Shown here one piece after another: positions 1 to 22,410 of a stretch of DNA of 22,410 nt. Below the pieces are notes generated by a model. The model was not told the origin of the DNA. It worked only from the letters and a program-made list of their open reading frames with translations, and did not search any database. The position numbers and the translations under genes were made by a program. This stretch comes from Anaerolineae bacterium (GTDB taxonomy: Bacteria > Chloroflexota > Anaerolineae > B4-G1 > DUEL01): contig JBDOIF010000154.1 in the NCBI GenBank assembly GCA_041082215.1, positions 62,001 through 84,410 of the forward strand, in the 5' to 3' direction. Each line of letters starts with the position of its first letter. Positions within the stretch are counted from its first letter, which is position 1.

Positions 1-433
1 TTGGCCGCAGGATTGTCTCCTGAGGGGTGTTCTCCTTCGGCGTCTCCGGCCCAAAGGCGGCGATGGAGCTGGGGCAGAAGACGCGCACCATTCCCCGCTC
101 CCGCGCCACCTCCAGGACGTTGTACAGGCCATTGATGTTGACATTCCAGGCCAGGTGGGGATTCTGTTCACCGGTGGCCGAGAGGATGGCGGCCATATGG
201 TAGACGGTGTCAATATCGTATCTGTCCACCACCGCCTCAATGGCCTCCCGCCGGGTCACGTCAATGAACTCAAACGGACCCGAGTCCCGCAGCGCCGGAG
301 GGGGCTGTGTCCTGTGGCCGGCAGCGACGACGTTCTCGCCCCCATATCGTTCCCGCAGCGCCAGGGTCAATTCCGAGCCGATCTGACCACAGGCACCGGT
401 GACAAGAATGCGCTTCATCTCACGTGTGGACAT
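1..433 (-). CDS. NAD-dependent epimerase/dehydratase family protein, SDR-type L-threonine 3-dehydrogenase-like (3' end runs off the window)
   Basis: Manual translation of the minus strand from ATG 433 (or 418): MSTREMKRILVTGACGQIGSELTLALRERYGGENVVAAG...YHMAAILSATGEQNPHLAWNVNINGLYNVLEVARERG...FCPSSIAAFGPETP. It has the GxxGxxG Rossmann motif and the HxAAILSA-GE and PSSIAAFG motifs of SDR threonine dehydrogenases. Not in the ORF track because it is truncated. Confidence 0.88.
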   Translation of the reverse strand, partial: MSTREMKRILVTGACGQIGSELTLALRERYGGENVVAAGHRTQPPPALRDSGPFEFIDVTRREAIEAVVDRYDIDTVYHMAAILSATGEQNPHLAWNVNINGLYNVLEVARERGMVRVFCPSSIAAFGPETPKENTPQETILRP

Positions 434-476
434 GGTCTCACTCCTTATTGCTAGCGACTTGTTGCTGGCTGCCTGC

Positions 477-1592
477 TCAGTGCTGGGGGCATCCCAACTG
501 CCCGCGCATCTGTCCTGCCTGCTCTGCCCATTCAGAGGGTGGGGAGAGGGCCAGGAAGTGGTCAAGGGCACTGCAAGCCTCCTCCCCCCGCCCCAGCATC
601 GCATATGCCTGCCCCAGCGCAAACCACGCCTCCGGCGAATCGGGCTCCTGCTCCAGCGCCTGATTCAGGGGATCCAGCGCGGCTGCCGGGTTCCCCTCAA
701 CCAGATGGAGGTTCCCCAGCCCGATGAGCGGCTCCGGCATGCCGGGGCATAGCTCCAGCGCTGCCTCGAACTCCGCCTGGGCCTTCCTCAACCCGTCGGC
801 GTCGGGCACGCCGACCGGCGTCTCGGGGAGCGCCCGGGCCAGATAGACTGCGCCGAGCTGGTAGTGGGAAAGGGGATCATCGGGGTCCCCCTCCACAGCC
901 GCCCGCAGGTCCTCCAGCGCGCGGTCCATATCCCCGAGCCGGTAGGCGACGGCGCCCCGGTTGTGGCGGGCCGCCACGTTATCGGGGTCCAGCCGAAGCA
1001 CGGCGTCGAACTCCTGAAGGGCCAGCTCCAGCCGGCCTTGCTCCGCATACATCTGCCCCAACCAGAAATGGGCCAGCCTGTGCTCGGGGTCCATCGTCAC
1101 CGCACTCTGGAAGGACTGGAGGGCCTGCTCAACCCGGCCCAGCTCGTAATAGGCCCGGCCGAGCCAGAAGTGGGCGTCGGCGTCGCCAGGAGTGGCTCGA
1201 GCGACGGATTCCAGCACAGAGAGCGCCTGATCCCGCGCTTCCCCGTCCCCCTTCCCGGCATAGACCTTGAGGAGCCAGAAGCGGCCCTCCGGCCCTCCCC
1301 GGCCTGCCGCCACCGCCGCCTCCAGGTCGGAAAGGACACGGGCAGCCCCCTCTCCATCTCCGCTGCGGCTGTGGGCCTCGTAGAGCCAGTAGTACGCTTC
1401 CACCAGGTCCGCATCCGCTGCCAGCGCCTTTTCCAGGTCGGCAATCGCCTCGGCGTACCGGTCCGCCCCGGAACAACTGCTGGCCTCCACAAGCCGCCGC
1501 CCGCTGCGCAACAGATCAACCCCGGTCCCCTCGGGGCGACAGGCGATCAGAAAGGTCAGAAGGGCTGCAAGGACAAACCACCGGCGTCCCAC
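477..1592 (-). CDS. Tetratricopeptide-repeat protein, probable lipoprotein
   Basis: 371-aa ORF with repeated TPR units (AHFWLGRAYYELGRVEQALQSFQSAVTMDP, AHFWLGQMYAEQG, AWFALGQAYAMLG). The N-terminus MGRRWFVLAALLTFLIAC looks like a signal peptide with a lipobox. Confidence 0.88.
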   Translation of the reverse strand: MGRRWFVLAALLTFLIACRPEGTGVDLLRSGRRLVEASSCSGADRYAEAIADLEKALAADADLVEAYYWLYEAHSRSGDGEGAARVLSDLEAAVAAGRGGPEGRFWLLKVYAGKGDGEARDQALSVLESVARATPGDADAHFWLGRAYYELGRVEQALQSFQSAVTMDPEHRLAHFWLGQMYAEQGRLELALQEFDAVLRLDPDNVAARHNRGAVAYRLGDMDRALEDLRAAVEGDPDDPLSHYQLGAVYLARALPETPVGVPDADGLRKAQAEFEAALELCPGMPEPLIGLGNLHLVEGNPAAALDPLNQALEQEPDSPEAWFALGQAYAMLGRGEEACSALDHFLALSPPSEWAEQAGQMRGQLGCPQH

Positions 1593-1601
1593 GTTTCCCT
1601 C

Positions 1602-2246
1602 CTATATCAGGCGAGGGGCCAGCACCACGATCTCCGTCTCCTCAGGCAGATGGCCCGGGCTGACCTTCAGGCTCTCTTTGGGCTCGATGTCCTCGATCCC
1701 CATCTCTTTGAGAAAGCGGTTCAGCGTCCCCAGCCGGATGTTCAGGCCGGGGAGCTTGTAGCGCATCGGGATGATGATGGAAGGTTCCAGCAGGCTGGCC
1801 ACCTCCGAGGCCTGGGCAGGCGTCAGTCCCCCATCGCCGCCCACAGGGACCAGCAACACGTCCACCGTGCCCAGCGCTTCGATCTGCGCCTGAGCAGGGA
1901 CGTGGCCCAGGTACCCCAGGTGGCATACGGTCAGGCCGTCGTAGTCGAAATGGAAGATCGTGTTGAGGCCGCGGGCTGCCCCCTTTTTCGCATCCGCATA
2001 AGTGGGGATAGCGGTGATAAAAACACCCCCGATCTCATATTCGCCGGGGGTATCCAGAACCCGAAAGGGGCCGCGCACGCCGCGGGTATAGTTACATTCC
2101 GGCGTGTCACAGCTAATCGTGACGATATCCGCCTTTGGACGGGGGAGGGTTAATCCCACGACGGGATCGTAGGGGTCAGTGACGACAGAGGCCATCCCAC
2201 GCTCTGCCAGCCGGAAACAGTTGAGGCCATACCAGGTGATCTCCAT
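1602..2246 (-). CDS. MBL-fold (beta-lactamase_B_3-type) protein with degenerate metal-binding motifs
   Basis: Likely start is ATG 2246 (MEITWYG), preceded by GGAGG. It contains TDPY, PGEYEIGGVFI, HLGxLGH, DVLLVPVGG and IIPMxY, typical of this family. The upstream part of the 1602..2396 ORF is just a translated palindrome. Confidence 0.82.
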   Translation of the reverse strand: MEITWYGLNCFRLAERGMASVVTDPYDPVVGLTLPRPKADIVTISCDTPECNYTRGVRGPFRVLDTPGEYEIGGVFITAIPTYADAKKGAARGLNTIFHFDYDGLTVCHLGYLGHVPAQAQIEALGTVDVLLVPVGGDGGLTPAQASEVASLLEPSIIIPMRYKLPGLNIRLGTLNRFLKEMGIEDIEPKESLKVSPGHLPEETEIVVLAPRLI

Positions 2247-2305
2247 AGGCCCTCCGTGCGTTGTTTGACTGTAACTGCCTACCCCAGGGGTTAATCGCTC
2301 CGCCT

Positions 2306-2385
2306 GGCCCTCACCCCACCCCCTGGCCCACTCCCCTCTCCCGCACGGCAGGAGAGGGGGGAGGGCAGGGGGTGGGGGGAGGGCC
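2306..2385. repeat. Roughly 80-bp imperfect palindrome (C-rich arm and G-rich arm), REP-like element
   Basis: Left arm ggccctcaccccaccccctggcccactcccctctcc (2306-2341) pairs with right arm ggagaggggggagggcagggggtggggggagggcc (2351-2385) around a 9-nt loop. Confidence 0.8.
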
Positions 2386-2422
2386 CAAACTATCACCAGG
2401 TAGGTAGTTACGTTTGATTTTG

Positions 2423-2451
2423 ATTATACCCGATTCAGCTTACAGCGCCAA
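2423..2451 (-). promoter_or_regulatory. Putative sigma70 promoter for the MBL/TPR/SDR genes
   Basis: Minus strand reads TTGGCG (2451-2446), 17 nt, TATAAT (2428-2423). Confidence 0.55.
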
Positions 2452-2572
2452 CATTCTGCTCCGCTGAGAACGCTGAGGATTCTCTGCGCCTCTATACCCC
2501 CGTTTGCGAACACTGGCGATCACTTTGTTGCTTACCTGCCAAACTGTTACAGACTCTCCCTCCGCAGTTTTA

Positions 2573-2601
2573 TTGACAGGCGCTCAAAAACATGCTATTT
2601 T
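2573..2601 (+). promoter_or_regulatory. Putative sigma70 promoter of the radical SAM operon
   Basis: TTGACA (2573-2578), 17 nt, TATTTT (2596-2601) with an extended -10 TGn. GAGGA RBS at 2636-2640 precedes GTG 2647. Confidence 0.7.
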
Positions 2602-2646
2602 ATTTTTGTAAGGGTTGGGTACCGATCGTCAACTTGAGGAATCAAA

Positions 2647-3999
2647 GTGTTTCTGGTTCCTGTTGCCGACCGCTTCTTATTCTACGCGCCTCTCGACAGC
2701 CTGATCGTCCTGATTGATCGTACTGCAGCACGGCAACTTCGCCGGTATCTCGACTGCCGACAACCGGTTACTCAGGGACCCCTCCAGGAGATCGTCCAGG
2801 CCCTTGATCCCGCGCGTGAGCTTCCTTTGCCCCGGCAGGGTGATTTTGTCCCCTCGTTTCTGGGCCTGTTGCCCACCCGGGGATGCAACCTGGCCTGCCG
2901 CTACTGTGGCTTCGCTGTAGGGGAGGAGCCTCAGCAGAGGATGAGCCTGGAACTGGCCCGTGATGCGGTGAACTGGTACCTCGACACCGTCCAGCGTGCC
3001 GGCGGGAAGCACGCTGAAATCCATTTCTTTGGCGGTGAACCCTTCTACGCCCCTGAGGTGGTTGACTTTGCTGTCCATCTGGGCCGTACCCGTGCCCGTG
3101 AGGCTGGCCTCACTGTCCGCTTCGAGGTCGCCACCAACGGCGTTTTCGACGAGAGACGCTGCCGCTGGATCGCCGACAACCTGGACGCGGTCGTTCTCTC
3201 GCTGGATGGGCCGCCCGATGTTCAGGCGTTGCACCGACCCTACAGGGACGGCCGCAGCAGCGCCGAGGTGGTCGAGCGGACGGCGGAGATGCTCTCCGAG
3301 GGGCCGGCTGCTCTCTATCTACGTGCATGCGTGACCGACGCTACGGTCGAGCGCATGCCGGAGATCGCCGCCTGGTTCTGCGAGCGGTTTCGCCCCGCCG
3401 GTGTTTGCTTCGAACCCCTGCAACCGCCGACGCCGCCCGCCAGGGCGCCTTTCGAGCCGCCCGATCCGTGGGCGTTCGGGCGTGCCTTTGTCCTGGCCGC
3501 CCGCATCCTGGAGGCTCATGGCATCGAGGCAGTCTATGCTGCCGCCGACATCCATACCCGGCGGACCAGCTTCTGTCCGGTGGGCCAGGATACCGCCATC
3601 GTCTCGCCCGATGGCACGATCAGCGCCTGCTACCTCCTGCCGCGGGACTGGGAAATGCGGGGCCTCGACCTGCGCCTGGGGCGTATAGCCGGGGGGCAGG
3701 TCCATCTGGACAGGGCGGCCGTCGCCGCTGCCCGCGCGCTGAATGTGTACAACAAACCCCACTGCGCCCGCTGCTTTTGCCGCTGGCACTGCGCGGGCGG
3801 CTGCCACGTCAACCACGGGCCAACTGGCCCCAACGGCGCCTACGACCGGCTCTGTATCCAGACGCGACTGATCGCGCTGCGCAACCTGCTCCAGGCCCTT
3901 GACCAGGAGCCCCTGTTTGACGCATGGCTCCAGGACCCATCAGCGGTCAAACGGGCTATCCTTCAGCCCTCCGACCGGCTGCTCGACGTCGAGGTGTGA
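2647..3999 (+). CDS. Radical SAM/SPASM domain peptide or protein maturase (paralog 1)
   Basis: CNLACRYC, FFGGEP, ATNG and LSLDG motifs. SPASM cysteines FCPVG...ISACY...CARCFCRWHCAGGC...LC. Roughly 65-aa N-terminal extension that may be an RRE. Confidence 0.92.
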   Translation: MFLVPVADRFLFYAPLDSLIVLIDRTAARQLRRYLDCRQPVTQGPLQEIVQALDPARELPLPRQGDFVPSFLGLLPTRGCNLACRYCGFAVGEEPQQRMSLELARDAVNWYLDTVQRAGGKHAEIHFFGGEPFYAPEVVDFAVHLGRTRAREAGLTVRFEVATNGVFDERRCRWIADNLDAVVLSLDGPPDVQALHRPYRDGRSSAEVVERTAEMLSEGPAALYLRACVTDATVERMPEIAAWFCERFRPAGVCFEPLQPPTPPARAPFEPPDPWAFGRAFVLAARILEAHGIEAVYAAADIHTRRTSFCPVGQDTAIVSPDGTISACYLLPRDWEMRGLDLRLGRIAGGQVHLDRAAVAAARALNVYNKPHCARCFCRWHCAGGCHVNHGPTGPNGAYDRLCIQTRLIALRNLLQALDQEPLFDAWLQDPSAVKRAILQPSDRLLDVEV

Positions 4000-4001
4000 G
4001 G

Positions 4002-4268
4002 TTGACCAGATACCGCTGTGTTCCATCGCTTGTCTGGGTTCAGGACGCCGGGCGGGTCCTGCTGGTGGACCAGGAGACGCTTCAGGCATGGACCCTGGAA
4101 GGAGCCGAGGCCGCGGCCTGGGACCTTCTGGCGTTGGGTTACCCGGCAGAGCGGGTTGTTGCGATGCTGGCGTTGCTCCTCGACGTGCCCGCCGGGCAGG
4201 CCGCTTCCTTTCTCGAAGGGAGATTGGCCGCCTGGCTTGAGGTCGGCATGCTGCAAGAGGGGAAATAA
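4002..4268 (+). CDS. Stand-alone PqqD-like / RiPP recognition element (RRE) protein
   Basis: 88 aa from TTG 4002 (GAGGTG RBS; alternative GTG 3996). Three short beta strands (LVWVQD, RVLLVD, AWTL) followed by EGAEAAAWDLL and helices ending WLEVGML, which is the PqqD winged-helix pattern. Confidence 0.72.
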   Translation: MTRYRCVPSLVWVQDAGRVLLVDQETLQAWTLEGAEAAAWDLLALGYPAERVVAMLALLLDVPAGQAASFLEGRLAAWLEVGMLQEGK

Positions 4269-4273
4269 TCTGA

Positions 4274-5290
4274 ATGGCAAACCTCGTCATCAGCGCCATT
4301 TGTAACCGTACCTGTGCCTATTGCTTCACCCGCGACCATTACGAGGATAACGGCGGTGGGGCAGTGTTCCTCGATCTGGATGGCTTTGAGGCCCGGCTGG
4401 ATTTCCTGGACCGCTCCGGCATTGACCAGGCGCGCCTGATCGGCGGCGAGCCAACCCTGCACCCTGACTTCCCCCTCCTGGTCGAGCGGGCCAGGGCGCG
4501 GGGCAAGACGGTGATCGTTTTCTCCAACGGTTTGATGCCTGAACCGGCCCTGGCCTGCCTGGAGGCGCTGCCCGGCGACGCCTGCAGCGTGCTTGTCAAT
4601 GTCAATGCGCCAGAGGATATGGGGGCCAGTACCTTCCAGCAGTTGTGCGCCACGCTCCGCCGCCTGGGCCAAAAGGCTACGCCGGGTCTGAATATCTACC
4701 GCGTGGACCTGGAGCTGGCTTTTCTTCTCAACCTCGTCGGCGAGACGGGCTGTCGGCCTGTCATCCGCCTGGGCCTGGCCCATCCCTGCCTCTCCGGCAG
4801 CAACCGCTTCGTCCGGCCACACCAGTACGTTGCCATCGGCAGGCGGATTGTCCACTTTGCCCGTCGCGCCGCCGGGGCTGGCATCAGAGTCGAGTTCGAC
4901 TGCGGCTTCGTCCCGTGCATGTTCTCCCCGCCCGACCTGGAGGCCCTTCGGGCGCTGGGCGCCAGTGCAGCCTGGAAGTGCAACCCTATTCTGGACATTG
5001 ACCTGGAGGGACGGGCCATCTACTGTTTCCCCCTCTCCCGTCTGGGCTACCTGCCGCTCACTCCCCAGGCCAATGCGGAAAAGCTGCGGCGGTCTTTCGA
5101 GGCCCGCGTCCAGCCCTACCGTCGGGCCGGCGTCTTTGTCGAGTGCTCAACCTGCCCCCTCAAGCGATCCGGGGAATGCCCGGGAGGCTGTCTTTCTGCA
5201 ACGGTCCGCCGCTTCCGCCACACGCCTTTCTGCGTTACAATATCGGATCAGGAGCTACAGGGTGAGCACCTGGGTCATTCCTTACATTGA
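4274..5290 (+). CDS. Radical SAM protein with C-terminal SPASM-like Cys cluster and no N-terminal RRE
   Basis: CNRTCAYC right at the N-terminus, IGGEPTLHP, FSNG, then FDCGFVPC and KCNPILDIDLEGRAIYCF...CSTCPLKRSGECPGGC. Confidence 0.9.
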   Translation: MANLVISAICNRTCAYCFTRDHYEDNGGGAVFLDLDGFEARLDFLDRSGIDQARLIGGEPTLHPDFPLLVERARARGKTVIVFSNGLMPEPALACLEALPGDACSVLVNVNAPEDMGASTFQQLCATLRRLGQKATPGLNIYRVDLELAFLLNLVGETGCRPVIRLGLAHPCLSGSNRFVRPHQYVAIGRRIVHFARRAAGAGIRVEFDCGFVPCMFSPPDLEALRALGASAAWKCNPILDIDLEGRAIYCFPLSRLGYLPLTPQANAEKLRRSFEARVQPYRRAGVFVECSTCPLKRSGECPGGCLSATVRRFRHTPFCVTISDQELQGEHLGHSLH

Positions 5291-6197
5291 TCAGACCCCC
5301 GCTTTCTGGGAGGAACTGGCGGAGCAGTTTGGCGCGCATATTAAGGAAGTTTATTTCCCTCCGCCTGCCGGAGCCTTCGCCACCGGGCGCAGCCCTCAGC
5401 CAGCCGAGCACCTGGAACAGTTCCTGCGTTATGCCCCGCTGCCCAAAGCTGTGCTCCTCAACCCGATCGTCCTGCCACGGCCGGCCAGGGAAATCGCCCC
5501 CGCTGTGCTTGCCTTGCTGGGGCAGTTGTATGAGATGTACGGCGTCTCGAGCGTTACGGTAACCGATCCCACCCTGGCCTGTTGCATCCGCGAGGCATAT
5601 CCCCACTTTCGCATCGCTGCCTCCGTCCTGATGCGCATTGCCCGACCGGCGCAGTTGCTGGCGATTGAAGCCTGTGTGGACGCCATCACCCCCGATAACG
5701 CGCTGGTCCGTGACCTGGCGGGGCTGCGGCAACTCCGCGCCGCTTTTTCGGGCGAGATCCGTCTGCTGGTCAACGAGGCCTGCCTGCCAGGCTGCCTTTA
5801 CCGGACCCAGCACTTTTACGAGATGGGCTATGGTGACTTTTTCGCCCAATCGCTCTGTCAGCCACTGCTGAGGGCCCACCCGTGGCTGCGCCTGACAGGG
5901 GCCTGGATTCTGCCGCGCCATCTGGTCTACTACGACGGCCTCTACGACACCCTCAAGCTCGCCGGCCGGGTCACCCTGCAGGACCCCCGGCGGTATCTGA
6001 CTGTACTGGGCGCCTACATCCGCCGCGAGCCGATCCTGCCGTGCGAAATCGGCGGCGGGCCGGCCTCATTGCTGGAGCCCATTGATATACCCGACGAACT
6101 CTTTACCTACATTCTGCACTGCGACAAGAACTGCCACGATTGTTCAGTCTGTCGTGACTATTACGATCTCGCAACTGCCGGTGGAGGAAAGCCATGA
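5262..6197 (+). CDS. Peptidase U32 family Fe-S protein (putative O2-independent hydroxylase/oxidase)
   Basis: Start GTG 5262 after CAGGAG. U32-like features: VLLN, VTVTDP, ASV, EIRLLVNEACLPGCLYR..H...C, WILP and LKLAGR (compare KIEGR). Extra C-terminal CDKNCHDCSVC. Confidence 0.72.
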   Translation: MSTWVIPYIDQTPAFWEELAEQFGAHIKEVYFPPPAGAFATGRSPQPAEHLEQFLRYAPLPKAVLLNPIVLPRPAREIAPAVLALLGQLYEMYGVSSVTVTDPTLACCIREAYPHFRIAASVLMRIARPAQLLAIEACVDAITPDNALVRDLAGLRQLRAAFSGEIRLLVNEACLPGCLYRTQHFYEMGYGDFFAQSLCQPLLRAHPWLRLTGAWILPRHLVYYDGLYDTLKLAGRVTLQDPRRYLTVLGAYIRREPILPCEIGGGPASLLEPIDIPDELFTYILHCDKNCHDCSVCRDYYDLATAGGGKP

Positions 6198-7075
6198 AAG
6201 AGAAAGAGTTAGAAGAGGGACCACTGGAGCAAGCGGAGGCCGAACCCCAGGTCTATGCCGTCAACAAAGATGCAAACGGCGCATGGAAGTTCAGCCGGCG
6301 GGACTTTTTGGCCCTGGCCGGGGGGGCTGTGGCAGCCCTCGTCGCCGGAGCAACACCCGGCTGCACCGGCCGGCAAGCGCCTGCCTCTACGCCGACCAGT
6401 GCACCTCCCCCCACTTCAACCAGCACCCCCACGAACACTCCGACTCAGACTCCCGTCAAGACCCCAACGCCCTCTCCCACTCCATTAGAGAAGGCAACCC
6501 CCACCCTGACCCCCACGCCGCAGACCCCCAGCGCCGCGTTCGTCGCCGATGTCACGATCCCCGATGGTACGGTGATGATGCCGGGCCAGTCCTTCACCAA
6601 AACCTGGCGGCTGGTCAATAACGGCGAGGTCAACTGGGGCGAGGGGACCCAGCTGGTCTTTTCCAGCGGCACCCAGATGGGTGGGGAAAGCCCTGTCCCC
6701 GTCCCCGACACTGCGCCTGGCCAGACGGTTGACATCAGCGTGGATATGGTAGCTCCGACGACGGTGGGCGACTATACCGGCAACTGGACGCTGGTTGCCG
6801 GAGACGGCACCAGGATGATCACCATCTACGTCAAGATCGCTGTTCGGCTGCCCGGCCAGCCTGGCGAGGTGCCAGCCGGCGAGACCGGCATCAATATGAC
6901 AGGGCCGGGCGGCGAGGTACGCCATCTACCCTGTGGCTCGCCCATTCCACCCGGCTGGACCTGCGTCTGCAACTGTGTGACCGTGCCTGCGCCCTGCTCC
7001 TGCGACACCGTCTGCACCTGCGTCGGCTACACTACCTGCACCTGCGACACAATCCATTACTGGTATCCGAACTGA
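6194..7075 (+). CDS. Putative modification substrate 1: Tat signal (possible lipoprotein), Pro/Thr linker, NBR1-Ig-like domain, Cys-rich tail ending HYWYPN
   Basis: FSRRDFL plus hydrophobic stretch plus TPGC (Cys57). PT-rich linker. FVADVTIPDGT..PGQSFTKTWRLVNNG..W..APGQTVDISVDMVAP..G.Y.G.W matches NBR1-Ig-like domains. Ten Cys in the last 47 aa. Confidence 0.85.
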   Translation: MKEKELEEGPLEQAEAEPQVYAVNKDANGAWKFSRRDFLALAGGAVAALVAGATPGCTGRQAPASTPTSAPPPTSTSTPTNTPTQTPVKTPTPSPTPLEKATPTLTPTPQTPSAAFVADVTIPDGTVMMPGQSFTKTWRLVNNGEVNWGEGTQLVFSSGTQMGGESPVPVPDTAPGQTVDISVDMVAPTTVGDYTGNWTLVAGDGTRMITIYVKIAVRLPGQPGEVPAGETGINMTGPGGEVRHLPCGSPIPPGWTCVCNCVTVPAPCSCDTVCTCVGYTTCTCDTIHYWYPN

Positions 7076-7078
7076 CGG

Positions 7079-8425
7079 ATGGAACTCTACCTCATCCCGG
7101 TACAGGATAAGTTCATCATCTACCGCCCCCTGCTGCGGCTGGCTTTCGTCGGCAACCGGGCGATGGCCGAGCTGGCAGCCGGGCTGGCCAAACGGCCCGT
7201 TCTCTCCGGAGACGGCCTGCCGGAGGAGGTGCGTACCTTTCTCGACGCGGTGGGCTTCCTGCAACCCGACCCACCGCCGCCTCCGCCTCCACCGTCGCCC
7301 TATTGTCCCAGCACTGCCGTGCTGTTGATGACCAACCGCTGCAACCTGCGCTGTACCTACTGCTACGCCAGCGGAGGAGAGGGGCCTGTCCAGGACCTTC
7401 CTCTTGAGCTGGCTCAAGCGGCGATTGACCAGGTCTGTGCCAACGCCGTCGAACAGAAACTGCCCCGATTTGAGCTGACATTCCACGGTGGCGGGGAGCC
7501 GGTCCAGGTATGGGAAGTGCTGCAGGCTGCCACGGCCTACGCCCGCAACAAGGAGCTGCCCTGCCGTACCGCCATCGTCAGCAACGGCGTCTGGACCGAC
7601 CGGCAGCGTGAGTGGATCCTTGAGAACATTGATGAGCTGAGCATCTCGTTCGACGGCCGGCCCCAGACCCAGGATCGTCAGCGGCCCTTCGCTTCCGGGC
7701 GCGGCTCCTCCCGGGCCGTGATGCGCACGCTCCAGGCGATGGACAAAGCTGGCTTTTCCTATGGCATTCGTATGACCGCGACCGCTCCCTGGCTGGAGAA
7801 CCTGCCGGAGGATGTCCGGTTCATCTGCGAAGAGACCGCCTGCCCGGCGATGCAGGTCGAGCCGGCCTTCAACACGGTGCGCGGGGTCCACCAGGGGCCT
7901 ACGGAGGAGGAGGGGGCGGCCTTTGTCGAGGCTTTTCTGGTTGCCTTTGACATCGCCCTCAGCGCAGGACGGCGGCTGAGTTACTCCGCTGCTCGACCCT
8001 GGCTGCTCACCCAGGCGTTCTGTACCGCCCCCTACGCTGCCCTCGTCGTCAACGCTGCCGGGCGGCTGGTGAGCTGTTACGAAGTCACCAGTGAAACCCA
8101 TCCTCTGGCGGCGCTGTCAACCATTGGCCGCGTGGAGGATGGTCGGGTGGCGATTGACCACAGCGCCCACCGCGCTCTGGTTGACCACATTGAGGCCCAT
8201 CGCGCTACCTGCCGCGATTGCTTCTGCTACTGGCACTGTGCCGGCGACTGTTACACCCGTACCTACTATGCCCAGGCAAGCGCAGGCACAGGTGCCAACC
8301 CGCGCTGCCGGATCAACCGCGAGATCACGGCCGGCATGCTGCTGCGTTACATTATGGCGGGCGACGGCGTCTGGCGCGGGCAGGATATCTATGCGCAGGA
8401 AGCTCATCTGATCAAAACGTTCTAG
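7079..8425 (+). CDS. Radical SAM/SPASM domain peptide or protein maturase (paralog 2)
   Basis: CNLRCTYC, FHGGGEP, VSNG and ISFDG motifs. FCTAP...LVSCY...CRDCFCYWHCAGDC...RC. The N-terminal RRE-like region is joined by a poly-Pro linker. Confidence 0.92.
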   Translation: MELYLIPVQDKFIIYRPLLRLAFVGNRAMAELAAGLAKRPVLSGDGLPEEVRTFLDAVGFLQPDPPPPPPPPSPYCPSTAVLLMTNRCNLRCTYCYASGGEGPVQDLPLELAQAAIDQVCANAVEQKLPRFELTFHGGGEPVQVWEVLQAATAYARNKELPCRTAIVSNGVWTDRQREWILENIDELSISFDGRPQTQDRQRPFASGRGSSRAVMRTLQAMDKAGFSYGIRMTATAPWLENLPEDVRFICEETACPAMQVEPAFNTVRGVHQGPTEEEGAAFVEAFLVAFDIALSAGRRLSYSAARPWLLTQAFCTAPYAALVVNAAGRLVSCYEVTSETHPLAALSTIGRVEDGRVAIDHSAHRALVDHIEAHRATCRDCFCYWHCAGDCYTRTYYAQASAGTGANPRCRINREITAGMLLRYIMAGDGVWRGQDIYAQEAHLIKTF

Positions 8426-8449
8426 CCCCCCAGGCAAAGAGGAGGAGAG

Positions 8450-9436
8450 ATGGCAGAGGAGAAGTCACCCCTCGATCTTCCAGAGGAGCAACCCGACGAG
8501 GAGGCGCCCCAGGTCTACAGCATCAAGAAGGAGGGCGATGGATGGAAGTTCAGCCGCCGCGAATTCCTCATCGCCGCTGCCACCGCCGCGGCCACAGCGA
8601 CAGGCGCGGCGATGCACGCCCTTCGCCGCTCTCAGGACACAGCGGAGCCGGACGCGGAAAGCGCAGAACTGATCCATCTGGAAATGGCTATACCGGCTAT
8701 GATGCTCGTCAGCCCTGGCCAAACTTTTGTCCAGGTCTGGACATTTACTAACAGGAGCGATAAGAGCCGATGCCACGGAGCCAGGCTACGCCTCCTGGGT
8801 ATTGACGAGATGAAGGCCCCGGCTATGCTGGACATCCCCGAGATCGGCCCGGGCGAGACCGTTGAGGTTCCGGTCGAAATGACCGCGCCCGCGGGCAAGG
8901 ATGCCTACCGCGCTGCCTGGAGCCTGGAGGCAGACGAGGGCACGCCGCCTCTTGCCAGTGGCCCTTTTGTCGTGCTGTCAACCTGCATCGCCGAATCGCC
9001 TCACCCCTACCCGAATTCCTACAATAACACCTGGACGGTCACCAATCCCGACACCGAAGCCGAGCGCACCCGCGTCCATTTCTCGCAACTGGAAGTTGAA
9101 ACCAACTGGGACTATGTGTATCTCAAAGATGAGAGCGGACAGGTCCACCAGACCATCACCGGCTACTACTCTTCCGGCCTGTGGTCGGTCCCTATCCCCG
9201 GCCGCGTTGTCCAGGTCCAACTGACCTCGGATTCGACCGTTCAGGCCTGGGGCTTTTGTCTCGATCAGATCCAGACCATCCGTGGCATCTGCTACCTCCC
9301 CATCATCCGTCGCGAGCCCACGCCCACGCCCACGCGTACGCCCACACCAACGCCCACACCGTGTAAATGCTATGGGGTCTGCACCTGCAACCCGCACTGC
9401 ACCTGCGATCTGATCCACTACTGGTACCCGAACTGA
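8450..9436 (+). CDS. Putative modification substrate 2: Tat signal, NBR1-Ig-like domain, CUB-like domain, YLPII motif, PT linker, Cys-rich tail ending HYWYPN
   Basis: GAGGAGG RBS. FSRREFL plus Ala-rich h-region. PGQTFVQVWTFTN...IGPGETVEVPVEMTAP...Y.A.W is Ig-like. ESPHPYPNS..WT...VHFSQLEVETNWDYV...LTSDSTVQAWGF is CUB-like. Ends CKCYGVCTCNPHCTCDLIHYWYPN. Confidence 0.85.
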   Translation: MAEEKSPLDLPEEQPDEEAPQVYSIKKEGDGWKFSRREFLIAAATAAATATGAAMHALRRSQDTAEPDAESAELIHLEMAIPAMMLVSPGQTFVQVWTFTNRSDKSRCHGARLRLLGIDEMKAPAMLDIPEIGPGETVEVPVEMTAPAGKDAYRAAWSLEADEGTPPLASGPFVVLSTCIAESPHPYPNSYNNTWTVTNPDTEAERTRVHFSQLEVETNWDYVYLKDESGQVHQTITGYYSSGLWSVPIPGRVVQVQLTSDSTVQAWGFCLDQIQTIRGICYLPIIRREPTPTPTRTPTPTPTPCKCYGVCTCNPHCTCDLIHYWYPN

Positions 9437-10269
9437 TGAAAATCAGGAGCGACCTGGTCGTTATCTCCTGGTGGTCCAATTGCCTGGGCCTGGCCTCCCT
9501 GCACGCCCTGGCGGAGCATGCGCCGGGCCGGGAAATCTATGTCGTTCAGGTGGGCAAACCGGAGGAAAGCAAAGCGCGCTTTCGCGCCCATCTACCTCCC
9601 GGCATCCGGGAATTGCCTTACCCTCCCGATGGCTCCGGGGAGGACTGGCGTGTCCGTGAGGCTGTCGCCCGTGTCCTCCTGCGCGACCGGGCCGGGCTGT
9701 GGTTTATTGACCACGACCTGATCGTTCAGGAGGATTGTACGGCCTGGCTGGATGATATGGACCGCCGGCTGGGGCAAAGCGATGTCTGCCTCTGCCATCC
9801 CGCCCCTTTGCGCGGCCCCTCCATTACCAACCCGGCCTTCTGGCTCTCCCCGGTCCGCTTCCCGCCTGACCTGCCCAGCTTTGCCCGCGTGCCGTACCGT
9901 GAGGACCCCGTCGCCAGCCGGCCTTATGCGCTGCGCCAGTCAGCCGGCCTGATGATGCCGGGCAAGGATACCCTTGTCGTGGCGATGGAATTCCTGCGCG
10001 AGCGGGGCATGACCTGCGGCTTCCCCCTGAGCGTGCAGGATCAAACGCCCGATGGGCCACCTCCCTTCCCGCGGTTTGAACACCTGGGCGGCCTGTACAC
10101 GTTTACCGGAGAGGTGCGGGCGGAACAGCCCTTACCCTTGCGCGACTGGATGGTCCGTTGCGTCGAGCAGTTCTCCGCCTTCTATGCCGCCTGCCCGCCG
10201 GCCTGGATCCGGGATGAGGACCCCGTCCTCTTACAGCGGATTGAAGAATTCCGGCAGGCTCTGTTATGA
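9436..10269 (+). CDS. Hypothetical protein, possibly a GT-A-fold glycosyltransferase
   Basis: ATG 9436 overlaps the previous stop (TGATG). N-terminal beta-alpha-beta pattern (LVVISWWS...IYVVQVG) and hydrophobic strand plus DxD (LWFIDHD) at about residue 92, as in GT2-like enzymes. The CDS is well supported; the product is tentative. Confidence 0.6.
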   Translation: MKIRSDLVVISWWSNCLGLASLHALAEHAPGREIYVVQVGKPEESKARFRAHLPPGIRELPYPPDGSGEDWRVREAVARVLLRDRAGLWFIDHDLIVQEDCTAWLDDMDRRLGQSDVCLCHPAPLRGPSITNPAFWLSPVRFPPDLPSFARVPYREDPVASRPYALRQSAGLMMPGKDTLVVAMEFLRERGMTCGFPLSVQDQTPDGPPPFPRFEHLGGLYTFTGEVRAEQPLPLRDWMVRCVEQFSAFYAACPPAWIRDEDPVLLQRIEEFRQALL

Positions 10270-10730
10270 CTCCGTTGAAGAGGCGCGACAAACCTTCTTT
10301 TGACCGGGGGCGGCGGGCCTTTCTGCTCGCTATGTTGCAGGAACTGCCCGTCCTTCATGGTACGCTCAAGGGCGGACAGGGCTTCCGCCTGACCGACCTT
10401 TCTGCTCTGCCCGATCAGCAACTGGCCCGTATTCGCCCCATCGTCAACCCCGACTATGTCATCCTGGTCCAGGACGGCGCTGTCTGGGCCCGCTACCGGC
10501 ACAGGCAGGAGCCGCCCATTCGCCTCTTTGGGACGGACGAGGAGGAAAAGCAGCGGACGTTCAACCTGTTCGATGGCCGACATACCCTGGGTGAGATCGG
10601 CTCACAGCTTGCCCAGGCCCTGGGCGAGGACGAGGCCACGGCCTTTTCCCGCGCCAGGGACCTCTTCCTGGACCTCGTCCGCCATATGGTCTGCGTCCCG
10701 CGGGACCCCCTGGGCCCGCCGGAGGGGTAG
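10266..10730 (+). CDS. Hypothetical protein with C-terminal PqqD/RRE-like winged helix and N-terminal RRxFL motif
   Basis: ATGA overlap with the previous gene. FNLFDGRHTLGEIGSQLAQALG...ARDLFLDLVRHMVC matches the PqqD-type DGxxTxxEI...F+xxLxxxG+ pattern. Confidence 0.65.
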   Translation: MTPLKRRDKPSFDRGRRAFLLAMLQELPVLHGTLKGGQGFRLTDLSALPDQQLARIRPIVNPDYVILVQDGAVWARYRHRQEPPIRLFGTDEEEKQRTFNLFDGRHTLGEIGSQLAQALGEDEATAFSRARDLFLDLVRHMVCVPRDPLGPPEG

Positions 10731-12080
10731 ATGGCCGACCAGGGCATGCACTTCCGGGCTGTGCGTGCAGGGGGGATGCCGATCCAGCGCCGGGACGGTC
10801 CGGCGTACGCCCTCTTTTATGCCCCTGGCTATGTTTGCGTGGTTGATCGAGCGGAAGCCGACCGTTTCGCAGAGCAGATCGGCCCCACCGCCCCTGCCCC
10901 CGAGGCAAGGGAGCTGTGGCAGCGTGCCGAGGCCGCCGTCGTCGCTGCGCAGCGGCAACAGGAGGAGCCTTTCCGCCCTGAATGCCTGACGCTCTACCTG
11001 AACAACGAGTGCGCCCTGCACTGCCGCTACTGCTATGCTACCCCATCCGCTGGTCCGGCTACACGTCTGGGGGAAGAGGCCATCGTGGCGGCGGCCGAAC
11101 TGGTTGCGGCGAACTGCCGCCAGAAGGGGTTGCCCCTCCACGTTGTCTTTCACGGCGGCGGCGAGCCGACCCTTCACCTGGAGCGTGTGGAATCGGTCCT
11201 GGCTCGCCTCGAGGCGGTCGCCACGCGCCACGGAGTGGGTCAGTTCCGCTACATTGCCACCGGCGGTGTCCTGTCGGAGCGGGCGGCCGTCTGGCTGGCT
11301 CGCCGTTTCGACCTGATCGGCCTCTCCTGCGACGGTCCGCCCGAAATCCAGAACGCCCAGCGGCCCCGGCACGACGGCCGTGGCACAGCGCACATCGTCG
11401 AGCGGACGGCCCGCATCCTCCACGCCGAGGGCCGCCGCTTCCACGTCCGGGCGACGATCACGGCACAGACGCTGCACCGTCAGGCCGAGATCGCCGCCTA
11501 CCTCTGTCAGGAGCTCCGCCCGGCGGCGATCCACTTTGAGCCGGCCTATCGCGGCGGACGGGCCGCCGAACTCGAACCCGACCAGGCCGCCAGCTTCGTG
11601 GCGCACTTCCTGGAGGCCCAGAAGCTGGCGCAGGGTTATGGCGTCCCCCTCTCCTTTTCAGGCAGCCGCCCTGGCGAAGTGCACGGTCCCTACTGCCACG
11701 TCTTTCGTCAGGTGCTCAACCTGGTTCCTGGCGGCGTGGCGACCGCCTGCTTTAAGATCACCCGGGCCGAAGATGCACGGGAACGGGGCCTGGCGATCGG
11801 TGCCTGGAGGGAAAACGGTTGCTTTGACCTGGACATCGCCCGCGTGGACGGATTGCGCCAGCGCCTCGGTATGCTTCCCGGCGCTTGCGCTGAGTGCTTC
11901 AATCGCTACCACTGTGCCCGGGCCTGTCCGGACCATTGCCCGCTGGACAGTCCGGCCGGGGGGATTGAGGGCTTTCGCTGCCGCGTGCAGCGCTGGCTGA
12001 CCGAGGCGGTCATAGAAAGGACTGCCCGGCGTCTTTGGGCTGAGAGAGGCCAGCGGAGGATCTATGCAGGCTCGCTTTGA
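10731..12080 (+). CDS. Radical SAM/SPASM domain peptide or protein maturase (paralog 3)
   Basis: CALHCRYC, FHGGGEPT and LSCDG motifs. YCHVF...ATACF...CAECFNRYHCARACPDHC...RC. The start may be ATG 10746. Confidence 0.9.
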   Translation: MADQGMHFRAVRAGGMPIQRRDGPAYALFYAPGYVCVVDRAEADRFAEQIGPTAPAPEARELWQRAEAAVVAAQRQQEEPFRPECLTLYLNNECALHCRYCYATPSAGPATRLGEEAIVAAAELVAANCRQKGLPLHVVFHGGGEPTLHLERVESVLARLEAVATRHGVGQFRYIATGGVLSERAAVWLARRFDLIGLSCDGPPEIQNAQRPRHDGRGTAHIVERTARILHAEGRRFHVRATITAQTLHRQAEIAAYLCQELRPAAIHFEPAYRGGRAAELEPDQAASFVAHFLEAQKLAQGYGVPLSFSGSRPGEVHGPYCHVFRQVLNLVPGGVATACFKITRAEDARERGLAIGAWRENGCFDLDIARVDGLRQRLGMLPGACAECFNRYHCARACPDHCPLDSPAGGIEGFRCRVQRWLTEAVIERTARRLWAERGQRRIYAGSL

Positions 12081-13407
12081 GCTTTTCTTCCGCGATGCCC
12101 CGGCGGAAGTTGACCCTGCGGCGATCAAGCGCGAATGGGCCTCCCTCACACCCGATTATCCGATCGAGGCGCGACACCTGCCCCTGCCTGTTTGGGCCCG
12201 CCGCGGCCTGACCGACGACGGCCCCCGGGCCTGGTCCACCTTGAGCCAGGATGTCCGCAGCATGGACGAAAAGCGCGCCTTCTGCATCTATGTTCACATC
12301 CCCTTCTGCTCCAGCCGCTGCGCCTTTTGTGATTGCTACGCCTTCCCCCTGCGGCGGCTGCGCGAGCAGCATATCGAGGGCTACATTGACCTGCTGATCC
12401 AGGAGGCTCAACTGTGGAGCCGCCTGGGCACCCTTGCCCGGCGGCCTGTCTCCACGGTGCATCTTGGCGGTGGCACGCCCACCTTCATCCGGCCGGCCGC
12501 ACTGCGCCGCCTGGTGCAGGCTTTGCAGGCACGCTTTGCCTGTGGGCCGGAGACGGAGTGGGCGCTGGAATCTTCCTCCAGCGAGCTGGATGAGGAGATG
12601 CTCGATGCCCTCGACGAGCTGGGCTTTACCCGGCTCCACGTTGGTGTGCAGAGCCTGGAGGACAACGTGCGCCGGACCATCGGACGGCGCGAGCAAGCAG
12701 CAGAGGTGCTGACCAGAATCGAACGGGCGGTGGCCCGTGGCTGGATTGTCAGTGTGGACCTGATCGTCGGCCTGCCAGGGCAGACGCTGACCGGCGCGCT
12801 GGCGGATGTGTGTGCCCTGGAGGCCGTCGGCGTGGATGGCTTTTCCGTTTATGAACTCCAGCTCTCTTCACGCAACCGACGCTTTGCCGAGGCCCACGGG
12901 CTGCTGGAGCGAGATCGCCTGGAGAACTACTGGCTGCTTCAGGCCGTCTCCCGCCTTCTCATCGCGCGGGGCTATAAGAAGACCCTCTTCAATCACTTCG
13001 CCCGCCACCGCGATACCAACCTCTATTTCACCTTTCCAGAACGGGGGGAGGATTGCCTGGCCCTGGGGACCATCGCCGATGGGGTCTGGGGCGATTACCA
13101 TTACCGCCACCCCGAGTATGCGGACTACTGCCGCAGCGTCAGCCCGTCTTTCCCCGGCCTGCAGGGGGGGATGCGCCGCACGCCGCTGGAGAGCCGTCTG
13201 TTCCGGCTGGAGACGGCCCTTCTCTCGGCCCGCTTCGAACAGGCTCTGTTCAGCGAGGTCCTGGGCGACGAGCGTGCCGGGCAGTTGTTCAGGCGCTGGC
13301 AGGATGCGGCGCTGATCGCTCAGGACCCGTCAACCGGCCGTTTTCACCTCACCGGCAACGGCTCCTGGTTCGTCGCCCAGATGATGGCTGAGCTGGCATT
13401 CCTGTAA
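12064..13407 (+). CDS. HemN-like (class C / HutW-ChuW-like) radical SAM enzyme, putative methyltransferase
   Basis: [35 protein letters not shown] and [11 protein letters not shown] are coproporphyrinogen III oxidase family motifs, followed by a C-terminal LTGNG helix region. Confidence 0.88.
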
Positions 13408-13836
13408 ATAGTCCAGCAGCGCCACAAGGCCGAGCAGGTAGCTGCGCCAGCCGAAACCGCCGATAAAGCCCACACAGACCGGTGCGATCAGCGAGCGACG
13501 GCGGAACGGCTCGCGGGCGTAGATGTTGCTGAGGTGTACCTCCACAGTGGGCAGCCCCACCGCGGCGATGGCATCGCGCAGGGCCACGCTGGTATGGGCA
13601 TAGCCGCCCGGGTTGATCAGCACGCCGTCGGCCCAGCCCATCGCCTGGTGCAATATGTCAATGAGCGCCCCCTCCCCATTGGCCTGGAGTATCCGCAGCA
13701 CAGCGCCTCGCTCTGCCGCCAGCGACTGCAGCGCCGTATTGATCTCCGCCAGCGTCACCCGCCCATAGACCTGCGGCTCTCGCTGCCCCAGCAGGTTGAG
13801 ATTGGGCCCATGGAGAACAAGAATCTTGCAATGCAT
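13330..13836 (-). CDS. aroQ: Type II 3-dehydroquinate dehydratase
   Basis: [38 protein letters not shown] and [17 protein letters not shown]. Start is coupled to the aroE stop (TGATG). Confidence 0.96.
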
Positions 13837-14714
13837 CAAACCTCCCCCAACACCTCGACGCAGGCGGCGCGCATCGCCGCGATGGGGGCCGGCTCACCGG
13901 TCCACATCTCGAAAGCGATGGCCCCCTGCTGGACCAGCATCTCCAGCCCGTCCATAGCGCGCGCCCCCGATGCCCTCGCCTGCTCCAGAAGCCGGGTCCG
14001 GCGCGGGTTATAGACCAGGTCGAAGACAACCAGATGGGAAGGGAGCGCCAGGCCGTCCGGCCAGATCGAGGCGCTTGCCTGGGGCCAGGTACCGACAGGG
14101 GTGGCGTTCACCAGCAGCGTGGCCCGGCCAGCCGCTTCGATCAGCGCCCCCGGCGTGAGCGGCAGAGCGACGAGGCGAGTTGCCTGTCTTCCCTGCCCCG
14201 CCAGGTCGGCGATGAGCTGCTCTGCCCGTTCCGGGGTGCGGTTGAGGACGGTGATTGCTTCGGCCCCTCCCCGGAGCAGGCCGGAGACCACCGCCCGCGC
14301 TGCACCACCTGCCCCAACGACAAGGGCGCGACAGCCCCCGGTACGCACGCCGCCTTGATGCAGCGCGCGGATAAAGCCGCTCTCGTCGGTGTTACAGCCG
14401 TAGATGCTTGCTTTCTCCCCCTTCCGGTGGACGATCAGGGTGTTCACCGCGCCGAGGGCGCAGGCTCCGGGATCAACACGATCGAGGAAAGGGAGAATGG
14501 ACCGCTTGTACGGCGCGGTCACGTTAGCCCCACGAAACCCCAGCGCAACCAGCCCGTGTACTGCCGCTTCGAGCCGGTCCGGCGGCACCGGCAGCGGGAC
14601 ATAGCACCAGTTCAGCCCCGTCGCGGCGAAGGCGGCGTTCAGCATAGCCGGGGAGAGACTGTGGGCCGTGGGCCAGCCGATCAGCCCTACCAGTTGCGTC
14701 TGTCCGTCAACCAC
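13836..14714 (-). CDS. aroE: Shikimate dehydrogenase
   Basis: [50 protein letters not shown] and GLEMLVQQG. Confidence 0.96.
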
Positions 14715-15801
14715 CCTTCTCCCCCTGCTGCGGTTCGTTCAGGAAAGGGGCCAGCGAGGCCATCAGCGCCTGAAACTGGGCCAGGTCAATCTGCTGAGCG
14801 GCGTCGGATAGGGCCTGGAGGGGGTTGGGGTGGACCTCGACCATGATCCCGTCGGCGCCAGCGCCGAGGGCCGCGCGGGCCAGGGGGATGATGATGTCCC
14901 TGCGGCCAGCGGAATGGCTGACATCAACGATGACCGGCAGGTGGCTTTCCTGCTTGAGCACCGCCACCGCCGAGATATCGAGCGTGTTGCGCGTCCAATG
15001 TTCAAAGGTACGGATGCCCCGTTCGCAGAGGATGACCTCCTCGTTCCCCTCCGCCATTACGTATTCAGCGGCATAGAGCAGCTCTTCGATGGTGGCCATA
15101 AAGCCGCGCTTGAGCAGCACCGGCTTCCCGGCGGCGGCGACTGCCCGCAGCAGCACCGGATTGTGCATGTTGCGAGCGCCAATCTGAAGGATATCGGCGT
15201 AAGCTGCGACCAGCTCCACATCGCCCGCATCGAGCACCTCACTGACCGCGGGCATTCCTTCGGCGGCGGCGACCTCTTTCAGGTAGCGCAGCCCCTCCTC
15301 GCCGAGGCCCTGAAAACTGTGCGGCGAAGTGCGTGGCTTGAAGGCGCCGCCCCGCAGCACGGCAGCGCCATAACGATGGGCCTCCCGCGCCACAGTCGCC
15401 AACTGCTCGCGGCTCTCTATGGCACAGGGGCCGGCGATCACCACCGGCCGTCCCCCGCCGATGCGCACCCCCTTGACCTCGATCACCGTTGCTGTGGAGC
15501 GCTCGCCCCGCCAGGCCAGCAGATGCCGCCGGGTCTGGCGCTCCTGCAGGAGCTGGGAGGCGCGGAAGATTTGCTCAAAGATCAGGCGGATGGATTCGCC
15601 GGAATAGGGGCCTGGGTTAGCCGCTACGAGTTCCTGCAGCACAGCCTCCTCGCGCTGGGGGTCATAGGTCTCCAGCCCCAGCCTGGCTTTTAGAGCACCG
15701 ACCTGTTCGACCAGAACGCCGCGTCTGGCCAGCAGGTCCAGAATCTGACGATTGATCTCATCAATACGATGCCTTAATTCCTCCAGATCATCCTCTGTCA
15801 T
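14707..15801 (-). CDS. aroF: Bifunctional chorismate mutase / DAHP synthase (type I-beta, Bacillus-like architecture)
   Basis: Start ATG 15801 (ATGA overlap). N-terminal LEELRHRIDEINRQILDLLARR...K...YDPQRE is a chorismate mutase II domain, followed by IAGPCAIES, GGAFKPRTSP, QIGARNM, LCERGIRTFE and EVHPNP..ALSD. Confidence 0.93.
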   Translation of the reverse strand: MTEDDLEELRHRIDEINRQILDLLARRGVLVEQVGALKARLGLETYDPQREEAVLQELVAANPGPYSGESIRLIFEQIFRASQLLQERQTRRHLLAWRGERSTATVIEVKGVRIGGGRPVVIAGPCAIESREQLATVAREAHRYGAAVLRGGAFKPRTSPHSFQGLGEEGLRYLKEVAAAEGMPAVSEVLDAGDVELVAAYADILQIGARNMHNPVLLRAVAAAGKPVLLKRGFMATIEELLYAAEYVMAEGNEEVILCERGIRTFEHWTRNTLDISAVAVLKQESHLPVIVDVSHSAGRRDIIIPLARAALGAGADGIMVEVHPNPLQALSDAAQQIDLAQFQALMASLAPFLNEPQQGEKGG

Positions 15802-17399
15802 TGCTCCATTCCCTTTAGCACGGACAGGACGACGGAAGGCGGCACGTGTTCGACCACCTCGACTTCGCCCAGGGCGCGGGGGAGCGCCCACCGCAAGGTC
15901 AGGCCCTTTCGTTTCTTGTCGTGGGACATTGCTTCCCAGACAGCAGCGGCGGTGTAGGGGGAAAGCCGCACCGGCAACCCCCACGCTGCGAGGACGGCCT
16001 CGATGCGCCCGGCAAGCGAAGGGTCGGCCAGGCCCAGCTCGACCGCGATCCGTGCGGCGGCGACCATCCCGATACTCACGGCCTCTCCGTGGCGGAGGGT
16101 GAAGGCGCTCAACTTTTCCAGCGCGTGTCCCACCGTGTGGCCCAGGTTGAGCACGGCCCGGCGGCCCTGCTCAAAGGGGTCTGCCTCAACGATCAGGATT
16201 TTCACCCGCAGCGCCTGGGCGATGGGCAGGCTTTGTATGGCCCGGAGGGGCTCGCCGGCTGCCGCCTCCAGTTCGGCAAAAAGCTCCGGAGCGCCGACGA
16301 CGCCGTGTTTGATCATCTCAGCAAGGCCGGAGCGGACCTGTTCGGGGGGCAGGGTCCGGAGCACAGTGGGATCAATGAGTACCAGCACAGGATGGTGGAA
16401 CGCGCCGGCCAGGTTTTTGCCCTGGCGCAGGTTGACGCCTGTCTTGCCACCCACGCTGGCATCTATCATCGCCAGCAGCGTCGTGGGAAGCTGGGCGAAG
16501 CGGACCCCGCGCATAAAAGTCGCTGCGGCAAACCCCGCCACATCGCCGGTCACGCCGCCGCCCAGCGAGAGCACCACATCGCTGCGGCTCAGCCCTCCGG
16601 CCAGGAACTGATCGTAGAGCGAAACGACGGTGTCCAGCGTCTTGTGCGCCTCTCCGTCGGGGATGGTGCAGGGGAAGGGATGGAAACCTGCTGCACGCAG
16701 CCCTTCTTCGACCTGAGCACTGTAGAGCGGCGCGACGATGGGGTTGGAGACGATGGCGACCCGGCCCCCCTCACCGCCGAGCGCAGCCTGCAAGGCTCCG
16801 CCCACGTAGGGCAGCAATCCGTCGCCGACGTGGACGTCATAGTAACCGCCCGGCATCTTCACCGGCAGGGTGATGGTTCGGCCCAGTTCGATCACTCGCC
16901 GGGCAACCTCCTCAGGCGGGAGATGAGTTGTATCCACATGCCAGGGGATAGACGCATATGCTGCACGGCGCATTGCCAGCAGCCGCTCGATCTCAGCGAG
17001 GGGGTCGTCTTTCGGGAGCAGGGGCCTGAGGGGGTTGCCGGGCATCTGGAGCCGCCGCAGGATTTCGTCTGGGGCACAGTCCAGGCAGATCACCGTGCCC
17101 ATTTCCATCATCCGCGTCCGGCTGGCAGGGTCTATTAACGTCCCGCCGCCGGTTGCGATCACCAGCCCCTCGTCGGCTGCCCTGCGCGTAAGTTCCGCAC
17201 ACAGCGCCTTCTCTGTCTCTCGGAAAGCGGCCTCACCGTCCTCGGCGAAGATGCGCGGGATCGGTTTCCCCATCCGCCGTTCGATCTCGGCGTCCATATC
17301 CACGAACGGGCGGCCCAGACGCCGGGCGACTTCCTGCCCGACGCTGGTCTTTCCCGTGCCCATGAAACCTGTCAGGATGATCGGATTTACCGTGCGCAC
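15798..17399 (-). CDS. aroB: Shikimate kinase / 3-dehydroquinate synthase fusion (AroK-AroB)
   Basis: N-terminal LTGFMGTGKT...FVDMD...GEAAFR...ATGGG is AroK. C-terminal GEAHK, LGGGVTGD, PTTLLAMIDASVGGKTG, LNLGHTVGHA, HGEAV and DKK are AroB. Confidence 0.95.
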   Translation of the reverse strand: MRTVNPIILTGFMGTGKTSVGQEVARRLGRPFVDMDAEIERRMGKPIPRIFAEDGEAAFRETEKALCAELTRRAADEGLVIATGGGTLIDPASRTRMMEMGTVICLDCAPDEILRRLQMPGNPLRPLLPKDDPLAEIERLLAMRRAAYASIPWHVDTTHLPPEEVARRVIELGRTITLPVKMPGGYYDVHVGDGLLPYVGGALQAALGGEGGRVAIVSNPIVAPLYSAQVEEGLRAAGFHPFPCTIPDGEAHKTLDTVVSLYDQFLAGGLSRSDVVLSLGGGVTGDVAGFAAATFMRGVRFAQLPTTLLAMIDASVGGKTGVNLRQGKNLAGAFHHPVLVLIDPTVLRTLPPEQVRSGLAEMIKHGVVGAPELFAELEAAAGEPLRAIQSLPIAQALRVKILIVEADPFEQGRRAVLNLGHTVGHALEKLSAFTLRHGEAVSIGMVAAARIAVELGLADPSLAGRIEAVLAAWGLPVRLSPYTAAAVWEAMSHDKKRKGLTLRWALPRALGEVEVVEHVPPSVVLSVLKGMEQ

Positions 17400-18496
17400 T
17401 CTGCCAGGCTATCTCCCCCTTTCTTTTCCAGCAGCGCATCGGCCAGCACCCAGGCGACCATAGCTTCGCCGACGACGGCGGCAGCGGGCACGGCACAGAC
17501 ATCGGATCGGAGGGGTTGTGTTTCGGCCGGCTTGCCGCTGAGCAGATCCACCGAGCGCTGGGGTGTGGCGGTGGTAGGGAGCGGTTTCATCGCTGCCCGC
17601 ACCACGATCGGCGCGCCGTTGCTCATCCCTCCCTCGACGCCGCCGGCCCGGTTCGTGGGCCGCACCACTCCCCCCGCGCCGTCGGGGAGCAGGGCGTCGT
17701 GGACCTCGGTGCCACGGTGTCGGGCGTTCTCGAAAGCGGGGCCGATCTCAACGCCTTTGACGGCGGGGATGGACATCACCGCCGCGGCCAACCGGGCATC
17801 CAGCCGTCGGTCCCAATGGACATAGCTGCCCAGGCCGACCGGCACGCCGGTGGCGGTGACGACAAAGACGCCGCCGAGGGAGTCGCCCGCCCGGCGTGCA
17901 GCGTCAATGGCGGCCCGCATCTGTGCGGCGGCATGCTCGTCGGGGCAACGGACATCGCTGGCCTCAGCCAGCAGCCAGAGCGCCTCCGGCGGCAGATCGG
18001 GCACGGCTGCAACGACCCCTCCGATCTCGGTGACGAAGCTGCCAACGGCGATGCCAAAGGTGGCGAGGAAGAGCCGGGCCAGCGCGCCTGCGGCCACGCG
18101 CGCGGCTGTCTCACGGGCGCTGGCCCGTTCCAGCACGGGCCACGCATCGTCCAGGCCGTATTTGACCATCCCGGCATAGTCGGCATGGCCGGGTCGGGGG
18201 ATGGTCAGCCTGGGCAGATCGGCGGCAGCCCAGCGGTCGCGCCAGTTGGCCCAGTCCCGGTTGGCGATGGACAGCGCTACCGGCGCGCCGGTCGTCTTGC
18301 CGGCAATGACTCCGCTCAAAATCTCGGCCTGGTCCTGCTCGATCCGGGCCCGCTCACCGCGGCCGTAGCCGCCCTGGCGACGCGCCAGGTCGCGGTTGAT
18401 CGCCTCCAGGTTGACCTGGAGGCCTGCGGGTAACCCCTCCACGATCACGATCAGGCAGGGACCGTGAGACTCGCCTGCGGTCAGGAATCGCAACAT
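17387..18496 (-). CDS. aroC: Chorismate synthase
   Basis: MLRFLTAGESHG start at 18496 with GGAGAGG RBS. RRQGGYGRG, PRPGHAD, ERASARETA, NRAGGVEGGMSNG and RSDVCAVP. Confidence 0.96.
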   Translation of the reverse strand: MLRFLTAGESHGPCLIVIVEGLPAGLQVNLEAINRDLARRQGGYGRGERARIEQDQAEILSGVIAGKTTGAPVALSIANRDWANWRDRWAAADLPRLTIPRPGHADYAGMVKYGLDDAWPVLERASARETAARVAAGALARLFLATFGIAVGSFVTEIGGVVAAVPDLPPEALWLLAEASDVRCPDEHAAAQMRAAIDAARRAGDSLGGVFVVTATGVPVGLGSYVHWDRRLDARLAAAVMSIPAVKGVEIGPAFENARHRGTEVHDALLPDGAGGVVRPTNRAGGVEGGMSNGAPIVVRAAMKPLPTTATPQRSVDLLSGKPAETQPLRSDVCAVPAAAVVGEAMVAWVLADALLEKKGGDSLAECAR

Positions 18497-18575
18497 CGCC
18501 TCTCCCTGGGTTGCCTGACTATGTAGCGCAGGCCGCCAGGCCTGTTTCTCGCAGGCTGACAGCCCGCGCCGCTGC

Positions 18576-19859
18576 TCACGGCTCAATCCTTGCCCCCATC
18601 TCCTGCATCATCTGGACAAAACCGGGGAATGAATCGTCCATACAGTGGGCATGGTTCACCGTTGTCTCTCCCTCTGCGATCAGCCCGGCCACGACCCAGG
18701 CCATCGCCAGCCGGTGGTCGCCGTAGCTGTCCACGATGGCGCCGCGCAGGGGGGTGGGACCCTGAATGACAAACCCGTCGGGCAAGGGCTGAATCTTCGC
18801 CCCCATCGCTTTCAGTCCGGCGACTATGCCGCGAATGCGGTCCGTCTCCTTGACCCTCAGTTCGGCAGCGTCACGGACCGTCGTGATGCCGTGTGCCTGC
18901 GTTGCGGCGACGGCGAAGACAGGGAACTCGTCTATCATGCGGACGACTGTCTCGCCGCCGATTTCGACACCGTACAGGGTGGAGGTCCACACCGTCACAT
19001 CGGCAACCGGTTCCGGGCCCTGTAGACGCTCATTTTCTATTGCAACCTCGGCCCCCATCTGCCGCAGGACGTCGAGCAAGCCTGTGCGGGTGGGATTCAC
19101 ACCCACGCCCAGGACAGTGACCCGGGAATCGGGCACGAGCGCCGCTGCGACCAGGGGGAAAGCCGCCGAGGAGAAATCGCCGGGTATGTGGATCGGGATG
19201 GGGGAAAGCTCTGTAGAAGGACGGAGTTCGATGGTTGCCCCCCCTGTTTCAATGTGAGCGCCCATGGCGGCAAGCAGCCGCTCGGTGTGGTCGCGTGCCG
19301 GACCTGGCTGGTGGATGGACGTCGGGCCGTCGGCATACAGTGCGGCCAGCAACAGGGCCGTCTTGAGTTGCGCGCTGGCAACCGGCAGTACGTGGTCACA
19401 GCCGTGCAGGGGCCTTCCATGGATGATAATGGAGACAGGCCCAGCGGTAGCGATCCTGGCCCCCATTCTGCGGAGGGGCTGGATGATCCGGCCCATCGGG
19501 CGGCGGAGCAATTGCCCATCCCCTGTCAGAGAACTGGTGAAGATCTGGCCTGCCAGAAGACCCATCAGACAGCGCATGGTCGTAGCCGAGCGGCGGCAGT
19601 CGAGCGGCGAGGCCGGTGCTTGCAGACCCCTCAGCCCTTTTCCAGAGACGGTCAGTTTGTGGGGAGTGTGGATTTCTACATCAACACCCAGCGCCCGGAT
19701 CGCATCCAGCGTTGCCAGGCAGTCGTTGCAGGGCGAGAAGCCCGTCAGTTTGCAGGCGCCGTTTGCCAGCGCAGCCAGCATCAGGGCCCGATGGGAGATG
19801 GACTTGTCGCCGGGCACACGAATACGCCCCTGCAGGGAACGGCTGTTGTGGACAATCAT
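18576..19859 (-). CDS. aroA: 3-phosphoshikimate 1-carboxyvinyltransferase (EPSP synthase, class II)
   Basis: VPGDKSISHRA, RRPMGR, ASAQLK, RDHTE, PGDFSSAAF, NPTRTG, IDEFP, ELRVKETDRI and DHRLAM. Confidence 0.96.
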   Translation of the reverse strand: MIVHNSRSLQGRIRVPGDKSISHRALMLAALANGACKLTGFSPCNDCLATLDAIRALGVDVEIHTPHKLTVSGKGLRGLQAPASPLDCRRSATTMRCLMGLLAGQIFTSSLTGDGQLLRRPMGRIIQPLRRMGARIATAGPVSIIIHGRPLHGCDHVLPVASAQLKTALLLAALYADGPTSIHQPGPARDHTERLLAAMGAHIETGGATIELRPSTELSPIPIHIPGDFSSAAFPLVAAALVPDSRVTVLGVGVNPTRTGLLDVLRQMGAEVAIENERLQGPEPVADVTVWTSTLYGVEIGGETVVRMIDEFPVFAVAATQAHGITTVRDAAELRVKETDRIRGIVAGLKAMGAKIQPLPDGFVIQGPTPLRGAIVDSYGDHRLAMAWVVAGLIAEGETTVNHAHCMDDSFPGFVQMMQEMGARIEP

Positions 19860-19900
19860 CGCCTGGCTACCGACCTGTAGCTCACGTGTGGTTCGAGGTT

Positions 19901-19909
19901 ATTGTATCA
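19901..19909 (-). promoter_or_regulatory. Possible extended -10 promoter of the aro operon
   Basis: Minus strand TGA-TACAAT, about 42 nt upstream of the aroA ATG. No convincing -35. Confidence 0.4.
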
Positions 19910-19977
19910 CGGGTCCCCCGCTTTTGGTAGGATGATGGCTGGCCAGGGGATACACACGTTGCCACTTCAACGAATCC

Positions 19978-20006
19978 TTGACAGTTTCACCTCCCCGTGG
20001 TAGCAT
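19978..20006 (+). promoter_or_regulatory. sigma70 promoter of hrcA-grpE-dnaK
   Basis: TTGACA (19978-19983), 17 nt, TAGCAT (20001-20006) with TGn extension, immediately upstream of CIRCE. Confidence 0.75.
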
Positions 20007-20019
20007 GAATTTCCGGGTC

Positions 20020-20046
20020 TTAGCACTCTTGGCAGGAGAGTGCTAA
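20020..20046 (+). promoter_or_regulatory. CIRCE element (HrcA operator)
   Basis: Perfect TTAGCACTC-N9(ttggcagga)-GAGTGCTAA, 16 nt upstream of hrcA. Confidence 0.97.
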
Positions 20047-20062
20047 AAAGGAGAGAAGAGGT

Positions 20063-21136
20063 ATGGGAGAATTGACGGGACGTCAGGAGATGATCCTCGG
20101 CCTGGTGGTGCATGAGTTTGTGCGCACCGCCGTGCCGGTTGGCTCGCGCACGCTGGTGGAGAAGTACGGCCTGAACGTCAGCCCGGCCACTGTTCGCAAC
20201 GAGATGGCGCGGCTGGAGGAGCTGGGCTATCTCACCCACCCCCACACCTCCGCCGGGCGGATGCCCACCGATCTGGGATACCGGTACTTCGTCGAGCGGC
20301 TGCTGCAGGAGACGGAGTTGCCGCTGGCAGAGCGGCGCACCATCGCCCATCAGTTCCAGCAGATCCGGCAGGAGGTGGAAGAGTGGATGCCCCTGGCCGC
20401 CTCGGTCCTGGCCCGCACCACCCGCAGCGCTGCGCTGGTCACCGCCCCGCGCGCCGCCCGGGCCCGCTACCGGCACCTGCAGCTCATCTCTACCCAGGGC
20501 CGCCTGGTGCTCCTGGTCCTGGTCCTTCAGGGGGGGCTGGTCAAACAGCAGATGCTCACCCTGCCGGAGCCGTTGCCCCAGCCCGTGCTCAGCGAAGTAG
20601 CGGATCGGCTCAACCAGCTCTGCGCGGGCCTTACCGCCGAGGAGATCGAGGCGCATATCCCCACCCTTCCCCTCTTCGAGGCCGACATCGCCCAACTGGC
20701 GGTGGGAATGATGCACCGGGCCGATCTCTCCACTGCCGATGAGGTCTACCACGACGGCCTGACCGAGCTTCTCCAGGAGCCGGAGTTCACCGAAGGTGGG
20801 CAGGCCCAGTCCGTCCTGCGGGTCCTTGAGGAACGGAGCTTCCTGGAGGCGGTCCTGGCCGACACCCTGGGCCCCACAATCGGCAGTGTGCGGGTGGTGA
20901 TCGGCGGGGAGGGCCGCTTCGACGAGCTCCAGGCCTGCAGCCTGATCCTCAGCCGGTACGGCGTCGCCGGCCTGGCCACCGGCGCCCTGGGAGTGCTGGG
21001 CCCTACCCGTATGGGCTACGGCCGCGCCATCTCCGCCGTCCGTTTCGTCGCCGGGCTGCTTTCTGAGCTGGTCCACGATGTCTTCGTGGCTGGCTCCGAA
21101 CCTTTACCCTCTGCTACCGGGAGGTCGTCGCCATGA
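20063..21136 (+). CDS. hrcA: Heat-inducible transcription repressor HrcA
   Basis: LTGRQEMIL, PVGSRTL, SPATVRNEMARLEELGYLTHPHTSAGRMPTDLGYRYFV and GVLGPTRMGY. Lies downstream of CIRCE. Confidence 0.97.
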   Translation: MGELTGRQEMILGLVVHEFVRTAVPVGSRTLVEKYGLNVSPATVRNEMARLEELGYLTHPHTSAGRMPTDLGYRYFVERLLQETELPLAERRTIAHQFQQIRQEVEEWMPLAASVLARTTRSAALVTAPRAARARYRHLQLISTQGRLVLLVLVLQGGLVKQQMLTLPEPLPQPVLSEVADRLNQLCAGLTAEEIEAHIPTLPLFEADIAQLAVGMMHRADLSTADEVYHDGLTELLQEPEFTEGGQAQSVLRVLEERSFLEAVLADTLGPTIGSVRVVIGGEGRFDELQACSLILSRYGVAGLATGALGVLGPTRMGYGRAISAVRFVAGLLSELVHDVFVAGSEPLPSATGRSSP

Positions 21137-21837
21137 ACGAGGAAGCAAAGGAGGTCCGTAAAGAAGTGAGCCCGAATCCAGAAGAAGAAGCTGTGTCGGT
21201 TGAAGCGGTGGAAACCGGGGCACAGGAGGAGGCCGAGGCTGTTGCGGAAGCTGGAACTGTGGAGGAGGAGTCGGAGCTGAACCGATTGAGGCGGGAGCTG
21301 GAAGAGGCCCGCGCCCAGGCCGCCGAATACTTGGACGGCTGGCAACGATCCCAGGCGGAGTTCGCCAACTACCGGAAGCGGCAGGAGGCAGAATGGCAGC
21401 GACGGACCCAGATGAGCAACGCCCATCTCATCGGCAAACTCCTGCCGGTGCTGGACGACCTGGAACGGGCGATGCAGACCCTCCCCCTGGGCCTGGAACG
21501 GCTCACCTGGATCGAGGGGATCTTCCTGATCAAGCGGAAGCTGGAGGTAGTGCTGGAATCAGAGGGAGTGAAGCCCATCGAGGCGGAAGGGCAGATGTTC
21601 GACCCTCTCTATCATGAGGCAGTGACTTATGAGGAGGTGGAGGGGTATGAGGATGGGAAGATCATCGGCGAGGTGCAGCGGGGTTATATGCTGGGCGACC
21701 GGGTGATCCGTCCCGCTCTGGTGCGGGTGGCGCGCGCGCCAGCAAAGCCCGCCGCGACGAAGGAGGGGGCGGACGTCGAGGCGGAGATCCCGGGCGGCGA
21801 GGAAGCGCAGGAAGAGAAAGACGTGGAGACGCAGTGA
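21133..21837 (+). CDS. grpE: Nucleotide exchange factor GrpE
   Basis: QRSQAEFANYRKR, LLPVLDDLERA, FDPLYHEAV and QRGYMLGDRVIRPALVRVA. Confidence 0.97.
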   Translation: MNEEAKEVRKEVSPNPEEEAVSVEAVETGAQEEAEAVAEAGTVEEESELNRLRRELEEARAQAAEYLDGWQRSQAEFANYRKRQEAEWQRRTQMSNAHLIGKLLPVLDDLERAMQTLPLGLERLTWIEGIFLIKRKLEVVLESEGVKPIEAEGQMFDPLYHEAVTYEEVEGYEDGKIIGEVQRGYMLGDRVIRPALVRVARAPAKPAATKEGADVEAEIPGGEEAQEEKDVETQ

Positions 21838-21885
21838 TACGGGACTTTGGCCTCCGGACTCTGAGCAGAGAGGAGCAGGAACGGA

Positions 21886-22410
21886 ATGGGCAAGATCATC
21901 GGTATTGACCTGGGCACTACCAATTCCGTCTGTGCGGTGATGGTGGGCGGGGAGCCGGTCGTTATCCCCAGCGCCGAAGGAGGACGGCTCTTCCCCTCCG
22001 TCGTCGCTGTCAATCCAAAGACCGGGGAGCGGATGGTGGGCCAGGTGGCCAAGCGACAGGCGATCATCAATCCGGAAAACACCATCTTCTCCATCAAACG
22101 CTTTATGGGCCGTAAGTTCGACGACCCTGAAGTGCAGCGGGCACTCCAGATTGTCCCCTATAAGGTCACCGCAGCCCCCAACGGGGACATCCGCGTCTGG
22201 ATGGGCGGCAAGGAGTACTCCCCCCCGGAGATCTCGGCGATGATCCTGCAGAAAATCAAGGCCGACGCCGAAGCCTATCTGGGGGAGCCGGTGACCCAGG
22301 CGGTGATCACCGTCCCTGCCTACTTCAACGACAGCCAGCGACAGGCCACCAAGGACGCCGGCAAGATCGCCGGCCTGGAGGTGCTGCGCATCATCAACGA
22401 GCCGACCGCC
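21886..22410 (+). CDS. dnaK: Chaperone DnaK (5' part; truncated by window end)
   Basis: ATG 21886 gives [14 protein letters not shown]...[21 protein letters not shown]...[38 protein letters not shown]. Confidence 0.97.

Follow-up and report, generated by a model that had tools for sequence, protein, structure and literature searches.

An eleven-gene operon with five radical-SAM enzymes from an Anaerolineae bacterium and a related system with Cys-rich protein tails in many bacterial phyla

The window, a 22,410-nt stretch of contig JBDOIF010000154.1 (assembly GCA_041082215.1, Anaerolineae bacterium), contains a run of 11 ORFs, g1 to g11, all on the + strand (Table 1). ORF coordinates bear out the tight co-directional packing described in an earlier note on this DNA: adjacent genes either overlap or are separated by no more than 24 nt, with the widest gap between g6 and g7. 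The one promoter of the earlier note corresponds to a sigma-70-like consensus match ahead of g1. The promoter scan gives four sites for this region, where shuffled sequences give 1.7 +/- 1.3; one of the four is a weaker + strand site at 8802. An RNA-library run contains near-identical contigs, all of them short, for which DNA carry-over could be the source.

Table 1. Features of the operon, in window coordinates.
Feature	Position	Strand	Basis or remark
Sigma-70-like promoter match, TTGACA-17 nt-TATTTT with TG	2573..2601	+	consensus match alone, 10/12
Whole operon	2647..13407	+	11 ORFs
g1, radical SAM/SPASM, 450 aa, ~75-aa N-terminal extension	2647..3999	+	Radical_SAM, 59.8 bits
g2, stand-alone PqqD-like RRE, ~91 aa	3993 (or 3924)..4268	+	profile search; start uncertain
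g3, short radical SAM, 338 aa	4274..5290	+	Radical_SAM; 3 + 8 conserved Cys
g4, distant U32-like, 7 invariant Cys	5262..6197	+	PF01136, 16.7 bits, below cut-off of 22.4
g5, putative substrate A, 293 aa: leader, PT-rich linker, NBR1-Ig, Cys-rich tail	6194..7075	+	
g5 leader motif PQVYAV..(hairpin)..WKFSRRDFL, twin arginine R35 R36	6245..6310	+	conservation
g5 Cys57, end of signal h-region, lipobox-like, atypical TPG-C	6362..6364	+	conservation in A1 of 90% or more
g5 NBR1-type Ig-like passenger domain	6554..6844	+	PF16158, 93.3 bits; AF2 pLDDT 88-97
g5 tail module: LPCGSPIPPGWTCVCNCV + CxC units + HYWYPN	6914..7072	+	tail alignment
g6, radical SAM/SPASM, 448 aa	7079..8425	+	Radical_SAM
g7, putative substrate B, 328 aa: shared leader, NBR1-Ig, CUB, PT linker	8450..9436	+	CUB, 23.2 bits vs cut-off of 21.4
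g7 tail TPCKCYGVCTCNPHCTCDLIHYWYPN	9356..9433	+	comparison with g5
g8, GT-A-fold, glycosyltransferase-like	9436..10269	+	AF2 pLDDT 85.2, Foldseek
g9, 154 aa, C-terminal half weakly PqqD-like	10266..10730	+	profile, PF05402
g10, radical SAM/SPASM, 449 aa	10731..12080	+	Radical_SAM, conserved Cys
g11, HemN-fold (class-C-like) radical SAM, 447 aa	12064..13407	+	Radical_SAM, HemN-family models

Pfam Radical_SAM matches g1, g3, g6, g10 and g11, in agreement with the proposed count of four SPASM-type enzymes and one of HemN type. The four SPASM-type proteins combine CX3CX2C with 7-8 further conserved, SPASM-like Cys residues (eight in g1); in g3, CX3CX2C lies at residues 10-17 and is followed by a C-terminal Cys set, with no N-terminal domain. 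On phylogenetic analysis, g1, g6 and g10 form distinct orthologous clades (46/46, support 1.0; 57/57, support 0.996; and 37/37, support 0.85, respectively). The best family matches are the PapB, SCIFF and QhpD models, all well under their cut-offs (68-112 bits against 340-519), with g1 reaching 112 bits against 340 for PapB, its best NCBIfam match. The nearest solved structure to g6 is CteB (5wgg, E 2.8e-16). The N-terminal extensions of g1, g6 and g10 gave no match to an RRE family. In g11 the conserved Cys residues are those of CX3CX2C only, and the protein matches solved structures of HemN (1olt, E 4.7e-29) and NocN (9p2u, E 4.3e-22).

Two PqqD/RRE-like proteins had been expected, an assignment that holds for g2 and is weakly supported for g9. 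A profile of 24 g2 orthologues matches the lasso-peptide RREs TfuB1 (6jx3_B, E 5.6e-8) and TbiB1 (5v1u, E 5.9e-7), and PF05402 is matched by 9 of these 24 members; the window's own copy, which starts at GTG 3993 or ATG 3924, has no PF05402 match in a Pfam scan. The g9 profile reaches PqqD 3g2b with E 0.033, PF05402 is found in 5 of 32 family members (best E 0.0053), and the alignment contains an invariant N-terminal R-R-x-F motif. In all loci with detected g2, g3 comes after it, and in most of the loci with detected g9 this gene lies upstream of g10. The presumed U32 protein, g4, is U32-like at a score below the family cut-off; its GTG start at 5262 agrees with the N-termini of its orthologues, 12 of 18 of which give weak U32 matches; an Atlas comparison adds no more than a lead. 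The DxD protein proved to be g8, which carries an invariant D92-H93-D94 and has no match in Pfam, with Foldseek matches to TarP, 3cgx, glycogenin and LgtC (E ~1e-5, TM 0.3-0.44).

Comparison of g5 and g7 agrees with the view of two proteins of ~300 aa with matching leaders and tails, the common elements being 'PQVY[AS][VI].K...G.WKFSRR[DE]FL' and '...CTCD.IHYWYPN'. The 3.53-Mb genome contains exactly two instances of HYWYPN followed by a stop codon, and none for a reversed-pattern control. The g7 tail has no PCGSPIP motif, and g7 has no Cys equivalent to Cys57 of g5. Within the g5 leader, R35 and R36 are invariant, and conservation is 90% or more at P18, V20, V23, G29, W31, F33 and F38; AF2 places strands at residues 22-25 and 31-34 with low confidence, and the leader motif recurs in precursors of all phyla sampled. 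The motif, P-x-V-Y-A-V followed by a turn and G-W-x-F, belongs to the n-region and immediately precedes the twin-arginine signal. The tails combine three elements: (L)PCGSPIPxGxxCxCNCV, C-[ST]-C-[VDN]-x-x units in varying number, and a C-terminal (H)YW[YH]P[N/C]. Across 75 tails, the invariant columns are C7, G8, P12, C17, C19, N20, C21, V22, Y49, W50 and P52. In 79 tails there are 214 CxC units, in which Cys at positions 1 and 3 is fixed by the search pattern itself and position 2 is Ser or Thr in 189. Residues 262-293 of g5 are modelled at pLDDT <50. Members of the putative substrate family range from ~170 to >1200 aa and carry varied folded passengers, namely NBR1-Ig, CUB, WD40 propellers, LysM and SH3.

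Several of the leaders resemble Tat signals. For g5, TIGR01409 passes its cut-off (19.2 bits against 16.7), and in a scan of eight proteins, seven of them precursors, Pfam TAT_signal passes in the L044 and L019 precursors; for the g7 signal, no curated cut-off in Pfam or NCBIfam was reached. The genome encodes TatC, and the LysM and SH3_3 passengers of relatives also fit export. As had been noted, no leader peptidase or ABC exporter family is matched among the 11 proteins (Pfam, NCBIfam), and no conserved peptidase or ABC transporter appeared among the accessory-gene clusters scanned (6 of the top 14 and the representative of the largest). These absences bear on an explanation that we regard as improbable, in which the operon is a classical RiPP cluster, leader and passenger act as an oversized leader or carrier, and the modified tail (~30-50 residues) is cut off after modification or export to act as a free small peptide such as an antimicrobial or a metallophore. 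A C-terminal core that follows a conserved recognition-like motif, RiPP-type enzymes with RREs, a tail without a confident AF2 fold and the up to seven tandem precursor genes of locus L056, which resemble RiPP precursor arrays, would all suit such a product. However, neither the 11 proteins nor the scanned conserved accessory clusters supply a peptidase or exporter, the diverse well-folded binding domains are kept together with the tail, and of 147 newly listed tail matches only 11 are shorter than 135 aa, mostly fragment-like pieces of larger proteins.

The same system is present in many bacterial phyla. Among the g5 homologues listed, 60 of 120 end in [HC]YW[YH]P[CN]; a tail profile retrieves 643 cluster representatives at E <= 1e-3 among 1.84 billion, and 130 of the 147 matches newly listed close with YW[YHF]P plus one residue of any kind. 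The comparison set comprised 72 related loci from Chloroflexota, Acidobacteriota, Actinomycetota, Nitrospira, Desulfobacterota, Planctomycetota, Proteobacteria, Bacteroidota and Verrucomicrobiota-labelled MAGs. Gene order recurs across phyla as g1-g2-g3-(g4)-precursor(s)-g6-(g8)-g9-g10-g11. Since g4 (present in 18 of 72 loci) and g8 are missing from most loci, the 11-gene set is in part non-core. An ORF ending in YW.P. is found in 64 of the 72 loci, 59 of which have at least one and 53 at least three of the five radical-SAM orthologues. Co-occurrence of tail and enzymes, which the earlier note had suggested checking, is evident among the 32 tail loci whose flanks each extend 7 kb or more: 29 have at least three radical-SAM genes and 21 have all five. 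In the three exceptions the enzymes are encoded elsewhere in the same genome, one being a cluster split on one contig (L004 and L051) and the other two being loci of a single genome with the enzyme genes on another contig.

Such tight co-occurrence across phyla also bears on a very improbable reading, that the enzymes act on a cofactor or small molecule and that the tail proteins are co-regulated neighbours, receptors or scaffolds. Cofactor pathways do include U32 proteins and HemN relatives, and the best match of g11 is the haem-degrading methyltransferase family ChuW/HutW (TIGR04107, 210.7 bits). Nevertheless, this score falls short of the cut-off of 400, as does every ChuW/HemN-type score of its curated cut-off, RRE proteins are present, and specific tail residues track enzyme content.

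That last correspondence permits a rough, sequence-based assignment of enzymes to parts of the tail. Six loci encode tails with PCG...CNCV and CxC units but without YWYPN, and the only enzyme there is of the g6 clade, within which the enzymes of single-enzyme loci fall. In five of the corresponding genomes, a genome search did not find g3 (best 31 bits), and its g1 matches were all at paralogue level (121-181 bits). Where tails end in [ST]YWYPN, the other SPASM enzymes are present. Occurrence of g11 follows the residue at tail position -6: with Ser, Thr or Ile it is found in 0 of 9 loci, with His in 42 of 56, and each of the 14 His loci without it is a cut, split or orphan locus. When flanks are at least 7 kb, the counts are 26 of 29 His and 0 of 3 non-His loci (Fisher p = 0.004); the correlation comes from related genomes, and the test overstates independence. 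Genome-wide, a g11 orthologue is found in 0 of 5 non-His genomes (best 119 bits) and 5 of 5 His genomes (378-540 bits), and the non-His loci are spread over the enzyme trees. Incompleteness of MAGs could mask genes behind the correlation of g11 with His.

These tail variants also inform an alternative that we consider unlikely, in which the tail is a metallothionein-like, metal- or cluster-binding Cys module whose thiols stay free for extracellular metal. The enzymes would then not cross-link Cys, and would instead perform reactions such as aromatic C-C or C-O cyclophane linkage, methylation or epimerization at the YWYPN end. The CxC units do look like metal-binding motifs, the invariant positions of the end are occupied by aromatic residues and Pro (Y49, W50, P52), the cyclophane maturases AmcB, YhhB, GrrM, FxsB and DynA are among the weak NCBIfam matches, and in the Crp report metal binding is suspected for CrpA too (PMC13692751). 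By contrast, single-enzyme loci that lack the aromatic end keep a g6-type SPASM enzyme beside a purely Cys-rich tail, which indicates the Cys region as the g6 target, and the closest solved relative of g6 forms thioethers. Metal binding and cross-linking are compatible, as cross-linked tails could bind metal.

Comparative genomics backs the enzyme-substrate link put forward in the earlier note, and most likely the five radical SAMs and their helpers cross-link and decorate the Cys-rich HYWYPN tails. We lean towards a pathway in which the tails of g5 and g7 are cross-linked and tailored in the cytoplasm before the intact proteins are exported by Tat; substrate relationship, chemistry, step order, Tat export and retention of the tail on the protein are what we infer here. 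The tail, modelled at low confidence (pLDDT <50), would be processed in the cytoplasm by the four SPASM-type enzymes. Those of the g6 type would target the shared PCG...CNCV/CxC part and there most likely create Cys thioether cross-links of sactionine or ranthionine type, a chemistry argued from distant homology only. The YWYPN end would require g1, g3 and g10, and g11 would act on, or depend on, the His at tail position -6, possibly by C-methylation or a methylene-type link in analogy to class-C radical-SAM methyltransferases. Presentation of the substrate would fall to g2, and probably also g9, as PqqD-like recognition proteins, with g2 most plausibly serving g3 because the latter itself lacks an N-terminal domain. 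Both g4 and g8 may be optional tailoring enzymes. Export of the cross-linked protein by Tat and removal of its signal peptide by the general signal peptidase would explain why the cluster has no peptidase or exporter of its own; g5 may in addition be lipid-anchored through Cys57, for which the lipobox T-P-G-C is atypical.

No curated family matched the system at its cut-off and literature searches found no paper on this system, consistent with the earlier note, in which the gene combination was not recognized as a characterized class. Among validated systems, those nearest to this one are CrpA/CrpC, in which a Cys-rich protein receives thioethers, QhpC/QhpD, ranthipeptides and signal-peptide RiPPs. 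According to the Crp report, the 28.8-kDa CrpA, whose N-terminal 47 residues are common to CrpB, receives ranthionine links from CrpC in its Cys-rich C-terminal region (PMC13692751). A radical-SAM/SPASM enzyme that cross-links the Cys-rich region of a protein-sized substrate is thus already in print, and the operon described here does not represent a new principle. A sixth radical-SAM gene, found in seven loci, is absent from the Anaerolineae genome, and hence the product encoded in the window may differ from those of its nearest relatives. On our best reading, the operon would be one instance of a widespread, still unnamed maturation system for protein-sized substrates.

The cluster comprises 11 ORFs (g1-g11), all on the + strand, in which adjacent genes overlap by 1-29 nt or lie no more than 24 nt apart. 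ORF, family and orthologue analysis confirmed the 11-gene radical-SAM cluster described in the earlier note, whose gene inventory was correct save for two weak calls, the U32 assignment of g4 and the second PqqD assignment, that of g9. For g4 the most likely start is a GTG with AGGAG in front, which yields the N-terminus MSTWVIPYIDQ seen in its orthologues. Upstream of g1, a 250-nt stretch of lower G+C content contains a sigma-70-like sequence; a promoter-consensus scan of the region returned 4 sites, against 1.7 +/- 1.3 in shuffles, and the site before g1 is a consensus match only. Both flanks are unrelated to the cluster: genes for a TPR protein and an MBL-fold protein lie upstream and divergent, and a complete shikimate operon lies downstream and convergent, followed by hrcA-grpE. 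U32-type hydroxylases are said to use prephenate, and the adjacency of the shikimate operon to a cluster with the U32-like g4 is curious and probably due to chance.

Positions of the features discussed in the text, in the window unless another sequence is named
Feature	Sequence	Position	Strand
Sigma-70-like TTGACA-17-TATTTT	window	2573-2601	
Cluster g1-g11	window	2647-13407	+
GTG start of g4	window	5262	+
CUB domain of g7	window	8993-9259	+
g9 (marginally PqqD-like)	window	10266-10730	+
Shikimate/chorismate operon: aroQ, aroE, DAHP synthase-chorismate mutase fusion, aroK-aroB fusion, aroC, aroA	window	13330-19859	-
Span covered by 19.6-kb hot-spring contig	window	2527-13600	
Joint in RNA-library contig	window	3995 to 11422	
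Repeated LPCGSPIP...CxCNCV	L007	8752-9277	
g11-like match with in-frame TGA	G005:C57 (L046 genome)	199461-200039	
Sixth radical-SAM gene	L003	13788-15104	
DUF805 + FGE-sulfatase-domain protein	L020	960-3398	
PMT_2-type glycosyltransferase	L064	11253-13274	

The two candidate substrates, g5 (293 aa) and g7 (328 aa), were compared directly, and the matching leaders and tails claimed for these two ~300-aa proteins were borne out. Both have an acidic N-terminus, a common leader, PQVY[AS][VI].K...G.WKFSRR[DE]FL, followed by an Ala/Gly-rich h-region, and a tail ending ...CTCD.IHYWYPN. The twin-arginine model TIGR01409 is passed by g5 (19.2 against a cut-off of 16.7), with R35 and R36 invariant; g7 has the SRREFL motif but matches no signal model at cut-off. 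Two of the seven precursors scanned, those of the related loci L044 (27.7) and L019 (26.0), pass PF10518 TAT_signal (cut-off 22.7), and the genome of the window encodes TatC (215 bits). The leader motif, P-x-V-[YF]-A-[VIL], ~5 residues, G-W and x-x-[ST]-R-R-x-[FLW], is found in precursors of every phylum sampled. Behind the h-region of g5, Cys57 is at least 90% conserved in the leader/substrate alignment (A1). It is set in T-P-G-C57, atypical at position -3 for a lipobox, for which the consensus is [LVI][ASTVI][GAS]C, and g7 and many relatives are without Cys at that site.

Between leader and tail, g5 carries an NBR1-type Ig domain (93 bits). The passenger of g7 combines NBR1-Ig with a CUB domain (PF00431, 23.2 bits against 21.4), a domain better known from animal extracellular proteins. 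Across relatives, Chloroflexota matches contain NBR1-Ig, LysM and SH3_3 passengers, and six of the seven other precursors scanned contain WD40 propellers. The largest accessory ORF cluster, present in 47 loci, was rejected as a conserved extra gene, being a cluster of WD40 similarity that unites precursor passengers with unrelated WD40 proteins. In the AF2 model of g5 (mean pLDDT 70.7) the Ig domain is confident and residues 221-260, including LPCGSPIP, reach pLDDT 74-82; a leader hairpin with strands 22-25 and 31-34 appears at low confidence, and the tail, residues 262-293, falls below pLDDT 50. Precursors from loci with a single radical-SAM enzyme of the g6 clade (L061, L069, L070, L072 and L074) also have a twin-arginine signal, preceded by an n-region of their own, P.FEL.RV..DGS.E..EIVP.T.LP.D..MGRR.FLGAG, so that the leader motif before the RR is specific to each subtype.

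Within the 3.53-Mb assembly, HYWYPN immediately before a stop occurs only in g5 and g7. Elsewhere, 60 of the 120 best g5 homologues end in [HC]YW[YH]P[CN], and a profile built from 75 tails, searched against 1.84 billion, retrieved 643 representatives of 50%-identity clusters at E <= 1e-3, of which 168 reach E <= 1e-10. The ending YW[YHF]P. closes 130 of the 147 newly listed tail proteins (HYWYPN in 63, HYWHPN in 44), nearly always at the very C-terminus. The tail is made up of three elements. Element 1 is (T)LPCGSPIPxG[AW]xCxCNCV, in which C7, G8, P12, C17, C19, N20, C21 and V22 are invariant in the 75 tails; g7-type precursors are without it. Element 2 comprises 0-7 repeats of C-[ST]-C-[V/D/N/Q/E]-x-x, of which the 79 tails counted contain 214, spaced by 6 residues in 59 cases and by 8 in 42. 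Element 3 is (H)YW[YH]P[N/C/T/D/S], with invariant Y, W and P. Among the short tails is that of L067, with 39 residues. Two or more copies of LPCGSPIP...CxCNCV are present per protein in P0122, P0160, P0238, P0247 and P0242 and in a protein of L007, and P0242 (2829 aa) contains 17 matched stretches; this multiplicity indicates a repeatable unit and not a C-terminal feature alone.

A comparative scan, with one genome per species, yielded 72 related loci, mostly labelled Chloroflexota. Other labelled hosts are Acidobacteriota, Actinomycetota, Nitrospira, Desulfobacterota, Pirellulaceae, Gammaproteobacteria, Bacteroidales and Verrucomicrobiota MAGs, and there is a cultured carrier, Flexilinea flocculi TC1 (L044). 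An ORF ending in YW.P. is present in 64 of the 72 loci. The expectation that HYWYPN-type tails accompany this enzyme set holds: at least three core enzymes (orthologues of g1, g3, g6, g10 and g11) are encoded in 53 of these 64 and in 29 of the 32 flanked by 7 kb or more on either side, all five in 25 and 21, respectively, and at least one in 59 of the 64. The three exceptions among the 32 are accounted for. L004 has g1-g4 and a precursor, and L051, ~240 kb away on the same 5.2-Mb contig, has g6, g8, g9, g10, g11 and a precursor; these split half-clusters suggest two functional modules able to work in trans. L040 and L055 lie in one genome, which has g6, g1-like, g10-like and g11 genes on another contig.

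Across phyla the recurrent gene order is g1-g2-g3-(g4)-precursor(s)-g6-(g8)-g9-g10-g11, with up to seven tandem precursors (L056). Wherever g2 is detected it precedes g3, the only one of the SPASM enzymes that has no N-terminal domain, and g9 precedes g10 in most loci in which it is detected. Of 40 relatives of the host genome searched, only one has a g11 orthologue, and none of the 24 from its own family does; this rarity, together with the spread across phyla, suggests a mobile accessory cluster. Lineage-specific neighbours include an 812-aa DUF805 + FGE-sulfatase-domain protein in eight loci, L020 and seven others, mostly labelled Flexilinea, and a PMT_2-type membrane glycosyltransferase in four, L064 and three others. 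No conserved peptidase or exporter was found among the accessory clusters scanned (6 of the top 14, plus the representative of the largest cluster).

All five radical-SAM proteins (g1, g3, g6, g10 and g11) match Pfam Radical_SAM. Orthologue alignments of g1, g3, g6 and g10 show CX3CX2C and 7-8 further conserved Cys residues, the SPASM pattern (conserved Cys 3 + 8 in g1, 3 + 7 in g6, and 3 + 8 or more in g10); in g11, CX3CX2C alone is conserved. The best curated families for g1, g6 and g10 are PapB (ranthipeptide), SCIFF, nif11-type and QhpD maturases, all far under cut-off. Respective scores of the three enzymes are 112, 102.8 and 67.9 bits for PapB (NF047865, cut-off 340), 111, 88 and 49 bits for the SCIFF maturase (TIGR03974, cut-off 425), and 84.5, 81.6 and 57.7 bits for QhpD (TIGR03906, cut-off 453), which is within the top four NCBIfam matches of g1 and g6 and third for g10. 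The PapB-type combination of CX3CX2C and SPASM with ~7 further Cys residues is present in all three. The closest solved structure to g6 is CteB (5wgg, E 2.8e-16), a thioether-forming enzyme. The SynChlorMet (ScmE/F), GeoRSP and His-Xaa-Ser systems, which also appear among the weak NCBIfam matches, were rejected on score, with 15-58 bits where 370-400 would be required. In a search for a fused RRE, the first ~80-90 residues of g1, g6 and g10 gave no relevant Pfam match; nif11-, QhpD- and geopeptide-type maturase models align into the N-terminal extension in relatives, and on these alignments a fused RRE may be present. In a tree of 140 sequences the three enzymes form separate clades, g1 with 46/46 (1.0), g6 with 57/57 (0.996) and g10 with 37/37 (0.85).

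The fifth enzyme, g11, belongs to the HemN superfamily, as indicated by similarity to HemN (1olt, E 4.7e-29) and to the class-C methyltransferase NocN (9p2u, E 4.3e-22). Its residues 41-444 align to positions 11-414 of the 419 in the ChuW/HutW model TIGR04107, and since the score of 210.7 bits is below the cut-off of 400, g11 is not a ChuW/HutW equivalog. Apart from the TIGR01409 signal model on g5, no protein, including those of the single-enzyme loci, matched a curated NCBIfam family at cut-off. A sixth radical-SAM gene lies beside core genes in seven relatives (L003, L005, L012, L013, L029, L034 and L051); it encodes ~394-438 aa, matches Radical_SAM at 54.9 bits and, as its best NCBIfam family, PqqE at 35.6 against a cut-off of 381, and has no orthologue in the genome of the window (best 25.7 bits).

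Natural variation among the loci allows enzymes to be matched with parts of the tail. Six loci (L061, L062, L069, L070, L072 and L074) have tails with elements 1 and 2 and no YWYPN end, and a single radical-SAM gene of the g6 clade. In five of these genomes, all but that of L069, no g3 was found (best 31 bits) and g1 was represented at paralogue level only (121-181 bits). This pattern ties g6 to the PCG...CNCV/CxC part of the tail and g1, g3 and g10 to the YWYPN end. A further association concerns the sixth residue from the C-terminus (-6), which is His in g5 and g7: g11 is present in 42 of the 56 loci with His at -6 and in none of the nine with S, T or I. Among loci with flanks of 7 kb or more on each side, the counts are 26 of 29 for His and 0 of 3 for non-His tails; the corresponding Fisher p = 0.004 serves as a guide only, since the genomes are related and so do not count as independent samples. 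All 14 loci that have the His but no g11 are contig-cut, split or orphan. Genome-wide, a g11 orthologue was found in all five His-type genomes searched (378-540 bits, 43-57% identity) and in none of five non-His genomes (best 119 bits). Since non-His loci are scattered over the g1, g6 and g10 trees, the pattern does not reflect one inherited event. HemN-fold g11 thus appears linked to His at -6, as a correlation and not a demonstration. The 119-bit match lies in the Nitrospira-labelled genome of L046, whose tails end in SYWYPN; it spans no more than the C-terminal half of g11, is interrupted by one in-frame TGA and may be what remains of a g11 gene since lost.

Among the remaining proteins, g2 is classed as a PqqD-type RRE on a profile built from 24 orthologues, which matches TfuB1 (E 5.6e-8) and TbiB1 (E 5.9e-7), both RREs of lasso-peptide systems, and PF05402 is matched by 9 of the 24 members, with no match to the copy in the window. 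When g2 (alignment A2) was modelled in complex with leader residues 1-60 (A1), two runs without controls scored 0.00, which carries no weight either way. g9 is marginally PqqD-like (profile against PqqD 3g2b, E 0.033); PF05402 is matched by 5 of 32 members (best E 0.0053), and the copy in the window reaches 12.9 bits where 23.4 is required. In g9 orthologues, residues ~10-25 contain one invariant and one nearly invariant Arg followed by x-F-F (F...RRxFFxxL..E), which resembles the twin-arginine motif of the precursors but has no hydrophobic h-region behind it; it may be a mimic, a decoy or mere coincidence. g4 appears to be a distant U32 relative, for which an atlas gives a further lead: it scores 16.7 bits against PF01136 (cut-off 22.4), weak matches occur in 12 of 18 orthologues (best E 4.4e-4), seven Cys residues are invariant, and the orthologue profile found nothing meaningful among PDB sequences. 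For g8, Pfam matched none of nine orthologues and the orthologue profile likewise found nothing meaningful among PDB sequences. Its AF2 model (pLDDT 85.2) is similar by Foldseek to TarP, glycogenin, LgtC and 3cgx (probability 1.0, E 1.4e-5 to 8e-5, with TM of only 0.3-0.44), and D92-H93-D94, a D-x-D-type acidic motif, is invariant. On this structural similarity g8 is a predicted GT-A-fold protein of putative, glycosyltransferase-like activity. Found in 18 and 10 of the 72 loci, respectively, g4 and g8 are accessory and not core.

The system belongs to none of the ranthipeptide, SCIFF, QhpD or Crp families, because the defining scores are not reached. In its working it is like the thioether maturation of these families, and in its export logic it is like the RiPPs that bear signal peptides. 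PapB and SCIFF enzymes form Cys thioethers on Cys-rich cores, and their known precursors are peptides of ~45 aa. These families and structures (5wgg/5why) are the best curated relatives of g1, g6 and g10, with the same CX3CX2C and 7-8 Cys SPASM pattern; by contrast, substrates here span 170 to >1200 aa, several paralogous enzymes are encoded alongside HemN-like, U32-like and GT-A proteins, and no short six-Cys precursor of the SCIFF type was found, the 293- and 328-aa substrates matching no NCBIfam precursor family. In the maturation of quinohaemoprotein amine dehydrogenase, QhpD reportedly introduces several Cys thioethers into QhpC, a polypeptide that stays within the exported protein and also bears a modified Trp. 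Here too a SPASM enzyme would act on a polypeptide retained within an exported protein, but the window has no qhpA/B/C-like context, and QhpC forms a small subunit of its own, unlike the tail, which is joined to a range of passengers. For g11, alignment to the ChuW/HutW model is near full length, the HemN and NocN structures are matched as well, and its partner here is a His-containing tail rather than haem or a thiopeptide.

Bufferins are said to undergo RiPP modification by MNIO enzymes before general-secretion processing. Passages on DAG-RiPPs describe cytoplasmic C-terminal modification of precursors that bear a secretion or lipoprotein signal, including precursors of >30 kDa (PMC13056109). 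In both, the signal on the precursor means that processing falls to general signal peptidases and not to a leader protease of their own. These systems differ from the present one in using MNIO enzymes rather than radical SAM, and the leader here is twin-arginine with an extended conserved n-region; neither 'Tat' nor 'twin-arginine' occurs anywhere in the DAG-RiPP text (PMC13056109).

Another close precedent is the archaeal Crp system, with which thioether cross-linking of a protein-sized Cys-rich region by a SPASM enzyme is already in print: according to the sections covered, CrpC cross-links the Cys-rich region of the 28.8-kDa protein CrpA (PMC13692751). These sections describe an RRE-bearing SPASM enzyme that forms ranthionine on a repetitive Cys-rich C-terminal region, two substrates with a common leader-like N-terminus, no obvious protease or exporter, and an unknown function. 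Its concept of protein-sized substrates with a shared leader, Cys-rich repeats and adjacent RRE and SPASM genes applies here as well. Crp differs in having one enzyme against five and repeats of 17 and 34 residues with C-X-X-Q/D against C-x-C hexads; the sections covered mention neither a twin-arginine leader nor an aromatic C-terminal motif, both of which the present system has. CrpC corresponds to TIGR04463, for which g1, g6 and g10 score 39.8, 47.3 and 29 bits against a cut-off of 525. A literature search, with subscription papers and preprint supplements outside its scope, found no relevant publication on an HYWYPN-type motif or the term combination. With no publication found and no curated enzyme family at cut-off, the earlier view that the locus matches no characterised cluster stands, and that of a modification system draws its support from comparative genomics, in co-occurrence and enzyme-to-tail variation, with the chemistry inferred.

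In the mechanism we propose, the tail, which AF2 predicts at low confidence, would be modified in the cytoplasm under guidance of the PqqD-like proteins. The SPASM enzymes would make thioether cross-links within it, the HemN-type enzyme would modify at or next to His at -6, and U32-type and GT-A-type tailoring would be optional. Tat would then export the finished protein and general signal peptidase would remove the leader. The tail is probably kept on the protein, judging from the conserved folded passengers and from the accessory clusters scanned, which hold no conserved peptidase or exporter. Class-C methyltransferase chemistry, oxygen-independent hydroxylases of the U32 type, Tat proofreading chaperones and the structure of QhpC provide further leads. 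A bolder reading, which we consider improbable, is that the tail is a portable, protein-borne 'RiPP tag' whose maturation is coupled to Tat quality control. The PqqD-like proteins would then read the n-region hairpin motif and hold the substrate in the cytoplasm, by analogy with Tat proofreading chaperones, and up to six radical-SAM enzymes would build a thioether-caged module with the (H)YWYP end as a methylated or cross-linked aromatic centre. By analogy with the thioether-caged tryptophylquinone of QhpC, such a module would serve as a redox or metal cofactor that derives from the protein and is assembled without oxygen, and could be attached to any exported passenger (Ig, CUB, WD40 propeller, LysM or SH3).

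Hot-spring metagenomes of two studies carry the locus in almost complete form, one 19.6-kb contig covering the whole cluster with 26 differences, and one of these studies may be the source of this DNA; runs X7-X11, with small word shares, were left out of habitat statements. A metatranscriptome-library run yielded contigs of 180-316 nt with 0-2 differences over parts of g1, g3, g4, g6, g8 and g10/g11. These are at most a weak hint of expression, given the lack of a silent control stretch and possible carry-over of DNA, and stretches of the operon without such contigs were not read as silent. One RNA-library contig contains a 7.4-kb joint with a side of 21 letters, which is most likely a chimaera of paralogous radical-SAM genes and not a deletion form.

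Taken together, the system deserves experimental follow-up. The natural deletion series makes enzyme-to-residue assignments directly testable, as a ladder from g6 only, through addition of g1, g3 and g10 for the YWYPN end, to addition of g11 for His at -6, and the cultured Flexilinea flocculi makes native proteomics possible. If the proposal is true, few known RiPP-like pathways would be as rich in enzymes, for here five or six radical-SAM enzymes would work on a single tail of ~50 residues, and, as far as the literature found shows, it would be the first such pathway with a twin-arginine leader. With a tail family of at least 643 clusters at 50% identity in many phyla, it would mean that radical-SAM chemistry of the RiPP type extends at scale to whole exported proteins and is not confined to small peptides.

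Follow-up and report, generated by a model that had tools for sequence, protein, structure and literature searches.

The window, by which we mean the whole 22,410-nucleotide stretch of Anaerolineae DNA analysed here, contains a conserved gene cluster that encodes two stand-alone RRE proteins, five enzymes of the radical-SAM class, and two proteins that we treat as their putative substrates. The 11 open reading frames of the cluster are listed below; locus counts refer to a set of 40 loci of at least 5 kb ("long loci").

2647..3999, + strand: radical-SAM/SPASM enzyme A, 450 aa; its N-terminal extension resembles, by eye, that of enzyme C
4002..4268, + strand: stand-alone RRE protein between enzymes A and B, PqqD-like, 88 aa; profile matches to TbiB1 (E 1.2e-6) and TfuB1 (E 1.9e-6)
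4274..5290, + strand: radical-SAM enzyme B, 338 aa, without an N-terminal extension; in 27/40 long loci
5290..6197, + strand: weakly peptidase-U32-like open reading frame with a Cys-rich C-terminus, start approximate; Pfam E 0.0049, 16.6 bits against a cut-off of 22.4
6194..7075, + strand: substrate protein 1, 293 aa; acidic n-region, box, Tat motif, h-region, lipobox, Thr/Pro linker, NBR1-Ig domain, beta module and Cys-rich tail (HYWYPN end)
7079..8425, + strand: radical-SAM/SPASM enzyme C, 448 aa, predicted to read the box; N-terminal domain (aa 1–60) at 7079–7258
8450..9436, + strand: substrate protein 2, 328 aa; leader and terminal tail as in protein 1, NBR1-Ig domain plus an extra region without assignment
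9436..10269, + strand: conserved open reading frame, 277 aa from the ATG at 9436, without a family match; in 12/40 long loci
10266..10730, + strand: stand-alone RRE protein by fold match, 154 aa; disordered N-terminal extension with invariant R16 and R17 (10311–10316)
10731..12080, + strand: radical-SAM/SPASM enzyme D, 449 aa; always after the 154-aa RRE gene
12064..13407, + strand: HemN/ChuW-like radical-SAM enzyme, 447 aa; NCBIfam TIGR04107 at E 3.2e-62, below that model's cut-off; in 19/40 long loci

Homologs of enzymes A, C and D are each found in 38/40 of the long loci. The closest solved relative of enzyme C is 5wgg (E 3.2e-40), an alignment that leaves out the first 35 residues of the enzyme, and with them the strand that makes the predicted contacts described below; the RRE-like nature of this N-terminal domain is suggested by its sequence pattern and by the complex model. 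Against models of known maturases, enzyme C scores 102.8 bits for PapB (NF047865, cut-off 340) and 88.1 bits for SCIFF (TIGR03974, cut-off 425). Judged by these scores, it is a member of neither family, and enzymes A and D also fall far below the same cut-offs. Family-model scans of the 11 open reading frames found no MNIO (DUF692) or DUF2063-type partner; the enzymes of the cluster belong to the radical-SAM class.

An initial annotation, made from the sequence alone, took the open reading frames beginning at 4002 and 10266 to encode RRE proteins, and both assignments held. The first is backed by the profile matches given above and by Pfam PqqD, which matches 11/20 members of the 88-aa family. 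For the second, sequence searches are marginal (PqqD at E 0.04–0.09 in a PDB profile search; Pfam matches in 4/20 members), and the RRE identity of the 154-aa protein therefore rests on its fold. The AF2 model (pTM 0.71) matches the RREs of TbiB1, PqqD, PbtF and lasso B1, with TM-scores on target of 0.64–0.73; in Foldseek no match reached E ≤ 0.001, the best RRE being 5v1v (E 2.3e-3, TM on target 0.71). The invariant Arg-Arg pair of this protein belongs to an N-terminal segment, xRRxFFxAL, that is both conserved and disordered.

Putative leaders and export signals of the two substrate proteins

The following features of the substrate proteins are of particular interest.

6245..6310, + strand: box of protein 1 (P18–S34, a beta hairpin) continuing into the twin-arginine motif (S34–L39), as defined by translation, AF2 and conservation
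6311..6364, + strand: Ala/Gly-rich h-region and putative lipobox T-P-G-C of protein 1, with the Cys57 codon at 6362–6364
6854..7072, + strand: tail-proximal beta module (aa 221–260) and Cys-rich tail ending in HYWYPN (aa 257–293) of protein 1, the presumed modification site
8507..8569, + strand: second copy of the box (P20–L40 of protein 2), joined to SRREFL, from the translation; E 4.2e-6 to the first copy

Both substrate start codons are preceded by a GGAGG ribosome-binding site, and that of protein 1 (ATG) shares nucleotides with the stop codon of the gene upstream. Protein 1 contains an N_BRCA1_IG domain (Pfam; aa 121–217, E 1.7e-26). Protein 2 lacks both the lipobox Cys and the tail-proximal CGxPxP module. 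On translation, the two leaders show the same order of elements: an acidic stretch, then P-Q-V-Y...W-K-F, followed directly by S-R-R-x-F-L.

Several claims of the initial annotation concerned the architecture of these leaders, and they are borne out: (i) the box is joined to the twin-arginine motif in both substrates, the translations of 6245–6310 and 8507–8569 reproducing the quoted strings exactly, (ii) the n-regions are acidic and long, with 34 (protein 1) and 35 (protein 2) residues ahead of the first Arg, and (iii) leader and core are more than 200 aa apart, with ~220 residues, the folded NBR1-Ig domain included, between leader and tail. When the first 44 residues of protein 1 were searched against the whole 3.53 Mb genome, the only matches were to protein 1 itself and to protein 2 (E 4.2e-6). 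By this measure, the likeness of the two leaders exceeds chance.

SRRDFL in protein 1 and SRREFL in protein 2, each followed by ~20 Ala/Gly/Val/Thr-rich residues, supply the S/T-R-R-x-F-L consensus and the uncharged h-region of a Tat signal. Protein 1 scores 19.2 bits against NCBIfam TIGR01409 (TAT_signal_seq, cut-off 16.7) and 16.8 bits against Pfam TAT_signal (cut-off 22.7). Protein 2 matches neither model, its single hit being to the related UCR_Fe-S_N model (E 0.0026); among 88 relatives, Pfam TAT_signal matches 31 at E ≤ 1e-4. The genome encodes TatC (215 bits), the sole copy found, on another contig, and family-model scans of the cluster's open reading frames revealed no Tat component. 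Lgt (258.5 bits) and Peptidase_A8 (Lsp, signal peptidase II; 133.4 bits) are also encoded in the genome, both above their cut-offs.

A feature absent from the initial annotation is a putative lipobox, seen in protein 1 and in most relatives. A Cys lies exactly 20 residues after the RR pair in 41/52 box-bearing relatives, mostly in the context [AVT][ATS]GC, and a lipobox-like pattern occurs in 78 of the 149 proteins that match the family's N-terminal profile (see below). The TPGC of protein 1 is atypical at positions -3 and -2 when compared with [LVI][ASTVI][GAS]C. Since protein 1 and most relatives carry the lipobox Cys, the peptidase that removes their leader would be of type II. The suggestion that a signal peptidase acts in place of a leader protease agrees with the gene content: the cluster has no conserved protease gene, the U32-like open reading frame being a weak match that occurs in 12/40 long loci.

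Box and tail across an unnamed protein family

Searches started from the tail and from the N-terminus converge on one unnamed family, whose members carry only "hypothetical protein" or domain labels as source names, a cluster look-up giving just the former. Searched against 1.84 billion proteins, a profile built from 47 diverse N-termini of this family matches 598 cluster representatives at E ≤ 0.001. The family motif, in which spacing is fixed, is P-[QE]-[VI]-[FY]-x-[VLI]-x6-hydrophobic-x-hydrophobic-x-RR. In the numbering of protein 1, P18, R35 and R36 are invariant in all 47 N-termini; position 20 is V or I, and position 21 Y or F, in 47/47; and F38 is F in 42/47. Other positions are less conserved, with W31 being W in only 25/47, and K25 being K or R in 34/47. 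The conserved box was originally written as PQVY-x-K-x-WKF. Of this string, the P, [VI] and [FY] positions, together with the adjoining RR, are general to the family, whereas the "K" and "WKF" are local (K/R in 34/47 and W in 25/47).

The universal partner of the box is a terminal [HT]YW[YH]P[NCD] motif. Box and tail occur together in 49 of the 120 relatives listed for protein 1 and are both missing from 57, which are ordinary NBR1-Ig proteins. Another 11 have the tail only; these start inside or just ahead of the NBR1-Ig domain and have no signal region. The last three have the box only: two of them are truncated or frameshifted, and the third ends in a variant Cys-rich sequence. A metagenome scan by the tail pattern alone yielded 65 tail-bearing open reading frames that are complete at the 5' end. 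The box regular expression matches 52/65, a further 7/65 have a box with small changes, and the remaining 6/65 begin mid-domain. Starting from the other end, the tail is found among the best 150 matches to the N-terminal profile in 51/51 proteins of at least 350 aa, in 21/27 of 250–350 aa, in 16/33 of 150–250 aa, and in 3/39 of less than 150 aa.

The region between box and tail varies. Of 88 relatives scanned for passenger domains, 34 contain WD40/beta-propeller domains, 12 SH3_3, 10 NBR1-Ig, and one a weakly ETX_MTX2-like domain, while 31 have no domain match; stop-to-stop frames of relatives reach 1271 aa (locus L109) and 1273 aa (locus L097). A class-wide genome search with the whole of protein 1 gave matches in 161/401 genomes, dominated by the NBR1-Ig domain; among the loci fetched from it, only two (L009 and L010) carry box and tail. 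A scan of a genome collection with protein 1 returned five loci, none of which is clearly a family member. The tail-proximal CGxPxP module was considered as a universal recognition site and rejected, being absent from 59/147 box-plus-tail proteins and from protein 2.

We checked whether the box is common in unrelated Tat proteins, both in the organism's own genome and in 400 other genomes of the phylum, and found that it is not. In its own genome, the box is carried by only the two substrates, among 34 crude Tat-like candidates. In the 400 other genomes, the listed matches to the N-terminal profile all start at profile position 14 or later and score at most 36 bits; they are generic combinations of an RR pair and an h-region and do not reach the invariant Pro (profile position 11). 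In the window, the two copies score 77 bits (76.7 for 8507..8569, profile positions 2–51) and 71 bits (positions 5–51).

These comparisons bear on the idea that the box serves export only, as an n-region extension by which Tat targeting, insertion into the membrane or the processing of lipoproteins is adjusted, without recruiting an enzyme. Such a role would suit the location of the box, which is part of the n-region and adjoins the RR motif, and the long n-regions throughout the family (median 32 residues before RR, range 21–70, in 149 matches to the N-terminal profile). However, the generic Tat signals of the same genome and of the 400 phylum genomes do without the box, and the box tracks the tail and the radical-SAM cluster rather than any passenger domain. 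The cluster is, moreover, without Tat components, the only TatC found lying on a different contig. We consider a purely export-related box very unlikely.

Predicted docking of the box on enzyme C

Complex prediction of protein 1 residues 1–44 with enzyme C gave an ipSAE of 0.79 (0.79, 0.78 and 0.80 in separate runs), while the best of three controls reached 0.02. The pass mark is reached by 116/157 solved complexes and by 2/215 mismatched pairs, counts that hold roughly in this case because the alignments were self-supplied. At least 97% of contacts recur between runs, and the partner has a pLDDT of 66. Solved structures exist for RRE–leader complexes, and the pass may thus partly reflect likeness to them.

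In the model, the tightest pairs are formed between enzyme C residues 23–29 and leader residues 18–21, with the PQVY strand lying on a beta strand of the enzyme. The modelled interface on the leader side comprises residues 15–25, 31, 33, 36–39 and 41–42; R35 is not confidently in contact, and the variable hairpin turn (residues 26–30) lies outside. Conservation matches this interface: mean entropy is 1.47 bits at interface positions, versus 2.51 bits at the other leader positions in 8–44. On the enzyme side, little or no variation is seen at F23, G25, N26, M29, L32, F54, L422 and G430. The initial annotation had proposed the box as a docking site, and the complex prediction with the N-terminal domain of this radical-SAM enzyme supports that proposal, binding on enzyme C being a prediction to be read as the model's confidence. 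It had also proposed that docking masks the Tat motif. In the model, R36, D37, F38, L39, L41 and A42 fall within the interface, from which we infer that Tat recognition could be blocked.

On the strength of these observations we think it probable that the box is a leader-type recognition element, placed in the n-region of a Tat signal, which docks the substrate on enzyme C for modification of the tail before export. In the scheme that follows, we infer that docking masks the Tat motif, in which order the steps occur, which peptidase acts, and how the tail is chemically altered. In the cytoplasm, the P-Q-V-Y-A-V strand, together with the second hairpin strand (W-x-F), would add onto the enzyme C beta strand of residues 23–29. 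Docking would hold the substrate on enzyme C during modification of the distant C-terminal tail with its [HT]YW[YH]P[NCD] end. Since the box abuts S-R-R-x-F-L, the bound 50-kDa enzyme would cover part of the Tat motif, and this occupancy would delay recognition by TatBC until release. The modified, folded protein would then be exported via Tat, and its leader removed by Lgt and signal peptidase II (protein 1) or by signal peptidase I (protein 2), so that a dedicated leader protease would not be needed.

Further points count against docking. A leader situated 200 to more than 1000 residues from its core brings little benefit of proximity. In addition, the hairpin is predicted with confidence in the absence of any partner, and so could be an autonomous element: the AF2 monomer of protein 1 has strands at residues 22–25 and 31–34 and a helix from residue 35, with a pLDDT of 87–88 for residues 21–40. 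The tail-proximal module is also confident in this monomer (pLDDT 85–88), and the hairpin could conceivably pair with that beta module ahead of the Cys-rich tail, joining the two ends of the protein or restraining the signal peptide. Such intramolecular pairing, which we judged on comparative grounds only, appears very unlikely: the CGxPxP module is missing from the 59 box-plus-tail proteins mentioned above, protein 2 possesses the box without the module, and the box is predicted to dock on enzyme C with a high score in the absence of the tail.

A different candidate for the main reader of the box is a non-catalytic escort, namely a stand-alone RRE—especially the 154-aa protein of 10266–10730—acting in the manner of a Tat proofreading chaperone; the docking on enzyme C would then be secondary, or an artefact of RRE-likeness. 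Two stand-alone RREs are indeed conserved in the cluster, the invariant xRRxFFxAL segment of the 154-aa protein hints at a link to Tat recognition, and the complex test can also be passed by close cousins of a true partner. However, it is the enzyme C gene, and not the RRE genes, that remains the neighbour of the substrate gene where loci are rearranged. The 154-aa RRE gene, for its part, always lies directly upstream of enzyme D, which suggests service to that enzyme, and the interface predicted on enzyme C is made of enzyme C's own conserved residues. We therefore regard an escort as improbable, and continue to favour docking on enzyme C.

A more tentative extension of the docking explanation, which we put forward as a possibility rather than an expectation, is that the box and the RR pair form one composite site that keeps the substrate from TatBC for as long as the maturase is bound. 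One signal peptide would thereby take on three successive roles, first guiding modification as a RiPP leader, then directing export, and finally signalling for the lipid anchor. A hand-over role, for example as a signal mimic or an escort to the translocase, is conceivable for the 154-aa RRE, whose Arg-Arg segment resembles a Tat motif without an h-region.

Comparison with known systems and implications

The closest solved relative of enzyme C, CteB, is the thioether-forming maturase of the SCIFF peptide CteA and, like enzyme C, a radical-SAM/SPASM enzyme (5wgg/5why). Its N-terminal RRE-type domain reportedly receives the N-terminal leader of the Cys-rich substrate, and CteA is a small peptide in which leader and core are contiguous and no export signal is known. 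In the present family, by contrast, the putative leader is part of a Tat signal, and 200 to more than 1000 residues separate it from the tail. Measured against a classical RiPP leader, the family has a conserved motif outside the core and co-encoded RREs, but not the contiguity of leader and core in a short precursor.

Another radical-SAM/SPASM relative of enzyme C, the anaerobic sulfatase-maturating enzyme (4k36, E 6.1e-14), acts in the cytoplasm on full-size proteins that are exported afterwards. It is not known to involve a leader or RRE-type recognition, and the residue that it alters is a single one, located in the cargo's active site. The Tat proofreading chaperones TorD, DmsD and NapD bind the Tat signal peptides of redox enzymes until the cargo is mature. 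These are dedicated chaperones of other folds, whereas the binder predicted here is the modifying enzyme itself, by way of its RRE-type domain.

RiPP–lipoprotein hybrids of the ChrH-like MNIO family (lipo-DybA and the 34-kDa MelA1) carry a lipobox signal and are processed by Lgt and signal peptidase II after modification in the cytoplasm. They are modified by MNIOs, and neither "Tat" nor "twin-arginine" appears in the text that describes them. The authors expect these pathways to be leader-independent or follower-dependent, whereas the present family has a leader box embedded in the signal.

Bufferins (BufA, modified by the MNIO BufB with its partner BufC) are the best-studied RiPPs with signal peptides, and are described in the Discussion of PMC12452194 as RiPP precursors in which a general-secretion signal peptide replaces the classical leader. 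The authors raise the question of how premature export is avoided, and speculate that the signal peptide is covered by the partner protein for as long as modification is incomplete. According to PMC11626156, the bufferin signal peptide is dispensable for modification on overexpression; by analogy, this would count against a leader role for the box. The present family differs from bufferins in its use of Tat rather than Sec and of radical-SAM rather than MNIO enzymes, and in having a separate conserved box before the signal, none being described for bufferins in the passages cited. A search of the literature on radical-SAM/SPASM RiPP leaders with twin-arginine signals returned, among the papers listed, no description of this arrangement or family, and for HYWYP only an unrelated use.

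RiPP precursors with general-secretion signals have only recently been recognised, and the authors of PMC12452194 state in their Discussion that export before modification must be prevented. In the present family, the box is discrete, invariant and 17 residues long, is fused to the RR motif and comes with a predicted reader, so that the question of premature export becomes directly testable by point mutants. Docking on enzyme C would mean that leader-guided radical-SAM chemistry is not confined to small peptides and also reaches full-size folded proteins whose passenger domains are interchangeable. It would also give the use of Tat for this cargo a reason, namely a tail that would be cross-linked in the cytoplasm. 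The family also points to an unnamed, conserved system of five radical-SAM enzymes. Export licensing by a composite box-and-RR site, if true, would be a built-in answer to the premature export of signal-peptide RiPPs, one that includes full-size folded cargo such as WD40 propellers.

Leader box and twin-arginine signal of the two substrates

Translation of the two substrate genes (protein 1, ORF 6194–7075, 293 aa; protein 2, ORF 8450–9436, 328 aa) reproduced the box and twin-arginine (Tat) strings that the initial annotation had placed at 6245–6310 and 8507–8569. The long, acidic n-regions that it described were likewise recovered: 34 and 35 residues, both rich in Glu and Asp, lie ahead of the first Arg. 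Since GGAGG precedes both start codons, and the protein 1 start codon overlaps the stop of the preceding gene, these long N-termini are real rather than an artefact of start-codon choice. Protein 1 passes the NCBIfam Tat-signal model (19.2 bits versus a cut-off of 16.7); in the whole 3.53 Mb genome, its first 44 residues match only itself and protein 2 (E 4.2e-6).

Alignment of 47 diverse family N-termini revealed a motif with fixed spacing, consisting of acidic residues, P-[QE]-[VI]-[FY]-[AS]-[VLI], a six-residue turn (seven residues in protein 1), and hydrophobic-x-hydrophobic-x-R-R-x-F-L. P18, R35 and R36 are invariant. Of the conserved PQVY-x-K-x-WKF box originally put forward, P18, V/I20 and Y/F21 are kept in 47/47 N-termini, while "WKF" is a local feature, because just 25 of the 47 have W at position 31. 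In an AF2 model of protein 1 (49-sequence alignment), residues 22–25 and 31–34 form a beta hairpin and a helix follows from R35; pLDDT is 87–88 at residues 21–40, and below 50 in the Cys tail.

The first reading overlooked a putative lipobox: 41 of 52 relatives have a Cys at exactly 20 residues past the RR, mostly within [AVT][ATS]GC. The lipobox-type sequence is TPGC in protein 1, and there is none in protein 2. Genes for TatC, Lgt and signal peptidase II are present in the genome, and Tat use by some lipoproteins is established, as reported in PMC6022935. Protein 2 has neither the lipobox Cys nor the CGxPxP module found in protein 1; it carries about 110 extra residues (about 175–290) between its NBR1-Ig domain and its tail, with no Pfam match.

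The initial annotation had raised the prospect of the box being common in unrelated Tat proteins; this was looked for in the window's own genome and in another 400 genomes from the phylum, and not found. In the former, a rough search for Tat-like N-termini yielded 34 candidates (many spurious), and the box is confined to the two substrates among them; the other plausible Tat signals have short n-regions. In the latter, the N-terminal profile matched 79 genomes, and the full box was unseen among the matches listed: all start at profile position 14 or later, score 36 bits or less, and are generic RR plus h-region sequences in which the invariant Pro of profile position 11 is missing. The window copies cover profile positions 2–51 and 5–51, at 77 and 71 bits. 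The tally takes in one unpublished genome, G720, with one generic match; nothing else depends on it. Among 29 loci fetched from other genomes of the 400-genome class sample there were only two further box-plus-tail genes, and the family is uncommon across species genomes. That the box is an export-only feature, as its place directly ahead of the Tat motif might suggest, is in our estimation the least likely of the readings considered.

Co-occurrence of the box and the C-terminal tail

The box belongs with the Cys-rich C-terminal tail (the presumed modification site), not with the passenger domain, and three independent routes agree on this. The first used relatives of the whole of protein 1 (120 listed of 1487 matches). 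Box and tail occur together in 49 of the 120; neither occurs in 57, which are NBR1-Ig proteins of the ordinary type, their signals being ordinary too. The tail stands alone in eleven, all of which lack a signal region and start either inside the NBR1-Ig domain or shortly ahead of it, and three have the box only (two cut short or frameshifted, one with a variant Cys-rich end). The second, a metagenome scan by the tail pattern alone, gave 256 relatives, from which 80 loci were kept; the 65 5'-complete tail-bearing frames comprise 52 with a match to the box regular expression, seven with small changes to the box, and six starting mid-domain. The third searched 1.84 billion representatives with a profile of the N-terminus only and yielded 598 matches at E <= 0.001. 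Among the best 150, the tail is present in 51/51 proteins of at least 350 aa, 21/27 of 250–350 aa, 16/33 of 150–250 aa and 3/39 below 150 aa. Where a protein of at least 250 aa lacks the tail (six cases), its sequence ends mid-domain or in an apparent frameshift.

At the C-terminus, the motif that universally accompanies the box is the terminal [HT]YW[YH]P[NCD]. Of the 147 box-plus-tail proteins, 4 contain no more than three Cys within their final 60 residues. P0235, P0238, P0156 and P0220 contain hardly any Cys close to the C-terminus yet retain a terminal HYWYPN, so the minimal target may be the aromatic hexapeptide rather than the Cys repeats. Under a rival reading of the box, the hairpin would pair intramolecularly with the tail-proximal CGxPxP module, which we regard as very improbable; the module is present in protein 1, and absent from 59/147 box-plus-tail proteins.

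A domain scan of 88 of the 91 tail-bearing N-terminal-profile matches assigned WD40/beta-propeller domains to 34, SH3_3 to 12, NBR1-Ig to 10 and a weakly ETX_MTX2-like domain to one, with no domain match in 31. The many WD40 propeller members (P0131, P0143 and P0256 among others) share the same leader and terminal tail; propellers are unusual Tat cargo. The passenger region of the short member P0187 weakly matches the ETX/MTX2 aerolysin-like pore-forming toxin family (Pfam, E 1.1e-5). Stop-to-stop frames, with that leader and tail too, reach 1273 aa in locus L097 (6344–10162) and 1271 aa in L109 (3255–7067). Substrate genes form tandem arrays in L099 (4348–10234; at least five tail matches), L105 (4764–7685) and L112 (1–2925), with every 5'-complete frame in the latter two bearing its own box and tail.

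Gene cluster, RRE proteins and predicted docking

Comparison of the window proteins with the 80 loci by tblastn gave a conserved order: rSAM A – 88-aa ORF – rSAM B – (U32-like ORF) – substrate(s) – rSAM C – (277-aa ORF) – 154-aa ORF – rSAM D – HemN/ChuW-like rSAM.

Homologs of cluster genes among the 40 loci of at least 5 kb (underestimates, owing to contig ends and divergence)
rSAM A: 38/40
88-aa ORF (4002–4268): 18/40
rSAM B: 27/40
U32-like ORF: 12/40
rSAM C (7079–8425): 38/40
277-aa ORF: 12/40
154-aa ORF (10266–10730): 22/40
rSAM D: 38/40
HemN-like rSAM: 19/40

The gene for rSAM C (enzyme C) adjoins a substrate gene even in rearranged loci (L081, L090, L096, L097, L105, L109). Its closest solved relative is 5wgg (E 3.2e-40); all cluster rSAM enzymes fall far under every curated NCBIfam cut-off. 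The U32-like ORF (about 5290–6197, between rSAM B and substrate 1) has a Cys-rich C-terminus and a weak peptidase-U32-like match (E 0.0049, below cut-off); it may encode a protease or else an Fe-S enzyme of the U32 type.

Directly after the cluster lies a shikimate-pathway operon (13330–19859, minus strand), which by Pfam also includes chorismate synthase and EPSP synthase; ORFs 13330–13839 and 13836–14714 look dehydroquinase- and shikimate dehydrogenase-like by eye. Next come HrcA and GrpE, both encoded on the plus strand.

Fusion genes of the shikimate-pathway operon (Pfam)
14707–15984, minus strand: chorismate mutase-DAHP synthase fusion
15798–17399, minus strand: shikimate kinase-dehydroquinate synthase fusion

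Both stand-alone RRE proteins named in the initial annotation were borne out. The family profile of the 88-aa ORF matches TbiB1 (E 1.2e-6) and TfuB1 (E 1.9e-6), and 11/20 members match Pfam PqqD. Fold similarity marks the 154-aa ORF as an RRE: its AF2 model (pTM 0.71; pLDDT 87–98 over residues 41–150) gave Foldseek matches that include TbiB1 with leader, PqqD, PbtF and lasso B1 (TM on target 0.64–0.73), none reaching E <= 0.001. The N-terminal part of this protein, modelled at low confidence (pLDDT about 50), holds an Arg-Arg pair (R16 R17; 10311–10316) that is invariant in 20/20 homologs, within a conserved xRRxFFxALxxE; the segment resembles the Tat consensus without an h-region. A non-catalytic RRE escort of this kind could be what reads the box, but we consider this unlikely; docking of the leader is predicted on enzyme C itself.

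The box had been proposed as a docking site, and co-prediction agrees: enzyme C (26-row alignment) with protein 1 residues 1–44 (49-row alignment) gave ipSAE values of 0.79, 0.78 and 0.80, versus 0.02, 0.00 and 0.00 for three controls. The same mark is reached by 116/157 solved complexes and 2/215 mismatched pairs, a rough guide only, since custom alignments were used; because a similar complex is already solved, part of the score may be memory of known structures. Partner pLDDT is 66, and contacts agree at >=97% between runs. The modelled interface comprises enzyme C residues 8–9, 11, 23–29, 32 and parts of 48–58 and 422–431, and leader residues 15–25, 31, 33, 36–39 and 41–42. The tightest pairs join enzyme C 23–29 to leader 18–21, the strand-on-strand mode of RRE-leader complexes. 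On both sides the interface coincides with conservation, which is independent of the model: on the leader, the invariant Pro, the V-Y pair, W31 and F33 lie inside and the variable hairpin turn outside; on enzyme C, conserved positions include N26, F23, G25, M29, L32 and F54.

Proposed role of the leader and comparison with known systems

Signal-peptide-bearing RiPP precursors are described for MNIO systems, namely bufferins (PMC11626156, PMC12452194) and RiPP-lipoproteins (PMC13056109). Bufferins are reported to use Sec export, with a signal peptide that is dispensable on overexpression; masking of that peptide by a partner protein is their authors' speculation (PMC11626156, PMC12452194). The RiPP-lipoproteins include 30–40 kDa proteins modified C-terminally, and "Tat" and "twin-arginine" have no occurrences in the text of that report (PMC13056109). 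In the literature searched, no account turned up of a leader box within the Tat signal of a radical-SAM substrate.

We consider it probable that the box is a leader element through which enzyme C, and perhaps further components bearing RREs, would be recruited to a substrate with its core at the distant C-terminal end. The occupied leader would be hidden from TatBC, because R36–L39 fall within the modelled interface. After release, the folded, modified protein would be exported by Tat, and its leader would be removed through Lgt and signal peptidase II, or in protein 2 by signal peptidase I.

What the first reader, a model, noticed from the sequence alone, without database searches (positions are those of the whole stretch)
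6932..7075. Substrate 1 tail: 10 cysteines, mostly in CxC pairs, ending HYWYPN
Seen: CGSPIPPGWT-CVCNC-VTVPAP-CSCDTV-CTCVGYTT-CTCDTI-HYWYPN-stop. Several CxC units are followed by Asp or Asn, or flank Thr/Ser. Established: ranthipeptide synthases and QhpD link Cys sulfur to beta or gamma carbons of Asp, Asn, Glu or Thr. Inference: this is the core region receiving iterative thioether cross-links. It could alternatively be a metal-binding tail.
Basis: partly seen in the sequence, partly recalled or inferred. Interest (0 to 1): 0.8.

Follow-up and report, generated by a model that had tools for sequence, protein, structure and literature searches.

The report
Radical-SAM-matured cysteine tail on exported proteins
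The cysteine-rich end of this protein is a conserved tag that, together with a matching N-terminal tag, sits on hundreds of exported bacterial proteins next to a fixed set of radical SAM enzymes, so it is very probably cross-linked chemically before export by a maturation system that has not been described.

Summary
Window 6932-7075 encodes the last 47 residues of a 293-aa protein: 10 Cys, mostly in CxC pairs, ending HYWYPN.

It is not a chance feature. The tail is a conserved module (R.LPCGSPIPxG..CxCNCV, then 1-7 C[ST]C[DN/V]x[V/H] units, then HYW[YH]P[N/C]). It was found in 623 representative protein clusters and in loci from about ten phyla.

The tail always comes with a conserved N-terminal motif (P[QE]V[YF]AV...W.F-SRRDFL) inside a Tat signal. 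The two flank exchangeable passenger domains (NBR1-Ig here, WD40 propellers elsewhere) or no passenger at all.

In 67 of 72 related loci a SPASM radical SAM homologue lies beside the tail, usually as a cassette: three SPASM enzymes, a small rSAM plus a U32-like protein, a PqqD-like protein and a HemN-like rSAM. The adjacent maturase is nearest to the thioether synthase CteB. A complex model places the N-terminal motif on its recognition domain (0.82 against 0.00 for controls).

Best reading: a RiPP-like core on a Tat-exported protein, most likely carrying Cys thioether cross-links. The chemistry itself is untested.

Loci that lack the HYWYP end keep only the rSAM_C-type enzyme, so the other enzymes probably act on that aromatic end.

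No Pfam or NCBIfam model and no searchable paper covers it. I rate it a new variant of a known kind.

The parts
6194..7075 (+). Substrate 1 gene (293 aa). It holds the leader/Tat signal, a Pro/Thr linker, an NBR1-Ig domain and the Cys-rich tail.
   Evidence: PF16158, E 1.7e-26, residues 121-217. (TIGR01409 Tat signal, 19.2 bits against a cut-off of 16.7). (homologues).
6245..6364 (+). Leader motif PQVYAVNKDANGAWKF, then the twin-arginine SRRDFL, an Ala-rich h-region and a lipobox-like ..PGC (residues 18-57).
   Evidence: W31, F33, R35 and R36 are invariant; P18, V23, G29 and C57 are at least 90% conserved. The motif is conserved across phyla. It is coupled to the tail: 48 proteins have both and 56 have neither. 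Residues 15-25 are modelled on the N-terminal domain of rSAM_C. The lipobox reading is by eye.
6554..6844 (+). NBR1-type Ig-like passenger domain.
   Evidence: AF2 pLDDT is above 90. Relatives carry WD40, ConA-like, LysM or SH3 domains instead, or nothing.
6863..6979 (+). Anchor module GEVPAGETGINMTGPGGEVRHLPCGSPIPPGWTCVCNCV (residues 224-262).
   Evidence: It has the most conserved columns of the tail. AF2 gives beta strands with pLDDT 73-87. It occurs in 2-3 tandem copies in some relatives.
6932..7075 (+). The finding as given: Cys247 to the stop codon.
6980..7054 (+). Three CxC units: CSCDTV, CTCVGY(TT) and CTCDTI (residues 263-287).
   Evidence: Relatives have 1-7 such units. AF2 pLDDT is below 45, so no fold is predicted on its own.
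7055..7072 (+). Terminal motif HYWYPN.
   Evidence: Y289, W290 and P292 are invariant and H288 is at least 90% conserved. 60 of the 120 listed homologues end in [HC]YW[YH]P[CN]. Its presence tracks the extra enzymes of the cassette.
2647..3999 (+). rSAM_A, a radical SAM/SPASM-type enzyme (450 aa).
   Evidence: best matches are PapB (112 bits), SCIFF maturase (111) and nif11 rSAM (109.5), all below cut-off. Homologues occur in 47 of 72 loci.
4274..5290 (+). rSAM_B, a small radical SAM enzyme (338 aa).
   Evidence: It is fused to the U32-like protein in 9 loci.
5262..6197 (+). U32-like TIM-barrel protein with invariant Cys clusters (311 aa, GTG start).
   Evidence: PF01136, E 0.005, below cut-off. 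AF2 pLDDT 88.5. Top PDB fold match is 5d88, the U32 peptidase Mk0906, E 1.2e-8. C174, C178, C199, C287, C291, C294 and C297 are invariant.
7079..8425 (+). rSAM_C, a radical SAM/SPASM maturase that starts 3 nt after the stop of substrate 1.
   Evidence: CteB (5wgg) matches at E 2.8e-16 for the single sequence and 1e-29 for the profile. The invariant Cys match CxxxCxxC and the 7-Cys SPASM pattern. Homologues occur in 64 of 72 loci.
8450..9436 (+). Substrate 2 (328 aa). It has the same leader, an NBR1-like domain, an extra domain, and the tail CKCYGVCTCNPHCTCDLIHYWYPN (nt 9362-9433) without the anchor module.
9439..10269 (+). unk276, an unassigned protein with a weak glycosyltransferase-2 lead.
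   Evidence: no family. (atlas lead only). Present in 10 of 72 loci and fused to rSAM_A in L006.
10266..10730 (+). unk154, probably a PqqD-like recognition protein.
   Evidence: atlas score 0.86, 178 shared features; a lead only. It precedes rSAM_D. Present in 40 of 72 loci.
10731..12080 (+). rSAM_D, a radical SAM/SPASM-type enzyme (449 aa).
   Evidence: best matches are PapB (67.9 bits), AmcB (62.5) and QhpD (57.7). It is fused to the HemN-like enzyme in 7 loci.
12064..13407 (+). HemN/ChuW-like radical SAM enzyme (447 aa).
   Evidence: TIGR04107, 210.7 bits against a cut-off of 400. Present in 42 of 72 loci.

Best explanation
The tail is the core (modified) region of a RiPP-like precursor that is a full-size, Tat-exported protein.

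Proposed course of events (inferred):
- The protein is made in the cytoplasm.
- The conserved P-Q-V-Y-A-V hairpin, which lies in the n-region of its twin-arginine signal, is held by the N-terminal recognition domain of the SPASM maturases. The PqqD-like protein probably takes part.
- The unstructured C-terminal Cys units are fed into the active sites. Cys sulfurs are joined to carbons of neighbouring residues (Asp/Asn after CxC, Ser/Thr inside CxC, or others), which gives a ladder of thioether rings.
- The rSAM_C-type enzyme most likely does this on the anchor and the CxC units.
- The remaining enzymes most likely work on the invariant HYWYP(N/C) end. These are rSAM_A, rSAM_B with the U32-like protein, and PqqD-like + rSAM_D + the HemN-like enzyme.
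- The finished protein leaves through Tat. The signal, and with it the leader, is cut off. In this lineage it probably leaves a lipid-anchored Cys.

Shown here: the conservation, the leader-tail coupling, the gene linkage, the enzyme family and the model of leader binding. Inferred: the thioether chemistry, the division of labour, and export after modification.
For: (1) The tail is a conserved module. A profile of 26 tails finds 623 representative clusters at E<=1e-3 and 161 at E<=1e-10.

(2) Gene linkage. A pattern scan of reference genomes gave 72 loci. 67 of 72 hold a homologue of rSAM_A, C or D within the stored flanks, and 51 of 72 hold at least 3 rSAM classes. Gene order is largely kept. 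The loci come from Chloroflexota, Acidobacteriota, Verrucomicrobiota, Planctomycetota, Nitrospira, Desulfobacterales, Gammaproteobacteria, Armatimonadota, Acidimicrobiales and Hyphomicrobiales (record titles).

(3) Enzyme family. rSAM_A, C and D score best against PapB, the SCIFF maturase, QhpD and the nif11 maturase. The nearest solved structures are CteB (E 1e-29 by profile) and SkfB. The invariant Cys of rSAM_C fit CxxxCxxC and the 7-Cys SPASM pattern.

(4) Leader.
- The N-terminal motif is conserved across phyla and across passenger domains.
- Among NBR1 homologues it goes with the tail: 48 have both and 56 have neither. The 16 discordant cases are 11 N-terminally truncated fragments, 1 regex miss and 4 C-terminally truncated or variant proteins.
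- Complex model of rSAM_C with substrate residues 1-60: ipSAE 0.82, best of 3 controls 0.00. That mark was reached by 116 of 157 solved complexes and 2 of 215 mismatched pairs. The three runs share at least 77% of contacts and the partner pLDDT is at least 58. My own alignments were used, so the counts hold only roughly.
- Substrate residues 15-25 lie on rSAM_C residues 8-11, 23-32 and 48-54.
- Solved RRE-leader complexes exist (recalled: CteB with CteA). The pass may therefore reflect that likeness.

(5) AF2 folds the passenger domain and the anchor but not the Cys units (pLDDT below 45). That is what one expects of a peptide-like core.

(6) There are minimal family members of 130-215 aa that hold only the leader, a linker and the tail. 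The tail is therefore the product and not an appendage.

(7) Precedents. QhpD makes three Cys-to-Asp/Glu thioethers in QhpC, and needs QhpC's 28-residue leader to do so (PMC7876137, passages). CrpC installs ranthionine links in the 28.8-kDa Cys-rich protein CrpA; CrpA and CrpB share a 47-residue N-terminal region (PMC13692751, abstract and sections 8, 12 and 14).

(8) Division of labour. The 10 loci whose tails lack the YW.P end hold only an rSAM_C-like enzyme. 57 of the 61 loci with that end hold other cassette members.
Against: - No NCBIfam equivalog is reached. Examples: PapB 102.8 bits against a cut-off of 340, SCIFF 88.1 against 425, QhpD 81.6 against 453 for rSAM_C. The chemistry therefore rests on distant homology.
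- SPASM enzymes also form C-C and C-O links, epimerise, or oxidise Cys. Cyclophane-forming families score almost as well (AmcB 62.5 bits for rSAM_D).
- 287 of 699 units have a Val-like residue rather than D/N/E/Q after CxC. In 246 of these the polar residue (H, Y, N or D) lies three positions on. A pattern of CxC plus His/Asp also fits a metal site.
- Five enzymes are more than a thioether ladder needs.
- The last residue alternates between Asn (87) and Cys (36) in 128 distinct tails. A simple donor/acceptor scheme does not explain this.
- The six CteB active-site proximity positions (F112, F152, T186, S210, H363, Q364; PMC10288494, passages) align to Y96, H136, V167, S190, Y334 and E335 in rSAM_C. 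This is my own reading of the alignment. Only one position is identical. I had no reference table to classify the profile.
- The association in (8) rests on only 10 loci.
Confidence: 0.6

Rival explanations
1. The tail is a metal-binding, metallothionein-like tail or a scaffold for a metal or Fe-S cluster. The thiolates stay free and ligate Cu, Zn, Fe or a cluster. Tat export carries the loaded, folded protein. The rSAM enzymes modify something else in the tail or help to build the cluster.
For: - The units are C-x-C followed by Asp/Asn at +1 or His/Tyr/Asn/Asp at +3. Only 34 of 699 units have Val-like residues at both +1 and +3 (another 27 fall in mixed classes).
- CxC spaced by 6 or 8 residues recalls metallothioneins (recalled).
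- A Tat signal is present. Tat typically carries cofactor-loaded proteins (established knowledge).
- AF2 finds no fold for the apo tail.
- The authors of the CrpA work also suspect a metal role for their cross-linked protein (PMC13692751, section 14).
Against: - Metal binding alone needs no enzymes, yet 67 of 72 loci keep SPASM rSAM genes beside the tail.
- The substrate carries a leader that is modelled on the maturase.
- No Pfam family, metallothioneins included, matches four tails even at E<=10 (HMMER's filters limit this test).
- The number of units varies from 1 to 7, which does not fit one defined cluster.
- No metal transporter or metallochaperone is seen among the 10 cassette proteins.
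Confidence: 0.15
2. The real business end is HYWYP(N/C). The invariant Tyr/Trp are converted into a protein-bound aromatic cross-link or a quinone-type redox cofactor. PqqD-like + rSAM_D + the HemN-like enzyme, rSAM_A, and rSAM_B with the U32-like protein (as an O2-independent hydroxylase) would do this. The Cys units would serve only as a cross-linked cage, as in the gamma subunit of quinohemoprotein amine dehydrogenase. This reading can coexist with the best explanation.
For: - Y289, W290 and P292 are invariant and always at the extreme C-terminus.
- The extra enzymes track this motif: 57 of 61 loci with it against 0 of 10 loci lacking it.
- A PqqD-like protein (lead only) sits in front of a SPASM rSAM, as in PQQ and mycofactocin synthesis, which both act on Tyr (recalled).
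- The U32 fold is supported. U32-family proteins are O2-independent hydroxylases that use prephenate (PMC10990095, PMC6599085, PMC5727448, PMC6747719; search listing and abstract starts only).
- Passenger domains outside this lineage are beta-propellers in 10 of 12 proteins tested. QHNDH likewise pairs a propeller subunit with its small Cys/Trp subunit (PMC7876137).
Against: - The tail shows no sequence similarity to any solved chain, QHNDH and MADH small subunits included.
- The U32-like protein is in only 17 of 72 loci, so hydroxylation by it cannot be general.
- In this window the passenger is an Ig-like binding domain, and it is absent altogether in the minimal members. A dehydrogenase active site is therefore hard to picture.
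- The shikimate/chorismate mutase genes next to the cassette are not conserved in any of the 72 loci.
Confidence: 0.15
3. The tail is an ordinary disulfide-rich or oligomerising extracellular stalk. The Cys pair as disulfides after export, and the neighbouring rSAM enzymes act on another, unseen substrate.
For: - The protein is exported (Tat signal).
- In a sister group the Cys region is followed by a Peptidase_S74 intramolecular chaperone domain (PF13884, E about 3e-10 in 2 of 4 proteins tested). In phage fibres that domain assists trimer folding (recalled).
Against: - The leader and the tail are coupled.
- The leader is modelled on the maturase.
- The cassette has no other candidate substrate gene.
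- Tat exports folded proteins from a reducing cytoplasm, where disulfides would not yet exist (established knowledge).
Confidence: 0.05

Closest known systems
QhpC/QhpD of quinohemoprotein amine dehydrogenase (qhp operon)
   Same: - A protein, not a small peptide, with a Cys-rich region is cross-linked in the cytoplasm by a SPASM rSAM.
- An N-terminal leader is needed for enzyme binding.
- The product is exported.
- A conserved Trp lies near the Cys.
- A beta-propeller is associated (a separate subunit there, a fused passenger in many relatives here).
Source: PMC7876137, passages.
   Different: - The tail has no sequence similarity to solved chains.
- QhpD's cut-off is not reached (81.6 bits against 453).
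- There is no QhpE protease, QhpF ABC exporter or QhpG flavoprotein among the cassette proteins.
- The leader is part of a Tat signal.
- There are five rSAM enzymes instead of one.
- The Cys units are repeated in variable number.
CrpA/CrpB/CrpC of Methanococcus voltae (PMC13692751, 2026)
   Same: - A full-size Cys-rich protein carries a leader-like N-terminal region shared by two paralogous substrates.
- Cys repeats lie at the C-terminus.
- It is modified by an RRE-SPASM rSAM that makes ranthionine links.
- The repeat region is poorly predicted by structure models.
Source. In the window, Sub1 and Sub2 share the leader and the C-terminal end.
   Different: - CrpC belongs to TIGR04463. The window's enzymes score 29-47 bits against a cut-off of 525.
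- CrpA's repeat is a 17-residue motif with C-x-x-Q/D, not CxC hexads.
- The sections I read report no Tat signal.
- That system has one rSAM, not five.
- It is archaeal.
Ranthipeptide and sactipeptide systems (SCIFF/CteB, freyrasin PapB, SkfB)
   Same: They are the closest enzyme relatives by profile and by solved structure. The logic of an N-terminal leader and a C-terminal Cys-rich core is the same.
   Different: - Their precursors are short peptides with a dedicated protease or exporter.
- Here the precursor is 130 to more than 1200 aa, with a folded passenger between leader and core.
- RODEO-based mining discarded precursor genes above 600 bp as false positives (PMC10288494, passage). This may explain why the system has gone unnoticed.
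PQQ (PqqA/D/E) and mycofactocin (MftA/B/C) pathways
   Same: A PqqD-type protein and a SPASM rSAM act on aromatic residues near a C-terminus (recalled). Here a PqqD-like lead sits in front of rSAM_D, and the C-terminus has invariant Tyr and Trp.
   Different: - Those products are released small cofactors. Nothing here suggests release.
- MftC scores only 27.1 bits against a cut-off of 265 for rSAM_D.
Tat signal-binding proofreading chaperones (TorD/DmsD type; recalled)
   Same: A cytoplasmic protein would hold the Tat signal of a substrate until its maturation is finished.
   Different: Here the holder would be the modifying enzyme's own recognition domain, bound to a conserved hairpin in the n-region (model only). 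There is no homology.
Metallothioneins
   Same: CxC pairs are dense, with small residues between them.
   Different: - No family match.
- The units are embedded between a conserved anchor and an aromatic end.
- The tail is linked to rSAM genes.

Membership tests
Radical SAM/SPASM peptide maturases (enzyme side: rSAM_C) | CxxxCxxC radical SAM cluster motif | tested here: met
   PF04055 matches. C88, C92 and C95 are invariant in 39 homologues.
Radical SAM/SPASM peptide maturases (enzyme side: rSAM_C) | C-terminal 7-Cys SPASM pattern for two auxiliary clusters | tested here: met
   C315, C333, C378, C381, C387, C391 and C410 are invariant. They align with the SPASM region of CteB. The pattern itself is recalled. 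Cluster binding is not testable here.
Radical SAM/SPASM peptide maturases (enzyme side: rSAM_C) | N-terminal recognition (RRE) domain that binds the precursor's leader | tested here: met
   Met at model level only. ipSAE is 0.82 against a best control of 0.00. Contacts are rSAM_C 8-11, 23-32 and 48-54 with substrate 15-25. This may reflect likeness to solved RRE-leader complexes.
PapB, SCIFF (ScfB/CteB) and QhpD equivalogs (NF047865, TIGR03974, TIGR03906) | Score at or above NCBIfam's curated cut-off | tested here: not met
   rSAM_A: 112 against 340, 111.1 against 425, 84.5 against 453. rSAM_C: 102.8, 88.1, 81.6. rSAM_D: 67.9, 48.6, 57.7.
Ranthipeptide/sactipeptide precursors | N-terminal leader and C-terminal Cys-rich core | tested here: met
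Ranthipeptide/sactipeptide precursors | Short precursor peptide, well under 100 aa | tested here: not met
   The window's substrates are 293 and 328 aa. Relatives range from 130 aa to a 1272-codon open frame.
Ranthipeptide/sactipeptide precursors | Cys S-to-carbon thioether links (-2 Da each, non-alkylatable Cys) | not testable with these tools
   This needs mass spectrometry or NMR.
QHNDH (qhp) system | A QhpC-like gamma subunit sequence, plus QhpE protease, QhpF exporter and QhpG monooxygenase | tested here: not met
   The tail profile finds no QHNDH chain in the PDB at E<=10. None of the 10 cassette proteins matches a protease, ABC transporter or flavoprotein family.
Crp system (TIGR04463 maturase with Cys-rich protein) | Maturase reaches the TIGR04463 cut-off | tested here: not met
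   39.8, 47.3 and 29.0 bits against 525.
Crp system (TIGR04463 maturase with Cys-rich protein) | Paralogous substrates share an N-terminal region and carry C-terminal Cys repeats | tested here: met
   Sub1 and Sub2. The repeat motif differs from that of CrpA.
Twin-arginine (Tat) signal peptides | S/T-R-R-x-F-L motif followed by a hydrophobic stretch, above the model's cut-off | tested here: met
   TIGR01409: 19.2 bits against 16.7 for Sub1. PF10518 and PF10399 match below cut-off. RR is invariant. Export itself was not tested.
Metallothioneins | Match to a metallothionein family model | tested here: not met
   No Pfam family matches 4 tails at E<=10. HMMER's filters may hide very weak matches.
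Peptidase U32 family (UbiU/UbiV, TrhP, RlhA type) | PF01136 at or above the gathering score | tested here: not met
   16.6 bits against 22.4, covering residues 87-132 only.
Peptidase U32 family (UbiU/UbiV, TrhP, RlhA type) | U32 TIM-barrel fold with conserved Cys for an Fe-S cluster | tested here: inconclusive
   The best PDB fold match is the U32 peptidase 5d88 (E 1.2e-8, TM 0.55/0.67), but other TIM barrels follow closely. Seven Cys are invariant. Their role is untested.
HemN/ChuW class C radical SAM enzymes | Score at or above the curated cut-off for ChuW/HutW or HemN | tested here: not met
   TIGR04107: 210.7 against 400. TIGR00538: 125.7 against 325. It is a relative, not a member.

The most novel reading that the evidence does not exclude
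The N-terminal hairpin and the C-terminal tail form a portable two-part maturation tag. With it, bacteria from many phyla build a so far unknown protein-bound prosthetic group on Tat-exported proteins.

The group would have two parts:
- a thioether-caged Cys ladder made by the rSAM_C-type enzyme;
- a heavily remodelled aromatic C-terminus (cross-linked, hydroxylated and/or methylated Tyr-Trp-Tyr) made by four further radical SAM enzymes, a PqqD-like protein and, where present, a fused rSAM-U32 oxygen-independent hydroxylase.

The result would be a redox-active or metal-binding end group, an oxygen-independent counterpart of the tryptophylquinone subunits. It would be displayed on propellers, lectin-like domains, or alone on a lipid anchor.
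Probability: 0.15. Interest if true: 0.9.

Novelty: new variant of a known kind. Interest (0 to 1): 0.78.

Why it matters
- Scale. Enzymatic thioether (or other radical) cross-linking of whole proteins is known from very few cases: QHNDH and, since September 2026, CrpA. This system would add a large, phylogenetically broad family: 623 representative clusters and loci from about ten phyla.
- Export logic. The recognition sequence is built into a Tat signal, so modification and export would be coupled, and no dedicated protease or transporter would be needed.
- Portability. The tag pair sits on unrelated passenger domains and also occurs alone. It could therefore become a genetically encodable stapling or cofactor tag.
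- Unknown chemistry. The five-enzyme cassette, the rSAM-U32 and rSAM-HemN fusions, and the invariant HYWYP end point to chemistry beyond simple thioethers.
- A blind spot. Current RiPP mining discards precursor genes longer than 600 bp (PMC10288494).

Tried and rejected
- Sequence search of the tail profile against all PDB chains gave only two chance-level hits, E 0.26 and 0.86. There is no QhpC, MADH light chain or metallothionein.
- Pfam scans of four isolated tails at E<=10 found nothing. Pfam and NCBIfam scans of the whole substrates found nothing on the tail.
- AF2 of substrate 1 with 45 homologues gives no confident fold for residues 261-293. I therefore ran no fold search on it.
- Idea: the adjacent shikimate/chorismate mutase genes feed prephenate to the U32-like protein. 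Rejected as a conserved feature, because none of the six genes has a homologue in any of the 72 loci.
- A haem c-like reading of C-x-C-x-x-H was rejected. The largest unit class (D/N/E/Q at +1 with Val/Ile at +3, 279 of 699) has no His, and unit number varies.
- A C-terminal sorting signal (sortase or exosortase type) was rejected by eye. The tail has no hydrophobic helix.
- Rfam over the whole window found no family at gathering score.
- The terminator scan was at shuffle level, 7 found against a mean of 6.7.
- Literature searches:
  - HYWYPN: 0 papers.
  - CGSPIP, HYWYP, YWYPC, HYWHP: 1 irrelevant engineering paper.
  - A search that included CNCV returned only unrelated uses of that string among the 15 papers listed.
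  - Keyword searches on radical SAM/SPASM/WD40/twin-arginine and ranthipeptide/Chloroflexi/Cys-rich/twin-arginine/lipoprotein gave nothing on this system.
  - PMC7159879 (passages) concerns other rSAM systems.
- Active-site proximity profiling after PMC10288494: I could read the six positions but had no reference profiles, so there is no classification.
- Sequence search of the U32-like protein against the PDB gave only chance hits. For rSAM_B there were only weak hits, E about 1e-3.
Full report
**The observation**

Window 6194-7075 (+) is an open frame of 293 codons. Its last 47 residues read CGSPIPPGWTCVCNCVTVPAPCSCDTVCTCVGYTTCTCDTIHYWYPN, followed by TGA. The finding's start, 6932, is the first base of the Cys247 codon. 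Its end, 7075, is the last base of the stop. Ten of the protein's eleven Cys lie in this stretch. The chance of that is 5.7e-8.

**The gene and its neighbours**

The protein has these parts:
- an acidic N-terminus;
- the motif PQVYAVNKDANGAWKF directly before SRRDFL, which reaches the Tat-signal model's cut-off (TIGR01409, 19.2 bits against 16.7);
- an Ala-rich stretch ending in ..PGC;
- a Pro/Thr linker;
- an NBR1-type Ig domain (PF16158, E 1.7e-26);
- the tail.

It sits in a tightly packed run of + strand genes, with overlaps or gaps of a few bases:
- rSAM_A, 2647-3999
- rSAM_B, 4274-5290
- a U32-like protein, 5262-6197
- substrate 1
- rSAM_C, 7079-8425
- substrate 2, 8450-9436
- an unassigned 276-aa protein, 9439-10269
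- an unassigned 154-aa protein, 10266-10730
- rSAM_D, 10731-12080
- a HemN/ChuW-like rSAM, 12064-13407

A promoter-like site lies at 2573-2601. Substrate 2 shares with substrate 1 the N-terminal motif, an NBR1-like domain (29% identity) and the end C.C..VCTC...CTCD.IHYWYPN.

**The tail is a family-wide module**

Of the 120 best homologues of substrate 1, 60 end in [HC]YW[YH]P[CN]. A profile of 26 tails finds 623 representative clusters at E<=1e-3 and 161 at E<=1e-10 among 1.84 billion representatives. Of the 146 listed proteins that were new to the session, 124 have one anchor plus the terminal motif.

The module has three parts:
- an anchor..G.T.T(L/M)PCGSPIPxG(W/A)(T/V)CxCNCV, which AF2 models as strands with pLDDT 73-87 and which can occur in two or three tandem copies;
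- 1-7 hexad-like units;
- the end (H)YW(Y/H)P followed by N (87), C (36), T (3), S (1) or D (1) in 128 distinct tails.

Among 699 units from 248 distinct tails:
- 279 are C[ST]C-(D/N/E/Q)-x-(V/I);
- 246 are C[ST]C-V-x-(H/Y/N/D/F/Q);
- 113 have both polar positions;
- 34 have Val-like residues at both positions;
- 27 fall in mixed classes.

AF2 gives no fold for the units (pLDDT below 45). No Pfam, NCBIfam or PDB sequence matches the tail.

**A partner motif at the other end**

All full-length members, whatever their phylum or passenger, carry an acidic stretch followed by P-(Q/E)-(V/I)-(Y/F)-(A/S)-(V/I/L)-x-(K/R)-x4-W-x-(F/L)-(S/T)-R-R-x-F-L. My regular expression matched 65 of 80 open frames. 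Most of the rest are cut by contig ends or N runs, or were mis-anchored by the expression.

Among the 120 NBR1 homologues, 48 have both the motif and the tail and 56 have neither. The 16 discordant cases are 11 N-terminally truncated fragments, one regex miss, and four C-terminally truncated or variant proteins. The two elements therefore travel together.

The passenger between them is exchangeable:
- NBR1-Ig, LysM or SH3 in the window's lineage;
- WD40 propellers in 10 of 12 proteins tested from other loci, and a ConA-like domain in one;
- nothing at all in minimal members of 130-215 aa.

**Linkage to the enzymes**

A pattern scan of one genome per species returned 72 loci. I compared the window's ten proteins with six-frame ORFs of these loci.
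- 67 of 72 loci hold a homologue of rSAM_A, C or D.
- 51 of 72 hold at least three rSAM classes.
- Counts by best match: A 47, B 40, U32-like 17, C 64, unk276 10, unk154 40, D 41, HemN-like 42. Many loci are cut short by contig ends, so these are lower bounds.
- The five loci without a SPASM homologue are L035, L038, L042, L059 and L060. L035 is a 2.6-kb contig, and L060 is filled by seven tandem substrates.
- Fusions tie components together: rSAM_B with U32-like in 9 loci, rSAM_D with HemN-like in 7, and unk276 with rSAM_A in one.

The record titles name Chloroflexota, Acidobacteriota, Verrucomicrobiota, Planctomycetota, Nitrospira, Desulfobacterales, Gammaproteobacteria, Armatimonadota, Acidimicrobiales and Hyphomicrobiales. 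One genome is from a cultured strain, Flexilinea flocculi TC1 (L044).

**What the enzymes are**

- rSAM_A, C and D score best against PapB, the SCIFF maturase, the nif11 maturase and QhpD, but far below every curated cut-off. Sources name their homologues only "radical SAM protein" or "uncharacterized protein".
- The closest solved structure to rSAM_C is the thioether synthase CteB (E 2.8e-16 for the single sequence, 1e-29 for the profile), followed by SkfB. Its invariant Cys fit CxxxCxxC and the SPASM pattern.
- unk154 resembles PqqD clusters (0.86, a lead only).
- The U32-like protein folds confidently (pLDDT 88.5). Its best PDB match is the U32 peptidase Mk0906. It has seven invariant Cys.
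- The HemN-like enzyme is nearest to ChuW/HutW (210.7 bits against a cut-off of 400).
- unk276 has a weak glycosyltransferase-2 lead.

**Does the maturase see the substrate?**

I modelled rSAM_C (39-row alignment) with residues 1-60 of substrate 1 (45-row alignment). The result was ipSAE 0.82, against 0.00 for the best of 3 controls. That mark was reached by 116 of 157 solved complexes and by 2 of 215 mismatched pairs. The three runs share at least 77% of their contacts, and the partner's pLDDT is at least 58. The counts hold only roughly because I used my own alignments.

The contacts join substrate residues 15-25 (the PQVYAV strand) to rSAM_C residues 8-11, 23-32 and 48-54, which form its N-terminal domain, and to residues 422-430. 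RRE-leader complexes have been solved (recalled), so the pass may reflect that likeness. It supports binding but does not show it.

**A natural experiment**

Eleven of the 72 loci matched the anchor but had no ORF ending in YW.P. by my expression. One of them, L043, ends in ..YRYPN and has rSAM_A, B and D.

The other ten are L054, L057, L058, L062-L064, L068-L070 and L072, from at least four phyla by title. Their features are:
- the anchor and CxC units (typically C[ST]C[ND]K[IV]CTC[IV]PV);
- a related but distinct leader (FEL.RV..DG...EPEI ... RRGFLG);
- in L064 and L068, a Peptidase_S74 chaperone/autocleavage domain after the Cys region (PF13884, E about 3e-10; 2 of 4 proteins tested).

All ten loci hold only an rSAM_C-like enzyme (232-289 bits) and none of the other cassette members. 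By contrast, 57 of the 61 loci with the terminal motif hold other members.

I infer that the rSAM_C-type enzyme serves the anchor and the CxC units, and that rSAM_A, rSAM_B/U32, PqqD-like, rSAM_D and HemN-like serve the HYWYP end. The sample is small and relatedness was not controlled.

**Mechanism**

Shown:
- a conserved two-part tag;
- its linkage to a multi-rSAM cassette;
- the enzyme family;
- a model of leader binding.

Inferred:
- cytoplasmic modification of an unfolded tail;
- Cys thioether links as the main chemistry, with Asp/Asn after CxC, or Ser/Thr within it, as the likeliest acceptors by analogy with QhpD, PapB, NxxcB and CteB (partly recalled);
- a separate remodelling of the aromatic end;
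- Tat export afterwards, with the leader removed together with the signal peptide. This would explain why the cassette has no protease or exporter.

Binding of the signal's n-region by the maturase would also delay export until maturation is done, in the manner of Tat proofreading chaperones (recalled analogy).

**Comparison with the known**

The nearest systems are these:
- QHNDH. QhpD makes three Cys-Asp/Glu thioethers in QhpC and needs a 28-residue leader. All steps are cytoplasmic, and a propeller subunit is present (PMC7876137, passages).
- The Crp system, published in September 2026. It has a 28.8-kDa Cys-rich protein, a leader-like N-terminal region shared by two paralogues, and ranthionine links made by an RRE-SPASM enzyme of family TIGR04463 (PMC13692751, abstract and sections 8, 12 and 14).

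The window's system works like these but belongs to neither family. The cut-offs are not met, the tail is unrelated, the leader is a Tat signal, there are five rSAM enzymes, and the tag pair is modular.

RODEO-based surveys dropped precursor genes above 600 bp (PMC10288494, passage). The tail motifs occur in no searchable paper. I did not open the supplements of those papers.

**Verdict**

I rate it a new variant of a known kind, interest 0.78.

Noticed in passing
window 13330-19859 (- strand): A complete run of shikimate-pathway genes lies directly after the cassette: aroQ, aroE, a bifunctional DAHP synthase/chorismate mutase, aroK-aroB, aroC and aroA. Chorismate mutase makes prephenate, the O donor of U32-type hydroxylases. 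However, none of these genes has a homologue in any of the 72 related loci, so the adjacency looks coincidental.
   Followed up: yes
L054, L057, L058, L062-L064, L068-L070, L072: A sister family has the same anchor (PCGSPIPxGAVCTCNCV) and CxC units but no HYWYP end, a different leader (FEL.RV..DG...EPEI + RRGFLG), and only one rSAM. In L064 and L068 the Cys region is followed by a Peptidase_S74 intramolecular chaperone/autocleavage domain (PF13884, E about 3e-10). This hints at trimer formation and a C-terminus made by self-cleavage.
   Followed up: partly
L028, L030, L041, L050, L051, L053, L055, L067, L071; also L046 and L006: There are gene fusions in other phyla. rSAM_B is fused to the U32-like protein (9 loci), rSAM_D to the HemN-like rSAM (7 loci), and unk276 to rSAM_A (L006). 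A radical SAM-U32 fusion enzyme is, to my knowledge, undescribed.
   Followed up: partly
L060:1-10198: Seven tandem paralogues lie head to tail, followed by a HemN-like gene. Each has a leader, a WD40 propeller and a tail.
   Followed up: no
P0255, P0144, P0133, P0158 and others: These are minimal family members of 130-215 aa. They hold only the leader/Tat signal, a low-complexity linker, the anchor, the CxC units and HYWYPN. They are the handiest constructs for experiments.
   Followed up: partly
window 9439-10269: The 276-aa protein after substrate 2 matches no Pfam or NCBIfam family. A protein-atlas search points weakly to glycosyltransferase family 2 (32% of one cluster), and by eye there is a D-H-D. 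If real, the tail might also be glycosylated. The listed ORF start at 9367 overlaps substrate 2; the ATG at 9439 right after its stop is the likelier start.
   Followed up: partly
window 8957-9290 (substrate 2, residues about 170-280): Substrate 2 has an extra domain between the NBR1-like domain and the tail (ESPHPYPNSYNNTWTV...NWDYVYLKDESGQ...). By eye it looks CUB-like. Pfam found nothing at E<=0.01.
   Followed up: no
window 2573-2601: This is the best sigma-70-like site of the region (TTGACA, 17 nt, TATTTT with a TG). It lies in the only low-GC stretch (0.58), 46 nt before rSAM_A. It is probably the start of the operon.
   Followed up: no
P0123, P0124, P0126, P0125: Some proteins carry two or three tandem copies of the roughly 45-residue anchor module before a single set of CxC units. 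The anchor therefore behaves as a small domain of its own.
   Followed up: no
window 477-2396 (- strand): Upstream of the cassette are a TPR-repeat protein and a 264-aa ORF with no NCBIfam match at E<=1e-10. By eye the ORF looks like a metallo-beta-lactamase-fold hydrolase. Neither was seen as a conserved neighbour.
   Followed up: no
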